DNA of 58,821 bases from a virus. The notes under the pieces are model-generated. The model was given only the letters and a program-made list of their open reading frames with translations, was not told the DNA's origin and searched no databases. Every line of letters starts with the position of its first letter. Positions within the stretch are counted from its first letter, which is position 1. A program made the position numbers and the translations under genes. The DNA is taken from the IMG/VR virus record IMGVR_UViG_3300037875_000261. The stretch is one strand, 5' to 3'. Below, one piece after another: positions 1-58,821 of this stretch.

Positions 1-1
1 T

Positions 2-33
2 CATGTCGTTGCCTTTCGTGGTGGTGGTGGTGG
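2..33 (-). repeat. CA-rich start-associated leader, copy at the window edge. It belongs to gene 58507..58788 if the contig is circular.
   Basis: Minus strand reads CCACCACCACCACCACGAAAGGCAACGACATG. It is identical to 58786-58821. Confidence 0.8.
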
Positions 34-35
34 AC

Positions 36-67
36 GGGCGACGCGCGCTGTCTGTCACGCGTCGCCC
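36..67 (-). terminator. GC-rich hairpin downstream of gene 94..471
   Basis: Perfect 10-bp stem gggcgacgcg (36-45) / cgcgtcgccc (58-67) with a 12-nt loop. It is followed on the minus strand by the CA-rich leader rather than a U-tract. Confidence 0.4.
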
Positions 68-93
68 CGCGCAGTCGCTCTTGACTCCGCCGT

Positions 94-471
94 TCAGATC
101 GCGGCCTTCTCGCACCGCCAGCAGTCGCACCCGTCAACGTGCTCGACCGCGTGATCGACTCGGGTGACGTTCCTGCCGTTGACCTCGAAGCGCGGGTCGG
201 CGGCGATCGCCGCCATCATGTCGTGCTCCCAACTCGCCGCGCCGTGCGGCGCGTTGCACCACATCACGACGGCGGTCGGCTTGCGCCTCGTTCCGTTGCC
301 GCTCTCGGCAACCTGATACCCAGGCTCGCGATAGTGGAAGGAATGATATCCCCCCGACTTCTGGAAGCCCGCCTTGCGCAGCAGCGTCGATACCTGCCTC
401 GCGATCGCGATACCCTTCGCCTGCGTGCGATCGAACCTCGCGCGCTTCTGCCTGATCGTTTCCTTGCTCAT
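94..471 (-). CDS. hypothetical early protein (125 aa)
   Basis: ORF-track frame 94..642 trimmed to the internal ATG at 471 (MSKETIRQ...), which sits directly after a perfect leader copy. The C-terminus has CDCWRC. No family recognised. Confidence 0.6.
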   Translation of the reverse strand: MSKETIRQKRARFDRTQAKGIAIARQVSTLLRKAGFQKSGGYHSFHYREPGYQVAESGNGTRRKPTAVVMWCNAPHGAASWEHDMMAAIAADPRFEVNGRNVTRVDHAVEHVDGCDCWRCEKAAI

Positions 472-497
472 GTCGTTGCCTTTCGTGGTGGTGGTGG
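469..497 (-). repeat. CA-rich start-associated leader copy
   Basis: CCACCACCACCACGAAAGGCAACGACATG fills the entire 26-nt gap between the stop at 498 and the ATG at 471. Confidence 0.85.
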
Positions 498-1307
498 TTA
501 CGCCGCAGCCCTGTAGTGCGGTCGCTTGAAGAAGGCGAAGTGCGCCTTGTCGTCCGAACGCGTGAGCGTCGCCCTGAGCGTCAGAGTCATGCCCTTGAGT
601 TGCGGCTCGCGGTCGCCGCCGTACTCGTCCTCGCGGATCCACTCGACCGAATCGAGCAGGCTGCTCGGCGCGTTGCCGTTGGCGAGCCAGACGCCGTACT
701 CAGTCTCGACCTTGACCGTGACGCGCCAGTTCGTGCCGTAGTCGCTGAACGTCTCCTTCGCCGACACGATCGTGCCGGTGAACTCGACGCGACCCTCGGG
801 CGCGTCGGTCGTCGCCTCGGGGTGCGCGATGTCGTTCGCGATCTTCATCGCGAGCGCGATCTGCGCCTCGCTGATCGAGCCGTACAGCGCGACCTTGTCG
901 GCGAGGTCGCGGCTGATGCGGTGATCGGCCTTGAGCGCCTTGGCGAGCTTCGGTCGGCAGGCGAGGAACGAAAGACCGGCAGCGGCTTTCGCGTCGGCGA
1001 TCGCCTTGCGCTCGGCGACCTTCTTCGCTCGCGCCGTGTCGCCGCGCTTCAACTTCTGGGCGTACGCCTTCGGGCTGTACGTCGTCTTCGAGTTGCGGGT
1101 ATCAGCGCCGTGACACTTGAAGCAGATCCCGCCATCGACGTACCAGGGACCGTAGCCCGAGCCGCCGCAGCGGTAGCACGGCGTCGGCACGACGATCTCG
1201 CCGGTGCCGGTCAGGTACGCGGCGAGCGCGTCGGGGTGCATCTCTTCGAGATACGCGAGCCCCTGCTCGTCGGTGCGGATCGGCTTGCGTTTCGTGGTGG
1301 TGGTCAT
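498..1307 (-). CDS. hypothetical protein with zinc-ribbon-like CxxC..CxxC (269 aa)
   Basis: Frame 498..1445 trimmed to the ATG at 1307 (MTTTTKRKP...) after a perfect leader. Motif CYRCGGSG...CFKCHG. Confidence 0.6.
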   Translation of the reverse strand: MTTTTKRKPIRTDEQGLAYLEEMHPDALAAYLTGTGEIVVPTPCYRCGGSGYGPWYVDGGICFKCHGADTRNSKTTYSPKAYAQKLKRGDTARAKKVAERKAIADAKAAAGLSFLACRPKLAKALKADHRISRDLADKVALYGSISEAQIALAMKIANDIAHPEATTDAPEGRVEFTGTIVSAKETFSDYGTNWRVTVKVETEYGVWLANGNAPSSLLDSVEWIREDEYGGDREPQLKGMTLTLRATLTRSDDKAHFAFFKRPHYRAAA

Positions 1308-1335
1308 GTCGTTGCCTTTCGTGGTGGTGGTGGTG
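1305..1335 (-). repeat. CA-rich start-associated leader copy
   Basis: CACCACCACCACCACGAAAGGCAACGACATG. The coding start ATGACCACCACCACGAAACGCAAG repeats most of the motif again. Confidence 0.85.
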
Positions 1336-1345
1336 AGAGTGTCGA

Positions 1346-1723
1346 CTACCTGATCAGGTACTCGACCCCGCCGAAGTCGACGGCTGTGTAGTCCATCGCA
1401 AGCTCGCCAGCGGCCTGCTCCCAGTCGATGCAGTTCATCGGCCACGTCGCGGTCGAGTCGAACATGCCGCAGTCCTCCGCAATCTCGCGGGCGTAGTCCT
1501 CGAAGTACGAGAACCGGATCAGCGCCTCGCCGTACTCCCAGTCGTCGGCGTAGCCCGAGGCGTCAGCCTCAAGCCCGTCGAGCGCGACGAGTTCGGCGTC
1601 GTCTTCGTAGTCGCGATCCTCGCCGAGTTCGTTCAGGAACTCGATGCGCTCGATGACGTCGCGCGAGTCGATCACGTCGAGGCGGTTGTGGATCTGTTTC
1701 GGGGCCGTGTAGAGGTTCGTCAT
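1346..1723 (-). CDS. acidic protein, ArdA-like anti-restriction candidate (125 aa)
   Basis: Very Asp/Glu-rich. The C-terminal pattern YFEDYAREIAEDCGM...IDWEQAAGELAMDYTAVDFGGVEYLIR resembles the ArdA family C-terminus from memory. ATG follows the leader. Confidence 0.45.
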   Translation of the reverse strand: MTNLYTAPKQIHNRLDVIDSRDVIERIEFLNELGEDRDYEDDAELVALDGLEADASGYADDWEYGEALIRFSYFEDYAREIAEDCGMFDSTATWPMNCIDWEQAAGELAMDYTAVDFGGVEYLIR

Positions 1724-1751
1724 ATCGTTGCCTTTCGTGGTGGTGGTGGTG
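1721..1751 (-). repeat. CA-rich start-associated leader copy
   Basis: CACCACCACCACCACGAAAGGCAACGATATG. Confidence 0.85.
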
Positions 1752-1762
1752 TCGGTCGCGGA

Positions 1763-2266
1763 TCAGTCGACGGCGAGCGGCCAGAAGCCGAAGTCAGCGC
1801 CGTCGCCTTCGTGCGACCCGAAGTAGTGACCGGCGGGCGCGAACTCTTCGAGCAGGTCGAACAGCTCTTCGAGGTCGTAGGCCGACGCGTCCGTGGTGTT
1901 GTAGTCGTCGCCGTGCGTCGCGACGCGACGCTCGATCTCGCCGAGCCAGATGTCCTCCCTGCCGTGCTTGAGCGGGTTAGCGTCGGGGCCGAGGCTTCGA
2001 CGCTCGCGCAGCACGTCAAGCTCGGACAGGAATGTCGGCACCAGATCGTTCACGTTCATCGTGCCCGTCGAGATGCTACCGGCCTCGGCGACAGTCCGCA
2101 GACGATCGCGCTCGAACTCGATCTGATCCTTCGCGAACCGGACCGACCCCGGCGAGAAGATGTGCGCGAGCAGTCCGCCGCGACCGGCGTGCTTGCGTGC
2201 GTCTTCGATGTACTCCTCGCATACGCGGATCGTGTCGAGGATCTCGTTGCGTTCTTCGTTCGTCAT
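1763..2266 (-). CDS. hypothetical acidic early protein (167 aa)
   Basis: Complete ORF with ATG after a perfect leader. No family recognised. Confidence 0.6.
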   Translation of the reverse strand: MTNEERNEILDTIRVCEEYIEDARKHAGRGGLLAHIFSPGSVRFAKDQIEFERDRLRTVAEAGSISTGTMNVNDLVPTFLSELDVLRERRSLGPDANPLKHGREDIWLGEIERRVATHGDDYNTTDASAYDLEELFDLLEEFAPAGHYFGSHEGDGADFGFWPLAVD

Positions 2267-2294
2267 ATCGTTGCCTTTCGTGGTGGTGGTGGTG
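2264..2294 (-). repeat. CA-rich start-associated leader copy
   Basis: CACCACCACCACCACGAAAGGCAACGATATG. The gap to the upstream stop at 2300 is 33 nt. Confidence 0.85.
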
Positions 2295-2299
2295 TCGGT

Positions 2300-2524
2300 C
2301 TACGCGTCGGGGTGGTCGACGTAGATGTCGGATCCCGCGTCGTAGTACCGGCCCTCGATCGGGTCGTAGTACAGCACGCGGCTGTCGGCAAACTGGAACG
2401 GACCCTCAAGCCCGGCCCGCCTCGGATGATCCGTCGTGTCGATGGGGCGCACGCTCGTACCCTGCGCCCGAAGCGCACGTTCGAGGAGCGCGGCGTGCTC
2501 GGTTCTGTTCGTGGAGCTGGTCAT
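2300..2524 (-). CDS. hypothetical small protein (74 aa)
   Basis: Frame 2300..2701 trimmed to the ATG at 2524 (MTSSTNRT...). Degenerate leader CCACCACTCCAAACCAAAGGACCACGACATG. Confidence 0.5.
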   Translation of the reverse strand: MTSSTNRTEHAALLERALRAQGTSVRPIDTTDHPRRAGLEGPFQFADSRVLYYDPIEGRYYDAGSDIYVDHPDA

Positions 2525-2564
2525 GTCGTGGTCCTTTGGTTTGGAGTGGTGGTTGGTGAGGGCG

Positions 2565-2747
2565 TTAGCGGGGTGCCGCGTCTGCGGCGGACTGCTTCGC
2601 AGCTTCGAGCTTCTCAACGAGCTTGTGTGCGCGGAGGGTCTTCGGGTTCCAGTGAGCGCGGTTGCCCATCGGGGGGGCGGACGGGCAGGCGGCTTTCGCA
2701 AGTGAGATGAGCTTGGCGAGGTCGCGCTGGGTGATCGTGATGTTCAT
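2565..2747 (-). CDS. hypothetical small protein (60 aa)
   Basis: Frame 2565..3002 trimmed to the ATG at 2747 (MNITITQRD...). Degenerate leader CACCACTTCAAACCAAAGGACACCAGCCATG. Confidence 0.45.
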   Translation of the reverse strand: MNITITQRDLAKLISLAKAACPSAPPMGNRAHWNPKTLRAHKLVEKLEAAKQSAADAAPR

Positions 2748-2778
2748 GGCTGGTGTCCTTTGGTTTGAAGTGGTGATG

Positions 2779-3048
2779 TCAGCGACCGAGGTGACCTCGG
2801 CGAGAGTCGGCGGAACGCTGGCTCGCGGTGAAGCTGCGCTTCTTGCCGTTGAGCCAGTAGAACTTGTATCCGCCCGGTGCGTCACTCGGGGCGAGAGGGT
2901 GGAGACGGCTGCGGACAGTGAGCCAGCAGGCGCTGTAGACCTGAGTGACGGTAACGTAGCCGCCGGGGTTCGCGAGGCTCGCGGCCCTGGCGCGGTAGTC
3001 AACGTCCTCCCAGGAGGAGCAGTCGAGCGAGATGTCGATCTGGTGCAT
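2779..3048 (-). CDS. hypothetical small protein (89 aa)
   Basis: Frame 2779..3279 trimmed to the ATG at 3048 (MHQIDISLD...). Leader ACACCACCACCACGAAAGCAGAAAGATCATG. Confidence 0.45.
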   Translation of the reverse strand: MHQIDISLDCSSWEDVDYRARAASLANPGGYVTVTQVYSACWLTVRSRLHPLAPSDAPGGYKFYWLNGKKRSFTASQRSADSRRGHLGR

Positions 3049-3083
3049 GATCTTTCTGCTTTCGTGGTGGTGGTGTTGTCGGT

Positions 3084-3305
3084 CTACGCGTTGCGGCCAG
3101 CCTCGAAGGCTGCCGCAAGCGCGTCGCGCAGACCCGAGACGCCGACGTCGTGGAAGTCGAGCGAGTCGCTGTTGCGGGTTTCGAGCGTCTCGATGAAGAG
3201 GTGCTCGGCGGCGATCTCCGCGAGGAGCGCGTCGGCGGGGGCGGTCGGGCGTCCCGGCAGCAGATGGGTCGCGGCCCATGTCGTGGTGGTGGTGTTGTTC
3301 GTCAT
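3084..3305 (-). CDS. hypothetical small protein (73 aa)
   Basis: Frame 3084..3458 trimmed to the ATG at 3305 (MTNNTTTTTW...) after a perfect leader. Confidence 0.55.
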   Translation of the reverse strand: MTNNTTTTTWAATHLLPGRPTAPADALLAEIAAEHLFIETLETRNSDSLDFHDVGVSGLRDALAAAFEAGRNA

Positions 3306-3333
3306 GTCGTTGCCTTTCGTGGTGGTGGTGGTG
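3303..3333 (-). repeat. CA-rich start-associated leader copy
   Basis: CACCACCACCACCACGAAAGGCAACGACATG, directly downstream (minus sense) of box copy A. Confidence 0.85.
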
Positions 3334-3362
3334 AAGAGGTCACGCGCTACCGTCGCTCTTCC
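3333..3362 (-). repeat. 30-nt intergenic box, copy A
   Basis: Plus strand reads gaagaggtcacgcgctaccgtcgctcttcc. Identical to 3448-3477 and 29/30 with 4378-4407. Confidence 0.85.
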
Positions 3363-3364
3363 AC

Positions 3365-3389
3365 GCCGCCCCGGAGCTACGGGGGCGAC
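3365..3389 (-). promoter_or_regulatory. covarying stem-loop, copy A
   Basis: Minus strand GUCGCCCC-CGUAGCUCC-GGGGCGGC. The one non-Watson-Crick position is a G.U pair only when read on the minus strand. Confidence 0.45.
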
Positions 3390-3447
3390 CTGTCCGGTCG
3401 GCCAGTCGGCCAGTCGGATCCGTGGTGGTGGTGGTGATGGTGATGGC

Positions 3448-3477
3448 GAAGAGGTCACGCGCTACCGTCGCTCTTCC
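3448..3477 (-). repeat. 30-nt intergenic box, copy B
   Basis: Identical to 3333-3362. It lies about 115 nt away, so copies A and B form a tandem unit. Confidence 0.85.
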
Positions 3478-3479
3478 GC

Positions 3480-3506
3480 GCCGCCCTCTTAGCCATGGTG
3501 GGCGAC
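3480..3506 (-). promoter_or_regulatory. covarying stem-loop, copy B
   Basis: Minus strand GUCGCCC-ACCAUGGCUAAGA-GGGCGGC. Same position relative to the box as copy A. Confidence 0.45.
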
Positions 3507-3510
3507 CTGT

Positions 3511-3534
3511 CCGGTCGGCTGTCCCGGCACTGCC
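3511..3534 (-). repeat. 24-nt intergenic repeat
   Basis: ccggtcggctgtcccggcactgcc is identical to 4267-4290. Confidence 0.8.
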
Positions 3535-3538
3535 TCAG

Positions 3539-3570
3539 CCCCGGTCGCACTCGCTGTCGAGTGGCCGGGG
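3539..3570 (-). terminator. hairpin just downstream of the kinase-like gene
   Basis: ccccgg-tc-gcactcg-ctgt-cgagtgg-ccgggg. There is no clear U-tract. Confidence 0.4.
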
Positions 3571-3583
3571 TGGGCAGTCCTTT

Positions 3584-4063
3584 CTAGTAGTTCTCGACGA
3601 CGGTCACCGTGTCGGCGTGGGGCGCGATGATCTCGAAGGACGTCGAGATGTCGCGGCCCTTCGAGCGCACGATGTGCTCGGGCACGACTCGTTCGCGGTT
3701 GGCGTTTCGCTCAAGCGCGACCCGCATCGGGACCTTGACGTAGAGAAGCTCGATCTCGTAGCCGAAGCTCTTCGCATCGTTCATGCGTCGAAGCATCTTC
3801 TCCGAGTTCGTCCCCGTGCCGTCGACCAGCATGTCGGTGCCGCTCGCCATCGTCTCGGCAAGCAGCGCCTCGGCCTTGTCGTTGCTCCAGGCATGGAGCA
3901 CGCCGGGATCCTTCGGATCGTAGTCGGGGTGCGCCTCTTTGAAGAGGTCGGGGTCGATGACGGTCATGCGTCCGATCGGGTAGCGGTCGTTCGCGACCGT
4001 GCTCTTGCCCGAACCGGGCAGGCCCATCGTGAAGATCGCGAGCGGGGTGGTGGTCGTGTTCAT
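3584..4063 (-). CDS. P-loop kinase, zeta-toxin / AAA_33-like (159 aa)
   Basis: Walker A MGLPGSGKST, then IDPD and LVDGTG. Its size and layout are typical of zeta-toxin-like nucleotide/sugar kinases. Leader CCACCACCACCACCACCAAGGAGAACGACATG. Confidence 0.65.
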   Translation of the reverse strand: MNTTTTPLAIFTMGLPGSGKSTVANDRYPIGRMTVIDPDLFKEAHPDYDPKDPGVLHAWSNDKAEALLAETMASGTDMLVDGTGTNSEKMLRRMNDAKSFGYEIELLYVKVPMRVALERNANRERVVPEHIVRSKGRDISTSFEIIAPHADTVTVVENY

Positions 4064-4093
4064 GTCGTTCTCCTTGGTGGTGGTGGTGGTGGT

Positions 4094-4231
4094 CTAGCTG
4101 CGAGCCTCTTCGGCCATCGCGTCGAGTCGGTCCCTCGGGATGTCGGCCCATGTCGGGCGGCTGGCGAGGAACGCGGCGCGGATGTCTTCGACTTTGGTAG
4201 TCGTGTTGACGATGCGGATGGTGGTGGTCAT
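4094..4231 (-). CDS. hypothetical small protein (45 aa)
   Basis: Frame 4094..4303 trimmed to the ATG at 4231 (MTTTIRIV...). Leader CACCACCACCACCACGAAGGAGACAGCGATG. Confidence 0.4.
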   Translation of the reverse strand: MTTTIRIVNTTTKVEDIRAAFLASRPTWADIPRDRLDAMAEEARS

Positions 4232-4266
4232 CGCTGTCTCCTTCGTGGTGGTGGTGGTGTTGTTCG

Positions 4267-4290
4267 CCGGTCGGCTGTCCCGGCACTGCC
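4267..4290 (-). repeat. 24-nt intergenic repeat, second copy
   Basis: Identical to 3511-3534. Confidence 0.8.
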
Positions 4291-4305
4291 GAGGCCCCGT
4301 CACCT

Positions 4306-4331
4306 GTCACCCCTTAGCTATGGGGGGTGAC
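4306..4331 (-). promoter_or_regulatory. covarying stem-loop, copy C
   Basis: Minus strand GUCACCCC-CCAUAGCUAA-GGGGUGAC. The stem sequence differs from A and B but pairing is kept. The loop keeps the UAGCU core. Confidence 0.45.
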
Positions 4332-4377
4332 CTGCGCGGGGCTGGGTTCACGGTGTCGCTCGGGCCGTGCCCGAGAT

Positions 4378-4407
4378 GAAGAGGTGACGCGCTACCGTCG
4401 CTCTTCC
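4378..4407 (-). repeat. 30-nt intergenic box, copy C
   Basis: gaagaggtGacgcgctaccgtcgctcttcc, one mismatch to copies A and B. Confidence 0.8.
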
Positions 4408-4583
4408 CGTCGCCGCGTTTTCGTGCGCGGCTGCCCTCGGCTGTTGCTCTCCGGTGGGCGTTTCAGATTGTCAAAGATCTCGGGGGGCCGTCGCGGCCAG
4501 CCTCGCCGGGCGCATCACTGCGAGCCGGACTGGCGACAATACGGGAGGGGTGCGCCCGCATTCAAGGTTTCCGGGGATTGTTT

Positions 4584-4620
4584 CCCCGTATACCCCCCAC
4601 GGCCCTATACGGGGGCTTTT
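4584..4620 (+). terminator. hairpin plus T4 tract with no obvious plus-strand gene upstream
   Basis: 9-bp stem ccccgtata (4584-4592) / tatacgggg (4606-4614), then gcttttcc. Confidence 0.3.
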
Positions 4621-4662
4621 CCGCCCGTGGAGGCCCACGCGGGCGACCTCGCCCACATCGGC

Positions 4663-4705
4663 CCCCGGCCCCCGATCGCGCGAGGGACGCGGTCGGGGGC
4701 CGGGG
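4663..4705 (-). terminator. 13-bp perfect inverted repeat downstream of the last late gene
   Basis: ccccggcccccga (4663-4675) / tcgggggccgggg (4693-4705) with a 17-nt loop. It lies about 120 nt after the stop at 4827. Confidence 0.4.
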
Positions 4706-4722
4706 TCGGGGTCGGGGTCGGG
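4695..4722 (+). other. G-run array ((GGGGTC)n), a G-quadruplex-type motif
   Basis: Plus-strand G-runs GGGGG, GGGG, GGGG, GGGG and GGG separated by 1-2 nt. Confidence 0.5.
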
Positions 4723-4826
4723 CCGACAGGGAGTGAGGCGCGCGTCCCACCCGCAAGGTCGCGGTCATCCCTTGGGCAAGAGAGGCTGACCGCTACCAAA
4801 AACGAGACGCGCGCCCCGTGATCCCC

Positions 4827-5117
4827 TCACCCTCCTCGGGACATGAACGACCGCACCATGTCGAAGACAAGCGTCCCCGCGCCGACGACCATCGCCGCGA
4901 CCTGAATCTTGATCAGCCACGTCGCCTGCGACGCGAACCGCTCGACGTTGCGCACGCGCTCGAACAGTCCCGGCTCGCCGTTGCCCCTGATCATGTTCAT
5001 CACGTCCGACTCGTCGTCGGCGTGCCTGCGCATGTCATCTCGGAGATTCGCGTGCGCCTCTGACAGCGTGTCGATCTTCGCGTGTAGTCCCGTCACCGAT
5101 AGGTCTTTGTCGTTCAA
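4827..5117 (-). CDS. coiled-coil protein with a C-terminal TM segment (96 aa)
   Basis: Complete ORF. The C-terminal hydrophobic stretch is WLIKIQVAAMVVGAGTLVF. It is the last gene of the tail block. Confidence 0.55.
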   Translation of the reverse strand: MNDKDLSVTGLHAKIDTLSEAHANLRDDMRRHADDESDVMNMIRGNGEPGLFERVRNVERFASQATWLIKIQVAAMVVGAGTLVFDMVRSFMSRGG

Positions 5118-5135
5118 GGGCTCCGTCCGTTCCGT

Positions 5136-5792
5136 CTATCGGACTCGCTCGATCTGGGCGAACGATCCGGCAAGCAGCGTGCAAGAAGTTGTCGTCGTGC
5201 CGTCGCGCTGAGTCTGGAGGAAAATCGTATCGCCGCTGGTGACGGCGAATCGTTCGCTGATGGTCGATCCGCTCTCGACCTGCCCGTTCGCGTTCCTGTG
5301 GTACGACTGGTTCCAGACCCCGTAGCTCGCGACGCCTCCAACGGCGAGACGGTTCTTGATGCTGACGCGAGTTCCCGCCGACGTGGAGTAGACGTTCATC
5401 TCGACGCGCACCTCGCCCGTGAAGTTGCAGGTGACGAGCTGCGCGGTCTTCGTGGTCGTCTCAGTGAAGTCGACGTTCGGATCCCAGCCCGTCTTGTTCT
5501 GGTTGAAGATGTCGACCTGCGCGAACGAGGCGTTGTTGATCTCGTCGCCGACGCGCCCCTTCATCTTGATCCACGATCGCGTGCCGTCGTCGACGATCAG
5601 GTTCTCGTCCATGTCCAGATCGCCGGTCATCGCCGTCGATCCGTCGACGTCGAGGCGCGCGGCCAGACCAGTCGCGATCGAGTCGAGCAACTCTTGTAGG
5701 TCGTCGCCGGTCAGGCCGGACACGGCGGAGAGGATCGGGATCATGCGCGGGTCGGGCGCGGACGATCCGGGGTATCTGAGGTTCGATGACAT
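5136..5792 (-). CDS. tail fibre-like protein (218 aa)
   Basis: LDVDGSTAMTGDLDMDENLI resembles the common fibre repeat (GG..MtG.L.m..n.I). The C-terminus is beta-rich. The position follows the J-like gene. Confidence 0.55.
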   Translation of the reverse strand: MSSNLRYPGSSAPDPRMIPILSAVSGLTGDDLQELLDSIATGLAARLDVDGSTAMTGDLDMDENLIVDDGTRSWIKMKGRVGDEINNASFAQVDIFNQNKTGWDPNVDFTETTTKTAQLVTCNFTGEVRVEMNVYSTSAGTRVSIKNRLAVGGVASYGVWNQSYHRNANGQVESGSTISERFAVTSGDTIFLQTQRDGTTTTSCTLLAGSFAQIERVR

Positions 5793-5795
5793 GCG

Positions 5796-6203
5796 TCAGG
5801 CCGAGACGTCCTGCTCGAAGCGCGCAACCCAGCCGACGACCTTGATCTTGTCGGCCACGGGGGGCTCGACGCCGATGGTGTAGGTGGCACCCGTCACGTC
5901 GCGGCGAAAGCGTTCGCCCTGCAAGACCCAAGCGTAGCCCTCGGGCGGCACGACGACCTTGACGGTCCCGTTCGTCTCCGCCCCGCCGCTGCCACCGATC
6001 GGATTCAAGACGATGTCGACCGTTCGTCGAACGGTGTCGATGTTGAACAGCTTGAGCGACACGGCGTCGATGTACTCGCGCCCGGCGATCGCGTGGGCGG
6101 GCACCTGATGAACAGCCGTGATCGCGCCGGTCGTGCTCAAGCTGAGAGGGAAACCATCCGGCGAACCGGACAGGGACTCGGTGACGACTTCTTGCTCGGC
6201 CAT
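5796..6203 (-). CDS. hypothetical tail-associated protein (135 aa)
   Basis: Complete ORF packed between the J-like gene and the fibre gene. Confidence 0.5.
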   Translation of the reverse strand: MAEQEVVTESLSGSPDGFPLSLSTTGAITAVHQVPAHAIAGREYIDAVSLKLFNIDTVRRTVDIVLNPIGGSGGAETNGTVKVVVPPEGYAWVLQGERFRRDVTGATYTIGVEPPVADKIKVVGWVARFEQDVSA

Positions 6204-6204
6204 A

Positions 6205-9200
6205 TCAGAAGCTCTCGTTCAGGAGGAAGCGACGCGCGCTCGTCATGTCGTGCAGAGTCGCGGCGATCACGCGAACGCGGGTGCGGAAGGAATGAATGCG
6301 AACGTCGTACGTCGTGTCGGGACGCGTGGCGACGATCCTGAACTGGATGTCGACGAACGAGTAGAGCCCCGGCTTGAACTCGCGCCAAGCCTGCCAGCCG
6401 TCGCTCGCTCCGGTCGTGTTGATCCGAGCCTCGATACCGATCGTCGCGTTCGCCGTCTCGTTCGGCAGCACATGCGTCGGGCCTTCCCACGTCGCGCGTA
6501 CCGCGAGCGGGTCGCCCCACATCCCGGAGGCCGCTCCCCAGTGGATCGGACTGATCTGCTCCGCCGCGACCGACGCCTCGACGTAGCAGCGGCGGGGCTG
6601 GCTCTTGTGATACGCGACGCGCGTGCCCGTCTCAGCCGTCGTGTACGTCGCGCTCACTCCCGCGCTGAACTCAAGCCACCCGTCGGCGTGACGTTGCAGA
6701 TTCGATAACGCGGGATCGCCCGTCGGCGGGGCGCTGTCGGTTTTCCACCCGTTCGCGTAGGTCGACCACTCATTGTCGCCGAACTCGCCGGGCCATCGAC
6801 TTGTGTCCGTCAGCACGTCGGGCGTGAACGTGATCGTCGCGTGCTCGCTGTACTGCCCGAGCGTATTGCGTGCGCGGAAGTACAGGTCACCGATCGACCA
6901 GTCACTCAGCGGCGGAGACTCCGATGTACCGGGCTGGGAAACGAACACCACCGGGGCCGCGATCCATCCGCCGCGCCTGATCTCGACGACGTATGTGTCG
7001 CGGTTCGCGGTCGCGGGGATCCCCCACGAATAGATGACCTGATCGCCCTGCATGTCGGCTGCGACGTTCGTCGGCACGTCGGGATACGGGCCGATCCCGA
7101 CGACCGTGTGCGTCGCGCGTCCGCAGTTGTCGGCGATCGCGAACGCCCCCCGATGCGTCACGGGCTGGATCGCGACGTCGATCGAGCTACCGGCGACGGC
7201 GGCGTCGAGCGGTACGCGCGCGCTGGTCGCGTTTCCTTCTACCGTGCGTGCGATCTCCCACTGCGCCCCGTCCTCTCGCGTGAGCACGTTCGTCCGCGCG
7301 TGATGCACGACCGTCGCCGGGTCGTGCGCCCACGAAACGAACAACACGGCGCGAACACCGCCGGGGATGGCGACGTATCTGTCGTCGGTCGTGACACCTC
7401 GCACGCGACCGGGCGTGACCCTGTCGTCGCCTGGGACGTCGTCGCCGCCGACGCCGCTCTGAATGAGTTCCGTGACGGTGATCGGGTCGACCACGTCGTC
7501 GACGTAGATCGACGCGTTGTACTCTATGAACTGAATGGACTTCGTCATGTCGACGAGCTGCTCGGTGCTAGTCACCTCGACGAGAAGCTCGTCGCCGTTC
7601 CTGACGAGGATGTACGCGTCGTCCTTGCTGGCCTTGGCGGGCAGCGCCGTCCAGCCGCCGGTCGTGTCAAGCGTGACGGTGGTTCCCGCCGCGTACGATC
7701 CGCCGCCCGTGGTCAGCTTCGCCTGATGACGGTGCGACGCCTCGCCGACTTGAATGAACAGATAGTATTCGGACACGCCGTCGATCACGAAGTCTCGATC
7801 GAGCGTGGCCGTCGTCGTGCTCGCCGCGTCAGACAGAATCCGACCGGATACGCCGCGAGGAACGATGTCGTGCGCGATGCGCGCGATGTCGCCGGGCTCG
7901 ACGGCGATCGAGTCGACGGCCATCTTGAAACGACCCTGCCTGATCAGGTCGTTGTTCACGTTCAGCGAGAAGTTCCCGTGACGGATGATCTGCGCCCGAT
8001 CCGTGACTCCCCAGACGAAGGTCTGATCCCTGCGCAGATCGACCAGCGACGCGGGGTTCTTGATCGACTTGTGATTCACGATCTCGATCGCGCGTTCGTG
8101 ACGGTCGTCGGCGTCGAGGAAGCCGATGTCGATCGAGTTGTCTCGCTGCTCCGGTCCCTCGTACTCGATCTCGAACGACCCCTTGATGTACGAGCCCATC
8201 CCGACCTCGACGTCGGGCGACCTCGGGTGCGAATACTTGACGGAGATCACCGAGCCACGCTGTACGGGAACCGCGCGACCGACCGCACATATCTCGATGA
8301 GCGCATCCCACGCCGTGCGAGTCTCGTCGAAGATGCCGTTGAGCGCGAAGCGGTGCTGGCCCGTCGTGTAGAACGCGCCATTCGCCTCGGCCTCGGGCGT
8401 GACGATTCCGTCGGCGATCAGGTACTCGGACCCGCTGACGAATTCTTCCCAGGGCTCCGTTTCGTCCGTGCGATCCCACCAGCACTTGACAACCCACTGG
8501 ACCGCCTCCTGCACGATGTCGTGAATCTCGTACCCCGTACCCTCGGGCGAGTCGAGATCATTCGTCAGAAGATCGACGCCGCTCGCGGGCCAGTTCTCAA
8601 GGCGCACGAATCCGCCGATCCTGAACTCCTCCGGCAGCACGTCGCCGAAGCGCGGCAGCCCGGTCGTCTGCGATATGCGCGCGATGTACATCCACAGCGC
8701 ACCGCGCACCTCACCAGTGACGGGGTCGGTCGCCTCGACGCCTTGGGAGAACCAGCGAATGTCGTCATGGATGTATTCGACGTTCGTCGTGTGCTCGACC
8801 TTCGGTCGCCCGTCCCACACGACCTCGTCGCAGTAGTCGGCCCACGCCCGGAACGCGAGCAGGTCGACGCGGTCGATGCTGTAGGTCGTGCCGAGCCCGT
8901 ACTCCTTCGACAAGATCAGGTCGAGCGCGCACCACGCCGGGTTCGACGAGTGACTGCGCGCGATCGTCGGCACCGCGATCGACTCGCCGTCCCAGACGGG
9001 GACCGCGCGACCCTTGAGCAAGAACGAAAGCTCGGGCTGCGTCGTGTTGAGCTGCTCGGTCGCGCGAATCTTCACGCCGACGAGCGTCGAGTTGGGATAC
9101 CGAAGCTCGACGTCGAGCACGCTGACCACCGCCTCGACCTCAACCTCGTCGACTGTCGACGCGTGCGTCGAGTCGACGTTCGTGCGAAGCGCCTCGACGA

Positions 9201-11232
9201 GATACTGGCCGCGCCTGCGATCGCCGAATGAGGTCGTTGACATCAGCCCGCCGGTTACGCCAGCGACGACGCCCCCGTTCAACGTCGCGTCGCCGAAGAA
9301 GCCTCCCACGCTTTCCTCGCTCGACGGCGATCCCGCCGCGTCCCACTTCCAATGGCCGACTCCGGCCTGCGTTCCGGGCACGCCCTCGACGCCGAGGCGC
9401 GCATTGAAACGCGACAGAACCAGCGCGGGCGACCACGCCCCGCCCGTGCCGCCGTTCGGGGCGATGGTCACGATCGTGTCGTCGAAGTCGGCTTCGAGCA
9501 CATGCGCCGGGTTGTTGGCGGCGGTGTTCGGGTGGCCGAACCAGTACATATCGCCAGACGCCATGAACAGGCTGTACGACGTGACGCCCGAGTCGATGAT
9601 CATCTGGCCGTCGAGGAACACGCGGTACCTTCGCTGGGTCGCGGGGTCGTTGAGGTTGTCGATCTCCTGCGTGAAGACGAGGTGCTGCCATGTGTCGAAC
9701 CTGATCCGGGTGAATGGAAACGGCCCGTTGATGTTTAGGTGCTGCCCACCGAACGTCTGACCGGGCCAGACGAACCCCTGGTTGTAGCCGTTGTGGGTTC
9801 CAGCCGATACGCCGTCGTTGACGCGTAGCCAGTAGCTCCAAGTGTAGATCGGAGTCGCAGCCGAGCCGTGTTGCTGCCCATGGTAGTGTCGCGCCACAAT
9901 CTCCCAGCCCATGCCTTTGCCGCCGCCGAGCGTATCGTCGTAGTCGCCGCAGACAAAATACTCGGCACCGTCCGCGACGGAACCGTCGACGGGCAGTTCG
10001 CCAGCGGGGATCTTCAGCCACGTCTCGAAGGTCCAGCTACCGGGCGACGTCGTCAGAGGCTCGAAGGTGGAACTCGCGTCGCGAGTTGCGCGGGCGAACG
10101 AACCGGAAGCGCCGTCGCCTCTGAGGAGCTTGCCGTCCACCGGCACGACCCATGAGTCCTTGTCGAGAAAGTCGCCGCGCAACTCGATCTCGAAGGCGGA
10201 CCTCTGCGCTGCTGCGACAAGTCCTAGCGGCTTCGCCCGAACCCACCCGTCACCGTTCGGCCCGCCGGTCGTGATCGGCGAGCCGCCTCCGTCGAGTTGA
10301 CGATACCGCACCTGCGCCCCGATGAGCGACGAGGTCAGTCCCCCGCCCGACTGACTGTATAGACCGTTGGGGAATCGAAGCCGAACGATGTAGCTGTCTG
10401 ACACCTCGGTCAACGTGTAGCCGACCGCGTACTCGGTCCACAGCGCGTCGTCGCCCGTCCCATACGGATCGGTGGTCACAACCGCCGAGTTGTCGGCGGC
10501 GGTCGTCTCCGTCGAATTGAGCGCCTGCCCCACGGCGAACTCCTGCTTCACCTGCGTGAAACCGGGGATCGGATCCTGCGACTGCGTACCCATGCGGACG
10601 TGCATCTCGATGTCCGAGAAGTTCGTCGCGTCGTTGCCGTCGATCAACGTCAGCTCGGGAGCCGCCGCGATACCGACGCCATTCGGCAGCAGCGGCACGT
10701 CCGTCGCGTTGTCCTCGGTGATGCCGCCGATCGCGTAGTTCGGACCCTCGCCGAGATGAATCAGGATGAACAGCGTCGTCGTCGCGGGAAGCGCGAATAC
10801 CTCTTTCCATTCCGCGATGACCTGACCGCCGACGCGCATGGTGCCGTATGTGACTGGAATCGGCAGGCCCTCGGTGCGACTGTTCGCGATGCCGCCGAAG
10901 CCATACGTCGGGGAACCCTCGTCACCTCTTTTCTTCGCGGCCTTGGGCGGCGGAAGAAGTGCTCTGATCACAAAGCTCACGGCGGTTGAGATCAGGAAGT
11001 TGATGATGAGCGCCTCGACCCCGGCGTTCACCACCAGAACCACGTCGCCTCCGTCACGCACGGGATCCCCGAGATCCATCGCCGCGCCTTCGCTGTACGG
11101 CACGATCCCACCGATGCCGTCCATGTTCGACGGGATCAGGTCGCCGTACGTCAGACCTTCGCGCCACGCGACGACGTGCCGCTCGCGCTCGGTACGGTTG
11201 ACGGGGTTCGTATGAATGACGACGTTGATCAC
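6205..11232 (-). CDS. host-specificity / central tail fibre protein, gpJ-like with a gpI-like N-terminus (about 1675 aa)
   Basis: Largest ORF, and its position follows the K-like gene. The proposed GTG at 11232 overlaps the K stop (GTGA). The N-terminus VINVVIHTNPVNR...hydrophobic LIINFLISTAVSFVIRALL resembles lambda gpI-type assembly proteins. Confidence 0.7.
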   Translation of the reverse strand: MINVVIHTNPVNRTERERHVVAWREGLTYGDLIPSNMDGIGGIVPYSEGAAMDLGDPVRDGGDVVLVVNAGVEALIINFLISTAVSFVIRALLPPPKAAKKRGDEGSPTYGFGGIANSRTEGLPIPVTYGTMRVGGQVIAEWKEVFALPATTTLFILIHLGEGPNYAIGGITEDNATDVPLLPNGVGIAAAPELTLIDGNDATNFSDIEMHVRMGTQSQDPIPGFTQVKQEFAVGQALNSTETTAADNSAVVTTDPYGTGDDALWTEYAVGYTLTEVSDSYIVRLRFPNGLYSQSGGGLTSSLIGAQVRYRQLDGGGSPITTGGPNGDGWVRAKPLGLVAAAQRSAFEIELRGDFLDKDSWVVPVDGKLLRGDGASGSFARATRDASSTFEPLTTSPGSWTFETWLKIPAGELPVDGSVADGAEYFVCGDYDDTLGGGKGMGWEIVARHYHGQQHGSAATPIYTWSYWLRVNDGVSAGTHNGYNQGFVWPGQTFGGQHLNINGPFPFTRIRFDTWQHLVFTQEIDNLNDPATQRRYRVFLDGQMIIDSGVTSYSLFMASGDMYWFGHPNTAANNPAHVLEADFDDTIVTIAPNGGTGGAWSPALVLSRFNARLGVEGVPGTQAGVGHWKWDAAGSPSSEESVGGFFGDATLNGGVVAGVTGGLMSTTSFGDRRRGQYLVEALRTNVDSTHASTVDEVEVEAVVSVLDVELRYPNSTLVGVKIRATEQLNTTQPELSFLLKGRAVPVWDGESIAVPTIARSHSSNPAWCALDLILSKEYGLGTTYSIDRVDLLAFRAWADYCDEVVWDGRPKVEHTTNVEYIHDDIRWFSQGVEATDPVTGEVRGALWMYIARISQTTGLPRFGDVLPEEFRIGGFVRLENWPASGVDLLTNDLDSPEGTGYEIHDIVQEAVQWVVKCWWDRTDETEPWEEFVSGSEYLIADGIVTPEAEANGAFYTTGQHRFALNGIFDETRTAWDALIEICAVGRAVPVQRGSVISVKYSHPRSPDVEVGMGSYIKGSFEIEYEGPEQRDNSIDIGFLDADDRHERAIEIVNHKSIKNPASLVDLRRDQTFVWGVTDRAQIIRHGNFSLNVNNDLIRQGRFKMAVDSIAVEPGDIARIAHDIVPRGVSGRILSDAASTTTATLDRDFVIDGVSEYYLFIQVGEASHRHQAKLTTGGGSYAAGTTVTLDTTGGWTALPAKASKDDAYILVRNGDELLVEVTSTEQLVDMTKSIQFIEYNASIYVDDVVDPITVTELIQSGVGGDDVPGDDRVTPGRVRGVTTDDRYVAIPGGVRAVLFVSWAHDPATVVHHARTNVLTREDGAQWEIARTVEGNATSARVPLDAAVAGSSIDVAIQPVTHRGAFAIADNCGRATHTVVGIGPYPDVPTNVAADMQGDQVIYSWGIPATANRDTYVVEIRRGGWIAAPVVFVSQPGTSESPPLSDWSIGDLYFRARNTLGQYSEHATITFTPDVLTDTSRWPGEFGDNEWSTYANGWKTDSAPPTGDPALSNLQRHADGWLEFSAGVSATYTTAETGTRVAYHKSQPRRCYVEASVAAEQISPIHWGAASGMWGDPLAVRATWEGPTHVLPNETANATIGIEARINTTGASDGWQAWREFKPGLYSFVDIQFRIVATRPDTTYDVRIHSFRTRVRVIAATLHDMTSARRFLLNESF

Positions 11233-11705
11233 TGCGTTCGCCCCGACAGGAAGTGAGACGGCAGACGGTATACGCAGATCACGCGACGGGCGAGGGCCAG
11301 ATGTCCTCGCCGCTTGAATACGTTGCGTCCTTGCGTCGCCGTCAGGAACTCCGGGCCGCGCTCGTTCACAAGAATGTCGATGTGATACTCGCACGCGACG
11401 CCACGGTCGCTGGACATCGACAGCACGACATCGAACAACTGCTTCGCCTGCGCGAGATCGTCACCGATCGCGACCCACGACGTGCCCGGAGGTAACGCGG
11501 ACGCGTCGGCGACGAGAGTGCTCTCCATGCGCGGCCTGTACGGGAAGCCGTGGGCGCGATACGGGATCCCGGCCTCGCGGCATACGGTCGCCGCGACGCC
11601 CTCGCAGTCCAGACCGCCGTCGGATTCGACGTCGACTCCTCCGCGCACGAACGGCTTGCCGATCAGATGATCAACTCGCACCTGGGTCGTCCGTCCGCGC
11701 ATCAT
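11229..11705 (-). CDS. NlpC/P60-type tail peptidase (gpK / GTA g14-like, 158 aa)
   Basis: GKPFVRGGVDVESDGGLDCEGV matches the NlpC/P60 catalytic-Cys context. The ATG overlaps the upstream stop. Confidence 0.65.
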   Translation of the reverse strand: MMRGRTTQVRVDHLIGKPFVRGGVDVESDGGLDCEGVAATVCREAGIPYRAHGFPYRPRMESTLVADASALPPGTSWVAIGDDLAQAKQLFDVVLSMSSDRGVACEYHIDILVNERGPEFLTATQGRNVFKRRGHLALARRVICVYRLPSHFLSGRTQ

Positions 11706-12376
11706 GATCGCCCCTTCGGAATACCGGGGAACGCGCCGAAGTTCTTCGGGTGGTTCTTCGTGACGCCTGTCAGAACCTCGTCGGCCCCGACGAGTTCGCA
11801 CGCGGTGTAGTCGTATCCGGGGCACTCCGTGTACGCAGCGCCGATCGTCTCAAGGTTGTAGCCGCATCCGGGTCCGCCGAGGAAGTATCGGCACTTGCGA
11901 CGGGAGAAGAGACTGCCCGGCACCTTGGCCTTGTAGAGATTCGACGCGCCGATCTCCAGCGCGACGACGTCCGCCGTGCATCTCGTTCGGACGATCTCCG
12001 CGTTCTCGATGATCGCGGTCGACGGGTTCGACAGCTCCTTCTCCGACACGATCATGATTCGAGCCGCCCGCCCGGTGAAACCGTCGCCGACGTCGATCGC
12101 GGTGCTGACCAGGATCGAGTTGCCGATGTTGATCGTGATCGTCGGCAGGTCGCCGTTGATCGCGTTCTTGATCCCCCCGTGCGCGATGGACGCGGGCGAG
12201 TAGGTTATCGGCACGCCGTCGTCGTCCTCACCGAAGTTGACAGCCGTGGTGCTGTTCGTCATCCGGTATCGCTTCGTCGGGTCGCTCGCGTCCTCGAACT
12301 CGTAGAGCCAGATGAACGGGGCCTCGCTCTTCAACTGGCGCGCGTGCAGCGTCGTCACCTGGGAGACGCTCTTCAC
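11702..12376 (-). CDS. minor tail protein, gpL / GTA g13-like (224 aa)
   Basis: C-terminal 4-Cys cluster KCRYFLGGPGCGYN...ECPGYDYTACE, and the position lies before the K-like gene. Confidence 0.55.
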   Translation of the reverse strand: MKSVSQVTTLHARQLKSEAPFIWLYEFEDASDPTKRYRMTNSTTAVNFGEDDDGVPITYSPASIAHGGIKNAINGDLPTITINIGNSILVSTAIDVGDGFTGRAARIMIVSEKELSNPSTAIIENAEIVRTRCTADVVALEIGASNLYKAKVPGSLFSRRKCRYFLGGPGCGYNLETIGAAYTECPGYDYTACELVGADEVLTGVTKNHPKNFGAFPGIPKGRS

Positions 12377-14520
12377 GCGAACAGCTCCTCAAGCACGAAC
12401 GTCGCGCGTTCCGCGTCGGGTCGCAGGAACGTGTGCGCGAGGTTGTCGTTCAGGAAGTGAACGACGAGCGCCTCGCCCGTCTCGGGATGTACCCAGTCGA
12501 ACGGTATCTCTGACCCGTTGTGATCGTTGAAGAACGTCACAAGTGTCGCTCGCTCCGCCGAGTCCTTGTTCATGTTGACGGACCAGTGGCGACGCTTGCT
12601 CGCCCAGCGAAGGAATAAGAATCTGTGACCGAGTTCGAGTTCCTGCCGGTAATGCTCGAACGCCGTCGACGTCTCGATCTCGTACGAAAGCTGAAGGGCA
12701 AGCGTGCCCGACTTGCTGTCCGTCTCACCGGCCATCGCGACGGACGCCTGCGAGTTGATACCGATCAGCGGCGGATCGGTCAACGTCTCCTCGGTCCAGT
12801 GCTTGATCTCAAGCAGGTCGGCGGTTCCATGCGGGTCTGCGAAGAAGTAGAACGCCTCGCCGAAGCCCACGTTGATAGCCTCGGTTCGATAGTCGTACAG
12901 CCAGTCTCCGATGACCTCGATACCCGACACCAGCGGGTTGACGACGAGCGCAGCCGTCGTGGCCTTGACGATGCACTTCATCGCGACCTTGCCTCCGAGC
13001 CCGTTCGCGTCCGTGTTGAAGTTGCGCACCTCGAAGTCGACGTCGAACGCGGTGCCGAGCGCGAGCCCAGCCGACGACAAGTCGAACGTCGCGAGCACGA
13101 TCACTGGCGCGGGCGACGTGTTGCTCGGGCTGCCCGTGTAGAACCTGATCTCAAGCAGCCACACGGGCGACGCGCCATTGTCGTACACGACGCACGCCAT
13201 GTACCCCGAGCGGTTACTGGAAACCGCGCCACGGAAGTTCGGATTCGTCCCGCTGAAGCCGACGCGCAAGGCGACCCCGAACTCGCGCACGACACCGGCC
13301 TCGCCCGAGATCGGCTTGAAGTTGATCTTGCGATGCTGCCCGGTTTCGAGCGCGGGGCGCGACGATACATACCAGCCGTAATGAGGCGAACCAGTCTGCG
13401 CGGTGATGTCGATGCCGACGGTGATCGCGTCCGCCGTGTTGTCGTGCTTCATCGTATCGTAGAAGCCTGGGCCGACCGTCTTCGATTGACCGTCACCCGA
13501 CCACGCCGTCATGAGCGACCGCCCCGTCACGGCGGCGACCGGCGTCTGTTCATCGTCGAACTTGTTGCGACCGGCGTATGCGTTCCACCTGTTGAAGATA
13601 TCGCGCATTACGACGGCACCACTCAGCGGTGCGATCTTGAACCAGTCGACGCCGATGGCCGACGTGTCGCTGCCCGCGTTGTGCATGCACGCCGCGCCGA
13701 ATCCGCAACGACCGACGCCCGTGAACGGTGACGACGAATCGACGACCGTCCCAAGGAGGATCTCGTTGCTGCGGTCGTCCGTCTTGTACAGCTTGATCTC
13801 GACCTCGGTGCCGCCCGTGATGTCCTCGCACGTCATGCGCAACGGGCCAATGTGGTTGACGTTGTTGTTCAGCAGGTCGTCGTCGTAGTCGTTCAGCGAT
13901 ACGTTGTGATCCCAAAGGATCGACGTCACCGCACCGCTGACGACCTTCAGTAGCCACAGCCTGCGCGGTTGACCGGCGCGCTTGTCAACGTGGACGAAGA
14001 AGTACCCGTTGACGTCGTACAGCACCGCATCGTCCGCGCTCGTATTCACGGGCGACGAGTCGGTCGGCGGATCGAGGAGCGTGCCGCCGGTAACGCGAGC
14101 GCAGATACCGTATCCCTTCAGGTGACCGTCGGGCGGATCGCCTTCTGCAATGTAGTGGTTCGGCGCGATCGCGACGTTCACGTCCTGCATCACCGTCGCC
14201 GCGTTACGCGCGAGCGTCCAGCAGATCCAGTCACTATTGCCCGGACCCGACGTCTGCTGCGACTCCTCGCTCGGGTGGAACACCGCGCGCCCCATCATGC
14301 CGACGACCGGGTGAGGGAACGCCTGATAGGCGTCGTGCAGCGTGCCCCATCCCTGGAAGGCGGCGGTCAGGTATCCGGTCGCGCCGTCGATCCTCCACGG
14401 CAGCATGTTCATGTAGAGCGAGGGCGAATCCCCGTAGTCCTCGGCGGTCGCCGCGAACGTGTCGCCGGTCGGAAGTATCTGATCGGGGAAGAGTAGAGCC
14501 ATGTTGTTCACTCCAGGCAT
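12373..14520 (-). CDS. tail-tip / distal tail protein (715 aa)
   Basis: Complete ORF immediately after the tape measure. Function inferred from synteny only. Confidence 0.5.
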   Translation of the reverse strand: MPGVNNMALLFPDQILPTGDTFAATAEDYGDSPSLYMNMLPWRIDGATGYLTAAFQGWGTLHDAYQAFPHPVVGMMGRAVFHPSEESQQTSGPGNSDWICWTLARNAATVMQDVNVAIAPNHYIAEGDPPDGHLKGYGICARVTGGTLLDPPTDSSPVNTSADDAVLYDVNGYFFVHVDKRAGQPRRLWLLKVVSGAVTSILWDHNVSLNDYDDDLLNNNVNHIGPLRMTCEDITGGTEVEIKLYKTDDRSNEILLGTVVDSSSPFTGVGRCGFGAACMHNAGSDTSAIGVDWFKIAPLSGAVVMRDIFNRWNAYAGRNKFDDEQTPVAAVTGRSLMTAWSGDGQSKTVGPGFYDTMKHDNTADAITVGIDITAQTGSPHYGWYVSSRPALETGQHRKINFKPISGEAGVVREFGVALRVGFSGTNPNFRGAVSSNRSGYMACVVYDNGASPVWLLEIRFYTGSPSNTSPAPVIVLATFDLSSAGLALGTAFDVDFEVRNFNTDANGLGGKVAMKCIVKATTAALVVNPLVSGIEVIGDWLYDYRTEAINVGFGEAFYFFADPHGTADLLEIKHWTEETLTDPPLIGINSQASVAMAGETDSKSGTLALQLSYEIETSTAFEHYRQELELGHRFLFLRWASKRRHWSVNMNKDSAERATLVTFFNDHNGSEIPFDWVHPETGEALVVHFLNDNLAHTFLRPDAERATFVLEELFA

Positions 14521-14521
14521 A

Positions 14522-17500
14522 TCAACCCCGAGCCGCCTGTCGCACGCCTTCGATTAGATCGCGGCTGCTGCCGTCGATGAGCTTCGCAGCGACGCCCGCG
14601 ACGATCTCGGGCATGCGCTGAAGAACCGCGTCGCCCGCGCGCTCAGGATCGGGCGACGTGATCTCGAAGTTCAACGAGACATTGTTGTCGCCGCCTCCAC
14701 CTCCGTTCGCCGTGCTCCCGACTTCCGCGCGTACGGTGCGGGCGATTCGAGATATGAATTCGTCCTGCCCCGCGAACGGGACGCCGCCGCCTTCCAGCGG
14801 AACGAACAGTTCAGACTTGCCGGGCACCTCGCCGAACAGCCCGAGCGTCGGCTGACTCACGACGCCGCCGCTCGCGAACGAACGGGTCAAGACGCCGCCG
14901 TCCGCAAACTGCGGGGGCAGTACGTCAACGCCGGGGAGGGCGGGCGCTCCAGCGGCGGCAGACCCGGCTTGACCACCCAGGGCGGCTGCGCTGAATATGC
15001 TGGACAGGAATCCGCCGTCGTCCGTTAGCGAGCCAGCAGCCATAGTGGTCGTGAGGGCTGTAGTCGCAGTGGTGAGCGCGATCGTGGCAGTCGTCTGGGC
15101 GCTGATACCCAGGGTCAGCGACGTGGTCGCGGCGATTTGCTCGACCTCCACGGCATCGTCGACGCCAAGCCCCAGGCTCCCGAGGAGACGAATGGTCAGC
15201 TCCTCGGTAGCCAGCGCGGCGAGGTCGGCGGTGAACGCCTCAAGGGCCGCGCTGCCGTCCTCGAATCCGTCCGCTATCGAACGTCCCAAGTTGCTGCCGA
15301 AGTTCGCGGTCGCGCCCGCGATGTCGCGGGCAAAATCTGCCCCGCGCTCTGCTGCGGTGCCGAGTTCTTCGCCGACCTGACGCATACCTTCAGAGAAGCC
15401 CTCGCCGAAGGTGCCGTCCTCCATGATCTTTCGGACGCGCTCTGCCTCGTCGGAGATCTCCTGCTGGACGACCCGATCCTCTTCGTGAACGCGCAAGCGT
15501 TCGAGGTCGATGAGGAGACGCTGCGCGAGCGAACTAAGCTGACGCCCCGCGAGTTCGTCGCCGATGTCTGCGCGCTGCGCCTCGATCGCCGCGACCTGCG
15601 CCTCGTTGCGAAGAAGCAACGCCTCGCGGGATCCCATGTACTCGCTCGTCAGATCGGCTTCAAGCTGGCGCGCGTTCGCGAGCGCGGAGCTATAAACGTC
15701 GAGCACGCGACCGGCCTCGATCTCGGCGTCGTTCATCGCCTTCAGCTCGGCGACGGTTAGCCCGATGTTCGCGATGAAGCCGATGAGCGACGCGGCTGCG
15801 CGATTTGCGCCTTCGGTGAACTCTCCGTCGTCGAACCCCGCCTTGAGCTTGACGGCGGCGTCGGCTTGAAGCAGCTTGATCTTGCGCGCACGCTCGTCGA
15901 GGATCGCAAGCTCGGCAGCGGCGACCTCGTCCGTTTGCTTCTGAAGTTTCGCGAGGTCTTTTCGTTTCTCGTCCGTCGACTTCGCGCTCTGCTCGATCAG
16001 CAGCTTGCCCGCTGCGACTTCCTCCGTGATCCCGTTGAGCTTCTTCTTTCGCAGCACCTCGATCAGCGCGAGTTCCTTGTCGAGCCCGGTGAGCAGTTGC
16101 GCGTGCAGAGCTTCGAGACGTAGAGCCCCGTCGACGTTGCCCTTCGCCGCCTCGTTGATCTCGTTGAAACTCGAAGCGCCCTCTTCGCCTAGCGTGCCGA
16201 AGTCCTGCGTCAAGCGAAGGATCCCATCGCCGTACGTCGACAGAACCGGGAGCAACCTACCCTTGATCGTTTCGCCCAGATCATCTCCGACGATCTTCGC
16301 GCCAGCCTCGACGACCTTGAAGATCGGAGTCAGGAATCGCTTACCCTCTTTCGTGACCCCCTGATCGAACCCTTGAAGCATGCGCTTCACGCCATCCTCG
16401 CCGACGACGATCAAGTCGTTCGCGAGACGCTCGTCGAACTTCAGCCTTCCCGTCAGCTCGATCGCGGTGTCGAAGCGCCCGCGCCTTTTCGCGTCCTTGA
16501 TCGCGACCTCAAGAGAGTCCTTGAATTTAGGACCGATGCCGACCCCGATGTCGGCGTCCGAGAAGTCGAAGAGATCGAAGACGAGAGCTTCCAGCGCGTC
16601 CTTGTCGAACTCTGCGCCGACCTTCGTCAGCTTCTCGAAGCGCGCGACGAACTCGTCAAGCTGCTTTTGTCGCGGCCCGTCAAGCTCACCGGTGGCGGCG
16701 GCGAGTTCGCGCAGCTCGGCAGCGAGCCCGCCGAGGAATGCGACCTGCGTTTCAGGCAGCGCGTCGCCGACATCTGCGAGCGTCGTCCGAAGGTGCTCGC
16801 CGATCTCGCGGAACACTTCGGCACGAACGTCGGGGACGACGGGCACTTCGAGCACGATCTCTTGATCGTCGAGCTGCACCGTGTCGAAGAGGCGGTCCAC
16901 CGCATCGCCGAAGTCCTGCACGCCCGTCTGATCCAACTTCGTCTCTAACTTGATCGCGAGCGTCCTGCCGAGATCCTCCTGACCGACGGTCGCGATCACG
17001 GTGACGAGGTCGGAGATTTCGTCCGCAGAGAACCCGGCAGCTTCGCCCAGTCGGATCAAGCCCTCGGTCGTAGCGGCCAGCTCTGTCGGCTCGTCGATGC
17101 CGAGCAGTTCCTGCGCGAGGTCGAGCGTGTCACTCGTCGCGATCGAGATGCCTTCGGCGAGAGCCTTCACGCCGTCGACGGTCAAGAACACCGTGTCGAG
17201 AAACCCCTCGCCGACCGTCGCGAGCACGTTGCCGAACACCTTGAGGGCGTCGAGCGCGCGCTTGCCGCTCGACTGCTGGATGCGATCGAACGACTGCGCT
17301 GTCGACCCGAGGCGATCGTCGAGCGACGCGAGCTTGTCGGACAGAAGCTGCGACTGGTCGCCGGTCAGGGCAAGGAAGCCCGTAACCGCACGGATCTCGA
17401 CCAGCATCTCGCGGATCGCAGTCGTGTCGCCATCGAGTGCGATGAAGATGTCCTGCAACGTGTCGGCGAATCCCTGCCCCGACAGGTTCGCGCGGTCGAA

Positions 17501-18358
17501 GCCCTTGCCGAGCTTCGAGCGGAACAGGTCGTCGATCTTGTCGCCGCTCTTGATCAACTGAATGAAGACGGCGTTCAGCTTCGTGATCGCCTCGTTCGTG
17601 TTGATGCCCTGCGCGGTCATCGCGGCGATCGCACTCGCGACGGTCGCGAAGTCGACGCCAAGCTGCGCGGCAAGCGGCAGCACGCTACCGATCGAAGACG
17701 CAAGCTCGCCGGTCGTCGTCTTGCCCTCGAAGACCGCCTTCAAGAAGACGTCAGATACGTCGGCTGCGTCCGACGCCTCAAGACCGTACGCGTTCAGCAC
17801 GGACGTCAACCCGTCCACCGCGACGTCGACCGTCGTGAGGCCAGCGACACTCAGCCGCGTCGCGACTTCGAGCAACTCAAGCGCATCGGTCGCGTCGGTG
17901 ACTCCTGCCGAGATCGTCTGATACAGACCCTTCGCGACTTCGGCTTGCGCGACGCCCATCGCGAACGCCAACCGACGCACGCCCTCCTCCATCTGCTCGG
18001 ACTCTTCCGCCGACGCGTTGATCAGCGTGCCGACTTCCGCGAGCGAGAGCGACAACTCGGTGCCAGCCGTCGCGGCTTCGCGCAGCACGGCAGCGATCGC
18101 GAGGAAGGGCACCGCCGTCTTGAGCGCGGCCCCGAGCCCCGCGACAGCCGTCTTCGCCGTCGACGCTGACGTAGCGATCGTGCCCATCGCCGTGCTCGCT
18201 CCGACGGCTGCCGACTTCGCGCCCGTCTCGATCTCCTTGAACGCGCGTCTGCCCTTCTTGCCAGTCGCTTCCAGCTTCTTCGAGAACTTGCCGAGCGTGT
18301 TGCCCGACAGATCCCTGATCGCGATCTCGACGTCCAGCCGTGTCGATGCCTTGACCAT
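14522..18358 (-). CDS. tail tape measure protein (1278 aa)
   Basis: Long Ala/Leu/Glu-rich helical ORF with a Gly-rich C-terminal part, in the canonical position after the chaperone pair. Confidence 0.85.
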   Translation of the reverse strand: MVKASTRLDVEIAIRDLSGNTLGKFSKKLEATGKKGRRAFKEIETGAKSAAVGASTAMGTIATSASTAKTAVAGLGAALKTAVPFLAIAAVLREAATAGTELSLSLAEVGTLINASAEESEQMEEGVRRLAFAMGVAQAEVAKGLYQTISAGVTDATDALELLEVATRLSVAGLTTVDVAVDGLTSVLNAYGLEASDAADVSDVFLKAVFEGKTTTGELASSIGSVLPLAAQLGVDFATVASAIAAMTAQGINTNEAITKLNAVFIQLIKSGDKIDDLFRSKLGKGFDRANLSGQGFADTLQDIFIALDGDTTAIREMLVEIRAVTGFLALTGDQSQLLSDKLASLDDRLGSTAQSFDRIQQSSGKRALDALKVFGNVLATVGEGFLDTVFLTVDGVKALAEGISIATSDTLDLAQELLGIDEPTELAATTEGLIRLGEAAGFSADEISDLVTVIATVGQEDLGRTLAIKLETKLDQTGVQDFGDAVDRLFDTVQLDDQEIVLEVPVVPDVRAEVFREIGEHLRTTLADVGDALPETQVAFLGGLAAELRELAAATGELDGPRQKQLDEFVARFEKLTKVGAEFDKDALEALVFDLFDFSDADIGVGIGPKFKDSLEVAIKDAKRRGRFDTAIELTGRLKFDERLANDLIVVGEDGVKRMLQGFDQGVTKEGKRFLTPIFKVVEAGAKIVGDDLGETIKGRLLPVLSTYGDGILRLTQDFGTLGEEGASSFNEINEAAKGNVDGALRLEALHAQLLTGLDKELALIEVLRKKKLNGITEEVAAGKLLIEQSAKSTDEKRKDLAKLQKQTDEVAAAELAILDERARKIKLLQADAAVKLKAGFDDGEFTEGANRAAASLIGFIANIGLTVAELKAMNDAEIEAGRVLDVYSSALANARQLEADLTSEYMGSREALLLRNEAQVAAIEAQRADIGDELAGRQLSSLAQRLLIDLERLRVHEEDRVVQQEISDEAERVRKIMEDGTFGEGFSEGMRQVGEELGTAAERGADFARDIAGATANFGSNLGRSIADGFEDGSAALEAFTADLAALATEELTIRLLGSLGLGVDDAVEVEQIAATTSLTLGISAQTTATIALTTATTALTTTMAAGSLTDDGGFLSSIFSAAALGGQAGSAAAGAPALPGVDVLPPQFADGGVLTRSFASGGVVSQPTLGLFGEVPGKSELFVPLEGGGVPFAGQDEFISRIARTVRAEVGSTANGGGGGDNNVSLNFEITSPDPERAGDAVLQRMPEIVAGVAAKLIDGSSRDLIEGVRQAARG

Positions 18359-18362
18359 CAGG

Positions 18363-18770
18363 TCACTTCGCTTTCTTTCGTGACGCCTCGCGCTCTTCGT
18401 CTTCTTCGAGCTGCACCTGCGACCGCTCTGACTCGAACAGCTCGACCAGCGAGATGAACGTCGGGCTCTGCTTTTCCATGCCGCCAGCCACGGGGAACTC
18501 GTTCGACCGCTTGAGCCATGAGTACGCGTTCGCGCCGTCGATCATCTCCGGGGTCTTGTAGTGACCGGGACATCGGTGCATGTAGACGAACCCCGTCGGG
18601 GGCGCATCGGGATTCCCAGGCGGCACGCACTTCTCGCACATCTCCGTCGTCGTGTTGTCGCCGTCCCCAGAGACGATCACCCTCGCGCCGTGACACGACG
18701 TGCAGGTGATCTTCCATCTTGGAGTCTCCGTGGGCGCGTCGCATCCCCAGCGTTCCCGAGTCGTCTGCAT
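18363..18770 (-). CDS. Cys-rich protein in the gpT position. It is either independent (ATG 18770) or the -1 frameshift extension of 18842..19258.
   Basis: The frame is open up to 18941 and overlaps the end of the upstream ORF in the -1 frame. It contains CTSCHG, CEKC and HRCPGH. Confidence 0.45.
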   Translation of the reverse strand: MQTTRERWGCDAPTETPRWKITCTSCHGARVIVSGDGDNTTTEMCEKCVPPGNPDAPPTGFVYMHRCPGHYKTPEMIDGANAYSWLKRSNEFPVAGGMEKQSPTFISLVELFESERSQVQLEEDEEREASRKKAK

Positions 18771-18841
18771 GTCCGCAGGTAGCTTCTCCGCGTCCGCGCG
18801 CCTGCCTCCACATTCGGTCGGGCATCTGGGAAAGCCTCGCT

Positions 18842-19258
18842 CTACGAATCCTCTGAGGACGGCGCGAGCTTTTCCACGTCGGACGCCACGACGAGTACGC
18901 GCGACTGAAGCTCCTCGGACATCTCGCGCTTGACGGGCCACGGTATGCGCGAGAGCGTATCGTCCGACACTCGACCGGCTGCGTCAGTCTCGAAGCCGAC
19001 GGCGTTTCCGGTTTCGGGGTCGGTCATCGGATGATCGTCGTCGATGCCGACGAGGCACGCGCGAACGAGCAGGTCGATACGCGAGCCGACTGCAAACTGA
19101 TGAAGGCTGCCCGACATCCTGATCGAATCCATCAGGCGCGTGCAGGTCGCGTGATCGGGCGTATCGAGAAGGAACCACGTCTGCCGATCCTCGTCGACGC
19201 CTTCGTCGTCAGAGCATACCCACCGAAACCCCTTCTCGGGGCGAACTGCGAAAACCAT
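18842..19258 (-). CDS. tail assembly chaperone (gpG-like, 138 aa)
   Basis: Acidic ORF between the tail tube gene and the tape measure gene. Confidence 0.55.
   Translation of the reverse strand: MVFAVRPEKGFRWVCSDDEGVDEDRQTWFLLDTPDHATCTRLMDSIRMSGSLHQFAVGSRIDLLVRACLVGIDDDHPMTDPETGNAVGFETDAAGRVSDDTLSRIPWPVKREMSEELQSRVLVVASDVEKLAPSSEDS
18869..18875 (-). other. candidate -1 slippery site G-GAA-AAG
   Basis: This is the only A-run in the 100-nt overlap of the G frame and the -1 (T) frame. It is not a perfect X-XXY-YYZ heptamer. Confidence 0.3.
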
Positions 19259-19349
19259 TGAACATCTCCTTGCGGGTGAGAGTTTTGAAGAGAGCGAAGC
19301 GACGGTCGACGTCTTTGCACGCCGACCGTCGCCCGTTACGAACCGGGGA

Positions 19350-20798
19350 TCATGCGCTCGTCAAGTAGAGCAACGTGAACTCGTTGTCGTCGGTGATGGT
19401 GCGCTCGCCGCCCGTCGCGCGGAACGCGATCGAGCGGGCCATGCGTCCGTTCTTGTCGGTGACCGGAGCGCCAGTAGTTTGCAGCGCGGGCCACGTCAGG
19501 ATGAACTTGTTGCCGAGCGCGGTGCCGACCTCGACATCGAAGTTCGCGAGGGTTCCGTCCTGCCACTTGCCGACCCAGGGGAACACCGACTCGGGCGTCG
19601 CCTCGGGGTCCATCGTGCCAGTGCCAGACCGTCCCGTGGTCACGACCTCGCGCAAGCCCGTCGCGGACGACGCGCAGAAGACGTCGTTCAGCTCGTTGCC
19701 GAAGTCGTACGTCAGCGCCTCAAGGCACGGCGCATAGTCATCATCGGTCGTCGTCTTCGCGGGCAAGCCGATCGTCATCACCGCCGAGTTCCACACGGGC
19801 GCGGTCGTGAAGTCGAGCGACACGGCGGAGATGTTCGCGACATCGCCGACGGCGTCGAGCGCACCGCGACCCGTTACCTGTACCTCGGCGGGTCGGTTCA
19901 CCGCGAGGCTGAACGAGCAATTCGTGCGCATGCCCTTCGCGGTCGTCGCGATGCCGTCTTCGTACAGTCGGCAGGAAAGCGAGTGCCCCTTCGTGTAAGT
20001 CTGCGCCGACGCGGCCCCGACGGTCTGATACGTCGCGTCGTACGCGCCCGGCCCAAGGAGTTCGAGCACCTCATCGTTATCGAACGCGATGTTGTTCAGC
20101 GGCAGGAACTTCAGGGTCGTCCCGGCAGCCGCGAGATCCTCGCTCACGCGTCCCATCGCTCCAGTGTCGACACCTCGGAACGTGTCGCCAGCCGTGGGCT
20201 CGGGAGACACGGCAGCGACGACCGTCATCGACTGCTCGACGACGCTCGTCGGGGTCCACGCGAAGCCGCCCACCGAGTTCGTATTCGTACTCGTCGCGAC
20301 CGCGCCACTCGGCGCACTTAGCGCGCCGTTGGTTATCGCCCCGGTGATCGGCGTGATGTACAGCGACGTCTCTCCGTTGTGGCACTCCTTGAGCACGCGC
20401 CCGGTGCCCGCCGTTCCCGTTACGATCTCGCCCATGATAAATGGGCCGGTGCCGCTCACGGCACCGATCGTCAAGATCGTCAGCGGTTCTTCGACCATCA
20501 TCGCCGCTTGGAGCAGCGGCGAGAAGTTCGGAGCGCCATCGGCGACCTCGCCGCCGGATGTCCCCTTCAGGTCGAACGTCGCGTCGAGCACGGCTGTCTT
20601 CGCTCCGACTTGGTTCGGCGAGGGCGTGAAGCCGTCGCGGAGAAACTCTTGTTCGAGCGATTCGATCTCGGGTACGAGGCTCGCGTTCTTGAGGAGCAGC
20701 GTGGCGTTCGCGGCGGATGTCATCGAGCCCGCCGGGATGACCGACGCAACGTCCTCCGCCTTGATCGCCAGTTGCTTCTTACTTGTGAAAAGCGGCAT
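19350..20798 (-). CDS. major tail (tube) protein with inserted domains (482 aa)
   Basis: Frame 19350..21083 trimmed to the ATG at 20798 (MPLFTSKKQ...), preceded by GAAGGAAACAACATG. Call based on position and size. Confidence 0.55.
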   Translation of the reverse strand: MPLFTSKKQLAIKAEDVASVIPAGSMTSAANATLLLKNASLVPEIESLEQEFLRDGFTPSPNQVGAKTAVLDATFDLKGTSGGEVADGAPNFSPLLQAAMMVEEPLTILTIGAVSGTGPFIMGEIVTGTAGTGRVLKECHNGETSLYITPITGAITNGALSAPSGAVATSTNTNSVGGFAWTPTSVVEQSMTVVAAVSPEPTAGDTFRGVDTGAMGRVSEDLAAAGTTLKFLPLNNIAFDNDEVLELLGPGAYDATYQTVGAASAQTYTKGHSLSCRLYEDGIATTAKGMRTNCSFSLAVNRPAEVQVTGRGALDAVGDVANISAVSLDFTTAPVWNSAVMTIGLPAKTTTDDDYAPCLEALTYDFGNELNDVFCASSATGLREVVTTGRSGTGTMDPEATPESVFPWVGKWQDGTLANFDVEVGTALGNKFILTWPALQTTGAPVTDKNGRMARSIAFRATGGERTITDDNEFTLLYLTSA

Positions 20799-20809
20799 GT
20801 TGTTTCCTT

Positions 20810-21283
20810 CTACGAGGCGTTGACAGACGGGTCTGTCGTGGAGTGACGGTAATGCGCCGTCACAAGAATTTGACCGATACCGACACCGTCGGTTTCGTCG
20901 TACATATCCTCGCGGTCGGGTTCGACCCATGTGGCCGTGAGCGCGAGTTGGTTGTCGAGTTCGATCGCGTGAGCGATGTCCTTCATGAGATCGGCGAGGG
21001 ACGTCTTCCACGTCTCGCCGCCCGCCGTCGACACGATACCGATACAGGCGATCGCGACGTCGTGCGCGACCGCGCCATAACATTCCTGGTGATCCGACTT
21101 GTCCTCGCCGGGCACGATGAAGATCGCGGGCGTCGGGGTGCCGGTGATAATCGCCTCGCCCTCCCAGAGATGGACGCGGTTCGCGACGTTCGTCTTATAT
21201 GCGACGCCGTCGATCAACTTCATGCGCGTGACGAGGGCGTCGAGCATCGTTCGCTGAACGGACGTATCTGCGGGCCACGCCAC
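20810..21283 (-). CDS. tail completion / terminator-like protein (157 aa)
   Basis: Frame 20810..21490 trimmed to the GTG at 21283, which overlaps the upstream TAG (TAGTG). Synteny only. Confidence 0.45.
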   Translation of the reverse strand: MAWPADTSVQRTMLDALVTRMKLIDGVAYKTNVANRVHLWEGEAIITGTPTPAIFIVPGEDKSDHQECYGAVAHDVAIACIGIVSTAGGETWKTSLADLMKDIAHAIELDNQLALTATWVEPDREDMYDETDGVGIGQILVTAHYRHSTTDPSVNAS

Positions 21284-21627
21284 TACAGCACCTCCTCCAA
21301 CTGAAACGACAGGCGCACCTTGCCGTGACCCGACTTCGTGGAACGAATGTCGGGCTGACGGGCGAAGCAGACCTCGAACGAGTCGCCAGTATCGGGCGCG
21401 GTGAAGTCGATGTTCTTGACGCCCCCCGACGTGAGCTTGTGCAGGAGCACGATGTAGTCGGCATATCCTTCGCCGACCTCGCCCGACCATTCGACGAGGC
21501 GACGACCGCGCTCGTAGACCGCGCGCTTCGCTGCGAATCCCTGGGCGCGATCAGATCCGACGGTCGCGCGCTCGATCGTCGTCGTGAGCGGGAACGGAAA
21601 GCAGGTGTCGAAGGCGTAATCAGCCAC
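21283..21627 (-). CDS. head-tail joining protein (114 aa)
   Basis: Complete ORF with a GTG start that overlaps the upstream gene by 8 nt. Synteny only. Confidence 0.45.
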   Translation of the reverse strand: MADYAFDTCFPFPLTTTIERATVGSDRAQGFAAKRAVYERGRRLVEWSGEVGEGYADYIVLLHKLTSGGVKNIDFTAPDTGDSFEVCFARQPDIRSTKSGHGKVRLSFQLEEVL

Positions 21628-22309
21628 GGCGATTCCCCTCGATGTTCCTCAGCGCGCGGTTCGCGGCGGAGAGGAAGCGACGCTCGCCGTCGGCGCGGAC
21701 CTTCGGCGAGTTGAACACGTTGACGAAGTACGGGCGCGCGGGGACCTCGACCTCGTCCTTCAGGATCGCGAGGTACTGTAGCTTCTTCTTCTTCCCCCGA
21801 CCGACCTTGCGCGCGATGATCGCGTTGCCAGCCTTCGACGTGGTGATGAACGTGTTCGACACGTTACGGAGATTCTTGAATCGGACGTTACCTGCGGGCG
21901 TGAGGTTATCGGGCAGCGGGATGGCGAGCGCACCGCCCGGTCGCGCTTTGATCACGCCGCCCGGCAGGCCCTTCGAGCCGTCATGTACGAGACGCGCGTA
22001 CGGCGTACGCGCGTTGCCGACGGTCATGCGAAGGCGCAGCGACGATAGCTTGCGCCCGTCCTTGCCGATGATCTTGTGCCTGAGCGAGCGCGACAGCGTG
22101 CCCGATCGGATGCCCAGCTTGGTCACCGACGCCGTCCTGCGGAACGGGCCGATACGATTGCCGCGTGCGAACCCTTTGAGCACCTCGCCCTCGAAGAACA
22201 GCGCGTGTCGCTCCATCGCCGCGATCATCTCGATCTTGAGCTTCTTCGGCGCACGACGAATCGCTTCGGAGATCTTCTTCGAGTTGTCCTTGTAGCTGGC
22301 GCGTACCAC
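21620..22309 (-). CDS. HK97 gp10-like head-tail joining protein (229 aa)
   Basis: Basic ORF with a GTG start overlapping the upstream TAG. Position follows the connector. Confidence 0.5.
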   Translation of the reverse strand: MVRASYKDNSKKISEAIRRAPKKLKIEMIAAMERHALFFEGEVLKGFARGNRIGPFRRTASVTKLGIRSGTLSRSLRHKIIGKDGRKLSSLRLRMTVGNARTPYARLVHDGSKGLPGGVIKARPGGALAIPLPDNLTPAGNVRFKNLRNVSNTFITTSKAGNAIIARKVGRGKKKKLQYLAILKDEVEVPARPYFVNVFNSPKVRADGERRFLSAANRALRNIEGNRRG

Positions 22310-22923
22310 TAGAAGCCACCCCCGCGCGCGATCGCGTGCAGGTGATCCCGCACTTCGCGTAGCAGCCCGAACTCGCCCGTGTACGTTGCGTTCTGCCCCG
22401 CGCCCGAGTTGACGCTACCTCCGAGCGCGCGACGACGTGACAACGTGTAGCCGACCTGCATGTCACACTTCTCGGCAAGCTCGGGCTCGTTCGAGATCGC
22501 GTTCGCCGCGTCGGTGCCCCACCCGCCCGTGTACATGACCTGCACATAACCCGGCGCGTAGTTCGTCTCGAAGTCGAGCATGACCGTGCCGTTCACGACG
22601 TCGAGTACATAGTCCGTCGTCGCCTGCGCGGCGACGTCGGTGAAGTCCGTGTGCGACGAATACTTGATCTCGGAGATCGCGGTCACGGGCTTCGCGTCGA
22701 TGGTCAGCCGCTTCGCGAACCTGTTGATCTTGTAGACCTCGGTCCTCGACGCGATCAGTCCGTGCAGGTTCGTCTCGCGACAGAACCGCGCGGACACCGA
22801 CGAGATGAGCTGGGCGATCAGCGTGTCGTCGGACGTGTCTGCGACGGCGTCCGCGCCCCGCAGCGACTTGACTCGCGTGGGGGTCGTGAGGTCGACGGGC
22901 TGAAGCGGGTTCGTCAGGTTCAT
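22309..22923 (-). CDS. head-tail connector / adaptor (gp6-like, 204 aa)
   Basis: The N-terminal pattern VKSLRGADAVADTSDDTLIAQLISSVSARFCRETN is typical of head-tail adaptor proteins. Confidence 0.55.
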   Translation of the reverse strand: MNLTNPLQPVDLTTPTRVKSLRGADAVADTSDDTLIAQLISSVSARFCRETNLHGLIASRTEVYKINRFAKRLTIDAKPVTAISEIKYSSHTDFTDVAAQATTDYVLDVVNGTVMLDFETNYAPGYVQVMYTGGWGTDAANAISNEPELAEKCDMQVGYTLSRRRALGGSVNSGAGQNATYTGEFGLLREVRDHLHAIARGGGF

Positions 22924-22928
22924 CGCGA

Positions 22929-23276
22929 TCAGTCGTCGCTGCGCTTCCGCCGCTTGGCGCGTGCGCCCCTGGGAGCCTTCGTGTCGGCCTCAGGATCGAG
23001 CCCGTCGTCCGAGTCGGATTCGCTGGCCGGAGGCGACACGGCGGCAGCCACGGGCGCTGGCGACGCCGTACGCGTCCCGAAGTCGTGCGTCAGGTACGAG
23101 CTGTGGGACACGCGGCACGGGTGGCCCTCGGGGATCGACTCGCCCGGCGAGAAGTTGCGCCCGCCGCACTCGAAGGTACGACCGCGCCTCACCTTCAACG
23201 GCATCATGGCGATGCCTTCCGGCATGCGCGGCCCGTCGGGCTCGCTCTCGCTCATGCGCTTGATGTCGTCACTCAT
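22929..23276 (-). CDS. hypothetical head-module protein (115 aa)
   Basis: The ATG at 23276 is preceded by GAAGGTGG. An alternative GTG lies at 23285. Confidence 0.45.
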   Translation of the reverse strand: MSDDIKRMSESEPDGPRMPEGIAMMPLKVRRGRTFECGGRNFSPGESIPEGHPCRVSHSSYLTHDFGTRTASPAPVAAAVSPPASESDSDDGLDPEADTKAPRGARAKRRKRSDD

Positions 23277-23739
23277 CTGAACCACCTTCTGGAGAGCGGT
23301 CGACCGACTCCGGCTCCGCGCCCGACGCGGCGGCTGCCGCCGACGCCGAGATGCGGCTCGTCGTCTTCTTGCGGCTCTTCTTCTTCGCCTGCCTCGGGGC
23401 CGAATCGGCGAGCGCCTCCTCAGGCGTCATGCCGGGATCGCCCACGGCGTGGCGCAGCTTGTCGCGCATGTAAGCCGCCGCGCTCGGCGACGGCTTCACG
23501 GGCGGCGGGGCACCCTTCAGCATCCCCGACGACATCACCTCGACCTTGTGCATCTCGTCGTCCAGCGACGATCGCTCAAGGTCGTTCGTGACGATGATGA
23601 TCTGGTTCGCAGCGGCCCAGCACGTCTCGGACGGAAACAGCCCCCACGCTCGGGGGAAGTGAACCGCTCGACCTGCGCGCACTTTGTAGCTCATGCCGAG
23701 TGCAGCCTTCGGCAAGCCGTTGTCGTTTCGTGTCGCCAT
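23269..23739 (-). CDS. hypothetical head-module protein (156 aa)
   Basis: Complete ORF with a Lys/Ser-rich tail. Confidence 0.5.
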   Translation of the reverse strand: MATRNDNGLPKAALGMSYKVRAGRAVHFPRAWGLFPSETCWAAANQIIIVTNDLERSSLDDEMHKVEVMSSGMLKGAPPPVKPSPSAAAYMRDKLRHAVGDPGMTPEEALADSAPRQAKKKSRKKTTSRISASAAAAASGAEPESVDRSPEGGSDE

Positions 23740-23822
23740 GTGCTTCTATCCTCGTTTCGTATGCGGGTGGATAAAAGCGGGGGGGGCGAGGAGCACTCGC
23801 CCCCCCCGCGTCGCGTATCGGA

Positions 23823-24257
23823 TCAGACGGAGAACGTCGCGTCGTTCGCGGACGTCATGTCCACCGAGCCATCCTTCGGGCTGGACAGCACGAACGACGC
23901 GCTGATAGCGGTCGTGCCGCCTGCCCCCGAGTTGTAGACGGCGCGGATGAACTCCGGCTGCTGTTCGAGGTCGATGACGCCCCAGAAGATCGTGTCGTCG
24001 TCGGTCGCCGTTACGGTGATCGACGCGCCCGCGATCGGGTTCGCCTCGTACGCGGCGTCGACGTCCGTCGCCGACATCTCGATCGTGAGGGTGCCGTCGG
24101 CGGATGCGCCGACGGTGCCCGTCGTGACGACGACCATGCAGCGCCGCCACCCGACGGTCGAGAAGCCTGCGCCCTCGACCTCGGTGGATAGCGCGATGAC
24201 CTGGGGAGAGATCGACGCGCGGACGTTCCTTGTTGAGCCCGGATCTGTGCGGACCAT
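23823..24257 (-). CDS. beta-rich protein after the capsid gene, a possible decoration protein (144 aa)
   Basis: Strong AAGGAG RBS. Position only. Confidence 0.5.
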   Translation of the reverse strand: MVRTDPGSTRNVRASISPQVIALSTEVEGAGFSTVGWRRCMVVVTTGTVGASADGTLTIEMSATDVDAAYEANPIAGASITVTATDDDTIFWGVIDLEQQPEFIRAVYNSGAGGTTAISASFVLSSPKDGSVDMTSANDATFSV

Positions 24258-24312
24258 GAGTTAGCTCCTTAGTTTCTGTTTCGTTGAAGAGTTGGAGGTC
24301 GTCGAGGTCTGA

Positions 24313-25572
24313 CTAGATGCCGGTGACGTCGAGGCCAGTTGCGAACGAGAATGCGGTCGGCTGCTCGATCGCGACGTCGATTTCCATCGCCGCGAGCAGA
24401 GCGGCCTGACGCGCCTTGAAGGTGCCGTCGGCCTCGGTGGTCATCTCAAGGGTGAGGTTTCCGAAGGTGACGATCGTCATCCAGTCGAAGTCCCCGAAGA
24501 TGAGGTCTGAGGTCGCCGTGCTGTCAAGCAGCGACGTCGCGGCGAACGGGTAGCCGATCACCTGAGTCTCAGCGCCCTCGCTGAAGATCTTGTGCGGGAC
24601 GGTCAGGTGTACGCCGGTCGTGGCTTCCGAGCTGATCGAGCGCATCGCGCGCTTGACCGTGAGGCCCATCGCCCAGCCGGGCGAGACAGCGCCGTCGAGA
24701 GCTTCCGCTTCGGCGACCTTCTCCTCCATCTGAAGCAGACCCTCGTAGAACGAGGCGAGCACGTTCGCGCCAGCGATGTGCGAACCGAAGGCCACGCCGT
24801 TACCCGACGGGATCGAGTTCGCCAGACCGCGCGGCTCACCGTCCGCCCCGGTGCCCTTGAGCGCCCAGGTATTCCAGGTGATGCCGATCTCGCGAAGCAT
24901 CCGAGAGCGAATGCGCGACTCGGCGTTGACGCCAAGCTCGAAGAACTTGCGCGACCCCTTGAGGTAGCTCACCGCCGCATGACCTTCGAGGCGCATGTTC
25001 TGGTACGCGATCTCGGAGGTCGTCGCGGGCGCGGCGTTCTCGGCGACCGCCTCGGTCGTCGGGACGCTCGTCTCGATCGGGATCTCGACGACGCTCACGC
25101 CGCCGCTGTCCATCGTGTTCGCGCCGAGCTTCTCGGTGATGAGTCGCGGTCGCAGCTTCTCGATGAACTTGTCGTGCCAGACGGCGTTCGGAACGATGAA
25201 GCCGCCCTTCGTGCCGACGGTCGTGTCCTGAGCGTACCGCTCTTCGCCGTCAAGCTCACCGCGCGCGGCGTCCGACATCTCCCACTCCATCGGAGCGAGG
25301 CTGCGGTCGCCGTGCAGCAGCGACTTCGTGATGCGACCCACGGAGAACTCCTGTCCCTCATGCGTCGCGTCTTCGGAGCCGGGCACCATGCCACGGCGAC
25401 GCTTCTTCTCGACGGCCTTGAGGCGCTCGTCGTATTGCTCCATGCCGACCTTGATGGCCGTGAGGGCCTCCGACTGGGAGGCGAGCCCGTTCTCGACGGC
25501 AGCGCCGACGAGTTTGGCAAGGCGCTCCTCCGCTTGCTTCCGGGTCTTCGCCCGAAGTGTGACCTGAGTCAT
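24313..25572 (-). CDS. major capsid protein, HK97 fold (419 aa)
   Basis: Frame 24313..25719 trimmed to the ATG at 25572 (MTQVTLRAKTRKQAEERL...). It has an N-terminal delta-like helical region, and the length and position are typical. Confidence 0.8.
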   Translation of the reverse strand: MTQVTLRAKTRKQAEERLAKLVGAAVENGLASQSEALTAIKVGMEQYDERLKAVEKKRRRGMVPGSEDATHEGQEFSVGRITKSLLHGDRSLAPMEWEMSDAARGELDGEERYAQDTTVGTKGGFIVPNAVWHDKFIEKLRPRLITEKLGANTMDSGGVSVVEIPIETSVPTTEAVAENAAPATTSEIAYQNMRLEGHAAVSYLKGSRKFFELGVNAESRIRSRMLREIGITWNTWALKGTGADGEPRGLANSIPSGNGVAFGSHIAGANVLASFYEGLLQMEEKVAEAEALDGAVSPGWAMGLTVKRAMRSISSEATTGVHLTVPHKIFSEGAETQVIGYPFAATSLLDSTATSDLIFGDFDWMTIVTFGNLTLEMTTEADGTFKARQAALLAAMEIDVAIEQPTAFSFATGLDVTGI

Positions 25573-25609
25573 GTCTGTTTCCTTCGTTGATGTTTCGGCG
25601 GAATGCCTG

Positions 25610-26872
25610 TTACTCGGCGTCGGCGAGCGCCTCGATCTCTTCGTCGGTGAAGAGGCCGATGTAGATGCTCTCGTCGATGCCTTCGGGTTCGCCGTCGCCG
25701 TGCTCGTCGAGCGCGACATCGGTGGTCTTTTCTTCTTCGTCCTCGACGTCGTCGAGGCCGAACATCTCGATCAGCGGATCGGCCTGAGCGACTCGCGCTT
25801 CGAGGGCTCCGACGCGGTCGAGCAGAGCGGTAAGCTCCTCGGCGAGTTCGACGACCCGCTCGACGCCGCCGTCGATCTTCGTCACGGGCGCGACCGCGAC
25901 TTGGGGCGTCTCGGCCACCGGGGTCTTCTCGTACGCGATCTCCTCCTCGTCGGCGGCGATGTCCTCGCTCAAGGCTTCCGCCTCGGCTTCGTCGAAGCTC
26001 TCGCTGCCGTCGTCGTCGAGGTCGTCCTCGTCCTCGATCACGCGGCCCCCCTCGTCGATCGCGTACCACTCGCCGCCGCCGAGCGTGATCTGGAAGCGGT
26101 CGTCAGACTCGCAGCCGACGACGTGATCCATGAACTGCTGAATCATCTCCTCGTCGTACACGCCAGCCTCGCGCCACTCAGCGATCGTCGCGTTGAGCTT
26201 GCGGCGGCGGGACATCGCGTCCTCGTCCGACTCGCCGTACATGACGAGGGCCTTCTCGTCGCGACCGACGTCGACCGCGCTGAACTCCGTCGCGCGCGTC
26301 TTGTCGTACACGATCGACCCCTGGTCGACGCCGTACTGCTTCTCCTCGCGCCCGTTCGGCAGGCGTGATTCGAGAATGCGGAAGCCCATCGACCCGGCGG
26401 GCATCGAGCCATTCAGCACGGCGGCGTGGATCATGTCGGCGAACGGGTTGTCGCCCTCGGGGGTGAAGCGCACGTCGCCGAGCCATGCCTTGTGACCGTC
26501 GGGCGTCTTGCCCTTCACGACCTTCGGCACGTTCCCGAGCGGCGGCTGGGGGATCGCGCTCTTGCCGTGCATGAACAGGAAGGGACCGCCGCGATCTCGG
26601 AACTGCGAGAAGTCCATGCCGTCGCGTAGCGGCAGGTCTTTGAAGTTGCCGATCGCGTGCTCGCTGATCATGACGTAGCGGATCGGGTCGCTGAACTTGT
26701 CGGCGGTCGACTTCGGCGCGACGTACGAGACGTTCGCGTACCTCACGAACTCCGACTCGCCGCGAATCTTCAGCGCCTCTTCGACGGGGATGTCGGCGAA
26801 CTCTTCGCGGGTCGCGGTGCCAGCGGCGTAACGCTTCGCAAGATCGAACCAGCGTTTCGAGATGTATGCCAT
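25610..26872 (-). CDS. prohead protease fused to an acidic scaffold-like C-terminus (420 aa)
   Basis: S78-like elements (HAIGNF..., GSMGFRILE) followed by an Asp/Glu-rich helical tail. It lies between the portal and capsid genes. Confidence 0.65.
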   Translation of the reverse strand: MAYISKRWFDLAKRYAAGTATREEFADIPVEEALKIRGESEFVRYANVSYVAPKSTADKFSDPIRYVMISEHAIGNFKDLPLRDGMDFSQFRDRGGPFLFMHGKSAIPQPPLGNVPKVVKGKTPDGHKAWLGDVRFTPEGDNPFADMIHAAVLNGSMPAGSMGFRILESRLPNGREEKQYGVDQGSIVYDKTRATEFSAVDVGRDEKALVMYGESDEDAMSRRRKLNATIAEWREAGVYDEEMIQQFMDHVVGCESDDRFQITLGGGEWYAIDEGGRVIEDEDDLDDDGSESFDEAEAEALSEDIAADEEEIAYEKTPVAETPQVAVAPVTKIDGGVERVVELAEELTALLDRVGALEARVAQADPLIEMFGLDDVEDEEEKTTDVALDEHGDGEPEGIDESIYIGLFTDEEIEALADAE

Positions 26873-26875
26873 GAT

Positions 26876-29272
26876 CTATGCCTTCTTCTTCGCCGACTTG
26901 AGCGGCGTGAACTTGTGAACGCGGAACGCGCAGCGGCAGTTGACGACCTCGCCAGCGGGCGCGTTCTCGTCATGCGGATACCGCAGCCCGTTCGAGAACT
27001 TGCTCCCGAGCTTCACGCGGGTGCGGTGTACCTTGAGGTGGGAGTCGCGGGTCACGTTGTCCCCGACCGCGAGCCACTCGATCTCGCTCACGACCTCGCT
27101 CGCCTTCATCTGCGTGAAGCGCGCGCCGTTCTGGGCGATGCCCGTCTCGGTGCGAGCGATCGCGTTCGCGCGAGCCTCCTTCGTTCCGAACACTCGACGA
27201 AGATTCTCGGTGAGCTTCGGAAGAGATCGCTGCACCATCTCACTCAGCAGCATCTTCTTGCCGCCCGGAGACGAGAGGCCCTTGAGCAGATTCGATCGAA
27301 CCGTCTTCGCGAGCGTACCGGTCACGCCCTCGGTCAGCGCCACCTGATGCGACGCGAGGAAGTTGACGACCGACGGATCGGTGACGGTGACGAAGTTGCC
27401 GCCGATCGCCCCGAGGTCGCGGGCCGTCTGGCGCAGCGCCTCCTCGAACAGATCGCGAATCACCGCTCGCGTCTTGCGATCGAGGGACTCGGCCCACGTC
27501 TCCTCGTTGAGAAGTAATGCCTCGATGTCGTCTTCGGTCAGGTCCGACGCGAGGATGCGCTTCGTCAATGACAGCCCCGCGTTCTCGCTGTTCTTCGACT
27601 TCGACGCGATCTTGCGCAGCTTCGCGATCTGCGCCTTCTCGAACGCACCCAGCCACGAACTGATGCGCGCGCGCAGCTTCGGGTCGGGCTCTATCGAGAG
27701 CCCGTACGTCAACGCGTTGTCGTCGCCGTCGCCGAGGCGCAGTTGTGCGGACGTCCCGAAGTCCGTCGATGCCGCCAGCGCGGGAGCATGTCGCCCCGGA
27801 CCTTGAGCTTCAACGGCTTCGAGAACATCAAGGCTCGCGGAGATCAGCCGGGTGTCACCGCCCTCTGTAGTATCTTCAGCCTCGATGCCGAGTTCGGCTT
27901 TGGCTTCGTTGTAAGAGACTCCGACACCCTGCGCGGCGATATCCGCCGCGACCTTGAGCTTGTCGCTGCTGTCCTCTTGCAGCGCCTTGACGTTCGACGA
28001 GTCGAAGGTCGCGCGCAGCGTAACCGCTCGCAACTCTCCGAGCTGCGGCGACAGGCGACCGATGAACTTGTGCTGGACGATGTCGATCGTGAGGTCGGCG
28101 AACGCGAGGATCCCGTTCGGGCCGGTCCACATCTCGCGATGGGCCGTCTCGATGTTGTTGTACGTCGCGTCCGTGTACACGCCGATGACCGGAGGCGGCA
28201 CGCCCATCCCCGAGCAGATCGCGTCACGCGTCCACTCGAACATGCTCATGTACTCCATGTCCTTCGGCTTCGTCGTGTTCGGCACGAACTTCGCCTTGCG
28301 ATCGAGCAGCTTGTACCGACCGGCGTCGTCGCTGTTGAACTGTTCGTCGGCCTCGTCTTGTCGACGCTGAAGCTCACCCGACGTCAGGCGCTCGTCGAAG
28401 ATGATGAAGCCGCCGGGGTCGCCGCCGTTGCGCACCGAGCTGTCGAGGTAGCGCATCCCCTGGAAGTACAGGTCGACCTCGCGGAACAGCGCCTTCACGT
28501 CGCCGAGTCCGCGCACCGGGTTGTCGGGATCGTAGTCGCAGAAGTGAACGACCTCGGTGCGATGGAAGACCTCGCTGTACTGGATCGAGTTGCCCTTGCC
28601 GCCGAGCGGGAACCTGAACCACTCGGGCATGCCGAGCTTGTCGACTTTGTGCTCGACCTGATCGCCGCGCACGATCAGGATCTGATCGGGCATATCGGTG
28701 ATGACCATCTCGTCGCGGTTCGACGACACGGGCTCACCGTCGTCGTCCATCAGGAACCAGAACACGTCGCCGTCGAGCAGGAAGTTCGTCGCGTGCGCGC
28801 GCCAGAACTCCGCCTCGGTCTGCATCGGGTTCGGGTCCGCCAGCAGTTCGAGGATCGGGTGATCGTCGAGCGCCTCGATGTCCTTGTCGAGCGGGTCGCC
28901 TGGGAAGAGCTTGAATTCAAGCTGGCCGAACCCCGCGCGCTTCGCCTTCGCGCAGGCCCGGATCCAGACGTTCTCCTCGAACGGCTTCTCGGCCTTCTCC
29001 TTGTCGCCCAGCGAGTTGCGGATCGCGAAGCCGATGCCCGAGTCGAAGAACCCAGTCTCCCCGCCGTTCAGCATCGTCGTGTCGTATCGACCGGGGCCGT
29101 TCTTTCTGAACAGCGCGTTCCCGTCGTTGTCGAAGAAGCGGGGCGCGACGAGCCCCCCGCCGTTGCCGCCGCCAGCGTCGATCAGCTTCGCCTTGAGCCC
29201 ACCGGGGGCCGGTCCCCTCTTCGGGACGCTCGCACGGTTCCATCGCTTGCGATTGGTACTGACCACGAACAA
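26876..29272 (-). CDS. portal protein fused to a Mu F / SPP1 gp7-like head morphogenesis domain (798 aa)
   Basis: Portal signature ILELLADPNPMQTEAEFW...LLDGDVFWFL. The C-terminal part GDNVTRDSHLKVHRT...EVVNCRCAF is MuF-like. TTG or GTG start. Confidence 0.8.
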   Translation of the reverse strand: MFVVSTNRKRWNRASVPKRGPAPGGLKAKLIDAGGGNGGGLVAPRFFDNDGNALFRKNGPGRYDTTMLNGGETGFFDSGIGFAIRNSLGDKEKAEKPFEENVWIRACAKAKRAGFGQLEFKLFPGDPLDKDIEALDDHPILELLADPNPMQTEAEFWRAHATNFLLDGDVFWFLMDDDGEPVSSNRDEMVITDMPDQILIVRGDQVEHKVDKLGMPEWFRFPLGGKGNSIQYSEVFHRTEVVHFCDYDPDNPVRGLGDVKALFREVDLYFQGMRYLDSSVRNGGDPGGFIIFDERLTSGELQRRQDEADEQFNSDDAGRYKLLDRKAKFVPNTTKPKDMEYMSMFEWTRDAICSGMGVPPPVIGVYTDATYNNIETAHREMWTGPNGILAFADLTIDIVQHKFIGRLSPQLGELRAVTLRATFDSSNVKALQEDSSDKLKVAADIAAQGVGVSYNEAKAELGIEAEDTTEGGDTRLISASLDVLEAVEAQGPGRHAPALAASTDFGTSAQLRLGDGDDNALTYGLSIEPDPKLRARISSWLGAFEKAQIAKLRKIASKSKNSENAGLSLTKRILASDLTEDDIEALLLNEETWAESLDRKTRAVIRDLFEEALRQTARDLGAIGGNFVTVTDPSVVNFLASHQVALTEGVTGTLAKTVRSNLLKGLSSPGGKKMLLSEMVQRSLPKLTENLRRVFGTKEARANAIARTETGIAQNGARFTQMKASEVVSEIEWLAVGDNVTRDSHLKVHRTRVKLGSKFSNGLRYPHDENAPAGEVVNCRCAFRVHKFTPLKSAKKKA

Positions 29273-29329
29273 AAGTTAGAACGCGAACCAGTAGCGCGCA
29301 GCTTTTCGTCTACTCAGAAAGGGGTGCCC
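29273..29329. promoter_or_regulatory. divergent intergenic region between the portal gene and the plus-strand cassette
   Basis: It is visibly more A/T-rich: acaaaagttagaacgcgaaccagtagcgcgcagcttttcgtctactcagaaagggg. GAAC-N18-CGTC is ECF-promoter-like. No -35/-10 element was assigned with confidence. Confidence 0.3.
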
Positions 29330-29530
29330 TTGGATAGTCACAATCAGAGCAGCGCGGGCAGGCCGAGGCTCGACGACAGTAGCATCAGGGACAAGCTCAT
29401 TTCGATACGCTTGTCGTCCAGCGAACTCGCGCAACTCGCGCGGGTCGTGCCACCGAACAAGACCCTGTCGTCATGGATGCGTACGATGCTGCTGCGCATG
29501 GCGAACGACAACGAGGAAAGGGACCGATGA
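29330..29530 (+). CDS. ribbon-helix-helix (CopG/MobC-like) protein (66 aa)
   Basis: TTG start 6 nt after GAAAGGGG. GRPRLDD..ISIRLSSSELAQLARV...LSSWMRTMLL is a typical RHH pattern. The stop overlaps the next ATG (ATGA). Confidence 0.6.
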   Translation: MDSHNQSSAGRPRLDDSSIRDKLISIRLSSSELAQLARVVPPNKTLSSWMRTMLLRMANDNEERDR

Positions 29531-30075
29531 CATACGAAACGATCGCGGCTCAAGACACACTCAGCGAAACGCGCGACAAGCTGAACGGGTTCACGACACG
29601 CACCATCCTCCTGCCCATGCGACGCTACCAGTGGAGCGCGGGCGGCACGTCCATCGGCCAGTCGGGCGACGCCGTCGTCGAGTCGTTCACCCTCGGCGAC
29701 AAGTGCAACGGGCTCTTCATGTTTCCCGACGAGTTCGACGGCGCGGCGAACGCGACGATCAAGCTATACCTCGCGCCCGATACATCAGTCTCGGGCAAGC
29801 AGGTTTCGTTCGCCGTGGACGTCACCGCGATCAAGATCGGCAGCGCAGTCAACGTGGCAGAGGGAACGGTTCTGGTCACGGATCTCGTCGTGCCGAACAC
29901 CGCGCACGAACTCTTCGTCGCGACGATCACGATCGACGCCGGGACGTATCTGAAGACAGCCGACCCCGACTTCCTCGGGTTGCAGTTCTCGTTCGAGCGC
30001 ACCGCGCCGACGACCGCGCACAGCGGGGAGATATACACGCCCGCCGCGACCATCACCTACAGCATCGAGAGGTAG
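29527..30075 (+). CDS. beta-rich hypothetical protein (182 aa)
   Basis: Frame 29473..30075 trimmed to the ATG at 29527 after GGAAAGGGA. No family recognised. Confidence 0.55.
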   Translation: MTYETIAAQDTLSETRDKLNGFTTRTILLPMRRYQWSAGGTSIGQSGDAVVESFTLGDKCNGLFMFPDEFDGAANATIKLYLAPDTSVSGKQVSFAVDVTAIKIGSAVNVAEGTVLVTDLVVPNTAHELFVATITIDAGTYLKTADPDFLGLQFSFERTAPTTAHSGEIYTPAATITYSIER

Positions 30076-30079
30076 CGCC

Positions 30080-30592
30080 ATGAGAGCAGGCAGCGCATTC
30101 GCCCCGACGACCCTCGCCCTGTTCGCGTTCGCGACGATGGCGCTGCCGATGTCCGCGCCCGATCCGGCGCGGGATCACTTCTGGCAGCAACGCGGCACGC
30201 TCGTCGACGTCGTGAAAAGGCCGGGCCACGTTGCGGAGTACCGCCTCAGCTTCGGGCCGCAGCAGTCGTACGAGGGCAGCGGCGGCGGGCTCGGCTTCGA
30301 GCGTCGCGTGTTCGAGAACGGGCTGACGTACATCGACCACGGCGAGCCGCCGTTCCGTCAGTGGCGCGACGAGTTCACGCAAGACGAACTCGACGCGTGG
30401 TCGGACGCCGGGCACGTCATCCCGAGCTACACCGCACCGATGCGCGTGCTGCATCCCGAGACGTACGCGATCATCCTGACGCAGCACCGTCGCGTCGAGA
30501 ACGGCGACCGTGACTATCTGTTCGGCGGCGTGCAGATCGTGACGCGAACGCAGTACGAAGAGGCGTGCGAGTTCCTCGGGGTCGCGCCTTGA
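30080..30592 (+). CDS. secreted hypothetical protein (170 aa)
   Basis: N-terminal signal-like segment MRAGSAFAPTTLALFAFATMALPMSAP. Confidence 0.55.
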   Translation: MRAGSAFAPTTLALFAFATMALPMSAPDPARDHFWQQRGTLVDVVKRPGHVAEYRLSFGPQQSYEGSGGGLGFERRVFENGLTYIDHGEPPFRQWRDEFTQDELDAWSDAGHVIPSYTAPMRVLHPETYAIILTQHRRVENGDRDYLFGGVQIVTRTQYEEACEFLGVAP

Positions 30593-30720
30593 TCCGCGCG
30601 CCCGCCTCCGTCGTCGTCGAGCGCATCCGGCAGATCGTGCAGCTACGAGACGACGGGCAGATCACCGACGACGAAACCCTGCGCGCCATCATGCGCGTGC
30701 TCACGAAAGGACTGGAATGA
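30589..30720 (+). CDS. small coupled ORF (43 aa), not in the ORF track
   Basis: The TTG start overlaps the upstream TGA (TTGA) and its own stop overlaps the next ATG (ATGA). It reads LIRAPASVVVERIRQIVQLRDDGQITDDETLRAIMRVLTKGLE. Confidence 0.35.
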   Translation: MIRAPASVVVERIRQIVQLRDDGQITDDETLRAIMRVLTKGLE

Positions 30721-31409
30721 GAAAGCTACTCACGACGATCGTGCTCCTGATGCCGCTCGCATCCTGCAAGCTCAACGACATCGCGCGACCCGAAGACATC
30801 GCCGCAATCGAGCAGGCCGAGCAGGCGCGAGACGCCGCGCTCGTACTGCAAGACGAAGCCGAGGCCAGAGCGAAGGCGACCGCCGAGCGGTTGAAGGATG
30901 CCGTCGCGTCAGGCAACTCGCTCGCGTTCGACATGGAGCGCGTTCAGCTCATGGAGGAACTCGAACAGCTTGAGGCCGCGATCGCAGCAGCCGCCGCCGA
31001 GCAGGCGGATGTGCAAGCCGCGTTCACGACCGCGAAGGACAACGCGACCGTGCCGCTGCTCTCGGCGATCGCCCCGTTCGTGCCCGCACCACTCAAGCCG
31101 TTCATCCCCCTGACCTCGACGCTCGTCCTGCCGTTCCTGTTTCCGCGCGGACGCCAGAACATCAGGCGCGCGGTGAAGGGCGCGGCGAAGGGTAACGCCG
31201 CCGCCGTCATCCGTGGCGTGCTCGGATCCGTCGGCGCGATGCACACGGCGGGCTCGTCCGAGGATGTGCTCAAGGCGGCGGCTGCCGTACTCCGCAAGGA
31301 GAACGTCGAGAGCGGTGCGATGGAAGTTGAACTCGCAGACATCGCCGCGAGGATTCGCGACGGCAAGATCGACGCGGCTGCCGCAGCCGCCAAAGCGAAC
31401 GCTGCTTGA
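30717..31409 (+). CDS. lipoprotein with coiled-coil and internal hydrophobic segments (230 aa)
   Basis: Signal plus lipobox MRKLLTTIVLLMPLASC. Ala/Glu-rich helices. Hydrophobic segment PLLSAIAPFVPAPLKPFIPLTSTLVLPFLF. Confidence 0.65.
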   Translation: MRKLLTTIVLLMPLASCKLNDIARPEDIAAIEQAEQARDAALVLQDEAEARAKATAERLKDAVASGNSLAFDMERVQLMEELEQLEAAIAAAAAEQADVQAAFTTAKDNATVPLLSAIAPFVPAPLKPFIPLTSTLVLPFLFPRGRQNIRRAVKGAAKGNAAAVIRGVLGSVGAMHTAGSSEDVLKAAAAVLRKENVESGAMEVELADIAARIRDGKIDAAAAAAKANAA

Positions 31410-31528
31410 CGCGTCGACCCGAGGGAGGGCACACGGAGCGCGACCCGATACCGCCGCAACTCAGGATCCTGATCTGGATCATGCTCGGCGTGGTCGCGGT
31501 CCTCGCGCTCGTCGACCTCGCGAAGTAG
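31406..31528 (+). CDS. small membrane peptide (40 aa), not in the ORF track
   Basis: The TTG start overlaps the upstream TGA (TTGA). TM segment LRILIWIMLGVVAVLALV. The terminator follows. Confidence 0.35.
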   Translation: MTRRPEGGHTERDPIPPQLRILIWIMLGVVAVLALVDLAK

Positions 31529-31552
31529 AGCCCGACTTCTGCGCGGGCACGA

Positions 31553-31597
31553 AGAAGCCCCCGGCCCGGCACTCGCCGAGTCGGGGGCTTCTCTTTC
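31553..31597. terminator. bidirectional intrinsic terminator between convergent genes
   Basis: Perfect 10-bp stem gaagcccccg (31553-31562) / cgggggcttc (31581-31590), then tctttct on the plus strand. Confidence 0.6.
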
Positions 31598-32334
31598 TAT
31601 CCGGCAGTGCGCGCAGCCCAGCCTGTCGCCTTGCGTACGTCCCGCTGCGCCCTCGCGAGCAACTTCTCGACCCGCGACGCCTCCTGCTCGTAGCGCTCGA
31701 CACGCGCGCTCGCGCGGGCCAGCTTCTCGACCCATCGGTCGTGCGTCGACGTCGCCGCCTTCGATGCCGCGACGCGAGCCTTCGCCTTGCGCTTCGTCAC
31801 GCCGGGCGTCGCGCTGTCGCGCAGCTTGCGCATGTCGAGCTTCGGCCAGCCCTTCGCGAGCGCCTTGCGCATCAGGATGCGCATCGTCTGATGCGCCTTG
31901 TCGAACTCGGGGCCGTGCGGCTTCGTGCCGGGGCGCTGCTCGTTGTGGCCCATCTCATGCGCGAACGTGCGGAGCCCGTAGACCTTGAAGGTCGCGTCGC
32001 GCACGGGCTTCTTCCCCGCGAGGTACGCCTTGCCGATCGAGCCGAACTGCGGTCGAGTGATCCAGAGCTGCCGACGCCCGTATGTGCCGTACCCGAGGTT
32101 CCCGCTCTCGCGGGTCATCGGATAGATGCGGGACTCTCTGTCCATCGCCTTCGCGATCGCGCGACACACCGCAACCCCGACGCGTTGATCGTGCGTCAGT
32201 GCGACGTGTGTCCAATCGCGCATCACCGACAGCGACTCGTAGATGTAGCGACCATCTTCGTGACGACCGGCGTACGTCAGTCCTGTCTGATCCTTCTTGC
32301 GTTGCTTCACCGGGTAGGTAATTTTCGCAGTCAT
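31597..32334 (-). CDS. HExxH zinc-metallopeptidase-like protein (245 aa)
   Basis: Frame 31597..32406 trimmed to the ATG at 32334 (MTAKITYPV...). Motif FAHEMGHNE. Basic coiled-coil C-terminus. Leader CACCACCACTTTGACAACACGAAAGAAGAGAGACATG. Confidence 0.55.
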   Translation of the reverse strand: MTAKITYPVKQRKKDQTGLTYAGRHEDGRYIYESLSVMRDWTHVALTHDQRVGVAVCRAIAKAMDRESRIYPMTRESGNLGYGTYGRRQLWITRPQFGSIGKAYLAGKKPVRDATFKVYGLRTFAHEMGHNEQRPGTKPHGPEFDKAHQTMRILMRKALAKGWPKLDMRKLRDSATPGVTKRKAKARVAASKAATSTHDRWVEKLARASARVERYEQEASRVEKLLARAQRDVRKATGWAARTAG

Positions 32335-32404
32335 GTCTCTCTTCTTTCGTGTTGTCAAAGTGGTGGTGCGTCGGGCGAACCGTTTCGCCCGCGCCTCTGA
32401 ACCC

Positions 32405-32413
32405 ATTATAACA
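32405..32413 (-). promoter_or_regulatory. extended -10 promoter element TGTTATAAT
   Basis: The minus strand reads TGTTATAAT (TGnTATAAT consensus) inside the most A/T-rich stretch of the window, about 70 nt upstream of the ATG at 32334. Confidence 0.4.
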
Positions 32414-32559
32414 TTTGGGCACTTTTCACTTTTGCGGTTTGGGCTCGAACGGGAAGTTGCGACTCGCGGTTCGTCGAGTACGCGCCGAATGTAAGCGGTA
32501 AAGTTTTTTCAACTTTGTACGTCGGCGCGAATCGACGCGCACTCGCCGAACGACGAAGA

Positions 32560-32594
32560 GACGCCCCCGAGGTTTCGCGGTCCTCGGGGGCGTC
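32560..32594 (-). terminator. hairpin after the sigma-factor gene
   Basis: Perfect 13-bp stem gacgcccccgagg / cctcgggggcgtc with a 9-nt loop. The minus strand continues TCTTCGTCGTT. Confidence 0.55.
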
Positions 32595-32650
32595 TGGCGG
32601 CTTTCCTTCTGCGACGATCACTCCCAACCGCCGCCCGTCACACTCGGGAG

Positions 32651-33295
32651 TCACCGCAACGTGTGAGCGCCATCATCGACGTCAGCATAACCCAACCCGG
32701 CGCGCTTCGCATTCGCCCGCATCCCGTCCTTGGCCTTCTCGACTAACTGGCGTACGCGCTCGCGAGTCACGACGCCGATGCAGTCGTCGTGCTTGATCGA
32801 CTCCAGCGTGCGTCCCATCACGATGTGCTCGTACGCCGCGTGCCGATGTCGCGGCTTCACGCCGTAGAACAGGCGGTCGATCATGTCGCGGAACTCGACG
32901 CCGTACGTCGTGTCTTCGAGATCGGCGTCGGGCTGCGCGACCGTCGCGAAGAAGTCGTCGCCCTCGTCGTCGCCACGATCGGGCGACGACACGCGCGCGG
33001 TCGCGTGGAACTGGTTGCCGCCCGGTGTCCCCGCCGCGTGTCGAATGAAGTCCCACACGGCACCGCGCACCTGCCAGTACGCGCACGTCGTCCACGCACC
33101 GCGCGCCGGATCCCATCGGTCCTTCGCGGCGATCAGCCCGACGCGACCTGCTTGCAGGAGGTCGTCGCGATCGAAGCAGACCCGATAGCGTTCGTGCAGC
33201 GCCCACGCGAAGAACTGATGCACGACGCGCTTCACGATCCGGTCGTGGTCGATCACGTCGATGTCGTCGGGGCGCGCCGGTCGCTTCGTCTTCAC
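32651..33295 (-). CDS. sigma-70-family RNA polymerase sigma factor with regions 2 and 4 only (214 aa)
   Basis: Region 2 DDLLQAGRVGLIAAKDRWDPARGAWTTCAYWQVRGAVWDFIR. Region 4.2 IGVVTRERVRQLVEKAKDGMR. The GTG start overlaps the terminase stop (GTGA). Confidence 0.8.
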   Translation of the reverse strand: MKTKRPARPDDIDVIDHDRIVKRVVHQFFAWALHERYRVCFDRDDLLQAGRVGLIAAKDRWDPARGAWTTCAYWQVRGAVWDFIRHAAGTPGGNQFHATARVSSPDRGDDEGDDFFATVAQPDADLEDTTYGVEFRDMIDRLFYGVKPRHRHAAYEHIVMGRTLESIKHDDCIGVVTRERVRQLVEKAKDGMRANAKRAGLGYADVDDGAHTLR

Positions 33296-35085
33296 AACGA
33301 TCTCGAACCGGGCAGGTACTTGCCCGTGCGCCTGTTCTTCTTCCACTGGCGCTGGGGCTGCCCGTGCGTCGTCTGCGCGGGTGCGCCCATCGTCGCGAAC
33401 ATGCCGTCGCTGTCGACCTCGCGGCAGAGCAGCATGAACATATCCCAGTCGTCGGGGGACCGCTTGTACCTCGCGCGTATGTCCTCCTTCTTCTCGATCG
33501 TAACCAGCGGGCCGAGCGGACCCATGTCGCGCTTGAACTCCGCCCACGTCGCCTGCTCCCAGACGTCGTGCATCTCCTCGGGCACGCGGAAGTATCCCTC
33601 CTGCAATCCGCGACGGACGACCCAGTGCATCTCGCCGCGCTGGTTCTTGAAGTACACGCCAGCCGTCAGGTCGCTGTACGAGCCCGACGGTCCAGCGCCG
33701 AAGTTCACGTCGTCGATCAGCACGCCACGCGACGCGAGGATGTCGCCGACGCCCACGATGCCCGAGCAGTCGACCGACGTGCGCTGCCCAGGTATCGGTC
33801 GACCGTCCCAGCGATCGGGGAACAGCTCCCCGAGTTCCTTGCCCCATCGAACGAGGCACGACGCGATCCACGTCGCGATCGTCACCTGCATCTCGCGGTC
33901 CTCCCTGTCAGCGCGGAACTCCTCCTTCGCGAGAAGCGTGCCGTCCCATCCGACGCCGCCGACACTCGGGTCGCCCGTCTCGCCGATGTCGAACGCCGCG
34001 CGCGGACCTCGCGGCCCCTCGGGATGGTTGCGGGTGATGAGCGCGGCTTCGAGGAACGCGCGCGGGCAGACCTTGTTCCTGCCGTCGCCGCGTCCGAACT
34101 GCCCGAGGTAGTCCGACAGGAACAGCGGGTCGGTCGGGTCGTACTTCTTCAGCGCGGCCTTGCGCGCTTCGAGCGACGTGATGTAGTACGGGATGTCGTC
34201 GAAGACCTCGTCGGCGGGGACCGGGTCGGGGAACATCTCCTCGGGGAACAGCGACAGCTTGATCGAGTGCCACTCGCTCCCCGGCTTGCACGCTCGAACG
34301 CTCCAGTGATCCTCGTCCATGCCCCTGAACGGGTTCATCACGGCGAGCACCTTGACGTTGCTCTTCGCGATCATGCCTTCGAGCATGCGCATAGATTCGT
34401 CGGGCACGCTCTCGGCCTCCTCGATCACAAGGAACAGCTCGCGGTCGCCCTTCACGTTGTCCATCGCCTCGATCCATTCGAGGTCTTCTTCGCTGAAGTC
34501 TTCGGCGTCCGCGTCACCGGGTACGACGAGCCCGCCGTGTCGACCCTTCATGAACTTCGGATTGTTCGACGCGATGCTGACGATCTTGTGCTCGTCGTCG
34601 AGACGCAGCGCGCGCATCGTGATCGTGTCCTTCCCCGTGACGCCTTGCAGGTGCGTGCTATCGGCTGCACCGCGCAACGTCCTCCAAGTCTCCGCGAGCG
34701 TGATGTCGCGCACCTGATCGAGCGTCGGGGCCGTGACGAGGATCGTCGACGGGCGCGTGTAGAAGAACGTCGGGATCGCGACAGCTCCCGCCGCGTGCGA
34801 CTTCGACGTACCGCGCGCACCGCGAACGATCGTGAGCTTGTTCGCGAAGACGCTGTTGATGATCGCGCGCTCGCCTTCCCATAGCGTGATGTTGCCCGTG
34901 CGCGCGTGCTTGTGCCCGAGATGCTCCTTCGCGAACTCAAGCTCGCGGCCCTGGTATTCCGTGTACCAGATCCGCTCGGGGTCTTCAGTCCTCCGCGCCG
35001 GTTCCAGCAGCTTCGGTATCCGCGAGCGTAAGGCGTCCCCCCATGCACTCTCGATCAATCTCGACGATCCCGCGCTCTGCGTCAT
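33292..35085 (-). CDS. terL: terminase large subunit (597 aa)
   Basis: Walker A-like GARGTSKS, Walker B-like LFLVIEEAE, and a C-terminal nuclease-sized domain. Position lies upstream of the portal block. Confidence 0.8.
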   Translation of the reverse strand: MTQSAGSSRLIESAWGDALRSRIPKLLEPARRTEDPERIWYTEYQGRELEFAKEHLGHKHARTGNITLWEGERAIINSVFANKLTIVRGARGTSKSHAAGAVAIPTFFYTRPSTILVTAPTLDQVRDITLAETWRTLRGAADSTHLQGVTGKDTITMRALRLDDEHKIVSIASNNPKFMKGRHGGLVVPGDADAEDFSEEDLEWIEAMDNVKGDRELFLVIEEAESVPDESMRMLEGMIAKSNVKVLAVMNPFRGMDEDHWSVRACKPGSEWHSIKLSLFPEEMFPDPVPADEVFDDIPYYITSLEARKAALKKYDPTDPLFLSDYLGQFGRGDGRNKVCPRAFLEAALITRNHPEGPRGPRAAFDIGETGDPSVGGVGWDGTLLAKEEFRADREDREMQVTIATWIASCLVRWGKELGELFPDRWDGRPIPGQRTSVDCSGIVGVGDILASRGVLIDDVNFGAGPSGSYSDLTAGVYFKNQRGEMHWVVRRGLQEGYFRVPEEMHDVWEQATWAEFKRDMGPLGPLVTIEKKEDIRARYKRSPDDWDMFMLLCREVDSDGMFATMGAPAQTTHGQPQRQWKKNRRTGKYLPGSRSL

Positions 35086-35935
35086 CTCCGTATACCCTCA
35101 GTAGAACGCCGATCATACGGCGGAACATCGCGCCCACCTGAGCGGTCGTCATCGTTTCGTGCCCGCGAATCTGAATCGACCAGAACTTCTCAACGCCCTG
35201 CTGGAATCGAGTCACCGTATCGACCAGCCGATCCATCGACCGATCGTGATCGAGCCCGCGTTGCAGCAGCGTGTCGAGTTCCTTCTCGATCTCCTTCGCA
35301 CCGCTGTCGAGGTACGCCGCGCTCACTAGCTCGCGCACCTTCCCGGCCACGGCCTCGCGCCAGTCGATCGTGTCGTTCTCGTCCATGCGCTGCATCGCCT
35401 TCTGGACGACGACGTCGAGCGTCGCGAGCCCGCGTCGCAGGTTGACGAGTTCGTCGTCGTCGAGCGCGGCCTCGTACGCCACGCCGACGCGCTCGCCCAT
35501 CGAGCGCCCCCATCTCGAATCGCCGTCATGCTGCGCGGGCTTCTGCCCCTTCGCTGCGACGCCGCCGTGGTAGTAACAGACGCCGCCCCTCGGCCCAGCC
35601 GGTCGACGGCAGCGCCCCGGCGTGCCGTCCTTCATCTTCGTCTGCTTCGAGTTCGCGGTGCAGCGCCCGTATGTGTACTGACGTACGATCGGCGACTCGT
35701 CGTACTCGCGAACGAAGCGCGGGTCGGTCGGCTTCTCGGGGATCGCGATGCCCGCGTCGGCAGCGGCCTCCTTGAGCTGACGCTTGCGACGCGCGGTCGT
35801 GCTGCCGCCCGCGTTCTTCTTCTTCGGCGTCGGGATCGTCTTCTGCTTCTTCGCCGCCTTGCGTCTCGCCTTCTTCTTCGGCGCGCGCCCGTTCCCGTTC
35901 GACTCGGGCTGCCCATTCCCGTTCGCGTTGTTCAA
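34985..35935 (-). CDS. candidate terminase small subunit / DNA-binding packaging protein (about 316 aa)
   Basis: Only the C-terminal third of ORF 34985..37444 is used. The proposed TTG at 35935 overlaps the upstream TGA (TTGA). Lys/Arg-rich N-terminus, motif CRRPAGPRGGVCYYHGG, helical C-terminus. Start uncertain. Confidence 0.4.
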   Translation of the reverse strand: MNNANGNGQPESNGNGRAPKKKARRKAAKKQKTIPTPKKKNAGGSTTARRKRQLKEAAADAGIAIPEKPTDPRFVREYDESPIVRQYTYGRCTANSKQTKMKDGTPGRCRRPAGPRGGVCYYHGGVAAKGQKPAQHDGDSRWGRSMGERVGVAYEAALDDDELVNLRRGLATLDVVVQKAMQRMDENDTIDWREAVAGKVRELVSAAYLDSGAKEIEKELDTLLQRGLDHDRSMDRLVDTVTRFQQGVEKFWSIQIRGHETMTTAQVGAMFRRMIGVLLRVYGDDAERGIVEIDRECMGGRLTLADTEAAGTGAED

Positions 35936-36204
35936 CCTAGCCTCACCGATCCGATCAGAGCCGCGAGCACGTCGCTCGGGATATTGAGCGTGCCGTTCTG
36001 CCCGTAGACGAACGAGCACACGGTCAGCCACGAATCGTCGCCGTCGCGCTTCTCGATGCGACCCGCAGCCGGGTGCAGCTTCGGCTTCGGCTGCCCCTCG
36101 CGGGGCGGCTTGTCCCAGTACGCTGCGGAATGAATCACGCGGTGCTGCTCGCCGTTCACGACGAAGCCCGCGATTGATGTCTCTGACCTTGCATGTATTG
36201 CCAT
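35932..36204 (-). CDS. hypothetical protein (90 aa)
   Basis: Complete ORF with an AAGGAGA RBS. Confidence 0.5.
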   Translation of the reverse strand: MAIHARSETSIAGFVVNGEQHRVIHSAAYWDKPPREGQPKPKLHPAAGRIEKRDGDDSWLTVCSFVYGQNGTLNIPSDVLAALIGSVRLG

Positions 36205-36213
36205 CGGTTCTCC

Positions 36214-38523
36214 TTACCAGTCGTTCGCGCTCATGTCGCCCTTGAGGTTTCCAAGCGCGGTGAAGACGACGCCGAACGCTTGCCGATACGTCGCTGCCCC
36301 GTCGGTTCGCACGCCTTGAATGCTCTGACCGCCCGGCGTCGTGTCCGTCGCCAGTTCCCACGGGTCGGCGTCGCCCGTCGTCGATCCGTCTGCGTTGCGC
36401 AGCTTGTAGAACGCCCGCCCGTTCTGATCCGTGTGGCTGGCGGCGTTGCCCGTCGCGCCTGACGACGGCAGACCGTTCCGCTCGATCAGCTTGAACAGCC
36501 CGATGATGTCGCCCGATCCGGGCGGCGTGTACAGATCGTCCGTGACCCACATCGTCAGCGACCGCACCTTCGTATCGGATCCCTCGTCCTTCAGGTTCGT
36601 CGTCGTGTTCAGCGTCGGGTCGCCCGTCGGGATCACCAGTTCGGAGAACGACTGCTTGCGCCTCTCCGTGATCGAGTAGCTCGGCGCGTGCTTCCAGTCC
36701 GTGCGCCAGCTCGCGCCGACGCCCGGCTCGCTCGATGCGCCCGACGTGTGCGTCGTGCGCGCGACGTATATCTCGCCGTCTGCGCCCTTCGTGTGCGCGT
36801 TGATCGCGAAGGCCACGCCGCTCGCCCACGCGATCGCGTTGCCCATCCCGTGCTCGTAGTTCCAGTTCAGCGTCCGCATCGCCGGGAGCAGCGACGTGCC
36901 GTCGACCGGGCGACCGTCCGTCACGATGTCCGTCACCTTCGAGCCAGCGATCTCGATCAGCGTCTGGTGCAGATCGGGACCGAGATCGACGAGCGCGTCG
37001 CACTTGCGATTGTTGCCGCGCACGAACCGCACCGGCCCGTTGACGATCAGCGGAACGCGGATGCCCATCTCGTAGCACGACCGCTTGTACCTGCGCTGCC
37101 GACCGGCCTCGCCGTCCGCTCGCGCGTGATCGTGAACCGCCTCCATCGTCGCGCCGAACGTGCGAGCGAAGTCGCCCGCCGTCACAGCGCCGTCGGGATG
37201 GTCGGCGTCGTCGACCTCCGCGCCGTCGCGCATCGAGTCGATGATCTCTTGCGACGTGCCGTTGTCGCTGGTGATGATGAAGATCGTGTTGTCGCGCACC
37301 CCCGACGACATGCCGGTCAGGAACCGACCGAGATGCGTGTCGAACGACTCCAGCATCCCGCCGCTGATTCCCGCGAGCCATGACTCGTCGCTGTTCAGGA
37401 ACTCGGGCGTCGTGACGTCTGCGCGAGGCGCTCCGTCGTACCACGGCGAATGCACCGCGTTAGCCGGGCAGTACATGAAGAACGGCTTCGTCATGTCGCG
37501 CTTGTTCGCGCCGGTCCAGTTGCCCGTCCCCTCGCCGTTGTCGCCGTTGACGTAGTCGATCATCTCGTCGAACGTGCGCTTGATCAGCCACTGCGCCTCG
37601 CCGACGTTCTCCTCGATCACCTTCGTCGAGGTCGTCGTCTCCTTCGTGCATGACGTGTAGTTGTCGTAGCCTGTCGACCGACCCTCGAATACCGGCTGCC
37701 CCGGCTGAATGCCTGGGCTCGGCGAGCCCTTCGGGTTCTGCCACAGCACGAACCCTTTCTCGAACTGACCGACAGCCGTCGAGCCGTCCGTCGTCACGCC
37801 CGTGAAGATGTGCTCCCAGCCCGGCCCCTCGCTGCCGTCGAGCTTGCGCATCACCGTGTCGGGCGAGTCGTTCGTCGTCATCGTGTCGTCGCCCACGCCG
37901 AGGTGCCACTTGCCGAAGATCGACGTCTCGTATCCCTTCGCCTTCATGTGGCGGGCGATGCTGTACTCGTACTTGTGATCGGGGTCGCCGAGGAACTGAC
38001 CGCCCGCGCCGACGACGAGGGACTGGCCGGGAACGATCTTGCCGTCGGCGACCGTGTACTCGACCTGCCCGCCGATCACCCACGTCATGCCCGTACGCGA
38101 CGGGTAGCGTCCCGAGATGAACGACGCGCGCCACGGAGTGCAGACCGGCATCGCTCGCGCCTGCGAGAACACCACGCCCGACGACGCGAGCGAATGGATC
38201 GTCGGCGTGTACGGGTAGACCGCATCCGCCCCGCCGTCCTTGAGGTAGTCGCCCGACGTCCACGCGTTCTCGTCGACGGAGTTCGCGCCGTACCCGTTGC
38301 CGTATGTGTACAGCAGGTCGATGCCGATGTCGTCGAGCACGATCAGCACGACGTTCGGTCGCTCGCGGTTCGCGTCGGGGTACGTCGCGACAGTCGCGCC
38401 AACGCCGAGCGGCTTGGCGGCTGCGACCGTCGCGCCCTCCGCCTGCTGCACTGTCGCCGTCGGCTTCGCCCCCTCCGCGAACGGGAGCGGTGCGGGCGTC
38501 GGCGTCGTCGGTGTCGTGCTCAT
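36214..38523 (-). CDS. sulfatase (alkaline-phosphatase superfamily, Cys-type) with a long C-terminal extension (769 aa)
   Basis: Metal-site start VVLIVLDDIG. Formylglycine motif CTPWRASFISGRYPSRTG (C-x-P-x-R...G). No N-terminal signal peptide is visible. Confidence 0.75.
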   Translation of the reverse strand: MSTTPTTPTPAPLPFAEGAKPTATVQQAEGATVAAAKPLGVGATVATYPDANRERPNVVLIVLDDIGIDLLYTYGNGYGANSVDENAWTSGDYLKDGGADAVYPYTPTIHSLASSGVVFSQARAMPVCTPWRASFISGRYPSRTGMTWVIGGQVEYTVADGKIVPGQSLVVGAGGQFLGDPDHKYEYSIARHMKAKGYETSIFGKWHLGVGDDTMTTNDSPDTVMRKLDGSEGPGWEHIFTGVTTDGSTAVGQFEKGFVLWQNPKGSPSPGIQPGQPVFEGRSTGYDNYTSCTKETTTSTKVIEENVGEAQWLIKRTFDEMIDYVNGDNGEGTGNWTGANKRDMTKPFFMYCPANAVHSPWYDGAPRADVTTPEFLNSDESWLAGISGGMLESFDTHLGRFLTGMSSGVRDNTIFIITSDNGTSQEIIDSMRDGAEVDDADHPDGAVTAGDFARTFGATMEAVHDHARADGEAGRQRRYKRSCYEMGIRVPLIVNGPVRFVRGNNRKCDALVDLGPDLHQTLIEIAGSKVTDIVTDGRPVDGTSLLPAMRTLNWNYEHGMGNAIAWASGVAFAINAHTKGADGEIYVARTTHTSGASSEPGVGASWRTDWKHAPSYSITERRKQSFSELVIPTGDPTLNTTTNLKDEGSDTKVRSLTMWVTDDLYTPPGSGDIIGLFKLIERNGLPSSGATGNAASHTDQNGRAFYKLRNADGSTTGDADPWELATDTTPGGQSIQGVRTDGAATYRQAFGVVFTALGNLKGDMSANDW

Positions 38524-38541
38524 GCGTGCCTTCTCCCCGTG

Positions 38542-39099
38542 CTAGTCATTCGCGACCTCGATCCCGTCTTCGACATCCGATCCCTTTCGCCTCTTGAATC
38601 CCCTGTACTCCATCCACGACCAGAACCCCGCGATCAGCGCCATGCCCACGCCCGATAGAATCTTGCCGAGCATCCCGGCCCACCACGGCTCGTCGGCGTC
38701 GGGCGGGGGGTCGGGACCAATGGGCGCATGCTGAATACGCGAATCGCTGTCGGCGTCGCCGCCGATGGCTCCACCCCCGCGCGTATCATCTTGACTGCCC
38801 CCACCGGCCCCGGTGTGCGCGTCGATCTCGTCGTGCGTCGCTTCCGTGATCACGTCGCGCAGCCATCGCCGCATGACGTCGTGATCGTCCGCGCCCTCGC
38901 CCTCGACCCATCGGCGCAAGCGCGACGGTGCCGAGAACGTGAGCGCACCGCCGACCGTCGTCTGCTCCGTGTCGTACTGACCGGCGCTCGATCCCGCGCG
39001 CGAGATTGTCCCGCCGCCCCTCTCGACGTAGAGCGTGAGCGAAGGCAACGCGCACGCGGTGACGCCGATCAGGAGAAGAACGAGCGCGAGGCGATTCAA
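38542..39099 (-). CDS. lipoprotein with a C-terminal TM segment (u-spanin-like architecture, 185 aa)
   Basis: A TTG start gives (M)NRLALVLLLIGVTAC, a signal plus lipobox. C-terminal TM GMLGKILSGVGMALIAGFWSW. Confidence 0.45.
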   Translation of the reverse strand: MNRLALVLLLIGVTACALPSLTLYVERGGGTISRAGSSAGQYDTEQTTVGGALTFSAPSRLRRWVEGEGADDHDVMRRWLRDVITEATHDEIDAHTGAGGGSQDDTRGGGAIGGDADSDSRIQHAPIGPDPPPDADEPWWAGMLGKILSGVGMALIAGFWSWMEYRGFKRRKGSDVEDGIEVAND

Positions 39100-39101
39100 G
39101 G

Positions 39102-39356
39102 CTACGCCTCGTCCTCGTCGACGGCCACGCGCTCGATCCACTCAGCCGCGCCTTCGTGGTCGTCCCACCCGCCGCCGTGGTCGATGCGATGCACGACGCG
39201 AAAGAGCCAGTCGTACGCGGTCGACCCGCCTGCGTCCATCTGCTCAAGCGTCTCGCCCGACGACTCCTCGATGCGCCCGCGATACGCCTCGACGTACGAC
39301 CAGCGAATCGACGTGACGCCGTGCGAGACGTCGGGCGTGATCTGGAAGGTGTCCAT
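39102..39356 (-). CDS. hypothetical acidic protein (84 aa)
   Basis: Complete ORF. Confidence 0.5.
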   Translation of the reverse strand: MDTFQITPDVSHGVTSIRWSYVEAYRGRIEESSGETLEQMDAGGSTAYDWLFRVVHRIDHGGGWDDHEGAAEWIERVAVDEDEA

Positions 39357-39359
39357 TGT

Positions 39360-39602
39360 CTACATCCCCATCGCGTTCGTCATCAGCCGATCGCGCAGAC
39401 GATCCCGTCTCGCGCGCTGTAGTGCCCCCGGTTCGACGACGGCGTCGAGCGCGAGTCGATACGCCTTCAGGCTCTCGATCGCTTGCGCGCGCTTCTGCCC
39501 GCACTGCGGGCCACGCCGGAACGCGTCCGCGAGTTCCATGCCGTGCGCCATGCCTCGCGCGTACGCGATCTCCTCCCGCGCAGCGGGCGTCGGGTCGCTC
39601 AC
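39360..39602 (-). CDS. hypothetical protein (80 aa)
   Basis: Tail of frame 39360..40172. The GTG start overlaps the upstream TAG (TAGTG). Confidence 0.4.
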   Translation of the reverse strand: MSDPTPAAREEIAYARGMAHGMELADAFRRGPQCGQKRAQAIESLKAYRLALDAVVEPGALQRARRDRLRDRLMTNAMGM

Positions 39603-40021
39603 TAGGTGACGTCCGACACGCCGTTGTCGATCTCGAACGATCCCTGCATCAGTCGGTCCTTCACCGTCGGCGTGGATCCCGAGGTCAGGCCGACCACGTC
39701 GTACACCCCGGCCTCGACGAGCGCGGCCTGAGCGATCTCCGTCGTCGCGTCCGAGATCGTGATCTCGATCAGCCCGAGCGTCGCGTCGCCGCTGATGTCG
39801 ATACCGTCCGAGCCCGCCTGAGCGCCCGCGCCCGCGAGGTCGAAGACCTTCGACGCGTTGTTCGCGTCGAGCCTGAACTCGGCTTCGAGCCCGTTCGCCG
39901 AGTACGGCGTCAGGTCGACCGCGTCGCCGTTCGGGTACTGAAGGGCGAACGTCTTCTTGAACGTATGCCGACCTGGGATCGCATTCGCGCCCGTGAGCGC
40001 AACCTCTGCCGCTGTAGCCAT
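39602..40021 (-). CDS. beta-sandwich-like hypothetical protein (139 aa)
   Basis: Complete ORF with RBS AGAGGAG. It is the first gene after a 173-nt intergenic region. Confidence 0.55.
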   Translation of the reverse strand: MATAAEVALTGANAIPGRHTFKKTFALQYPNGDAVDLTPYSANGLEAEFRLDANNASKVFDLAGAGAQAGSDGIDISGDATLGLIEITISDATTEIAQAALVEAGVYDVVGLTSGSTPTVKDRLMQGSFEIDNGVSDVT

Positions 40022-40077
40022 CGCTATTCTCCTCTGGTGTCAGACGCCCCGTCGCCCGCCCGGAGCCGCGAGAGCCC

Positions 40078-40106
40078 GTTGTACGGCGCGAGGGACGCCG
40101 CTGCAA
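40078..40106 (-). promoter_or_regulatory. sigma-70-like promoter candidate TTGCAG-N17-TACAAC
   Basis: Minus strand: TTGCAG (40106-40101), a 17-nt spacer, then TACAAC (40083-40078). It lies about 55 nt upstream of the ATG at 40021. Confidence 0.35.
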
Positions 40107-40138
40107 GTGCGGCGGCTGGTCGCCCGGCTGGTCGATGC

Positions 40139-40152
40139 CACGCGCGCGCGCG
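40139..40152. repeat. perfect 14-bp palindrome CACGCGCGCGCGTG
   Basis: An alternating CG core, located just upstream of the promoter candidate. Confidence 0.6.
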
Positions 40153-40194
40153 TGAGGAGGAAAAGGATCCAAGAGGTTATAGCGTCACCGGCAC

Positions 40195-42627
40195 CTATTC
40201 GGTCCCCTGCCCCGGCCCCTCGATATGCCCGGCCTCGATCGCCTGCGCGAACTGGATCAGCTCGGCCCCGTTCTTCGGGTGTACCTGCCGGAAGCCCACG
40301 CCGTAGATCGTCTGGGCTGCCTCGTAGAGTTGCGCGTACGCCTGACGATCGCGGCGTGCGATCGCGATGCGCATGGCGAACGCGAACGAGTTGCCGCCCT
40401 GGAACGTCTCGGTGCCGACGTTGTAGTCGGGGAAGCGCGGCGACGTCGAGCCGTCTGGCGTCGGCCCGGTGGCCTCGGTCGGCTGTGGGTCGTACGCCGT
40501 CTCGCCGTCCCACGACGCGACGGCTGCCTGCGAGATGATGCCGAAGCGTTCGCGCCCCTTCGAGTCGACCTCGCCGTCGAGCCACCACGGGCCGTCGGGG
40601 TCGGTCATCGCGAGCATGGTCTTGAAGATCGTGTCGTGGCATGCGTTGACGAGATCGGTGTCGGTCGCGAACGCGCGAGCGAGCCCGCGTAGCCCGTGCT
40701 CACCGATGCGCACCTCGTACGCTTGACAGGCGCGGTGCTCGTTCTTGAATATCTTGTTCGCCTTGGCCGACCATGTGCATGTCGACGTCATCGCGTTGCC
40801 GACGACCTCGACCGCGTTCCGCGCGAAGTCCGCGAGAACGTCGCGGCGATCGTCACCGGGCCGAAGGAGCTGCGCTGCGGTCGCGACCGTGTCCCATAGC
40901 CAGCCGTCCTCGCGTCCCATCTGCGCTCCGGTGGCGGGGTCGGTCGTCGTATGCTCCTGAAGTCGAGCGAGTCGACCGTGCGGGTGGCCGTTCGTCCAGA
41001 GCGTGCCGCTGAACGCGTGCTCGATCAGCATGTCGATCGACGCTGCGTCGCCCGTCAGCCACGCGAGTTGCGCGCACTCGTTCGTGAATCGTCGGTCGTG
41101 CTGCCGGTCGTAGCTCTTGAACTTCTGGCCGTCGGGCATCGACCGATACGCCCCATCATCGTCGCCCTTCTCGCCGCCCGACAACTCGATCGCGATCTCG
41201 CTGTCCATTCCCGCTGACGTGATCGGGTTGCCGTCGTCGTCGACGTACAGGTCGCACTGCCGGTCGGCCTTCATGCGTTGCTTCAGACACGCGAGCTTGT
41301 AGCCGACGTGCGAGTCGAACCAGTCGGTGAAGTAGATGCCCTCGCCTCCGGTACCGCCGCCGTACTTCGGGCCGTACGGGTGAACGCCGCCAGCCTCGTC
41401 GGTCGTGATCGGGTACGCGTCGGCGAAGCCCGACGAGAGCACCGAGGAGAAGCGCGCGAGGTCAGCGCCGACGTTCGTCTGCACCGAGCCGATCGGCAGG
41501 CGGAACCCTTGCGCGAAGTACGCGTTCGTCGCGGTCCACGTCCACGACGCCGACTGGTTCTGGTCCTCGTTGTCGAGTACGTCGACTGTGTCGGGCTGCA
41601 CGGCGCAGAACGTCGGCAAGTTCGACGACTCGTCGTGGCCGTGTATCAGGGTGAAGCGACGAATGATCTGCGCGCCGGGCGGCATAACGGTTCCGGTCGC
41701 GCCGTCGATGATCGCGACGTACCTGACACCGCGCCACGCGATGGGCGACGGAAACTGCGGGGCGAGCGCGAGCCCGTCGGGGGCGATGGGCGACGGAAAC
41801 TGCGCGACGTCCCTGACACCGCGCCACGCGATGGGCGACGGAAACTGCGGGGCGAGCGCGAGCCCGTCGGGGGCGATGATGCTGACCGATACCGAATCGG
41901 CTCCGACTGCGTACCGCTCGATCTCGCCGCCGTCAGTTTGCCTCGATGCGTGTAGCAGGCGCACGACCATCTCGACCGAGCCGCTGCCCGACCACGCTGT
42001 CGTGTAGACCTTCGCGACGATACCGCCGCGCAGCTTGACGGTGTTCAGCATCGTCGCCGTATGCGAGCCGCGCGAGATGACGCGACCGCGCGCCGGGGAG
42101 AACGCGAACTCGTTCGGGCCGATGTGGCGGACGTACGAGGCAGACGACGCGGGGGTTCCAGCGACCGAGCACGCGAAGCGGAACTCGCCGCGCAGCGCCG
42201 ATGCGACGTTCGACGGCAGCCAGAAGCGCGGGCGTATGCCGCCGCGTTCCGCGATGCGCACCTCGTACGCGTCCGACTCGTCGAGGTCGCTGACTGTCCA
42301 GCGCACGACCGACGGCATCCCGTGCGCGTCGAAGACGACGGGCTGGATCTGCGCGAGCTTGTCGCCGACGTAGATGTCGATCAGGTTCTTGTGGAGTTGA
42401 ATGCGTCGGTGCATCGGCACCGGCAGCGTGCCGAAGGACGGGCCGCCGGGTCCGCCGCCGAGGATCGCGGCGACACTCGCCGCGCTGCGTTGCGTGAAGT
42501 TGTCGCCCTCGCCGTGCGGGATCTCGGGCGCGACGTCGCGCCCCGACTCGACGCGCGCGCCCGCGCCTTCCTCGCCTCGCCCGTGCTTATTCCAGAGGCT
42601 TCGTCGTGACGTCGTCGGATTCTGCAT
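40195..42627 (-). CDS. large unknown protein (about 810 aa) with a beta-rich N-terminal half and a helical C-terminal half
   Basis: Frame 40195..42882 trimmed to the ATG at 42627 (MQNPTTSRR...), preceded by GAAGGGCAATCGCATG. An alternative ATG lies at 42414. No family recognised. Confidence 0.55.
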   Translation of the reverse strand: MQNPTTSRRSLWNKHGRGEEGAGARVESGRDVAPEIPHGEGDNFTQRSAASVAAILGGGPGGPSFGTLPVPMHRRIQLHKNLIDIYVGDKLAQIQPVVFDAHGMPSVVRWTVSDLDESDAYEVRIAERGGIRPRFWLPSNVASALRGEFRFACSVAGTPASSASYVRHIGPNEFAFSPARGRVISRGSHTATMLNTVKLRGGIVAKVYTTAWSGSGSVEMVVRLLHASRQTDGGEIERYAVGADSVSVSIIAPDGLALAPQFPSPIAWRGVRDVAQFPSPIAPDGLALAPQFPSPIAWRGVRYVAIIDGATGTVMPPGAQIIRRFTLIHGHDESSNLPTFCAVQPDTVDVLDNEDQNQSASWTWTATNAYFAQGFRLPIGSVQTNVGADLARFSSVLSSGFADAYPITTDEAGGVHPYGPKYGGGTGGEGIYFTDWFDSHVGYKLACLKQRMKADRQCDLYVDDDGNPITSAGMDSEIAIELSGGEKGDDDGAYRSMPDGQKFKSYDRQHDRRFTNECAQLAWLTGDAASIDMLIEHAFSGTLWTNGHPHGRLARLQEHTTTDPATGAQMGREDGWLWDTVATAAQLLRPGDDRRDVLADFARNAVEVVGNAMTSTCTWSAKANKIFKNEHRACQAYEVRIGEHGLRGLARAFATDTDLVNACHDTIFKTMLAMTDPDGPWWLDGEVDSKGRERFGIISQAAVASWDGETAYDPQPTEATGPTPDGSTSPRFPDYNVGTETFQGGNSFAFAMRIAIARRDRQAYAQLYEAAQTIYGVGFRQVHPKNGAELIQFAQAIEAGHIEGPGQGTE
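41722..41878 (-). repeat. in-frame tandem duplication with a 90-nt period
   Basis: 41722-41788 and 41812-41878 are 67/67 identical. The protein reads APDGLALAPQFPSPIAWRGVR twice. Confidence 0.85.
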
Positions 42628-42940
42628 GCGATTGCCCTTCGCTTTTCGGTTTCGTGATGTTGACGGTCGCGGCCCATGTATAGCAGCCGCCGGGGATCGC
42701 ACGACGGTCGACGTGACCGCCATGCCATAGCTTCGAGAGTTCGACCTGAGTGCAGCCGAAGAGGTCGGCGGCTTGTACTGAGGTGAGCGCGCGACCGTCG
42801 TCGCGCATCGCTGCGAGCAGAACGCGCATGCGACGGGTGAGGTTCGCCTCGCGCTGCGCCGGTTGCTGTCGGCTCCAGCCAATCGGCGTGTTGTCCTCGC
42901 CGAAGAGGTTGCCGGTTGACGACGACCCGCTCACGCCCAC
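42587..42940 (-). CDS. HTH-containing small protein (up to 117 aa)
   Basis: ALTSVQAADLFGCTQVELSKL is HTH-like. It has a GTG start and an alternative internal ATG (MRVLLAAM). The 3' end overlaps the next gene by 41 nt. Confidence 0.4.
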   Translation of the reverse strand: MGVSGSSSTGNLFGEDNTPIGWSRQQPAQREANLTRRMRVLLAAMRDDGRALTSVQAADLFGCTQVELSKLWHGGHVDRRAIPGGCYTWAATVNITKPKSEGQSHAESDDVTTKPLE

Positions 42941-42980
42941 GCGCCCCCGGTCGTCCGCGTCCCTTCGGGCCGGGTCTGTC

Positions 42981-43247
42981 TCACCCCGAGATCTCCCTCA
43001 AGATCAGACCGCAAAGAACCACAGTCGCAACTCCGAGCAGCCACTTCAGTACCTGGGCTTGATACTCAAGCCTCTGAAGTACCTTTGACTGTCGCTCCAC
43101 AGACTCCTCCAGCTTCTCGAAGGAACTGATGAGGTGCGCGGTCTTTGTGCTGAGTTCGATCATTTCAATGTTCGCGACCATCACCTGATTCGACAGGTCG
43201 TGAGTCCTTTTTCTTAGAGCGTCCATCCACCTGCTGTCCTCTGCCAT
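42981..43247 (-). CDS. coiled-coil protein with a C-terminal TM segment (88 aa)
   Basis: Tail of frame 42981..43886 from the ATG at 43247. TM WLLGVATVVLCGLIL. The DNA is visibly more A/T-rich than its flanks. Confidence 0.5.
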   Translation of the reverse strand: MAEDSRWMDALRKRTHDLSNQVMVANIEMIELSTKTAHLISSFEKLEESVERQSKVLQRLEYQAQVLKWLLGVATVVLCGLILREISG

Positions 43248-43267
43248 AGGTGCCGATCCGATCTTGC

Positions 43268-43780
43268 TCACCCCTTGCGACCCCACGCGCCCTCGGTCGT
43301 CTGCGCGCTCTCGGGTTGCGGCACGCGGCGAGCGCGCCCGCTCGCGATGTCGACGAGCGCGCGACGCAGCGCGACCATACCGGCGGGGACCAGTCGCGAA
43401 TAGTAGAACGACCCCGGCGAGCCGAAGCTGGCGCGGTCGATCTCGACAATCTCCTGCTCGCAGATGTCGCCCATGTCGGGGTCGCGAAGGTCGCCCCAGA
43501 ACCACGTCGCGCCCGTGTACGCCTCGTCGCCGAAGTAGGTATGCCGAACGGCGTCCGGCCCCCTGTGTCGCGGGAGCAGCGACGGGTGCAGAATCAGCGT
43601 CCCGAGTTGTGGGGCCAGTAGCTCGCTGGCCGGGAGTATCCGAAGCAACGACGGCGCGATGGCGACGGTCGCCGTCTGCGGCGACGGGGCTTCGGGAATG
43701 CCGAGGTCGCGCAGCGCGTCCCTCGCGCCGACGTACGCGGGGTGACCGGGGTTCTTGGTCGGGTAGACGTACGCGTTCAT
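43268..43780 (-). CDS. formyltransferase-like protein, N-terminally truncated core (170 aa)
   Basis: ILHPSLLPRHRGPDAV matches the formyl_trans_N HxSLLPxxRG motif, and DPDMGDI matches the catalytic-Asp motif. The usual Asn two residues before the His is absent. The ATG overlaps the upstream TGA (ATGA). Confidence 0.55.
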   Translation of the reverse strand: MNAYVYPTKNPGHPAYVGARDALRDLGIPEAPSPQTATVAIAPSLLRILPASELLAPQLGTLILHPSLLPRHRGPDAVRHTYFGDEAYTGATWFWGDLRDPDMGDICEQEIVEIDRASFGSPGSFYYSRLVPAGMVALRRALVDIASGRARRVPQPESAQTTEGAWGRKG

Positions 43781-44931
43781 TTCTTCGCGGCCTCGATCCC
43801 GGCGGGGCCGTAGTAGCGGAATCCCTGGACGGCGCGAAAGTGCCCGCCGAAGCCCGCGTTGAAAGCCTGCGACCGCGCGTTCGCAATGTGGGAGGAGACG
43901 TACGACCTCGCCGACTTCACCTTGTTCGCCCCGTATAGCATGGCGGAAAGCTGACGCCATCTTCTGTCGCGGCGAAGCGCCGAGCATAGACCGGGGTGGC
44001 TGGTGTGGAAGATCGTCGTGACCCTTCGACCGGCGAGCCGTCCCCCCCCGTCCGCCTGCATCTGGCAGACGTGGTTCAGGAACTTCATCCCGACGCCCGC
44101 GCCCTGCCACTCGGGCATGACGACGAGGCGACATCCCCTGGCCTCGACCCTCCTGCCCCTGTTCTTCGTTCCGATGCCCATGAAGCACACGGGCTCGTCG
44201 TCCACGAATCCGCCGTAGCAATGGGCCGCAGGCATGATCGGCAGTTTCAGATAGTGATGCGGCTCAAAAAGCGGCCACAGCTTCCAGTCGACCTGCCGAA
44301 TCTCAAGCTCAAAAGCTGGCCTTCGCCGAAGTGACCCCCTTGCGAACTTCGCGGTGGCGGTATCGAAGATCCAGTCGGGTTCGAGCCAGTCCAGAATGTC
44401 GTAGTGGCAGGAGAGCAGGACGCACTTGCCGCCCGTTCGCCTCCACGCCTTGCCGAACGCGAGCGCGCCGAACTTCGCGACCTGTCGGTCGACGACCGAC
44501 GTGAACTCGTCGACGACGACGCGGTCGGGGGCCTCGGAGATCACCCTCGCGAGATCGGCCCTGAACTTCTCCCCGTTCGACAGGACCGCGTAAGGCCGCA
44601 GCCAAGTTGGTACCGACCCGAGCCCGACGGCGGACAGCGCGCCGGTCACGGCGTCGAAGTTTCCGGCGGGCGCGATCTCGTCGACGATGGGCGAGCCCGC
44701 GTTCCACGACCCCTCGTACATCGCGCCCTCGCCGAGAACCTGTCGACCCATGCTGGTCTTCCCCGAGCCCGACGGGCCGACGATGACGCCGAGCCCCCAG
44801 TCGTCGTCGTCGATGTCGAGCGACGCGTCGAGGCTAAAGTTCGCGCCGGACTCCACGTTGAACAGCGACTTCACGCGCGACGCCCGATAGGTATCGTAGT
44901 CCGCGCACTCGTTGCGCACGGAGATGTTCAC
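43777..44931 (-). CDS. ABC-type ATPase fused to a GNAT-like acyltransferase domain (384 aa)
   Basis: Walker A GPSGSGKT, ABC signature LSNGEKF, Walker B VVVDEF, H-loop CHYD. The C-terminal VVMPEWQGAGVG is the GNAT acyl-CoA loop (Q/RxxGxG/A). The GTG start overlaps the ParB stop. Confidence 0.65.
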   Translation of the reverse strand: MNISVRNECADYDTYRASRVKSLFNVESGANFSLDASLDIDDDDWGLGVIVGPSGSGKTSMGRQVLGEGAMYEGSWNAGSPIVDEIAPAGNFDAVTGALSAVGLGSVPTWLRPYAVLSNGEKFRADLARVISEAPDRVVVDEFTSVVDRQVAKFGALAFGKAWRRTGGKCVLLSCHYDILDWLEPDWIFDTATAKFARGSLRRRPAFELEIRQVDWKLWPLFEPHHYLKLPIMPAAHCYGGFVDDEPVCFMGIGTKNRGRRVEARGCRLVVMPEWQGAGVGMKFLNHVCQMQADGGGRLAGRRVTTIFHTSHPGLCSALRRDRRWRQLSAMLYGANKVKSARSYVSSHIANARSQAFNAGFGGHFRAVQGFRYYGPAGIEAAKK

Positions 44932-45518
44932 GTCGTCACCACCCGGCAGTCCCGACCGCCGTCGCGAAGCTCCGCGAACACCTTCTCCTGCTCGGCCTCG
45001 TCGGCGCAGATCACGATGACGCCGTACTGCTCAAGGTACTTGTCGTCGGGTACGTCGCCCGGCGGGTCGAGACTGTCCGACCCGCCGATCTTCATCAGCG
45101 CCAGATCGTCGACCGACCACCCGATCAGCAGATCCCCGTCGTCGTCGTCGCGCATGTCGAACAGGAAGTCGGGGAGAACGTCGCTATCCCAGGTCGCCAG
45201 TTCGGCGGTGCGGTTGTCGGCGATGGCGAACGCGGTCGCCTCGCGGTCGGACTCGTCGACGACGATCGCGGCGATCTCGGTCCAGCCCAGGTTCCTCGCG
45301 GCCTCAAGCCTTCCGCTCCCCGCGCGGACCACCATACCCCGCTTCTGAACGACGATCGGGCTGCGCTGCCCAAACTTCGACAGCGACGCCTCAATCGCGC
45401 CGATGTTGCGCTCGTTGTGCAGCCGCGCGTTCGCGGGGTCGGGAACCAGATCCCCGATCGGAACCGCCAGCGCCCTCAGGTCGCCGACGATACGCGCGGC
45501 GTTCTTCCTCGTCTCCAT
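44928..45518 (-). CDS. ParB-like nuclease-domain protein (196 aa)
   Basis: LVPDPANARLHNERNIGAIEASLSKFGQRSPIVV...GSGRLEAARNLGW is a typical ParB/Srx N-terminal domain. No methylase domain is attached. Confidence 0.7.
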   Translation of the reverse strand: METRKNAARIVGDLRALAVPIGDLVPDPANARLHNERNIGAIEASLSKFGQRSPIVVQKRGMVVRAGSGRLEAARNLGWTEIAAIVVDESDREATAFAIADNRTAELATWDSDVLPDFLFDMRDDDDGDLLIGWSVDDLALMKIGGSDSLDPPGDVPDDKYLEQYGVIVICADEAEQEKVFAELRDGGRDCRVVTT

Positions 45519-45805
45519 CACTTGCCCTTTCGTTGGTGGGCCTTCCAGCCCGATTGCGTGAGCCAAAACTTCGCCGCGTCGATCCACCCGTCGTCTTCGC
45601 TCATCGCGTGGGCGTAGAGCTTGCGGGCGACGGCGACCGTCGCCTTCATCATGCCGACCTCGATGTCGTTCGCGTAGTGCCTGCCGATGTCGGCGAGCCT
45701 GACGTCGAGGTAGAGCGCGATCTCGGCGGGGTTCATGCCGGTCGCGGCAAGCTGCTGGATTCGATCCCGAGTCTCCTCGGAGAAGGCGTGCTCGTCCGTG
45801 CCCAT
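45518..45805 (-). CDS. small HTH protein (95 aa), TerS- or regulator-like
   Basis: Frame 45518..45865 trimmed to the ATG at 45805. GMNPAEIALYLDVRLADI is HTH-like. The AAKFWLTQSGW tail resembles some small-terminase/HTH_23 proteins. Confidence 0.45.
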   Translation of the reverse strand: MGTDEHAFSEETRDRIQQLAATGMNPAEIALYLDVRLADIGRHYANDIEVGMMKATVAVARKLYAHAMSEDDGWIDAAKFWLTQSGWKAHQRKGK

Positions 45806-46132
45806 AGTTGTCCCTCGATGATGGCGGGGTGGCCCCCCGATAGGTTGCTCGTCGATCACCACCACGGGACCGCGCGAGGCGAACCGGGGGGCCGATGCGC
45901 GTGCAGACTGTAGTCAACGCCGACGGAAACACGCGCGAGAAAATCTCTTGAGATAAATGAAGGGTGACTAGTATCTCGGGCGCAGGCGGAGGCGTGCGCG
46001 CGTTGATACTTGTACGCGCGGACGTACGCGCCTCCGCGCAGCGCGCCCGGGGGATTCGTCACCCTCCCTGTTGAGGGCCAATTTTTTCGCCCCCCCGTCC
46101 GTCGCGGGCGACCGAGCGCGCCCCCCCCCCGT

Positions 46133-46181
46133 GGTGCCCCTGCGGTGCCCCCGTGGTGCCCCCCACGCGGTGCCCCCCCCC
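46133..46181. repeat. four phased iterons GGTGCCCC(C)n
   Basis: Starts at 46133, 46144, 46155 and 46169, giving spacings of 11, 11 and 14 nt. On the minus strand these are G4 to G11 runs. Confidence 0.75.
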
Positions 46182-46220
46182 GTGGGGCGTAGGAGGCCCT
46201 GTGAGGCCTCTGTAAGCCCC

Positions 46221-46246
46221 CGTGCTGGACTTTGGGCGGAAACGGG
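46221..46246. repeat. 26-nt element, copy 1
   Basis: cgtgctggactttgggcggaaacggg matches 57205-57230 at 24/26 positions. Confidence 0.8.
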
Positions 46247-46276
46247 GGCCGCGACCCGTATCCGCCCCGGAAGCCG

Positions 46277-49200
46277 TTAGGCGCGCTCTGAGGGCGTCGT
46301 ACGGCCAGCCCCCGCGAGGGGGTCGCCGACGTCGCTCGCGTCCGCCCCTGCCGGTGCGCTCGACCGCATCCTGAACGCGAACCGGGCGACGCCCTTGCGG
46401 GTCGTCTCGACATCGACGTCGATCCCGGCTTCGCGGAGGAAGCCGAGCCCGTCGATCAGCCTCGCGCCGAGTTGCCCCGCGCGCAGCCAGATCGACAGGG
46501 TGCCCGGCGCGTTCAGATCCTTCGCGGCTGACCGAACGATCCGCGCGAGGTGCGACGCGCGCATCGGCCCGAGGAACATCTCACGCTTCGCCGTGTCCTC
46601 GACGAACTTGCCGTCGTACGCGTGCCGCTGCTCGCTGCCGGGGATCTGCTCGGCCACCGATCGACAATGCGCGAACGCGTACCTGATCGCCGTCACCGAA
46701 AGCTCCTCCTGAATCAACGACTGCAACGCGTAGCACCCGAGCGACGAGAACGCGTCGCGCCACAACGGGTCGACCTCTTCGAGATGCGCGGCCTGCTCCT
46801 CTTCGGGGAAGCCCGCGACCCACGCGAAGTACATCAGCCGCAGGTAGCGCGACAGCCGACCGATGCGCGTGTTGCCGAATATCTCCTCGATGTTCGCGCC
46901 GATGCCCTCGCCCCACTGCTCGTCGAGTTCGAGGGCGCGAGCGCAGCGACGCGTCGCGTCGGACCAGAACAGGTCACGCGACTCGATGATCGCCTCGGCC
47001 AACGCGTCGTCAGCGCGCGGCGAACCGAGACGCTGGTGCGCTTGGGAACACTGGAGCGTGAGCATCCGACTCGCGAGTTCGGACTTGCCGTCGTGGATCG
47101 GCTCGATGCCGTTCATCAGCAGCGCACCGCACACGCGCTCGATCACCGTGCCCGTGTCGCTGTTGCCCTTGCGCTTCTCGCGGGCACCGAGGTTCGTCGC
47201 TTGCAGTAGCGTGCCGCGCAGCGCGCTGTTGACGTCAGCCGACTCGCGGTTGTCGTCGATCGTCAGCATCTCGGTCGACAGTCGCGAGATCATCGCGGCA
47301 CTCGTCGGCACGCTCGAACTCTTGCGACCGTTGACGAGCACCGACACGGCGTCGACCGCCCGCGTCTTGCCCGACGCGCTGCCGCCCTCGATGCGAACGA
47401 TGGGGGCCGCGCCGATCTTGCGGATGACGGGCAGGCAGACCAGCCAGTAGATGAGCACCAGCCGGTCGCCGTCCGAGAGCGACGTCCACTTGAAGCAGGT
47501 CAGCGCGCGCTCGATGCCGCCGCCCTCCTCGACGTACTCGAACGGCATGAAGTCGTGACCCGCGACCGCCGGTACGCGGGCCTCGGCCATGCGCGTACGC
47601 TCGACGGTGCCGACCCCGATCTTGATGATGCGCCCGGCGAGATCGCCGGTAGGGAAGAAGATCGACCCGTCCTTGCCGACGTGCGACCACGACACGTCAG
47701 CCGCCTCGCGCGATGCGTGTTCGAGGAAGTAGATCGCCGCCGCGATATAGGGGCGGTGCGATGACTTGTCCTTCGACAGACCCGACGCGCGATAGATCAG
47801 GCTGCGGAACCTCGGCTGCATTCGATCGACGCCGACGGCGACGCGCTCGTTCCCTCGTACGAGGTACAGTTCGTCGGGGGTTCTGAACGGCGTGTATCCC
47901 ATCGAGATCGTCACGGTCTGCGCGACGTGCTTGCCGAGCGCCTCCTCGTCGGCCTTGTTGTCGACCGCCCGCATGACTGACTGACGCACGGACGCGTATC
48001 GGTCGTGCTCGTCGCCGACCGCGTGGCCGGGCGCTGGCGGTGCGGCTGGCGCGTCGCTGTCGCCCTCGGGTGCGGCGGGTGCGGCTGGCTGCGAGTGCGC
48101 GACCTCGGGCGGCAGCAGATTCAACGTCACGGCGCTCGCCTCGACATCGTTCGCGATCTTGGACTCGTCGTCCTTGCGCGCGGGAAGCACCGACTGCTTG
48201 CGGACCTTCGAGATCCGCTGAAGCACGTCGGCCTTCGATACGCTCTTGCCCGCCGCCTTCGCGATCGCGCCTGCGTAGAGCGCACGCATCATTCGCTCGT
48301 CGACGTGAGCCGCGAGCACGATCGACTCGGCGAACAGGTTCAGACGCGTCAACGCGTCGGCGGTCATGTCGATGTCGCGCGCGTCCTCGTCGACCTGAAG
48401 CTCGACCACGTCGCGGCCAGCCTTGCGGATGGCGTCGAGCTTGCCCGCCGCGCCCGCGCCCTCGATCGCCGCCCACTCGGCGGCGTCGATCTTCGACGCC
48501 GCGATCTGCGCGTGAACCCATTCGCGGTTATCGGCGTCGCACTCCTCGACGATCTCCTTGCGTCGCTTCGGCTCGGCACGCTCCAGCTCGGCGAACGCCT
48601 TCTCGCCGAGAGACTTCATCACCTCGTCACGCGCGGCGAGTTGATGCGCGCCAAGAGGTAGCGTGAGGATCGTCACGGCGAGGCCGCGCCTGACGAGCTT
48701 CATTCCAGCGCGACGCGCGCCGTGGTTTCCGCTGCCCGACAGTTCGTTGTCGAACAGGATCTCGACGCGACCGATGCCGTGCTCGCCGCACTTGCGAACG
48801 AAGCGTTCGAGGTCCGTCTTGTTGAAGTTGATCGTGACCGGCGACACGACCGGGACGCCGAGAGCGGAGAGCGCGACGGCGTCGGCAACTCCTTCGGCGA
48901 CGACGACGGTCGTCGACTCCGCGAGCACCGGCTCGTTGTACAGGTGGTCGTTCGTGATCGACTTCGAGATGTAGGGTCGCGTGTCGCTGTGGACCGGGAG
49001 CTTGTAATACTTCGACGGCGTGCGACCGTCGCGCTTCGGGGTCCACTGCGTCGACCTCCCGATGAGGTAGACCGCGCGGCCCATCTCCAGATACGGGAAC
49101 AGCACGCGACCCTCGAACGGAGTCACAAGCTGCACGCCGCCGCCGGGGTAGAACCCGACGCCCGACGACCTGAAGTCGCTCATCGACCCGGAGCCCGACG

Positions 49201-49741
49201 ACTCGCGCACGATCGCCGGAAGTAGCGGGCTCGGCATGTAGCCGATGCCGTACTGCTCGACGGTCGCGCGGTCGAAGCCCCACCGATCCTGTACCCACGC
49301 GAGTACGTCGGGCGACGCGAGCAGGTGATCGTGAGCGGCCATCGCGAAGAGATGCACAACGTCGAGCGCGTTGTCCGCGCCGACGCCGTTCGGCTCGTAC
49401 GGGATGGCGTACTGCTCGCAGAGCCACCGCACCGCGTCGCGATGCGACTGCGACGTGGACTGCGACGACCCGCGCGACGGCATGCCGCCGCCGGTCAACG
49501 CGTACTCGGCGAACTGGATCAGGTCGCCGTTGATCCCGTCGCACGCCCGGCAGATCCATCGCCCTGTGTGCGTGTTGATCTGTAGCGCCTCGCGCGATGT
49601 CGATTCGTGGCAGAGCGGGTCGCATAGCAACTCGCTGCCAGCCTCGCGAACGATCGGGATGTTCAGTCGCGCGAGCAGATCCTTCGCCGTGAGGATCTCC
49701 CGAAGTTTGTCGTACACGCTCTGCTTTCTCGTTGTCGTCAT
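46277..49741 (-). CDS. DNA primase (CHC2 zinc finger plus Toprim) fused to a P-loop NTPase domain (about 1154 aa)
   Basis: CDPLCHES...GRWICRACDGINGDLIQF is zf-CHC2. VVVAEGVADAVAL is Toprim. Walker A IEGGSASGKT occurs in the C-terminal half. Start set at the ATG at 49741 (MTTTRKQ...). The ORF track extends to a GTG at 49777. Confidence 0.75.
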   Translation of the reverse strand: MTTTRKQSVYDKLREILTAKDLLARLNIPIVREAGSELLCDPLCHESTSREALQINTHTGRWICRACDGINGDLIQFAEYALTGGGMPSRGSSQSTSQSHRDAVRWLCEQYAIPYEPNGVGADNALDVVHLFAMAAHDHLLASPDVLAWVQDRWGFDRATVEQYGIGYMPSPLLPAIVRESSGSGSMSDFRSSGVGFYPGGGVQLVTPFEGRVLFPYLEMGRAVYLIGRSTQWTPKRDGRTPSKYYKLPVHSDTRPYISKSITNDHLYNEPVLAESTTVVVAEGVADAVALSALGVPVVSPVTINFNKTDLERFVRKCGEHGIGRVEILFDNELSGSGNHGARRAGMKLVRRGLAVTILTLPLGAHQLAARDEVMKSLGEKAFAELERAEPKRRKEIVEECDADNREWVHAQIAASKIDAAEWAAIEGAGAAGKLDAIRKAGRDVVELQVDEDARDIDMTADALTRLNLFAESIVLAAHVDERMMRALYAGAIAKAAGKSVSKADVLQRISKVRKQSVLPARKDDESKIANDVEASAVTLNLLPPEVAHSQPAAPAAPEGDSDAPAAPPAPGHAVGDEHDRYASVRQSVMRAVDNKADEEALGKHVAQTVTISMGYTPFRTPDELYLVRGNERVAVGVDRMQPRFRSLIYRASGLSKDKSSHRPYIAAAIYFLEHASREAADVSWSHVGKDGSIFFPTGDLAGRIIKIGVGTVERTRMAEARVPAVAGHDFMPFEYVEEGGGIERALTCFKWTSLSDGDRLVLIYWLVCLPVIRKIGAAPIVRIEGGSASGKTRAVDAVSVLVNGRKSSSVPTSAAMISRLSTEMLTIDDNRESADVNSALRGTLLQATNLGAREKRKGNSDTGTVIERVCGALLMNGIEPIHDGKSELASRMLTLQCSQAHQRLGSPRADDALAEAIIESRDLFWSDATRRCARALELDEQWGEGIGANIEEIFGNTRIGRLSRYLRLMYFAWVAGFPEEEQAAHLEEVDPLWRDAFSSLGCYALQSLIQEELSVTAIRYAFAHCRSVAEQIPGSEQRHAYDGKFVEDTAKREMFLGPMRASHLARIVRSAAKDLNAPGTLSIWLRAGQLGARLIDGLGFLREAGIDVDVETTRKGVARFAFRMRSSAPAGADASDVGDPLAGAGRTTPSERA

Positions 49742-49819
49742 TCCCTCTGGTGTTTCTTTGCTTGGGTTAGTTCGCACGGCGCGAAGCCGTGCATGGGGGG
49801 TAGCAAGATGTGATGAAAC

Positions 49820-49844
49820 GCGAGCGACGTGATACGCCGCTCGC
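49820..49844 (-). terminator. hairpin after the helicase gene
   Basis: 7-bp stem gcgagcg/cgctcgc. The minus strand continues GTTTCATC. Confidence 0.4.
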
Positions 49845-49852
49845 GCTTGCGA

Positions 49853-52102
49853 TTATGACTCGACGGGCGCGAGGCCCGGCTGCCATCCGTGAACGAGAAA
49901 GCCGCCGAACGTCTGACGCGCTGCGCTCTTCTTCTCGCGTGCGAAGTGACTCATGCCCTGCACGTCGCCGATGATCGTCACGGCTTCCGCCGCGCGACTC
50001 ACCCCGGTGTAGAGCAGGTTGCGGTCGTGCATGATCCAATGTTTCGACGACGCGACGACGACGACCATCGGCCACTCACTCCCCTGCGCCTTGTGGATCG
50101 TCATCGCGTACGCCACCTCGACGTTGATGCGCTTCGCCGCCGGGATCGTAACCTCGCGACCGCTGTCGGTGATGAGGTTCATCGCGCCGCCCTTGAGCAT
50201 GCCGACGACCGTCGCCTGCGTGCCGTTGAACAGGTCAAGCTCGTAGTCGTTCTTCGTCCAGATCACGCGGTCGCCGATAACCGGCTTCGGCGATCGACCG
50301 TCGGGCGTCGTCTCGGGCGGCGCGTTGCCGAGCAACCGCTGCCGCAGCTTCTGTAGCTCGACGTTCAGCGCCCACGTTCCGAGCGGTCCCTTCTTCATCG
50401 GCGCGAGCACCTGAATGTCCCACGCCGGATCGAGATGCCGGTTGAACGGTTGCAGCGGAGTCGGCGCGGTGACGATCGACTCGATCATCATCGCGACCAT
50501 CGCCGCCGTTCCCTCTTCGTGTCCCTTCTCGGTTCGCTGCACCCCCCACGGCGGCGTCTCCTGCATGACGACGACGCCGTCGAGCAGCGCGGTCGTGTTG
50601 ACCGCGAGCACGCCAGCCTGACGCACGATCTCCGTGAGCACATGCACCGACTCGGGGTACGAATCCCGAGCCGCGAGGATGTCGCGCAGGATCGCGCCCG
50701 GCCCGACGCTCGGGATCTGGTGGTGATCGCCGACGAGCAGCAGTCGCGTCGTCGGCTTCAGCGCATCGAGGAGCGAACGCATCAGGCGCACGTCGACCAT
50801 CGACACCTCGTCGAGTACGACGAGCCCGACGTCCAGCGGGTTGCCCGAGTTGCGCGTGAACGTGAAGCCACCCGTCTCGCTGTCGAATATCGGCTCAAGC
50901 AGGCGATGGATCGTCTGCGCCGAACGCCCGGTCGCCTGCGACAGTTTGCGCGCGGCCTTGCCGGTCGGCGCGCACAACTCGACGCTGACGCCAGCCGACT
51001 CGGCGATCGAGCACACGGCGTCCATCGCGTACGTCTTGCCGACGCCCGCGCCCCCCGAGATCACGCTGTACCTGCGCCGTGCGAACCCTTCGAGCGCAGC
51101 GGCCTGCCCGTCGTTCAGGGACGCGACGAGCGCGCGCAGCTTGGGCGTGGACGCACCGCGTAGCGGGGCGACGCCGCCGTCGTCGAGCCCCCGACGCAGC
51201 GCGCTGAACACGCTGAACTCCGCCGCCGCGAGCCGGGCGTCGGCGACGACCTCGGCACCGAGCGGCGATCGGTCGACGTGGATCGAGCCGTCGGCGATCA
51301 GGGACGCGAGCGCCCCGGCGATCTTGTCCTCGCCGTCGATCGTGTCGGGCCGAAGCTCCTGCGTCGACTCGTCCAGCAGCGCCTCGCGCGTCGTCCATGT
51401 GTTCCCGTTCTGCGATATGCGATCAATGCAGAACGCGACGCCAGCGTAGAGCCGCTGCGGGTCGGTCGACTTGACGCCCATCTTGCGCGCGACGGTGTCG
51501 ACCGTCTTGAAGCCGAAGCGGGGGATCTTGCCGATCAGCATGTAGGGATCACTGCCGACGAGCGCGGGCGCGTTGTCGCCGAGCTTGTTGACGATCGCCT
51601 GAGCCTGCGCGTTCGACCAGCCGACGTCGGCGAGCGCAGCGAGCGCGTCGAAGTATGCGCGCTTCTCGTTCCAGAGCGCAGCCGCGTCGGTGACGATACC
51701 GATCGTCACGCCCGAGCGTTCGGCGACTTCGGCGGGGTACTCGCACAGCGCACTCGCGACGCTGCCGTCGGTCGAGAGGGACAGCGCGGCGTCGACGACC
51801 TTCTTGGCGCGCGACGGGCCGAGCCCCTTGAACCGCTTGTCAGTCGCGAGCATGTGCGCGAGCGCGTCGGGACTCTCGTCCATCTTGACGAGCCCAGTCT
51901 CGACCTCGAACTGCTTGCCGAACTTCGGATGACGGGTCCACTTGCCCGTGACTTCGAGCTTGTCGCCCGGCTGCGCGGCGACCTTGCCGCTGAAGCGGAT
52001 CTCGCCGCCGCCCTCTTCGGCGAGAACGCCAGCCATGAACGGCGAGTCTGGGTTGCAGAAGAACACGCGGCCAACGACGCCGCGACGGATTTCGGTTGTC
52101 AT
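49853..52102 (-). CDS. RecD-like SF1 DNA helicase (749 aa)
   Basis: Walker A ISGGAGVGKT, Walker B VVLDEVSMV, LLLVGDHHQIPSVGPG, and a C-terminal YAMTIHKAQGSEW motif. Confidence 0.85.
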   Translation of the reverse strand: MTTEIRRGVVGRVFFCNPDSPFMAGVLAEEGGGEIRFSGKVAAQPGDKLEVTGKWTRHPKFGKQFEVETGLVKMDESPDALAHMLATDKRFKGLGPSRAKKVVDAALSLSTDGSVASALCEYPAEVAERSGVTIGIVTDAAALWNEKRAYFDALAALADVGWSNAQAQAIVNKLGDNAPALVGSDPYMLIGKIPRFGFKTVDTVARKMGVKSTDPQRLYAGVAFCIDRISQNGNTWTTREALLDESTQELRPDTIDGEDKIAGALASLIADGSIHVDRSPLGAEVVADARLAAAEFSVFSALRRGLDDGGVAPLRGASTPKLRALVASLNDGQAAALEGFARRRYSVISGGAGVGKTYAMDAVCSIAESAGVSVELCAPTGKAARKLSQATGRSAQTIHRLLEPIFDSETGGFTFTRNSGNPLDVGLVVLDEVSMVDVRLMRSLLDALKPTTRLLLVGDHHQIPSVGPGAILRDILAARDSYPESVHVLTEIVRQAGVLAVNTTALLDGVVVMQETPPWGVQRTEKGHEEGTAAMVAMMIESIVTAPTPLQPFNRHLDPAWDIQVLAPMKKGPLGTWALNVELQKLRQRLLGNAPPETTPDGRSPKPVIGDRVIWTKNDYELDLFNGTQATVVGMLKGGAMNLITDSGREVTIPAAKRINVEVAYAMTIHKAQGSEWPMVVVVASSKHWIMHDRNLLYTGVSRAAEAVTIIGDVQGMSHFAREKKSAARQTFGGFLVHGWQPGLAPVES

Positions 52103-52148
52103 GATTTTCTCTCGGTGGTGGTTACGGGTTGTGGATGGATCGCCGGTT

Positions 52149-52195
52149 GCCTCGCTCTTGCGAGGCGACGTCCATGCCGACGCGTATCGCGTCGG
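52149..52195 (-). terminator. two tandem hairpins upstream of the helicase leader
   Basis: gcctcgc-tctt-gcgaggc (52149-52166) and ccgacgcg-tat-cgcgtcgg (52177-52195). Confidence 0.35.
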
Positions 52196-52219
52196 TGTTC
52201 GATGTCGAAGCCGTCGCGG

Positions 52220-52648
52220 TTACGCGCCGAGCTTCTTCGCTGCCATGCCCAGGAACGCGCCCGCGAGCACCTGCGCCTCGGCGCGGCTGCCAGCGAGATG
52301 CACCTGTACGTTCTGCGCGACGCTGACCTCGGCGACGAATCCCATCACGACGGATGGCGATACTCGCGAGGTGTACCTGCCCGCCATGATCTCGCGCACG
52401 CCCGCCTCGACGATCACACATCGGAAGTCGAACGCGCGCAGGCGTTCAAGCTCGCGATAGAACCGAGCGCGTTCACGCAGCACGGTTCCGGTCCAGTCGT
52501 CGAGAGACTTGCGCTCGATCGCGACGCGATGTTCGAGCCCCCTGATCGAGTAGTCCCCGCTGTCGAGCTTCGCGCGTTCGAGCGTGACGCCCCGCTGGCC
52601 CTCGAAGGTCCACGGTGTACGCTCGCGCGTGTCGACGACGACGATCAT
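52220..52648 (-). CDS. ERCC4/Mus81-type nuclease, a possible junction resolvase (142 aa)
   Basis: VVVDTRE...SGDYSI...AIERKSLDD matches the ERCC4 signature (DxRE, GDY, ERKxxxD). Confidence 0.65.
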   Translation of the reverse strand: MIVVVDTRERTPWTFEGQRGVTLERAKLDSGDYSIRGLEHRVAIERKSLDDWTGTVLRERARFYRELERLRAFDFRCVIVEAGVREIMAGRYTSRVSPSVVMGFVAEVSVAQNVQVHLAGSRAEAQVLAGAFLGMAAKKLGA

Positions 52649-52753
52649 GCCGCGACCGTACGACTGCGATGGGAGTGAAACAAGAAAGGCCCCCCGACAA
52701 CGACGTGGTGCGCACGTTGCCGGGGAGCCCCCGAGAGAGTTGACGCCATCAGC

Positions 52754-53479
52754 CTACGCTGTGGGCGTCCAGTCCTCAAGCCCACCAGCCGACGCGTTCC
52801 CGTCGCCGTGGAGGAACGCCTGACTGGCGCTGGTGTCGATGCCGAGCGGGTCGATGCCCTGCGGCGGACCCGGGGGCGCGGGCGGCGTGGGCGTCGCGAG
52901 AGGATCGCCGACGATCCCAGGCGCGGGCGGTGCGACCTGGGTCTGCGGCGGTGCGGGCGGCGATCCGCCAGCGGGTGCGCCACCGACGATCGCGCTCGTC
53001 TGGGACTGGAACCTCTGCCGCAGTTGCGCGAGCAGATCAGTATCGACGGGCTTGAAGCCGCTGCCCCGCTCGACCGGGCGGTCGGCGTTCGGATTGATCC
53101 ACTCCGCACGGTAGCTCACGTTGCCCTGCCACTCGCTGCGCTGCACGTCGATGATGACGACGACGTCGGGCGGATCACCCGCGAGCAGATCCCAGTTTCC
53201 ATTCCAGATCCCCGCGTCGGCGAGCCCCTTGACCGCGCCGTCGTTCATGTTGCCATCCTTCTTGATGACATACGTCCGGTTGTAGGTGTAGTACCCCGGG
53301 GGCCACGGCTGCGACCATGTGCCCTCGCCCTCGGGGTGCCACTTCTGGATGATGCCGAACTGGATCGCGATCGCTACCGACCCCGAGTCCTTCTTCTCGA
53401 TCGTCCAAGACAACGGCTTCGCACGGTAGCTGCCCGCGCCTTGCTGCTCGTCGATCTGCGTCTGTGCATTCTCGTTCAT
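52754..53479 (-). CDS. hypothetical protein with a Pro-rich C-terminus, in the SSB/annealase-partner position (241 aa)
   Basis: Frame trimmed to the ATG at 53479 (MNENAQTQ...). It lies next to the Sak4-like ATPase. Function not established. Confidence 0.45.
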   Translation of the reverse strand: MNENAQTQIDEQQGAGSYRAKPLSWTIEKKDSGSVAIAIQFGIIQKWHPEGEGTWSQPWPPGYYTYNRTYVIKKDGNMNDGAVKGLADAGIWNGNWDLLAGDPPDVVVIIDVQRSEWQGNVSYRAEWINPNADRPVERGSGFKPVDTDLLAQLRQRFQSQTSAIVGGAPAGGSPPAPPQTQVAPPAPGIVGDPLATPTPPAPPGPPQGIDPLGIDTSASQAFLHGDGNASAGGLEDWTPTA

Positions 53480-53529
53480 AGTTTTCTTTCTGCGCACCGA
53501 ATCGATGTGGTGCGCGGTGGTGGTGAAGG

Positions 53530-54387
53530 TTACTGCGTGATGCCGAGCGCGGACCAGACCGCGCCGGGGTTCTCAAGTTGGAAAGGAAGCGCGACCTGAG
53601 AGACGCGCGACTTCGCGATGTGGGTCGGCATCTCAGCCGAGTAGATAGTTCGGGTGCCGCTGCCCTGGGCCTTGCCCTCCTTCGCGTACACGTCGTACGC
53701 GACGAACAGAACGTGGTCGGCCCACTGCTTGACGCGATCCCGAACGGAACCGCGCCCCTTCTTGTCGCCCGAGAACAGGTGAGGCTCCCATCGGATGTAG
53801 TCCTCGCCCATCGGGTTCGGCACGGGCGACGCGACTTCGTGAGCGATCAGGCAGACGTTGATACCCTTGCTCCAGATCCGGTCGAGGTCGGCGAGCAGTC
53901 CGTTGAACTCTTCGTACACGAACTGCCACCCCTTCCCCCATCCGAAGCCTTCGATCGAGTCGACGCTCTTGCCCTTCTCGGTCGAGCGCGTCGAGATGAC
54001 GTGCTCCTTCGCGAGTTCTTCGGCGACGGTCACCGTGTCGACCACGATCGACTTGACGCCCTTCGGCGGGCTGGCCTCGATCGACGCGAGCATGCCGCGC
54101 AACGTGAGCCAGTCGGTGACGTCGCCAGCGTTGGCGATGGGAAGGTGGGTCGCACCGTTCTCGACGTCGAACCAGAGGGCACCGGGCAAGTACATCGCGA
54201 GCGTGCTCTTGCCGATGCCTCCGGTCCCGTAGATGACAATGCGTTCCGCTGTACTGCGGACGCCTGTCGTGATCTTGAGCGGCAGCGCCGTCGGCACGGA
54301 TGCGCGCGGCGACTGCTTCAAGGTTGCGGCGGGGGCCGACGGCGGTGCGGGTGCAGGCGCGGGCGGCGGGGCGGGTGTTTTACTCAT
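53530..54387 (-). CDS. RecA-like/AAA_24 (Sak4-like) ATPase (285 aa)
   Basis: Frame trimmed to the ATG at 54387. Walker A IYGTGGIGKST, Walker B-like SIVVDTV. Confidence 0.65.
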   Translation of the reverse strand: MSKTPAPPPAPAPAPPSAPAATLKQSPRASVPTALPLKITTGVRSTAERIVIYGTGGIGKSTLAMYLPGALWFDVENGATHLPIANAGDVTDWLTLRGMLASIEASPPKGVKSIVVDTVTVAEELAKEHVISTRSTEKGKSVDSIEGFGWGKGWQFVYEEFNGLLADLDRIWSKGINVCLIAHEVASPVPNPMGEDYIRWEPHLFSGDKKGRGSVRDRVKQWADHVLFVAYDVYAKEGKAQGSGTRTIYSAEMPTHIAKSRVSQVALPFQLENPGAVWSALGITQ

Positions 54388-54433
54388 GAACGAATCCTTG
54401 TGTCCTCTGAGCGAGGTGGTGGGTTGTGAAGTG

Positions 54434-55924
54434 CTACGAGAGTTCCGGGTGGAGTTTCTCGCGGCGGCGAAAGCCGGTCGGGACGATACCCGATTGCGGG
54501 CGTACGTTGCTCTCACAAAGTGAGAAGAAGTCGCACGAATACTGTTCGCACGCTCCGGGGTTGCGGTGCAGCAGACCGTTCTGCTCGGCGTAGCTGATCA
54601 GATCGACCTGCGACTTGAGGTTGTGCATCAGCTCGTCGTAGTCGCCCTCGGTGCGAGTGATCTCGCGACGGGCGAAGTAGAACTCGGGACGCTCCCCGAT
54701 GTCCTGCGTGAGTCGTGCGCCGTACATCTCGTTCGATTCCTGACCGACGGCGATCGCGTCTTCGATGTGCGATTCGTGAAACTGCTCGCCGCAGTAGTCG
54801 GCGTAAGCGGGCGAGATCGTGTCGCCGAATTCCGCGCGCATCCTCTCGACGTCCTTCTTGATCAGACGCTTCGGCTTGATCGTCGGCTTCTTCGTCACGT
54901 CGAGCAGGATGAACGACGGGCGCTCACCGAGCGCAAGCGCGTACAGACCGACCTGCGTGTTCAGCCGCCAGCGTCGCCAGTACATCGAGTCGTCGCCGAG
55001 CGAGTCGCCGGTCGTCTTGATCTCCTTCACGCCGATCCGCCCGGTCGCCTTGTGCCGCAGCACGTCGTCGATCGCGCCCTTGTAGGTGACGCCTTCGTGC
55101 TCGATCTCGAATTCGTGCTCGGCACCGACCGACTCGTACGCGTCGTCGTGCTGCGACCAGTACCAGCCGTGCGCGGCGTACATGCGACGCAGCTTCTCGT
55201 TCCAGAGTTCGTTCGGCGCGTGCTTCGCGATCGCGAGGTACGGATCGAGCAGAGCACTTAGCGCGCTGTCGCCGCTCGCCGAGGTGGCTTCGTGCGCCTT
55301 GTGCCAGCACGTCCCGACAGCGAGCGCCTCCTTCTCCTCGTCGGCGTCGAGTTCGATGCGCTCGACGTACTGCCACTGGTACTTGCGCAGGCACGACCGC
55401 GCGGTCGTGAGCAGCGAGTTCGTGTACGACCCGACCGACTGCGTGGTGGCGTGTCGCCTCGGCACGACCTCCTCGTCGGGCGCTACCTCGACGCGGCTGC
55501 CCGGCGACCCGAACTGCCGCCGGTCGGCGACCATCCCCGACAGCGTGCCGCGCTTCGTCGTCAGCCCGTTGCGACCGACGCCCTCGTATGTAAGGCGACG
55601 CTCCTTCGCGGGGCTGTGCGCCATCGAGAGCGGAGCGTACGCGCGGAGCATGGAATTCGGCGTCGTGTCCCCCTTGCCGACGACGACGACGTCGTCGCCG
55701 CACTGCATGTCGATGAGTTCGTGCAGCGCCTCGACGACGGTCAACTCGAACGACCGCTTCTTCTTCGGCGGCCTCTCCTTGTCGGCGCACACGTTGCACA
55801 ACCAGCGCCCCGAGACGACGCCGACGTGCGCCTCGTCCTTCGTGGCCCCCGCGTACGTCCCGCTGATATGCGCTTCGCACATTTCGCAGCAGAGGTAATC
55901 GGTTTCATTCGTGGTGGTATTCAT
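54434..55924 (-). CDS. PD-(D/E)XK nuclease, Cas4/RecB-like, with a C-terminal Cys cluster (496 aa)
   Basis: Frame trimmed to the ATG at 55924 (MNTTTNETD...). GAIDDVL...VKEIKTTG is the D...ExK core. C-terminal cluster CEQYSCDFFSLC. N-terminal zinc-ribbon-like CCEMCE...CNVC. Confidence 0.6.
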   Translation of the reverse strand: MNTTTNETDYLCCEMCEAHISGTYAGATKDEAHVGVVSGRWLCNVCADKERPPKKKRSFELTVVEALHELIDMQCGDDVVVVGKGDTTPNSMLRAYAPLSMAHSPAKERRLTYEGVGRNGLTTKRGTLSGMVADRRQFGSPGSRVEVAPDEEVVPRRHATTQSVGSYTNSLLTTARSCLRKYQWQYVERIELDADEEKEALAVGTCWHKAHEATSASGDSALSALLDPYLAIAKHAPNELWNEKLRRMYAAHGWYWSQHDDAYESVGAEHEFEIEHEGVTYKGAIDDVLRHKATGRIGVKEIKTTGDSLGDDSMYWRRWRLNTQVGLYALALGERPSFILLDVTKKPTIKPKRLIKKDVERMRAEFGDTISPAYADYCGEQFHESHIEDAIAVGQESNEMYGARLTQDIGERPEFYFARREITRTEGDYDELMHNLKSQVDLISYAEQNGLLHRNPGACEQYSCDFFSLCESNVRPQSGIVPTGFRRREKLHPELS

Positions 55925-55929
55925 ATCCT

Positions 55930-56427
55930 TCAGTTTCCTTTTCTCGCACAGACCGGGCCGATGCCCAGTTCGATGCTTTCTGGTGTAGTGAGTTTGCGAT
56001 TGCAGCGGACGCACGCACCTGCTCGAAGCAGCTCGTAGCCTTCCGCGTGCCAGAATCCTTCGTCGCCGCGCAGCGCGAGGTCGAGCATCATCGTGAGCTT
56101 GCGCTCGACGATACTGAACGCCTCGCTCCACGCGTAGCCGTCCACGACTCCGCGCGACCCGTCGCCCCGGTGCTTCCTCCACACGTTCGCCTTGCCCTTG
56201 CCTTCCGCGTCGTCGTCCCAGAAGGCGACGCCCATGTAGTCGGCGGTGTTGTCGGAACCGACGAGCAGCGCGATGATGCGCTTCCCCGCGAGCCCGCCCT
56301 TCAACGCCGTGCGCACCTCGACGGTGAAGTGCGCGCGGTCGGGATGCGACACGGTGTAGGTTCCGTTCTGCAAGCGCGGGGCGGCAGAGCGCATGGCTTC
56401 GAGAATCCGGTCAGCCTCTCTTTTCAT
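55930..56427 (-). CDS. hypothetical protein with a DUF6011-like C-terminus (165 aa)
   Basis: The ATG at 56427 follows GAAAGGAACCACCACC. C-terminal CVRCNRKLTTPESIELGIGPVCARK. Confidence 0.5.
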   Translation of the reverse strand: MKREADRILEAMRSAAPRLQNGTYTVSHPDRAHFTVEVRTALKGGLAGKRIIALLVGSDNTADYMGVAFWDDDAEGKGKANVWRKHRGDGSRGVVDGYAWSEAFSIVERKLTMMLDLALRGDEGFWHAEGYELLRAGACVRCNRKLTTPESIELGIGPVCARKGN

Positions 56428-56445
56428 GGTGGTGGTTCCTTTCAA

Positions 56446-56736
56446 TTACTTCTTCGTGGTGGTTCCGAGCGCGCGGCGTGTACAGCCGAGCGCCTTCGAT
56501 ACGGCTGTCGCCTGCGAGGCCGTCGGCGTTGCCTCGCCGAGTTCCCAGCGCGCGAGCGTCGAGCTAGTGGCGGGCGTGCTGAACTGCACGCGCAACATCG
56601 CCGCCAGCATCGTCCGCGTCATGCCCTTCAGTTCACGACGATCGCGCATCGCGACGCCGTTCCATCCGAGCCGACCGGGATCAGACTTCGGTCGCCCGCC
56701 CCGCTTCGTCGCGCCGCGTCGTGTCGTCTTCTTCAT
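56446..56736 (-). CDS. XRE-family HTH regulator (96 aa)
   Basis: RRELKGMTRTMLAAML...TLARWELGEATPTASQATAVSKALG. Confidence 0.6.
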   Translation of the reverse strand: MKKTTRRGATKRGGRPKSDPGRLGWNGVAMRDRRELKGMTRTMLAAMLRVQFSTPATSSTLARWELGEATPTASQATAVSKALGCTRRALGTTTKK

Positions 56737-56737
56737 G

Positions 56738-57079
56738 TCAGTCCTTCGTGGGTAGGGTCGGCAGCGTGCCGACGTTCAGTTGAACATTGCCGTCATCGTC
56801 GACGGAAACGGCGGCGGCGGATGGTGCCGCCTTCGGGTCACGCGACTCGGGCTGCGCGAACGGCATCGGCTCGTCGATCGGTTCGTCGAGCGAGGCCCGC
56901 AGCGTCTCGATCCCTTCGCCGAGCGCGACGACGCAGTCGCGTCGGATCTCAGTCTCGAACGCGAGCAGCGCGATGCGGATACCGACGACGTCGAGCCCGA
57001 ACCGATCCCCCCGCGTATCGTTCACGATCTCGCAGATTCTTCCGAGCGTCGCTTCGTAGCTCGTCTGGTCCGCGCTCAT
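56738..57079 (-). CDS. hypothetical acidic protein (113 aa)
   Basis: Frame trimmed to the ATG at 57079, which overlaps the upstream TGA (ATGA). Confidence 0.5.
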   Translation of the reverse strand: MSADQTSYEATLGRICEIVNDTRGDRFGLDVVGIRIALLAFETEIRRDCVVALGEGIETLRASLDEPIDEPMPFAQPESRDPKAAPSAAAVSVDDDGNVQLNVGTLPTLPTKD

Positions 57080-57333
57080 CGGACCACCCACTCGCAGACG
57101 TCGCCCGGCTGCCCGTGCCCGACGTGGTAGGTGCCGCCGCTGCCCGTCCGCACCGGGGCTGGGGGGGTGCCCCGTAGCGCCCCACACGGCGCGCTGTGCG
57201 GGCGCGTGCTGGACTTTGGGCCGATACGGGACTCGGACGCCGGGTGGATCATCGAGTGCGCCACAGCGACGCACGCGGCGAGCCCGAGCCCGAGCACGAT
57301 GCCGAGCAGAAGATAGAATCGGGTGTCGGTCAT
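57076..57333 (-). CDS. small lipoprotein (85 aa)
   Basis: MTDTRFYLLLGIVLGLGLAAC is a signal plus lipobox. It is coupled at both ends (TGATG and ATGA). The gene contains the 26-nt element and a GGTGCCCC copy. Confidence 0.45.
   Translation of the reverse strand: MTDTRFYLLLGIVLGLGLAACVAVAHSMIHPASESRIGPKSSTRPHSAPCGALRGTPPAPVRTGSGGTYHVGHGQPGDVCEWVVR
57205..57230. repeat. 26-nt element, copy 2
   Basis: cgtgctggactttgggccgatacggg matches 46221-46246 at 24/26 positions. GGTGCCCC lies at 57166-57173. Confidence 0.8.
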
Positions 57334-57545
57334 CAGGATACCTCGACCCATCGCATGCACGTCGCGAGCAGGTTGTCGTAGTCGCCGCTCATCGCTTCGC
57401 TGACGAACGTCTCGATCTCGGCGCGATCAACCGCCGCCCGGTCCAGCGCCCTCTTGACGATCCCGATCAGGTTGAAGGCGTTCCCGTCTTCGCCCGTGAG
57501 CGCGACCTCGATGTCGGGGTACTTGGGTCCGTTAGTTGTAACCAT
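57333..57545 (-). CDS. hypothetical protein (70 aa)
   Basis: Complete ORF. Leader ACCACCACCGAACGAAAGGACAGGAATG. Confidence 0.55.
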   Translation of the reverse strand: MVTTNGPKYPDIEVALTGEDGNAFNLIGIVKRALDRAAVDRAEIETFVSEAMSGDYDNLLATCMRWVEVS

Positions 57546-57608
57546 TCCTGTCCTTTCGTTCGGTGGTGGTTCGCCGACCGACGAACGTGTCGCCCGGCAC
57601 CGCGTAAA

Positions 57609-57642
57609 CCCCGCGCCCCCTGCCGAAGCAGAGGACGCGGGG
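57609..57642 (-). terminator. 15-bp hairpin with a UUCG tetraloop
   Basis: Minus strand CCCCGCGUCCUCUGC-UUCG-GCAGGGGGCGCGGGG (two G.U pairs), followed by TTTAC. Confidence 0.55.
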
Positions 57643-57697
57643 GAACAACACTAGCCACCACGTCGGCCACCACAGCCGACGGGTGATTGTCGATCTG

Positions 57698-57784
57698 CTA
57701 CGCGAGGAAGCAGATCATGATCAACGCGCCGAGGAGCGCGTAGACCAAGAAGATCGTGACGCAGTCGAGGCATCGGGTGCTCAT
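57698..57784 (-). CDS. 28-aa hydrophobic peptide
   Basis: MSTRCLDCVTIFLVYALLGALIMICFLA. The ATG overlaps the upstream TGA (ATGA). Confidence 0.3.
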   Translation of the reverse strand: MSTRCLDCVTIFLVYALLGALIMICFLA

Positions 57785-58191
57785 CCGTATATTACCTCGC
57801 CGAACACGCAGCACTGAACGAAGGCGTCGCCAGTATCCGCGTCGTCGTTCTCGTTGACGAGGTCGGCGAAGTGCCTCGGGTAGTCCGCCGCCATGATGCG
57901 CAGACCGACCGCGATCGACTCGCGGTCGAGCCTGTAGCGAGGCTTCTTGCCGTCCTCGTCGTCCTCGATGTCCTCGATGGTGACGTAGCCCTGGGGGTGA
58001 ACCGCGTGCTCGTAGTAATACGAGACGACCGGCCACTCGGCGGGGCTGGCGACGGTGTAGCCGTACTCGGGGCATCGCGCCCAGTAGCCGATGCCGCCCT
58101 CGAACGCGGTGCAGAGCGTGTCCCTGATTCGCTGCTCGCTGATCTCGACGGTCGTGACGATGTTGAAGTTGCTCTCGGTGGTGGTGCTCAT
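57781..58191 (-). CDS. hypothetical protein (136 aa)
   Basis: Frame trimmed to the ATG at 58191 (MSTTTESN...), which overlaps the upstream TGA. Confidence 0.55.
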   Translation of the reverse strand: MSTTTESNFNIVTTVEISEQRIRDTLCTAFEGGIGYWARCPEYGYTVASPAEWPVVSYYYEHAVHPQGYVTIEDIEDDEDGKKPRYRLDRESIAVGLRIMAADYPRHFADLVNENDDADTGDAFVQCCVFGEVIYG

Positions 58192-58505
58192 ACTGGCCTT
58201 TCGGTAGTGGTGTCGGGTCGGGGTATTTCGGCGGGCACTTCGCCAGCGGGGAACACTCGCTCCTCGCCCGCGCCGTTCGTGATCTTCAGCGTCTCCATCT
58301 CGGGCGTATACCTGCCGTTCGCTCGTACCTCGGAAGGTCGGCTCAAGCGGTTGCGGGCGGCCCACGTTGCCGTCGCCGTTCCGTGCGCGAAGACGTCGGG
58401 CCATATCGACTCAAGCGCGAGCGACCGCCGCAACCGGGCGACCTCCTCTGCGTACTTGGCCGACAACTCGGCGAGCCTGCGCGCGCTGTCTTGGATGTCG
58501 TTCAT
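58188..58505 (-). CDS. hypothetical protein (105 aa)
   Basis: Complete ORF. Confidence 0.55.
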   Translation of the reverse strand: MNDIQDSARRLAELSAKYAEEVARLRRSLALESIWPDVFAHGTATATWAARNRLSRPSEVRANGRYTPEMETLKITNGAGEERVFPAGEVPAEIPRPDTTTERPV

Positions 58506-58506
58506 G

Positions 58507-58788
58507 TCAGTCTCCTCCTTCTTCGGTGGGGGGTCCGGGCGTCAGGTGCATCTTCAGCACGGCGATGATCTCGCGCCCGGCGTCGGTCGACGGGTTCACG
58601 TCGTCGCCAGCCTCGACCGACGCGATCAGCGCCGGGTCGGCGGACGCCGCGCGCAGTCCGCTGATGACGACCTGTCGATCAGTGGGCATGCCTTGAAGCG
58701 CGAAGTCGGCGTCGTCTCTCGTCTCGAACACGCTGCCCGTGCAGCGCCAGAGATAATACTCGGGCTCGATGTGTACATGGTTCTTCAT
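58507..58788 (-). CDS. hypothetical protein (93 aa)
   Basis: Complete ORF. The ATG is preceded by the perfect leader that runs off the window end and reappears at 1-33. Confidence 0.6.
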   Translation of the reverse strand: MKNHVHIEPEYYLWRCTGSVFETRDDADFALQGMPTDRQVVISGLRAASADPALIASVEAGDDVNPSTDAGREIIAVLKMHLTPGPPTEEGGD

Positions 58789-58821
58789 GTCGTTGCCTTT
58801 CGTGGTGGTGGTGGTGGACGG
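58785..58821. repeat. 37-nt terminal identity with positions 1-37
   Basis: tcatgtcgttgcctttcgtggtggtggtggtggacgg occurs at both window ends. Confidence 0.9.

Follow-up and report, generated by a model that had tools for sequence, protein, structure and literature searches.

Sulfatases are textbook enzymes. Those of the S1 family, which include human ARSA, ARSB and GALNS, AtsA from Pseudomonas aeruginosa and the bacterial S1_15, S1_16 and S1_19 carbohydrate sulfatases, have an alkaline-phosphatase-like fold and a C-terminal subdomain that are also found in the phage-encoded protein described here. Common to both are the C-x-P-x-R motif, two N-terminal aspartates, the GKWH, H-x-P and D-N-G motifs, and a lysine preceding Y-E-x-G-x-R-V-P. 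The phage enzyme differs from known S1 sulfatases in its tryptophan at motif position 4, its loop insertions, its disordered N-terminus and its being encoded by a phage; most carbohydrate sulfatases have a signal peptide, whereas the phage enzyme lacks one. In bacteria, cytoplasmic Cys-type sulfatases, such as Pseudomonas AtsA, serve sulfur scavenging, and arylsulfatases are catalytically promiscuous. On the phage side, the known receptor-modifying enzymes include glycosidases, lyases, deacetylases and esterases.

The window, by which is meant the whole 58,821-nucleotide stretch analysed, is the complete, circularly assembled genome of a genuine, uncultured tailed phage (~58.8 kb) with the gene set of a long, non-contractile tail, and the sulfatase gene is resident in it. 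The contig ends overlap exactly by 37 bp, so that it closes on itself, its GC content is uniform along its length, and its genes include those for portal, capsid, tape measure, J-like tail protein, primase, helicase and exonuclease. The earlier note on this DNA had asked whether the segment might be host DNA mis-joined into the contig. Related enzymes do occur in bacterial chromosomes, but both mis-joining and a very recent capture from the host are extremely improbable, given the circular assembly, the uniform GC and the phage genes on either side of the sulfatase. An independent contig (L001) that is 99.98% identical has the same locus, and gene order is also the same in L011, a contig from a distantly related phage, although the proteins are only ~30-35% identical (portal 35%, terminase-like protein 29%). 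Mis-joining was discarded on the basis of the end overlap, the L001 copy and the L011 synteny. The identical copy P0001 aside, no homologue among 1.84 billion representative proteins scores above 131 bits. A megablast search of positions 30-46 kb against 50,697 phage records gave no match, and IMG/VR scans with the sulfatase, P0121 and the portal as queries gave no close relatives. In a GTDB genome scan for host clues, the terminase-like family gave just 21-28% identical matches in unrelated metagenome-assembled genomes (MAGs), so no host is proposed.

The sulfatase gene lies on the minus strand (Table 1); a plus-strand reading of the same interval was discarded because its translation is full of stops. 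The ORF begins with ATG and has a GC3 of 0.90, and a single frame is followed along its entire length in the GC3 frame plot.

Table 1. Features of the sulfatase locus, listed from the highest position in the window to the lowest
Feature	Position	Strand	Basis or remark
Cassette partner 1, 139-aa beta-sandwich protein (phrog_1084)	39602..40021	-	phrog_1084, E 6.7e-9
Third small gene between partner 1 and sulfatase, ~80 aa	~39360-39600	-	GC3 frame plot, L001 gene calls
Two small genes between partner 1 and sulfatase: ~185 aa (38542-39099) and 84 aa (39102-39356)	38542..39356	-	GC3 frame plot, L001 gene calls
Shine-Dalgarno-like GGGGAGAAGG	38529..38538	-	5 nt upstream of the sulfatase ATG at 38523; read directly from the sequence
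Predicted type I (S1, formylglycine-dependent) sulfatase gene, 769 aa	36214..38523	-	Pfam, PDB, AlphaFold, Foldseek, GC3
N-terminal extension, codons 1-48, Ala/Thr/Pro-rich, predicted disordered, no signal peptide	38380..38523	-	pLDDT, hydropathy, alignment
Codons D64-D65, presumed metal-binding aspartates in the VVLIVLDDIG strand	38329..38334	-	Alignments A1, A2
Codons C128-T-P-W-R132, formylglycine core motif with unusual Trp at position 4	38128..38142	-	84 homologues
Cassette partner 2, 90-aa protein	35932..36204	-	Starts 9 nt past the sulfatase stop; own AAGGAG ribosome-binding site
316-aa gene, candidate small terminase by position only	34985..35935	-	GC3 frame plot, L001 gene call
Large-terminase-like gene, at most 597 aa; true start possibly slightly downstream	33292..35085	-	Motifs, position
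Portal protein with MuF-like C-terminal part; anchors the head/packaging module downstream of the cassette	26876..29272	-	phrog_2662, E 2.1e-66

From its sequence and modelled structure, the 769-aa ORF is predicted to encode a type I, formylglycine-dependent hydrolase of sulfate esters that is complete in both structure and catalytic residues. It matches Pfam PF00884 (Sulfatase) over aa 56-515 (E 9.9e-27; 94.5 bits against a cut-off of 25), its PDB sequence matches are all sulfatases (best 6ust, E 1.9e-20), and the best 50 Foldseek matches of its AlphaFold model (pTM 0.82) in the PDB are S1 sulfatases without exception (E 6e-19 to 3e-16). The core motif of type I sulfatases is C/S-x-P/A-x-R with a downstream extension (PMC2459300), and both parts are present as C128-T-P-W-R132-A-S-F-I-S-G-R. 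The earlier note had recognized the metal-binding start and this motif correctly: VVLIVLDDIG runs from aa 58, and CTPWR at aa 128-132 is followed by ASFISGRYP. All ten canonical active-site residues are kept (D64, D65, C128, R132, K205, H207, H358, D420, N421 and K480). D64, D65, D420 and N421, which we take to be the metal ligands by analogy with the ARSA and AtsA structures, are invariant in an alignment of the clade (A1); in a larger alignment of 84 sequences (A2), D64, D420 and N421 are invariant and D65 is at least 90% conserved. Among the 84 homologues, C128 and R132 are likewise invariant and P130 is at least 90% conserved. The conserved sulfate-binding and acid/base set is made up of K205 and H207 in GKWH, H358 in H-x-P, and K480, the lysine before Y-E-x-G. 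No catalytic residue is lost in the alignments, the point by which the earlier note had said that its assignment could fall, and the set is that of a complete Cys-type type I sulfatase. Identity to solved structures is low, however, at 17-21% in the structural comparison, and no subfamily stands out: the solved S1_15, S1_16, S1_19, S1_11 and mammalian enzymes are 14-21% identical when sequence and structure matches are taken together, with similar scores, and the nearest relatives are uncharacterised proteins.

The protein is long for its family, and about 300 extra residues had been placed at its C-terminus. Alignment with relatives of 526-599 aa is instead end to end and takes in the canonical DP(W/F)E motif near the C-terminus, at aa 720, and the AlphaFold model has a C-terminal subdomain composed of strands (624-710) and a terminal helix (740-766). 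The extra length consists of 185 residues inserted at 16 sites, the largest being 554-586 and 593-620, and an N-terminal extension of ~48 aa that is absent or much shorter in relatives. The inserted segments have low AlphaFold confidence and no additional domain is modelled; an extra C-terminal domain was ruled out by the alignment and the model together. Residues 1-48 have pLDDT values below 50 and are modelled as disordered. In a hydropathy test of residues 1-56, no Sec- or Tat-like N-terminus was found, the maximum Kyte-Doolittle mean being 0.92 per 19 aa, and this region has neither a twin-arginine motif nor a hydrophobic core, in agreement with the original reading that a signal peptide is absent.

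By sequence comparison, the window sulfatase belongs to a small, deep clade whose members come from phage-like contigs, at least four or five of them, and from a few bacterial genomes. Its other members are P0121, P0123, P0124, P0125, P0129, P0133, P0134, P0184 and P0189. These uncharacterised proteins align with the window protein from end to end, and share with it the markers G-W-[DE]-H, ~30 residues past GKWH, and Y74; like the window protein, most lack a signal peptide, and several are phage-borne. In BLAST comparisons the window protein shares only 25-30% identity with the other copies; it is 170-240 aa longer than they are, and alone has CTPWR. In a rough NJ tree, the members from phages and those from bacteria are intermixed. 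A metagenome scan with the window sulfatase gave no match, and one with an alignment of P0184, P0133 and P0123 returned only already-known contigs and distant sulfatases.

Tryptophan at the fourth motif position is indeed as atypical as had been proposed, occurring in about 3 of ~240 motif-bearing homologues (~1%), one of which is the identical copy, and Trp131 might impair maturation. The reported lack of a maturase gene was also borne out: a Pfam scan of 50 window ORFs found no FGE (PF03781) or radical-SAM/anSME domain, and the other large window ORFs are replication or structural proteins by PHROGs. Since the phage has no such gene, the sulfatase would need a host FGE. The rarity of the tryptophan, the missing maturase and the many long low-confidence loop insertions could all be accommodated if Cys128 were left unconverted, because of Trp131 or for want of a suitable host maturase, and the protein were an inert remnant or a binding module only. 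This is improbable. Phage copies with no more than 25-30% identity to the window protein all keep the catalytic residues unchanged, which argues for purifying selection on the active site; in addition, another homologue (P0170) has CSPWR, and the gene has the GC3 and codon structure of one that is expressed.

The same tryptophan had led the earlier note to consider phosphonate or phosphodiester hydrolysis. The fold might then be that of a phosphodiesterase or phosphonate-monoester hydrolase that depends on formylglycine, or of an enzyme whose target is a nucleotide-like signal or modified nucleic acid, and a cytoplasmic location near replication and packaging genes would suit such a role, as would the promiscuity of arylsulfatases and a weak secondary Pfam match to the type I phosphodiesterase family (E 0.0028, below the cut-off). 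However, K205 and H207 of GKWH, H358 and K480 are retained as part of a full sulfatase set that includes both sulfate-binding Lys/His pairs, and the PehA model (NF045661 HdlasePehA) scores 18.5 bits against a cut-off of 900. Sulfatases account for every one of the 50 best structural matches, and PADLOC gave no match to defence or anti-defence families. A different chemistry on this fold thus has a low probability, similar to that of an inactive protein, and the phosphonate or phosphodiester proposal was not upheld.

The neighbouring genes had been described as terminase genes lying immediately downstream of the sulfatase and co-transcribed with it. The genes are on one strand, abut or overlap, and have no terminator-like site between them, and the sulfatase is probably transcribed with the late packaging and structural genes. 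The immediate adjacency did not stand, as the 90-aa and 316-aa genes intervene before the 597-aa terminase-like gene. The product of the latter has Walker A (GARGTSKS) and Walker B (LVIEEA) motifs and a third, nuclease-like motif (DIGETGD), along with weak P-loop and Terminase_3 matches; no Pfam or PHROG terminase model passes, and the best PDB match of its family profile is the large-terminase nuclease domain 8dkr, with an E value of only 0.37. Its homologues occur just upstream of the portal gene in three further contigs (L011, L019 and L020), giving the same position in four contigs with the window. In the same three, homologues of the 316-aa protein, which has no Pfam, PHROG or PDB family match, are directly upstream of the terminase-like gene. 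The window portal is 35-42% identical to the portals of these contigs, and its aa 547-783 correspond to phrog_2468 (head morphogenesis). The genes between the beta-sandwich protein and the sulfatase have no family matches in Pfam, PHROGs or NCBIfam. Pfam, PHROG, NCBIfam and PADLOC searches of the 90-, 316-, 185-, 84- and 895-aa flanking genes, and of the cassette neighbours in L002, L011 and L014, gave nothing informative beyond phrog_1084.

The sulfatase lies at the centre of a small cassette, in which a beta-sandwich protein (phrog_1084) is followed by the sulfatase and then by a small protein of ~90 aa, and this cassette is seen again in phages that are only distantly related. Neither the two conserved partner genes nor the recurrence, with its second position beside tail genes, had been mentioned in the earlier note. 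L002, L011 and L014 each have a homologue of the phrog_1084 partner directly upstream of their sulfatase. A tblastn search of phage records with this partner gave no match. A 90-aa protein occupies the same downstream position in L011, and is 42% identical (E 1.6e-5) to the C-terminal half of a 144-aa protein downstream of the L014 sulfatase; the small downstream proteins of the window, L011 and L014 share an I-E-x-R-x-x-D...W...L-x-x-L motif. The cassette is found at two sites: in the window and L011 it comes shortly before the packaging genes, and in L002 and L014 it directly follows the J-like central tail gene. The L014 tail genes are homologous to those of the window (J is 37% identical over ~1580 aa), yet in L014 the cassette follows J. 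Overall, tail or packaging genes adjoin the cassette in four of the five phage contexts. The exception to this arrangement is L012, where a lone sulfatase copy without partner or N-terminal extension is found among replication genes. Two close relatives of the window phage by terminase and portal, L019 and L020, have no sulfatase, indicating that the gene is accessory in the lineage. The recurrence of the cassette in related phages suggests that these phages handle a sulfated molecule of the host.

It may be that the sulfatase desulfates a host envelope glycan or glycolipid, either as a virion-borne enzyme or as one freed at lysis, and so aids adsorption or escape; this reading is tentative and falls somewhat short of an even chance. 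The enzyme would be cytoplasmic, because it has no signal peptide, and a host FGE would convert Cys128 to formylglycine there, because the phage has no maturase. It could then be carried in the virion by way of the disordered N-terminal extension and the beta-sandwich partner, or be released at lysis, and removal of sulfate from the envelope glycan or glycolipid would improve adsorption or escape. A narrower version, in which the cassette is a virion-borne or capsid- or tail-delivered sulfatase docked through its partner and N-terminus, with desulfation required for adsorption or penetration, is rather unlikely.

Several observations bear on carriage in the virion. The phrog_1084 partner (AlphaFold pLDDT 82.6) finds its best PDB match in one chain from the baseplate/tail model of phage 80alpha (E 1.2e-4; TM 0.50, a weak match), which speaks for it, as do the N-terminal extensions of 24-55 aa on the cassette copies of the sulfatase, which the lone L012 copy does not have. 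Against it are the Ig V-type domains, which come next among the partner's matches and score nearly as high, and the L012 copy itself, which sits in a replication module without the partner. The sulfatase is not fused to any tail domain. Accessory 'moron' genes, too, classically insert behind J or ahead of the terminase, and the position of the cassette is thus no proof of a structural role.

Alternatively, the gene could be a cytoplasmic auxiliary metabolic gene, freeing sulfate from imported or endogenous esters and so relieving sulfur limitation during virion production. A sulfatase without a signal peptide would suit this role, and the bacterial members of the clade also lack signal peptides, two of them adjoining ABC or MFS transporters, an observation that weighs against an envelope role. 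The accessory nature of the gene and the placement of one copy in a replication module point the same way; its absence from L019 and L020, like the possible effect of Trp131 on maturation, also counts against desulfation of the envelope. However, sulfur scavenging leaves unexplained the two conserved small partners and the N-terminal extensions of the cassette copies, Pfam detects no further sulfur-assimilation gene in the window, and most of the phage contexts place the cassette beside tail or packaging genes. Scavenging is accordingly a possible but fairly unlikely role, and we lean towards a late action associated with the virion or with exit from the cell. In either role, dependence on a host maturase would constrain the host range.

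The view that sulfatases are rare in phages was supported by a search with a typical bacterial sulfatase, which matched 33 of 50,697 phage records. Of these, 23 are faecal metagenome contigs without annotation; there are also several WGS records that are bacterial or doubtful, and two Campylobacter phage records (A11a and A18a), which were not counted as cultured-phage carriers because they are UNVERIFIED and unannotated. Essentially no sulfatase was found in isolate phage genomes, and no functional account of a phage-encoded one was found in the literature searched, where mentions were confined to an FGE domain as a DGR target or to bacterial sulfatases and no virion sulfatase is described. 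An FGE has been reported in some Pseudoalteromonas phages (PMC10232697). The sulfatase gene is not a one-off capture, in that a deep clade has been retained with its partners in several divergent phages. The persistence of a clade without signal peptides alongside two partners in such phages, with its active site under selection, suggests that phages put sulfate-ester hydrolysis to a use of their own. Were a sulfated polymer of the envelope the target, the sulfatase would add a new class to the phage receptor-modifying enzymes and offer a handle for finding hosts with sulfated surfaces. Should the virion-borne reading be true, it would be the first 'desulfating' receptor-modifying enzyme of a phage within the literature and databases searched, with hosts among bacteria with sulfated envelopes. 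If the role is instead sulfur scavenging, viral sulfur auxiliary metabolism would be extended to organosulfate esters.

Among viral proteins, the same fold is encoded by giant viruses: BFVD has only four sulfatase-fold matches, from Yasminevirus, Tetraselmis virus 1, Terrestrivirus and Satyrvirus, and none from a phage. These viruses infect eukaryotes, and their proteins are 10-15% identical to the phage enzyme and have an unrelated genomic context. Viral sulfur auxiliary metabolic genes, such as cysH for PAPS reductase, are likewise accessory, look host-derived and occur in only some members of a lineage. They serve assimilation or redox functions, whereas the sulfatase is predicted to hydrolyse sulfate esters and, unlike them, is kept as a three-gene cassette with partners that do not look metabolic. 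Tail-associated depolymerases and deacetylases, namely the tailspike and tail-fibre enzymes, are also encoded by phages, and the sulfatase could similarly modify a host surface glycan; the L002 and L014 copies, directly downstream of the J-like tail gene, recall this arrangement. However, the sulfatase is a separate ORF with small partners, has neither an anchor fusion nor a beta-helix, and in the window precedes the packaging genes, outside the tail module.

The sulfatase gene reads from ATG to TAA over 769 codons on the minus strand; a plus-strand reading of 36214-38523 was dropped, being full of stops. Its third-position GC is 0.90, and a sliding GC3 frame plot holds one frame across the entire open reading frame (ORF) which, in DNA of 65% GC, is strong evidence that it is truly coding. 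The ATG is preceded, 5 nt upstream, by a good Shine-Dalgarno sequence, GGGGAGAAGG. Both motifs quoted in the earlier note are present in the translation: VVLIVLDDIG, beginning at residue 58, and C128-T-P-W-R132, followed by ASFISGRYP.

By all sequence and structure criteria applied, the 769-aa protein belongs to the S1 sulfatase family, as its earlier description as a Cys-type sulfatase had it. It scores 94.5 bits against Pfam Sulfatase PF00884 (cut-off 25), and its matches in a PDB sequence search are sulfatases in 59 cases out of 59. When an AlphaFold model made with 84 homologues as input (pTM 0.82) was compared with the PDB by Foldseek, all of the best 50 matches were S1 formylglycine sulfatases, including human ARSA, ARSB and GALNS, Pseudomonas AtsA, and carrageenan, mucin and chondroitin sulfatases; identity to these 50 is 14-21%, with no S1 subfamily ahead of the others. 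None of the ten type I active-site residues is lost: D64, D65, C128, R132, K205, H207, H358, D420, N421 and K480 are invariant with respect to the nearest relatives, and invariant or at least 90% conserved in the 84-sequence alignment. Phage copies with only 25-30% identity to the window sulfatase (BLAST) likewise retain the complete active site.

The core motif of sulfatases is C-x-P/A-x-R (PMC2459300). Trp at its fourth position is unusual, not unique: T, S or A occurs there in 235 of about 240 motifs among the retrieved homologues, and Trp is found in P0001 (the identical copy), P0170 (CSPWR) and one other match. The residue is thus atypical, as had been remarked, but the phosphonate or phosphodiester chemistry proposed on that basis seems unlikely, since the GKWH Lys/His pair is kept and the PehA model gives only 18.5 bits (cut-off 900). 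Altered chemistry, an inactive protein and an artefact together are left with whatever probability the two roles considered for the enzyme do not take up.

About 300 extra C-terminal residues had also been reported, and no such domain exists. The protein aligns end to end with relatives of 526-599 aa, from the DD strand through the last helix, and the canonical C-terminal DP(W/F)E motif is present at residue 720. The surplus length amounts to 185 residues spread over 16 lineage-specific insertions, of which 554-586 and 593-620 are the largest, and there is also an Ala/Thr/Pro-rich N-terminal extension; in the AlphaFold model the insertions and the extension have pLDDT values below 50 and form no additional folded domain. 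The first reading was probably misled by PF00884, which spans the N-terminal subdomain only. Inspection of the N-terminus found neither a hydrophobic core nor a twin-arginine motif, so the protein bears no sign of export, in line with the signal peptide having been called absent.

The sulfatase is a phage gene. The window encodes a portal (phrog_2662, E 2e-66), a major head protein, a tape measure and a J-like central tail protein, along with a primase, a Dda/RecD-like helicase, a Sak4-like annealing protein, an exonuclease, an ERCC4 nuclease and a ParB-like protein, and almost all phage genes are on the minus strand. Its ends overlap exactly by 37 bp (1-37 = 58785-58821), a circular-assembly signature indicating a complete genome of about 58.8 kb (about 58,784 bp closed). 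The circular ends, the phage genes, the even GC level across the sulfatase and an independent JGI contig (L001, 5.7 kb), 99.98% identical over 34999-40747, all speak against host DNA mis-joined into the contig. No near relatives of this phage were found in 50,697 GenBank phage records or in IMG/VR.

Several other features of the genome deserve mention. An exact 31-nt element, ACCACCACCACCACGAAAGGCAACGACATGA on the minus strand, occurs at 1-37 = 58785-58821, 468-498, 1304-1335 and 3302-3332, in each case ending in the ATG of a different minus-strand gene (starts 58788, 471, 1307 and 3305), and the sequence upstream is unrelated among the four copies. The pattern suggests a common leader and ribosome-binding cassette for a set of post-tail/early-region genes, and the position of the element makes 1307 the probable start of the 498-1445 ORF. 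The C-terminal third of the portal contains a MuF-like stretch of the head-morphogenesis type (phrog_2468, aa 547-783), and the portals of two related contigs, L019 and L020, carry Pfam Phage_portal and Phage_Mu_F. Two ORFs, 24313-25719 and 25610-26872, overlap by 110 nt and match the major-head-protein family phrog_617 over profile positions 48-170 and 150-622, respectively. L020 has two separate genes in their place (421 and 426 aa), with Pfam Phage_capsid only in the second, so the upstream gene is probably scaffold-like and fused to the capsid in some phrog_617 members. A pooled Pfam scan of 40 window ORFs gave a single Zeta_toxin/AAA_33 match (1.4e-17), DUF6011, an ArdA anti-restriction protein (3.5e-4) and a GNAT acetyltransferase (5.4e-4); among the small ORFs, only 3584-4063 has a Walker A motif (GLPGSGKS), and it is probably the Zeta_toxin/AAA_33 P-loop kinase.

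Genes around the sulfatase, in order of minus-strand transcription
Feature	Position	Strand	Remark
895-aa ORF, function unassigned	40195-42882	minus	first in transcription order
phrog_1084 protein, 139 aa	39602-40021	minus	
Three small genes without assignment	~39360-39600, 39102-39356, 38542-39099	minus	
Sulfatase	36214-38523	minus	
90-aa gene	35932-36204	minus	start 9 nt past sulfatase stop
316-aa gene	34985-35935	minus	start overlaps 90-aa gene stop
597-aa gene	33292-35085	minus	
Sigma-70-like gene	32651 to ~33290 (C-terminal part of ORF 32651-33871)	minus	between terminase-like gene and portal region
269-aa gene	31597-32406	minus	
Three genes, 200, 170 and 230 aa, no family matches	29473-31409	plus	between packaging genes and portal
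Portal	26876-29272	minus	

That the sulfatase directly precedes the packaging genes is roughly correct, the 90-aa and 316-aa genes intervening before the terminase-like 597-aa gene; co-transcription with the latter had been claimed and is better regarded as inferred. No terminator-like site was found between the two. The 597-aa protein is likely the large terminase: Walker A/B motifs are present, as is a nuclease-like DxG...D motif, and in L019, L020 and a third contig, L011, genes for its homologues (29-74% identical) are found a short way before the portal gene. The best PDB match of the family profile, a large-terminase nuclease domain, is weak (E 0.37), and no Pfam or PHROGs terminase model passes. 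Elsewhere in this region, the 895-aa ORF directly upstream of the phrog_1084 gene has a strong coding signal (GC3 0.86); Pfam, PHROGs, NCBIfam and PADLOC gave no match to it, and L011 lacks a counterpart. The sigma-70-like gene matches the phrog_351 sigma factor (E 1.7e-10) and, below cut-off, Pfam Sigma70_r2 (E 1.6e-4); L019 also has an ECF-type sigma gene. The plus-strand trio breaks the otherwise almost wholly minus-strand genome, and in L019 and L020, too, homologues of its first gene stand in inverted orientation shortly before the portal.

Among 1.84 billion representative proteins, thousands of sulfatases were matched, only four of them at E <=1e-30 (P0001 included); the best match after P0001 scores 131 bits. 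The nearest relatives of the window sulfatase, which are uncharacterised, group in a small clade with markers such as G-W-[DE]-H some 30 residues past GKWH, and most are without signal peptides. L011 (P0134), a 56.8-kb contig, keeps the window gene order: a phrog_1084-like protein, the sulfatase, a 90-aa protein, a 625-aa protein without assignment, the 316-aa and 597-aa homologues, portal and capsid, the 798-aa portal being 35% identical to that of the window (E 2e-122). The tail module of L014/L015 (P0184) is homologous to that of the window, with counterparts of J (37% identical over about 1580 aa), of the end of the tape measure, of the 715-aa and 224-aa proteins and of the 135-aa protein that follows J; here a phrog_1084-like protein, sulfatase and 144-aa protein come two genes after J. 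In L002, source of the closest relative (P0121), a J-like C-terminus is followed by three small genes, a phrog_1084 protein and the sulfatase. In L012/L013 (P0133) the sulfatase stands alone in a phage-like replication module, with a helicase and a primase-polymerase on either side. Among bacterial members, which are interleaved with phage ones in a rough distance tree, one is on a 3.8-Mb contig, another adjoins LexA, and the gene for P0129 (L017/L018; 152-kb contig) overlaps an ABC transporter operon at its end, with an FGE-domain gene about 3 kb away. This FGE-domain gene (14454-16844) encodes a 778-796 aa protein that joins sigma-70 regions 2 and 4 to an FGE-sulfatase domain.

Conservation of the flanking proteins beside the sulfatase in several of these relatives defines a three-gene unit of beta-sandwich protein, sulfatase and small protein. 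Identity between the L011 90-aa protein and the C-terminal half of the L014 144-aa protein is 42% (E 1.6e-5), and the window 90-aa protein has an I-E-x-R-x-x-D...W...L-x-x-L signature in common with both. The 144-aa protein (L014 11770-12204) contains two copies of a Y-x-I-E-x-R-S-x-D...W...L-S-A-L-L motif of about 50 aa, present once in each 90-aa protein, and is an internal duplication of this module. The cassette occupies two alternative sites in phages with homologous structural genes, and its absence from L019 and L020, whose terminase-like proteins are 38-43% identical to that of the window, makes it accessory. Across 5.8 billion clusters, 17 members of the phrog_1084-like family were found, and the family lacks a Pfam domain. 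AlphaFold models the protein as a beta-sandwich plus a single helix (pLDDT 82.6). The top-ranked PDB match to this model comes from the composite baseplate/tail model of phage 80alpha, of which it is one chain (E 1.2e-4, TM 0.50); that entry includes tail-tube rings as well as baseplate proteins (PMC8718954). Other top matches are phage NF5 baseplate chains and many Ig V-type domains at E ~1e-3, and the modelled fold is no more than a weak pointer to a virion-type protein.

Type I sulfatases need their active-site Cys oxidised to formylglycine, which in bacteria takes place in the cytoplasm via FGE or anSME. No maturase domain was found in the phage ORFs, as the earlier note had stated, so the phage would rely on its host for activation, with Cys128 oxidised in the cytoplasm by a host FGE or anSME. 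Expression would be late, together with the packaging and structural genes. It may be, and we suggest this tentatively, that the enzyme acts on a sulfated glycoconjugate of the envelope, whether in association with the virion or when the cell is lysed. This is favoured by the cassette adjoining tail genes in two phages and heading the packaging/structural block in two others, by the virion-like beta-sandwich fold of the phrog_1084 protein, and by N-terminal extensions of 24-55 aa on the cassette copies, which the lone replication-module copy is without. That the gene is instead a cytoplasmic sulfur-scavenging auxiliary gene seems somewhat less likely; in favour of this reading are bacterial relatives that are without signal peptides and in some cases adjoin transporters, and its accessory status in this phage lineage. 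Both insertion sites are also typical accessory-gene hotspots, so position alone cannot decide between the envelope and scavenging roles.

The rarity of sulfatases in phages, mentioned in the first reading, is borne out: a typical sulfatase query matches only 33 of 50,697 phage records, namely faecal contigs that carry no annotation, WGS records of bacterial or doubtful origin, and two Campylobacter phage records flagged UNVERIFIED. One of the latter, the only two named-isolate records to match, is the unannotated Campylobacter phage A11a (L026; MG065691.1 82518-84776), whose 497-aa Cys-type sulfatase ORF (CTPAR) may be foreign to the phage. The four sulfatase matches in BFVD are all giant viruses, PHROGs has one matching family (phrog_19870, annotated function-unknown), and a literature search found no paper on the function of a phage sulfatase. 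Phage-encoded sulfatases are close to undocumented. The enzyme class itself is not new; the novelty lies in its occurrence within a stable, mobile three-gene phage cassette.

Follow-up and report, generated by a model that had tools for sequence, protein, structure and literature searches.

A recurrent phage gene cassette of an ABC-ATPase/GNAT fusion, a ParB-like protein with a small adaptor and a formyltransferase-like protein, with a possible role in nucleic-acid acylation

The window, the whole stretch of 58,821 nucleotides of the IMG/VR virus record IMGVR_UViG_3300037875_000261 that was analysed, contained three coupled genes encoding a ParB_N protein, a fusion of an ABC-type ATPase with a GNAT domain, and a formyltransferase-like protein (Table 1). 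All three open reading frames lay at the positions given for them in an earlier sequence-only reading, which had proposed the trio as a possible nucleic-acid modification module. Also the motifs quoted in it were all found, VMPEWQGAGVG, HPSLLPRHRG and DPDMGDI being located in the proteins to which it had assigned them. The same reading had joined the trio by TGATG, GTGA and ATGA overlaps; the latter two do form the junctions in the window sequence, but TGATG lies outside the trio and links an upstream ORF with an HTH to the ParB gene.

Table 1. Features of the cassette and its immediate surroundings in the window.
Feature	Position	Strand	Size and remarks
115-aa HTH ORF	45518-45865	minus	upstream, TGATG to ParB gene; weak PHROG matches
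ParB_N protein	44928-45518	minus	196 aa
ParB_N domain (ParB/Srx, 'ParB-CTPase fold')	45093-45479	minus	residues ~14-142
Adaptor mini-domain	44931-45047	minus	residues ~158-196 of ParB_N protein; ~40 aa, C-terminal
ABC-ATPase/GNAT fusion	43777-44931	minus	384 aa
ABC-type ATPase domain	44332-44931	minus	residues 1-200 of fusion
GNAT domain	43780-44331	minus	residues 201-384 of fusion
Formyltransferase-like protein	43268-43780	minus	170 aa
Formyltransferase domain (the whole protein; minimal, 10-formyl-THF dehydrogenase type)	43268-43780	minus	170 aa
Small ORF	42981-43271	minus	~96 aa; downstream; hydrophobic C-terminal segment

The HTH protein, with weak matches to phrog_12540 (7e-6) and phrog_309 (terminase small subunit; 2.5e-3), may act as a regulator or resemble a small terminase; it is context and no conserved member of the cassette. 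On the other side, the stop codon of the formyltransferase gene overlaps a possible GTG start of the small ORF (GTGA). Because overlaps thus flank the trio at both ends, the coupled string may total five genes. The small ORF had no PHROG or Pfam match and no homologues in the libraries searched, and it was not beside the cassette in the other loci with inspected neighbours. When 23 kb of the window were compared by Megablast with 50,697 phage records, no match appeared, so that no annotated close relative was available, and the large terminase candidate of the window (33292-35085) matched nothing in PHROG or PDB. PADLOC detected no defence system and no relevant matches; only the ParB_N portion of one MTase model and, in 'mad3', the ABC signature were matched.

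The ATPase domain of the fusion carries the Walker A motif GPSGSGKT, the signature LSNGEKF, the Walker B motif VVVDEF with the catalytic Glu142, and the H-loop His176 (CHYD). All these motifs were invariant in 40 homologues, placing the domain in the ABC ATPase superfamily, and Pfam ABC_tran was matched with 25.9 bits (cut-off 25). The best PDB matches in Foldseek were transporter-type nucleotide-binding domains, and the profile matches included EcfA, OpuCA and SufC. Database names, the speculation that phiE255 gp29 is a transporter (PMC2920897) and the frequent adjacency of terminase genes could be taken to indicate the ATP-binding subunit of an ABC transporter or a metabolic 'moron' for siderophore or peptide transport, or else a partition or packaging device made of ParB and ATPase. 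This is very improbable and largely refuted by context. In line with the sequence-only reading, which had noted no transporter partner, no permease, binding-protein gene or transporter Pfam family was found in any annotated neighbourhood; with no cognate permease alongside, the fusion falls outside the import and export systems. The NCBIfam transporter matches of the fusion all scored far below their cut-offs. The ATPase always has a GNAT domain, fused to it or adjacent, and its gene is coupled to those of the adaptor and of donor-making enzymes. The cassette is shared by lytic, temperate, Mu-like and jumbo phages and also lies at sites away from terminase genes (this window, the Mu-like phages and locus L008), and its ParB protein has no HTH.

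Assignment of the C-terminal part of the fusion to the GNAT superfamily, also made earlier, was borne out by the predicted structure. Pfam Acetyltransf_7/1 matched weakly, under the gathering scores, but the AF2 model of the domain (pLDDT 83.6, pTM 0.78) matched many GNATs in the PDB with Foldseek probability 1.0 and a TM score of about 0.55, and the motif A loop PEWQGAGVG includes a stretch, WQGAGVG, that is invariant in the family; on this model, fold and CoA loop are those of a GNAT. The full-length model had a low pTM (0.50), which leaves the domain arrangement of the fusion unfixed. The GNAT domain is strongly basic, with pI 10.5 and net charge +17 in the window protein, and both GC-rich and GC-poor members have a pI of about 10 and net charges of +15 to +17.

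Many protein N-terminal acetyltransferases (RimI, Naa50, Naa60) were among the best fold matches of the GNAT domain, and the acceptor might accordingly be a protein, acylated or formylated at lysines or at its N-terminus for host takeover or defence escape. Candidates would be DNA-associated proteins of host or phage, for instance nucleoid proteins, defence nucleases, packaging proteins or ejected proteins. The frequent location of the cassette within packaging and head modules, as in L008, would fit, and the acidic ParB_N protein resembles a protein partner more than a DNA binder. A protein target is nevertheless unlikely, since the charge of the GNAT domain suggests a polyanionic substrate, the spread over six phyla argues for a universal substrate and not a specific host protein, and the known partners of this ParB_N type are DNA-modifying enzymes (PMC13229309).

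TmcA (2zpa) was found at rank 4 of the Foldseek PDB matches of the GNAT domain, as one of hundreds, and the earlier comparison with the TmcA logic of ATPase plus GNAT is a fair analogy. TmcA/NAT10, too, is a fusion of a P-loop ATPase with a GNAT acyl-CoA transferase, the transferase acting on a nucleic-acid base amine. The ATPase of the cassette is, however, of the ABC transporter type and not a RecD-like helicase module; PF05127, the helicase-type ATPase family of TmcA/NAT10, had no match in the fusion, which thus does not belong to it. The domain order differs, a tRNA-binding domain is absent, and the cassette is phage-borne with ParB and donor-synthesis partners. By this comparison, the resemblance is one of functional logic only. 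The same logic, the rank of TmcA, the basic GNAT domain and the naming of the formyltransferase as Met-tRNA formyltransferase by several annotation sources would all be compatible with an RNA target, either tRNA or rRNA bases acylated as by TmcA (ac4C) or aminoacyl-tRNA blocked at its amino group as by the AtaT/TacT GNAT toxins, for translation control or anticodon-nuclease resistance. We consider this quite improbable: apart from the ATPase being ABC-type instead of helicase-type, the C-terminal tRNA-binding domain of Fmt is lacking, its family model is matched far below cut-off (TIGR00460, 40.9 bits vs 201.5), and the ParB_N partner and the late-operon, terminase-proximal sites indicate DNA.

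A relation to Mom of phage Mu, which the sequence-only reading had brought up, could not be detected: when the GNAT-domain profile was aligned with Mu Mom in hhalign, the probability was 0.3%. Mom was also missing among the BFVD fold matches listed for the GNAT domain, which comprised only generic viral GNATs and family members. Mom is a phage GNAT-fold DNA adenine modifier that binds acetyl-CoA and evades restriction (PMC7261163). Like mom in Mu, the cassette follows tail-fibre genes in Mu-like phages and comes after a small overlapping ORF, but Mom has no ATPase, formyltransferase or ParB partner, and Com carries the annotation of a translational regulator of Mom, unlike the small ORF here, which encodes a protein adaptor.

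The formyltransferase-like protein belongs to Formyl_trans_N (PF00551; 2.7e-12, 47.3 bits vs cut-off 26.1). It consists of a catalytic core of about 135 residues preceded by a short beta-alpha unit. Described earlier as truncated, without its N-terminal start and without the usual Asn, it has indeed no Asn, but the short start is retained and the catalytic His-Ser-Asp triad is intact (His65-Pro-Ser67 plus Asp). His65, Ser67, Asp102 and Asp105 were invariant or nearly so in the alignment of 42 sequences. At the position of the PurN/Fmt Asn, the whole family has Ile or Val, and also the solved 10-formyl-THF dehydrogenase sequences have Ile at the aligned position (IIYHPS). To judge from the alignment, the enzyme has not decayed, and the missing Asn is no sign of degeneration.

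The closest solved relative was the hydrolase domain of 10-formyl-THF dehydrogenase (profile E 3e-36, single sequence 1.7e-16), matched far better than Fmt (1e-18 and 1e-7), ArnA or PurN; Fmt was followed by a sugar formyltransferase and the more distant HypX (profile 4e-16). The hydrolase domain of ALDH1L1 shares with the phage protein both the HPS...D catalytic residues and the Ile in place of Asn. The phage protein differs from it in lacking the OB-like subdomain, the carrier domain and the aldehyde dehydrogenase domain, and from HypX in lacking the enoyl-CoA-hydratase domain or CoA-binding C-domain. Identity as Fmt itself was rejected, given the TIGR00460 score and the length of 170 aa. 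The dehydrogenase domain passes its formyl group to the thiol of 4'-phosphopantetheine, and HypX is proposed to make formyl-CoA by placing the formyl group on CoA (PMC6802093). On these grounds, the phage protein appears to make the acyl donor for the GNAT domain, with thiol formylation as its predicted reaction. The similarity to the dehydrogenase could also reflect shared ancestry and not a common thiol acceptor.

The ParB_N domain matched Pfam PF02195 just below the gathering score (2.4e-5, 24.7 bits vs 26.3). It belongs to the ParB/Srx fold, and Box II (GxxR) is present as GSGR in the window protein, even if its Arg is not kept in all cassette homologues in the alignment. The protein matched phrog_620 (1.1e-32), phrog_498, the N-terminus of phage DNA methyltransferases (3e-28), and the N-terminal region of PADLOC MTase_II (2.6e-17), and it is thus of the type fused to phage DNA methyltransferases. 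It is very acidic (pI 4.4, net charge -16) and has no HTH DNA-binding domain. Canonical partition ParB was rejected (TIGR00180 32.9 bits vs cut-off 58.45, N-domain only; no HTH); no ParA was seen among the scanned window ORFs.

The domain had been taken to stand alone. ParB_N was recovered, but a C-terminal adaptor of 40 aa had been overlooked, with the motif Y-x-EQYGVIV-C-DE-EQ...G-x-C-[KR]-VV. The adaptor had no family in Pfam but matched phrog_28816 (4.8e-8), aligned with phiE255 gp28 and with small ORFs of Komp_PAO1_1 and Porphyromonas phages, and occurs in Mu-like and Porphyromonas phages as a stand-alone protein of 42-54 aa. The ABC-GNAT gene has the adaptor as its constant partner, ParB_N being dispensable in about half of the cassettes. 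In the 5mYOX/ParB pairs of thymine dioxygenases, likewise, a short ParB-like protein without DNA-binding domain lies beside the enzyme, and this post-replicative DNA base-modifying enzyme has been found by experiment to need its neighbour-encoded ParB-like activator (PMC13229309). ParB_N-DNA-methyltransferase fusions have the same ParB_N type as the cassette. In contrast to both, the partner is here an ABC-GNAT protein and not a dioxygenase or methyltransferase, the C-terminal part is an adaptor able to stand alone, and ParB_N is missing from about half of the loci.

The conservation of the arrangement was assessed from IMG/VR loci that contain a close homologue of the fusion, 73 clusters after dereplication at 95%. 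With neighbours detected by HMMs built from a few sequences, the formyltransferase gene was downstream of the fusion in 62 of 63 loci, the adaptor upstream in 69 of 70, and ParB_N, fused to the adaptor, upstream in 31 of 61. With these counts the arrangement is far above chance expectation, and the gene-neighbourhood check called for by the sequence-only reading supported co-occurrence. Several of the best 150 representative clusters have ParB_N and/or the adaptor in a single chain with ABC-GNAT, complete ParB-adaptor-ABC-GNAT fusions included. At 90% identity the fusion family comprises >7,800 clusters, whose annotations go no further than 'ABC transporter' or hypothetical. The trio is thus a real, widespread phage gene cassette, and the view of it as a functional unit agrees with its recurrence in many unrelated phages: the Mu-like phiE255 and Komp_PAO1_1, Porphyromonas phages, Gordonia Sourvirus and metagenomic prophages. 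The hosts include Proteobacteria, Actinobacteria, Bacteroidetes, Firmicutes, Planctomycetes and spirochaetes.

The usual site is the start or end of a late operon, adjoining terminase, portal or tail genes, which is the typical place of DNA-modification morons. In Mu-like phages the cassette lies 3' of the tail or tail-fibre genes, and in L008 between a MuF-like gene and a protease gene. A pattern scan of genome contigs, swamped by matches of the generic Walker A pattern, gave nine true relatives, among them Planctomycete prophages with the order adaptor, ABC-GNAT and terminase.

A sister clade with 35-40% identity and >7,600 clusters at 90% identity has, in place of the formyltransferase, genes for aspartate decarboxylase PanD (PF02261, 2e-33) and then CoA-transferase family III (PF02515) after ABC-GNAT, or in a variant the CoA-transferase alone. 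By family assignment, these genes are a second, independent tie to CoA-thioester chemistry, and the two accessory sets point to custom acyl-CoA synthesis for the GNAT domain; the swap also argues for a donor-making role of the formyltransferase. In the Firmicute cassettes inspected (Javan464, P335) no donor gene was present, as would be expected if abundant acetyl-CoA is used.

The swap bears also on whether two separate transferases might serve the same nucleic-acid target, the GNAT domain acetylating a base from acetyl-CoA and the formyltransferase formylating a base amine or amino-modified base from 10-formyl-THF. The catalytic motifs are intact in both domains, direct amine formyltransferases (Fmt, ArnA, sugar N-formyltransferases) are among the PDB matches, and phage DNA can contain a formylated derivative of 7-deazaguanine. 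Such a division of labour is nonetheless improbable, and the formyltransferase, contrary to the earlier suggestion, probably does not act on bases: it is much nearer to the thiol-formylating domain, it has no substrate-binding extension, PanD and CoA-transferase cannot act on bases but can make acyl-CoA, and no amino-modified-base pathway was found among the scanned window ORFs. DpdN-like 7-deazaguanine formylation was rejected, with no DpdA or Que genes in the scanned window ORFs and a cassette that travels alone.

The trio is best explained, tentatively, as a mobile and self-contained cassette of phages that serves ATP-dependent transfer of acyl groups from formyl-CoA to nucleic acid, most likely phage DNA. 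The formyltransferase would move the formyl group of 10-formyl-tetrahydrofolate to the thiol of coenzyme A, in parallel to the dehydrogenase domain and HypX. With formyl-CoA, the GNAT domain would N-formylate an amino group of a polyanionic macromolecule; the most likely acceptors would be bases of phage DNA that has been replicated but not yet packaged. The ABC ATPase would dimerise on ATP for a mechanical step, substrate clamping or base exposure, by analogy to the helicase-type ATPase of the RNA cytidine acetyltransferase TmcA. The acidic ParB_N protein would dock through its adaptor and, by analogy to the ParB-like partners of phage thymine dioxygenases, activate or time the enzyme on double-stranded DNA. 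The likely benefit would be the shielding of phage DNA from host nucleases. What we infer beyond the observed domain identities, motifs, conservation, adaptor, fusions, alternative donor modules and basic GNAT domain is the formyl-CoA intermediate, the DNA target and the anti-restriction role.

The nucleic-acid target proposed earlier fits both the basic GNAT domain and the experimental precedent of phage DNA-modifying enzymes with ParB-like activators (PMC13229309), and on account of these DNA acylation is our best guess. The link to DNA is indirect, since the ParB protein is acidic and without DNA-binding domain, its Box II Arg varies and about half of the cassettes have no ParB_N. An N-formyl group on an exocyclic base amine is chemically rather labile, so that its persistence as a stable mark in virions is questionable, and we know of no modified base in any cassette-carrying phage. 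It is somewhat doubtful that the clades place alternate marks on canonical DNA bases after replication, formyl here, beta-alanyl with PanD/CoA-transferase and acetyl in cassettes without a donor gene.

No published characterisation of the cassette was found in the literature searched, an earlier computational mention being possible; in the gene table of LE3/LE4, a cassette gene is called 'putative ABC transporter' (PMC6078989). If the acylation reading is true, thousands of phages and prophages in at least six bacterial phyla mark nucleic acid by acylation with interchangeable, cassette-made acyl donors, as a new chemical class among phage DNA modifications, and a large family misannotated as 'ABC transporter' is explained. 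It would also give the ParB fold a new role and formyl-CoA its first biological role as macromolecule acyl donor. Sequencing, restriction and CRISPR susceptibility of the cassette phages could change, and the enzymes might be useful for DNA labelling. Cassette-bearing phages available as isolates are phiE255, Gordonia Axumite and its relatives, Jace, P335 and LE3/LE4, which make the idea directly testable.

In the window, nearly all genes of which are carried by the minus strand of a GC-rich (about 65%) tailed phage genome, the order runs from the replication genes through the cassette region and several large unknown proteins to the portal, head and tape-measure genes. The sequence-only reading had described three genes joined by TGATG, GTGA and ATGA overlaps. 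The last two junctions were found within the trio, but the TGATG instead links the ParB gene to an HTH ORF upstream of it. At the other end, the stop codon of the formyltransferase gene overlaps the possible GTG start of one more small ORF.

Coordinates of features in the window and, in the last row, in the streptococcal prophage Javan464
Feature	Position	Strand	Remarks
Exonuclease, Sak4-like annealase, ERCC4 nuclease, helicase, primase	46-58 kb		Replication genes
HTH protein, 115 aa	45518-45865	minus	TGATG-coupled to ParB gene, upstream
ParB_N protein, 196 aa	44928-45518	minus	
ABC-ATPase/GNAT fusion, 384 aa	43777-44931	minus	
Formyltransferase-like protein, 170 aa	43268-43780	minus	
ORF, 895 aa	40195-42882	minus	No PHROG or Pfam match
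Tandem duplication of 90 bp	41713-41878		1.8 copies, 98% match
Protein of 769 aa	36214-38523	minus	Sulfatase domain (PF00884, 9.9e-27)
Candidate large terminase	33292-35085		No PHROG or PDB match
ASCH (PUA-like) domain protein	6122-6499		Streptococcus phage Javan464 (L003)

HMMs built from isolated-phage, prophage and metagenomic examples were used to scan 80 IMG/VR loci, which dereplication at 95% reduced to 73 clusters. By this gene-neighbourhood search, which the sequence-only reading had suggested, the trio was confirmed: the formyltransferase gene lay downstream of the fusion in 62 of the 63 clusters with enough sequence, and a mini-domain of about 40 aa, the adaptor, upstream of it in 69 of 70, with an attached ParB_N in 31 of 61. 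More than 7,800 relatives of the fusion were present among clusters at 90% identity, and a profile search of clusters at 50% identity gave 4,785 matches. Many relatives share 65-70% identity with the window protein, though the contigs are very different. The cassette is located 3' of the tail-fibre genes in phiE255 (gp28-gp29-gp30) and Pseudomonas phage Komp_PAO1_1, at the genome end in Porphyromonas phages, and immediately upstream of the terminase in Gordonia phage Axumite (gp1-gp3); its neighbours recur also in prophages and metagenomic contigs. BcepMu has no gp28-30. No publication describing or predicting it was found in the part of the comparative-genomics literature covered. Many database records name the fusion 'ABC iron siderophore transporter', 'EcfA2', 'FtsE-like' etc., apparently by mis-annotation.

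The fusion aligned end to end with phrog_11143 ('unknown function'; 3.6e-143), and its composition proved to be as first described. Walker A, signature, Walker B with the catalytic Glu, and H-loop did not vary across 40 homologues, and the C-terminal half, with the CoA-binding loop WQGAGVG, folds as a GNAT (AF2 pLDDT 83.6, Foldseek probability 1.0). The ABC half resembles a transporter nucleotide-binding domain, and phiE255 gp29 has been guessed to be a transporter (PMC2920897). That the cassette is a transporter, partition or packaging device is nevertheless very unlikely: a permease was never present with it in the annotated neighbourhoods, in agreement with the earlier statement that the ATPase has no transporter partner, the GNAT and donor genes are conserved, and the cassette occurs also away from terminase genes, this window included. 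The ABC domain of P0424 (715 aa), a homologue from the representative search, is split by an intein with Hint and LAGLIDADG homing endonuclease domains, and probably so is that of P0449 (807 aa). Separate ORFs are annotated for the ABC and GNAT parts in Javan464 and in lactococcal phage P335.

In Pfam the ParB_N domain reported earlier was weak, at 24.7 bits with a cut-off of 26.3; in PHROGs it was clear (1e-32). The adaptor in the last ~40 residues of the same protein (YxEQYGVIVxCxDExEQ...GYxCKVV) had been overlooked. It is homologous to separate proteins of 42-54 aa in Mu-like and Porphyromonas phages, the genes of which overlap the 5' end of the fusion gene. The adaptor is the constant partner of the fusion, and ParB_N is optional. 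Among the top 150 representative clusters, several contain one-chain proteins with ParB_N and/or adaptor N-terminal to ABC-GNAT, which argues for a physical association of these parts. The ParB protein has no HTH domain; being strongly acidic (pI 4.1-4.5), it probably acts by regulating the enzyme, not by binding DNA.

The third protein exceeded the Pfam Formyl_trans_N threshold. It had been read as a truncated formyltransferase core without the usual catalytic Asn. The family alignment speaks against decay: across 42 members no substitution occurs at His65, Pro66, Ser67, Asp102 or Gly104, Asp105 hardly varies, and most members have Ile or Val two residues before His65, the IxxHPS arrangement being common to the phage protein and the hydrolase domain of 10-formyl-THF dehydrogenase. 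This domain was the best PDB match, with E 3e-36 by the family profile and 1.7e-16 by the window protein alone, methionyl-tRNA formyltransferase (Fmt) with 1e-18 and 1e-7, and HypX with 4e-16 by the profile, the window protein alone remaining below the cut-off used. In the dehydrogenase domain a His/Ser/Asp triad shifts formyl from 10-formyl-THF to the 4'-phosphopantetheine thiol, and formyl-CoA synthesis by a similar route has been proposed for the HypX N-domain (PMC6802093). The phage protein lacks the accessory domains of both; it is a member of the formyltransferase superfamily, closest to the dehydrogenase branch. Since a GNAT reaction requires acyl-CoA, a simple reading of the gene pair would be that the formyltransferase makes formyl-CoA, used as donor by the GNAT encoded directly upstream. 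The Axumite (L002) homologue, gene 3, is deposited as 'tRNA-methyltransferase', apparently a mis-annotation.

Other cassettes carry a different module. In the Rhodococcus/Gordonia phage Jace, ParB (gp85) and ABC-GNAT (gp86, with 37% identity to the window protein) are followed by an aspartate decarboxylase (PF02261, 2e-33) and a CoA-transferase family III protein of ~230 aa (PF02515). This four-gene form recurs across many metagenomic and viral contigs, some of the sister clade having the CoA-transferase without the decarboxylase. Beta-alanine is the product of aspartate decarboxylase, and the CoA-transferase might convert it to beta-alanyl-CoA. That two unrelated accessory modules both lead to CoA thioesters is a strong indication that the GNAT donor comes from the variable genes. 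The Firmicute cassettes inspected had no donor gene, and there acetyl-CoA may serve. In Javan464 the ParB, ABC and GNAT genes have an ASCH protein gene and, beyond it, the terminase gene on their 3' side. Cassette variants of two kinds occur at loci L100-L105 and L112 (IMG/VR), and at L094, L095, L111 and L120: in one kind a second ABC-GNAT paralogue lies 3' of the PanD and CoA-transferase genes, and in the other a second ParB_N gene takes the place of a donor enzyme directly 3' of ABC-GNAT.

As to the target of acylation, DNA is favoured on four counts. In GC-rich and GC-poor members alike, the net charge of the GNAT domain is +15 to +17; the window ParB_N is of the type carried N-terminally by phage DNA methyltransferases; and the cassette lies at late-operon boundaries, usually adjoining terminase genes, a common location of DNA-modification genes. 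Finally, a 2026 study found a phage ParB-like protein, itself without a DNA-binding domain, to be needed for post-replicative thymine dioxygenase action on dsDNA, mutations of its NTP-binding residues not markedly impairing the activation (PMC13229309). A DNA target is made less certain by the very acidic ParB protein and the optional ParB_N. The lability of formamides on exocyclic base amines also weighs against it, and protein or RNA is a possible target.

The first interpretation, acyl or formyl transfer onto nucleic-acid bases, is partly supported and has been made more precise. The cassette shares the ATPase and GNAT logic of TmcA/NAT10, where a base amine is the substrate, but its ATPase is ABC-type; it would fill the niche of Mom, to which the GNAT half has no detectable homology. 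The TmcA analogy is one of working logic, and the cassette belongs to neither family. A GNAT that modifies nucleic acid in a phage is known as a general kind, but the composition of the cassette is without counterpart among characterised systems. The chemistry would be new if true. The fusion family is very large; the prediction is specific, and phages on which to test it are available.

The small-terminase similarity of the HTH protein coupled to ParB was weak (phrog_309, 2.5e-3), and no large terminase of the window was confidently identified; in many other phages the cassette adjoins terminase genes. The sulfatase domain, unusual in a phage, is clear. The near-perfect tandem duplication falls inside the 895-aa ORF, where it duplicates the peptide ...APDGLALAPQFPSPIAWRGVR....

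Follow-up and report, generated by a model that had tools for sequence, protein, structure and literature searches.

A conserved dyad module after the primase-helicase gene of a GC-rich phage family as a candidate replication origin

Genes and non-coding gap at the locus

We analysed a viral DNA of 58,821 nucleotides (IMG/VR record IMGVR_UViG_3300037875_000261; hereafter the window), focusing on the region 3' of its primase-helicase gene. This gene (46277-49717, minus strand, stop codon TAA at 46279-46277) encodes 1146 amino acids as called in public data, with N-terminal DnaG-type zinc-binding and RNA-polymerase domains, a central P-loop domain (GSSSGKT) and a C-terminal helix-helix-helix-beta-hairpin. 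The protein matched PHROG 47 (DNA primase, E 1e-47), the DnaG structure 4E2K in the PDB (E 3e-10) and TIGR01391 (E 2e-7). Its AlphaFold model (pLDDT 78.8), which ends in the helix-helix-helix-beta-hairpin at residues 1054-1118, was compared using Foldseek, yielding DnaG 2AU3 (E 9e-12) and weak matches to SaPI PriRep1 (7PDS), SaPI PriRep5 (7OLA) and the NrS-1 helicase (E 0.1-0.35), those of the C-terminal half to the SaPI helicases being non-significant. Across the primase family the Walker A motif is invariant and the putative C-terminal DNA-binding part is well conserved; more distant homologues are tagged D5_N and DUF5906. The earlier note on this DNA had recorded no DNA polymerase gene, and none was found among the ORFs scanned here either.

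The non-coding gap begins at the primase-helicase stop codon and comprises 471 bases (45806-46276); the earlier note had set its far limit at 45866, short of the ATG of the next gene at 45805. That gene (45518-45805, minus strand) encodes a 95-aa helix-turn-helix-like protein assigned to PHROG 12540 (unknown function, E 2e-5), with a weak match to HTH_38 as its only Pfam match and no match in NCBIfam or the PDB. We considered it as a small terminase subunit and dropped this assignment, as it matched no terminase family in Pfam, NCBIfam or the PDB. It is followed by a ParB N-terminal-domain protein (44928-45518, minus strand), the first gene of a ParB/ABC-GNAT/formyltransferase cassette. GC skew was uninformative here because nearly all genes lie on one strand.

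Immediately after the primase stop, an inverted-repeat search retrieved a pair of GC-rich hairpins (46193-46267, minus strand), neither with a U-tract. The two described earlier were recovered (46216-46223/46242-46249, and GAGGCC..GGCCTC at 46193-46210), together with a stronger alternative with 13-nt arms (46234-46246/46255-46267). A terminator scan of 45000-47000 called no rho-independent terminator on the minus strand, its sole call being on the plus strand (46062-46077 plus the T6 tract), and a sigma-70 promoter scan of the gap called none. Rfam and tRNA scans gave no family, the sole match being a plant microRNA hairpin by chance (E 0.4).

At the other end of the gap, motif and inverted-repeat searches of the distal flank (45828-45916) yielded a -35-like TTGACT (45916-45911, minus strand), two partial inverted copies of the unit of the array described below (CACCACGGG at 45860-45868 and AACCGGGGGG at 45881-45891, plus strand) and a near-copy of it (GGGGGGCCACC at 45838-45828, minus strand), which is followed by a ribosome-binding site GAGGGA. 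On their own, these sequence matches are not above chance.

A G-run array specific to the lineage of the window

The gap contains a G-run array on the minus, coding strand (46121-46181), made of four GGTGCCCC(C)n units and a C10 tract as read on the plus strand. The units start at 46133, 46144, 46155 and 46169, spaced 11, 11 and 14 nt as described before, and their C-runs are 4, 5, 6 and 9 long; GGTGCCCC occurs at two further positions in the 58.8 kb window (22513 and 57166). On the coding strand the array reads G9-CACC-GCGT-G6-CACC-AC-G5-CACC-GCA-G4-CACC-AC-G10. The C10 tract (46121-46130) and the C9 run are the two longest homopolymers in the window, and the 7-mer GGGGGGC occurs 6 times in the gap, against a maximum of 5 in 200 coding controls. 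The array holds the predicted G-quadruplex motif that had been pointed out on the minus strand, with the canonical pattern (four runs of G3+, loops of 1-7 nt) at 46121-46164; the genome has two more such motifs, neither of them on the coding strand. The helical phasing proposed for the units is weak, as the 11/11/14 spacing merely tracks the varying G-run lengths.

We compared the window with four other assemblies (JGI 3300037842, SRR12937912, SRR12937894 and ERZ4231633), and all five agree over 45790-46300 save for one SNP in the A6 run. Identical tract lengths in five independent assemblies rule out an assembly artefact; slippage, which the earlier note had expected of such tracts, is plausible for runs of this kind, but the assemblies show no length variation. 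Contigs of three Logan assemblies break off inside the gap, one of them within the G-run array. As a side observation, the G-runs and the dyad interrupt short-read assemblies at the gap.

As an array it is absent from relatives and is found only in the lineage of the window. The gaps of some relatives nevertheless show an enrichment of about 3-fold in single GGGCACC words, and one relative (L009) carries GGGCACC, then G8, then A7, in the same order as the window. We also retrieved 80 other phage loci with the same ParB/ABC-GNAT cassette, and none of them (0/80) had GGGGCACC repeats in the 1.8 kb upstream; 3 of the 80 showed a G- or C-run feature of any kind. The repeats thus do not travel with the cassette, as a ParB partition or loading site (parS) would, and we rejected the array as part of it.

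An extended dyad with an A/T-rich tract beside its centre

Palindrome alignment and folding revealed an extended imperfect dyad of 184 nt (45921-46104) centred near 46012, in which 62 of 83 positions are Watson-Crick paired. The small inverted repeats listed in the earlier note are parts of this larger dyad; among them, the 9-nt pair 45986-45994/46029-46037 is 100% complementary and the palindrome ATCTCTTGAGAT lies at 45943-45954. Compared with shuffled sequence, the dyad has a fold z of -4.6 on both strands. Its arms are purine-rich 5' and pyrimidine-rich 3' on either strand; we discarded this order as a sign of strand asymmetry, given that any dyad with a purine-rich 5' arm looks alike on both strands. 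The centre, ACAAGTATCA, is not palindromic.

The GC-rich core of the dyad (45980-46065) contains GCGCGTAC twice, an inverted ACGCGCGC and the 9-nt pair GCGGAGGCG/CGCCTCCGC. Its longest alternating purine-pyrimidine run is about 12 nt by eye; all six alternating runs of at least 13 nt in the window lie outside the gap. To one side of the centre, at 45937-45976, GC falls to 0.35, the minimum for any 40-mer in the genome and equalled by one other; this stretch corresponds to the A/T-richer patch of the earlier note and holds ATCTCTTGAGAT. It aligns with a CT-rich tract of the relatives, and from its composition is a candidate unwinding element. Towards the array, a G7 run is followed by an A6 run on the minus strand (46082-46096; on the plus strand T6 at 46082-46087 and C7 at 46090-46096, both reported before). 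An A5-A9 run recurs in many relatives, in the same place relative to the core as the A6 run of the window.

Conservation of the dyad module in relatives

About 20 relatives, with primases just 50-62% identical, have a dyad module 3' of the primase gene, and in 16 of these the module is alignable and in the same place. Four of the 16 were left out of profile building and still matched the profile with E <= 1e-8. The profile matches the window at the gap only (46002-45939, E 3e-4), and the R1 matches fall at 46014-46091 (E 1e-3) and 45937-46002 (E 3e-4). By these alignments, the GC-rich core of the window is a less regular homologue of the alternating purine-pyrimidine core of the relatives, and a degraded version of it, with runs of at most about 12 nt and a profile E-value of only 3e-4. 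The module is single-copy: the complete relative G002 was matched only after its primase. Conserved words occur in the core of the relatives (for instance CGCGCGTAC), and a conserved promoter-like word, GGGTAGGCTT followed after 10-11 nt by TAnnAT, lies between the module and the next gene. The 14-mer GCGCGCGTACACGC is unspecific in viral contigs, where it was found in at least 120 stretches, only seven loci passing the profile at E <= 1e-3.

A MAFFT alignment of the module yielded neither a usable consensus nor usable covariation in RNAalifold (covariation term -0.06), because the quasi-repetitive core aligns ambiguously, and dyad symmetry was measured by per-sequence statistics instead. The mean fold z in the family is -3.7 and the lowest -9.7, far better than shuffled sequence on both strands. 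In the outer arms of the dyad the sequence is wholly different between relatives while complementarity is kept. Mispairs in the dyad comprise 36 G-T, 67 A-C and 108 others, with no RNA-type wobble signature. Because both strands fold equally well and G-T mispairs are fewer than the others, the symmetry appears to be selected at the level of DNA rather than RNA.

Most relatives show no excess of repeated words (iterons) over coding controls. The conserved dyad also occurs in relatives without a ParB gene. In one complete relative (G001, 55 kb), neither the profile nor an 18-nt alternating-run pattern nor the dyad scan recognised a module anywhere in the genome, and a sulfatase gene starts 3 nt after its primase; in several further relatives, no module was found in the flanks examined. 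GenBank phages gave no match by DNA or by primase protein, and 185,579 reference genomes yielded no relative and no prophage or linear-plasmid copy.

A similar core in an unrelated primase family

We also examined relatives of Synechococcus phage S-H1, whose primases (PHROG 35358) are unrelated to that of the window (PHROG 47). Within 300 nt after the primase stop, 16 of 18 loci repeat a single 6-mer 7-14 times, in both orientations, the word varying with the lineage (CGGGAC, GGAACA, CGTAAC or GTAGAC), and in 15 of 18 loci these iterons surround an alternating purine-pyrimidine run of 11-47 nt. The region is unannotated in MK105819.1. In both families, the non-coding region begins at the primase stop codon and is centred on an alternating purine-pyrimidine core, with an A/T- or CT-rich tract after it; the two differ in that the S-H1-like phages carry obvious iterons, which the family of the window mostly lacks. 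The cores are of low complexity and their likeness could be convergent, and the search that led to the loci of this second family used a 14-mer from the core.

Origin reading and proposed mechanism

We lean, with moderate confidence, towards reading the gap after the primase-helicase gene as a replication origin or helicase-loading site. This reading is supported by the conserved single-copy dyad module after the primase-helicase gene of about 20 relatives, and by the presence of a similar core in the iteron-type origin of an unrelated primase family. Against it stand another large non-coding hub in the same genome (4304-4826), the degraded core of the window, the lack of iterons in most relatives, and the absence of the module from G001 and from the examined flanks of several others. 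The earlier proposal of an origin next to the primase gene therefore gains comparative support in its location, but not in its stress on the GGTGCCCC(C)n array, the conserved part being the dyad.

The working part would be the conserved dyad of 130-180 bp. In the relatives, negative supercoiling may drive its alternating core into a cruciform or into Z-DNA, and the stretch of the genome predicted to melt most easily lies to one side of the core centre. We propose that the conserved C-terminal domain of the primase-helicase would recognise the core, probably as two opposed assemblies; that the A/T-rich tract would then open; and that the P-loop domain would be loaded there, the DnaG-type domain priming for a host polymerase. 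The upstream GGGGCACC/G-run array would be a lineage-specific elaboration of the G-rich arm. Transcription that reads through from the primase gene has the array on its non-template strand; an R-loop or G-quadruplex may therefore be stabilised by the array, which could aid opening or pause transcription before the origin. We regard the array as an accessory of this lineage with the potential to form G-quadruplexes or R-loops.

A more speculative version, to which we give little credence, is that the origin is driven by structure rather than by iterons. The gap would then act as a hub of non-B DNA composed of a G-run arm prone to G-quadruplexes or R-loops on the non-template strand, an alternating purine-pyrimidine dyad prone to Z-DNA or cruciforms, and an adjoining unwinding tract. 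Supercoiling, together with transcription reading through from the primase gene, would make the DNA accessible to the DnaG-P-loop fusion enzyme. If so, the alternating-GC core would be a general and undescribed origin component, found with unrelated primase families and even in microviruses. The occurrence of a similar alternating purine-pyrimidine GC core beside primase/helicase genes of unrelated phage groups suggests a recurring, undescribed origin component. We know of no cultured member of this family of ~60-kb GC-rich phages, so that its mode of replication is, to our knowledge, undescribed; a located origin would provide a handle for replication assays, shuttle vectors and the study of self-loading by the DnaG-P-loop fusion.

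Alternative explanations

The main rival reading, unlikely on balance, is that the gap is only an operon boundary, in line with the termination or pause region that the earlier note named as its alternative. The hairpins and the dyad would end the early/replication operon and a promoter would restart the accessory/packaging genes, the array being incidental or acting as RNA. This fits the position of the gap between the replication module and a different block of genes, the two GC hairpins after the primase stop, and the arrangement in G001, which lacks the module and has the next gene joined to the operon. The conserved promoter-like word of the relatives (GGGTAGGCTT/TAnnAT) and the TTGACT at 45916-45911 in the window would provide the restart, but no sigma-70 promoter was called in the gap, nor an intrinsic terminator on the transcribed strand. 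Dyads of 130-180 nt with conserved primary sequence also far exceed the needs of a terminator, they show neither an excess of G-U wobble nor a strand preference, and the lineage-varying iterons around the core of the second family would be left unexplained. Doubtful to a greater degree is the specific version of the earlier note, in which the primase-helicase or ParB binds the four GGTGCCCC(C)n units as iterons; we include the neighbouring HTH protein as a further candidate binder. Four tandem units about one helical turn apart do adjoin an origin-like core, partial inverted copies (45860-45868 and 45881-45891) lie roughly symmetrically across the dyad, and some relatives show the roughly 3-fold excess of GGGCACC in their gaps, with the order of the window kept in L009. 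The inverted copies are within chance (by a rough estimate, about one 9-nt inverted match is expected per 490 nt at this composition), and most of the difference between units is in the length of the G-run, a pattern suggesting slippage and not a site fixed by a protein. For the primase-helicase, the conserved C-terminus, which includes the putative recognition region, predicts a conserved site; the core fits this prediction and the array, absent from the relatives, does not. For ParB, the lack of GGGGCACC repeats upstream of the cassette (0/80 loci) argues in the same direction. The array is thus probably neither the binding site of the initiator nor a ParB site.

Two further readings have very little probability. 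A packaging, end-processing or recombination site (cos/pac, a hairpin telomere of the N15 telRL type, or a phage-nuclease site) would suit a palindromic element with CGCG/GTAC words, which we take to resemble the TACGCGCGTA centre of N15 telRL, and would also suit the contigs of three Logan assemblies that stop within the gap. The ends of the window, which overlap each other by 37 nt, lie elsewhere, as do the contig ends of near-complete relatives, and the terminal repeats assigned to G001 and G002 are also at other positions. The loose resemblance of the 95-aa downstream protein to small terminase subunits is an impression, set against the lack of any terminase-small-subunit match, and the 185,579 reference genomes hold no prophage or linear-plasmid copies. 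We specifically rejected a tel site in the window, the centre ACAAGTATCA not being palindromic and no protelomerase match being found among the large ORFs scanned. Slightly less probable again is a structured RNA element, for example a hairpin processed by RNase III or a non-coding RNA carried in the polycistronic transcript. A long imperfect hairpin with a strong fold z in a transcribed intergenic region is what such an element would look like, but the antisense strand folds equally well or better, the wobble signature is absent, no Rfam family was matched and the alignment offered no usable covariation (RNAalifold term -0.06).

Comparison with known origins

If the gap is an origin, its G-run array has an analogue in the transcription-primed origins of ColE1 (RNA II) and T4 (oriF/oriG), where G-rich non-template DNA likewise lies just upstream of the unwinding region and is read through from an operon. 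Such a layout favours a persistent RNA-DNA hybrid. The analogy concerns the array only, and in contrast to ColE1 and T4 there is no sign here of an RNA primer, an RNase H site or a dedicated origin promoter. In phage P4, the alpha protein unites a primase, a helicase and, at its C-terminus, an origin-binding domain, and works at repeats close to its own gene (ori/crr). These are octamer iterons (TGTTCACC) in two separate regions, unlike in the window, and we know of no long GC-rich dyad or G-run array described for P4.

The pri-rep-ori modules of SaPIs/PICIs, with their self-loading, hexameric helicases (Rep1, PriRep5), offer a further comparison. SaPI origins lie immediately downstream of rep, are read by the C-terminal winged helix of the helicase and have an A/T-rich centre flanked on either side by iterons of five or six nucleotides, 6-12 in all (PMC9371898). 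The family of the window differs in that its conserved element is a GC-rich dyad of 130-180 bp and most relatives lack iterons. The only array of the window is one-sided, on the primase side, and made of G-runs (four tandem 8-nt-plus units, with two or three degenerate copies). Opposed iterons, at least two on each side of an A/T-rich centre, are absent, the far-side copies being within chance, and the A/T-rich tract (45937-45976) sits beside the dyad centre rather than at it. The primase domain is of DnaG type, in a protein of about 1150 aa. Shared with the SaPI modules are the place of the candidate origin right after the initiator-helicase gene, the presence within it of an A/T-rich region (in SaPI origins a melting region with repeats close by) and, with PriRep5, the fusion of a primase to a helicase (here a P-loop domain); PriRep1 (7PDS) and PriRep5 (7OLA) are also, weakly, the nearest structural neighbours of the window's protein outside DnaG.

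The gap and its G-run array

The non-coding gap between the primase-helicase gene (stop codon at 46279-46277, minus strand) and the gene for a 95-aa helix-turn-helix-like protein (ATG at 45805) spans 471 nt (45806-46276). All the repeats, homopolymers, palindromes and inverted repeats that an earlier note had listed there were found in the window, and its "A/T-richer patch" (45937-45976) turned out to be the lowest-GC 40-mer genome-wide (GC 0.35, tied with one other). The GGTGCCCC repeats start at 46133, 46144, 46155 and 46169, with just two more copies elsewhere in the window, and no other homopolymer of the genome is as long as the C10 (46121-46130) or C9 (46173-46181) tract. On the coding (minus) strand the array reads G9-CACC-GCGT-G6-CACC-AC-G5-CACC-GCA-G4-CACC-AC-G10; apart from this canonical G-quadruplex motif the genome has only two others, neither of them on that strand. 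The tract lengths, for which the note had considered artefacts, do not come from misassembly: five assemblies (JGI, Logan and ENA samples) match over 511 nt, the sole difference being a SNP in an A6 run. Three Logan assemblies, of the window phage or its relatives, have contigs ending within the gap, breaks that we would attribute to the G-runs and palindromes.

The phage genome and its primase-helicase

The window holds all or nearly all of the genome of a GC-rich tailed phage that has not been cultured. Its genes, nearly all of them on the minus strand, include those for a tape-measure protein, tail protein J, a portal and a major head protein. Positions 1-37, which include one copy of a repeated leader, are identical to 58785-58821, so that the assembly closes on itself. 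No GenBank phage matched the window DNA or the primase protein, and a search of 185,579 reference genomes of bacteria and archaea yielded no relative either. A 32-nt element, TCATGTCGTTGCCTTTCGTGGTGGTGGTGGTG on the plus strand, occurs in about ten copies (1-4260 and 58785-58816); on the minus strand it consists of CCA repeats, GAAAGG and then ATG, and immediately precedes small early genes. In the head-gene region, G8 and C8 separated by 13 nt (23779-23807, between an ORF end at 23745 and an ORF start at 23823) form a strong hairpin that is probably a terminator.

The gene upstream of the gap encodes a protein of ~1150 aa, of which residues 1-400 form a DnaG-type zinc-binding and RNA-polymerase domain (PDB 4E2K, E-value 3e-10; Foldseek 2AU3, E-value 9e-12; TIGR01391). 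The remainder carries an invariant Walker A motif and closes with a helix-helix-helix-beta-hairpin module (residues 1054-1118, AlphaFold model, pLDDT 78.8). In structural comparisons of the C-terminal half, the top neighbours were two self-loading helicases of SaPIs, PriRep1 and PriRep5, together with the NrS-1 helicase, but none reached significance (E-values 0.1-0.35). Homologues further removed are tagged D5_N and DUF5906. As the earlier note had also remarked, no DNA polymerase gene was found among the window ORFs scanned.

A conserved palindromic module 3' of the primase gene

We inspected the DNA 3' of the primase stop codon in relatives from viral, metagenome and Logan contigs, with primases 50-62% identical in protein, and found the same module in ~20 of roughly 25. 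One arm is rich in purines or in G and often contains an A5-A9 run, the core is GC-rich and consists mostly of alternating purines and pyrimidines (for instance GCGCACGCGCGCACGCGCGCGTACACGCGTGCGCGTGCGC in locus L019), and the other arm is CT-rich. In 14 of the 19 relatives with a module, no alternating purine-pyrimidine run elsewhere in the fetched locus is as long as the one inside it; the window core (45980-46065) is a degraded version, with alternating runs of ~12 nt at most as read by eye. A profile built from nine relatives detected four others outside its training set (E-value of at most 1e-8) and matched the window once only (46002-45939, E-value 3e-4); a second, sequence-only model agreed on the window and matched the complete relative G002 solely 3' of the primase gene. 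No recognisable module was found anywhere in the 55 kb of another complete relative (L001 or G001, IMGVR_UViG_3300031965_000037), where a sulfatase gene begins 3 nt past the primase stop, nor in the fetched flanks of several further relatives.

Other local features were seen in the relatives. The palindrome TTCCACGTGGAA lies between primase stop and module in L005 (7574-7585) and L009 (near 7137-7148), with a variant in L181 (5987-5998), and some loci have repeats of their own: CGTCCGG (L183), three copies of GAGGCGGATC (L016) and four of GGCTGTGGCGCC (L010). In L015-L023, L031 and L182, a promoter-like word, GGGTA(G/C)GCTT followed after 10-11 nt by TAnnAT, a spacing that does not suit sigma-70, stands ~40-60 nt upstream of the post-module gene, which encodes an AAA_23 (SbcC-like) ATPase.

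Across the family, the module as a whole forms an imperfect palindrome that extends over 125-184 nt. The window dyad covers 45921-46104, with Watson-Crick pairs at 62 of 83 positions; the 9-nt inverted pair and small palindrome of the earlier note are present, but are pieces of this larger dyad. Folding z-scores of 17 family members averaged -3.7 (lowest -9.7), and the outer arms differ wholly in sequence between relatives while keeping their complementarity. The dyad folds equally well on both strands, and among its mispairs G-T (36) is outnumbered by A-C (67) and by the other kinds (108), which argues for symmetry of the DNA itself, through a symmetric assembly of proteins or a cruciform, and against an RNA hairpin on the sense strand. 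Rfam gave no matching family; a covariation test based on an alignment of the module yielded no information, since its quasi-repetitive core cannot be aligned unambiguously.

The array as a feature of one lineage

The array is specific to the window's lineage. Within the family, an excess of repeated words over coding controls was limited to the window, L019, L020 and L184. The C-terminal part of the primase that would act in recognition is strongly conserved family-wide, with many invariant columns (residues 1049-1112), and a conserved site is therefore expected; core words such as CGCGCGTAC fit this expectation and the array does not, which makes the proposed binding of the array by the primase unlikely. 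Binding by ParB, also proposed, is unlikely as well: GGGGCACC repeats lay upstream of the ParB/ABC-GNAT cassette in none of 80 other phage loci bearing it, which likewise led us to reject the array as part of that downstream cassette, and any G- or C-run feature was seen there in 3 of the 80. In many 34-38-kb viral contigs (L196, L200, L202-L207, L209-L212, L215-L218 and others) the cassette sits at the extreme contig end, which suggests that it adjoins the genome terminus in those phages.

Single GGGCACC words are ~3-fold enriched in the gaps of relatives, L009 shares with the window the order GGGCACC, G8, A7, and G- or C-rich outer arms, including runs of at least 8, recur among relatives. 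The array thus resembles an expanded G-rich arm. During read-through transcription it is on the non-template strand and may thereby promote an R-loop or G-quadruplex immediately upstream of the putative unwinding tract; alternatively, it may be no more than tolerated slippage.

Possible origin or operon boundary

We lean slightly towards reading the gap as a replication origin. The earlier note had proposed this with the G-runs as iterons; the proposal is supported in part, and its weight shifts from these runs to the dyad, which is conserved, and to the A/T tract. The relatives without a module count against an origin, as does a second large non-coding hub in the same genome (4304-4826), an alternative site for the origin or the genome ends; GC skew of the window was uninformative on the origin. 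Sigma-70-like promoters (TTGAAT..TATTGT and TTTGACA) are present on the minus strand of this hub, and a (GGGGTC)n G-quadruplex motif on its plus strand (4695-4731).

The main rival is an operon boundary, a terminator plus a promoter, as the conserved promoter-like word between module and next gene in relatives would suggest; however, neither a terminator nor a sigma-70 promoter was called on the transcribed strand, and 130-180 nt of conserved sequence is more than a terminator needs. The gap is unlikely to be a packaging or telomere-resolution site, given that the assembly ends are situated elsewhere, that the centre of the window dyad is non-palindromic, that no protelomerase was found among the large ORFs scanned and that no small-terminase identity was found for the 95-aa protein.

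A parallel in relatives of Synechococcus phage S-H1

We searched viral contigs with a 14-mer from the core and filtered hits with the profile. Core-like elements were found in unrelated phages, 100 nt past the stop codon of an 839-aa primase from another family (L050, PHROG 35358), 1.2 kb from another primase (L154), 1.4 kb from a DnaB-like helicase (L151) and in a microvirus intergenic region (L037 and L135). In this microvirus, identified by genes for a major capsid and a pilot protein, the intergenic region is A/T-rich but contains a GC-rich island of alternating purines and pyrimidines (L037 405-481, L135 2-50), directly followed by a strong sigma-70-like promoter; contig L135 terminates within the island.

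We then fetched 25 relatives of the L050 primase, whose closest cultured relative is that of Synechococcus phage S-H1 (51% identity), and counted iterons over 18 loci. In 16 of these, one 6-mer occurs 7-14 times in both orientations within 300 nt 3' of the primase stop (coding controls average 3-4); it differs by lineage (CGGGAC, GGAACA, CGTAAC, GTAGAC or CGTAAG) and in 15 of the 18 surrounds 11-47 nt of alternating purines and pyrimidines, after which comes an A/T- or CT-rich tract. This post-primase region reads as a textbook iteron origin, not annotated as such, directly 3' of the primase gene at MK105819.1 17684-17846 (L180 4093-4255) and in relatives L155-L179. It gives the alternating-GC core an origin context independent of the window's family. 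The core likeness between the two primase families is of low complexity and could be convergent, which counts against the origin reading. Relatives of S-H1 are a good system to link iteron words with primase C-terminal residues. SaPI origins, which have been studied experimentally, are located directly 3' of rep, and the helicase recognises them through its C-terminal winged helix (PMC9371898); the putative origin of the L050 family is built like them.
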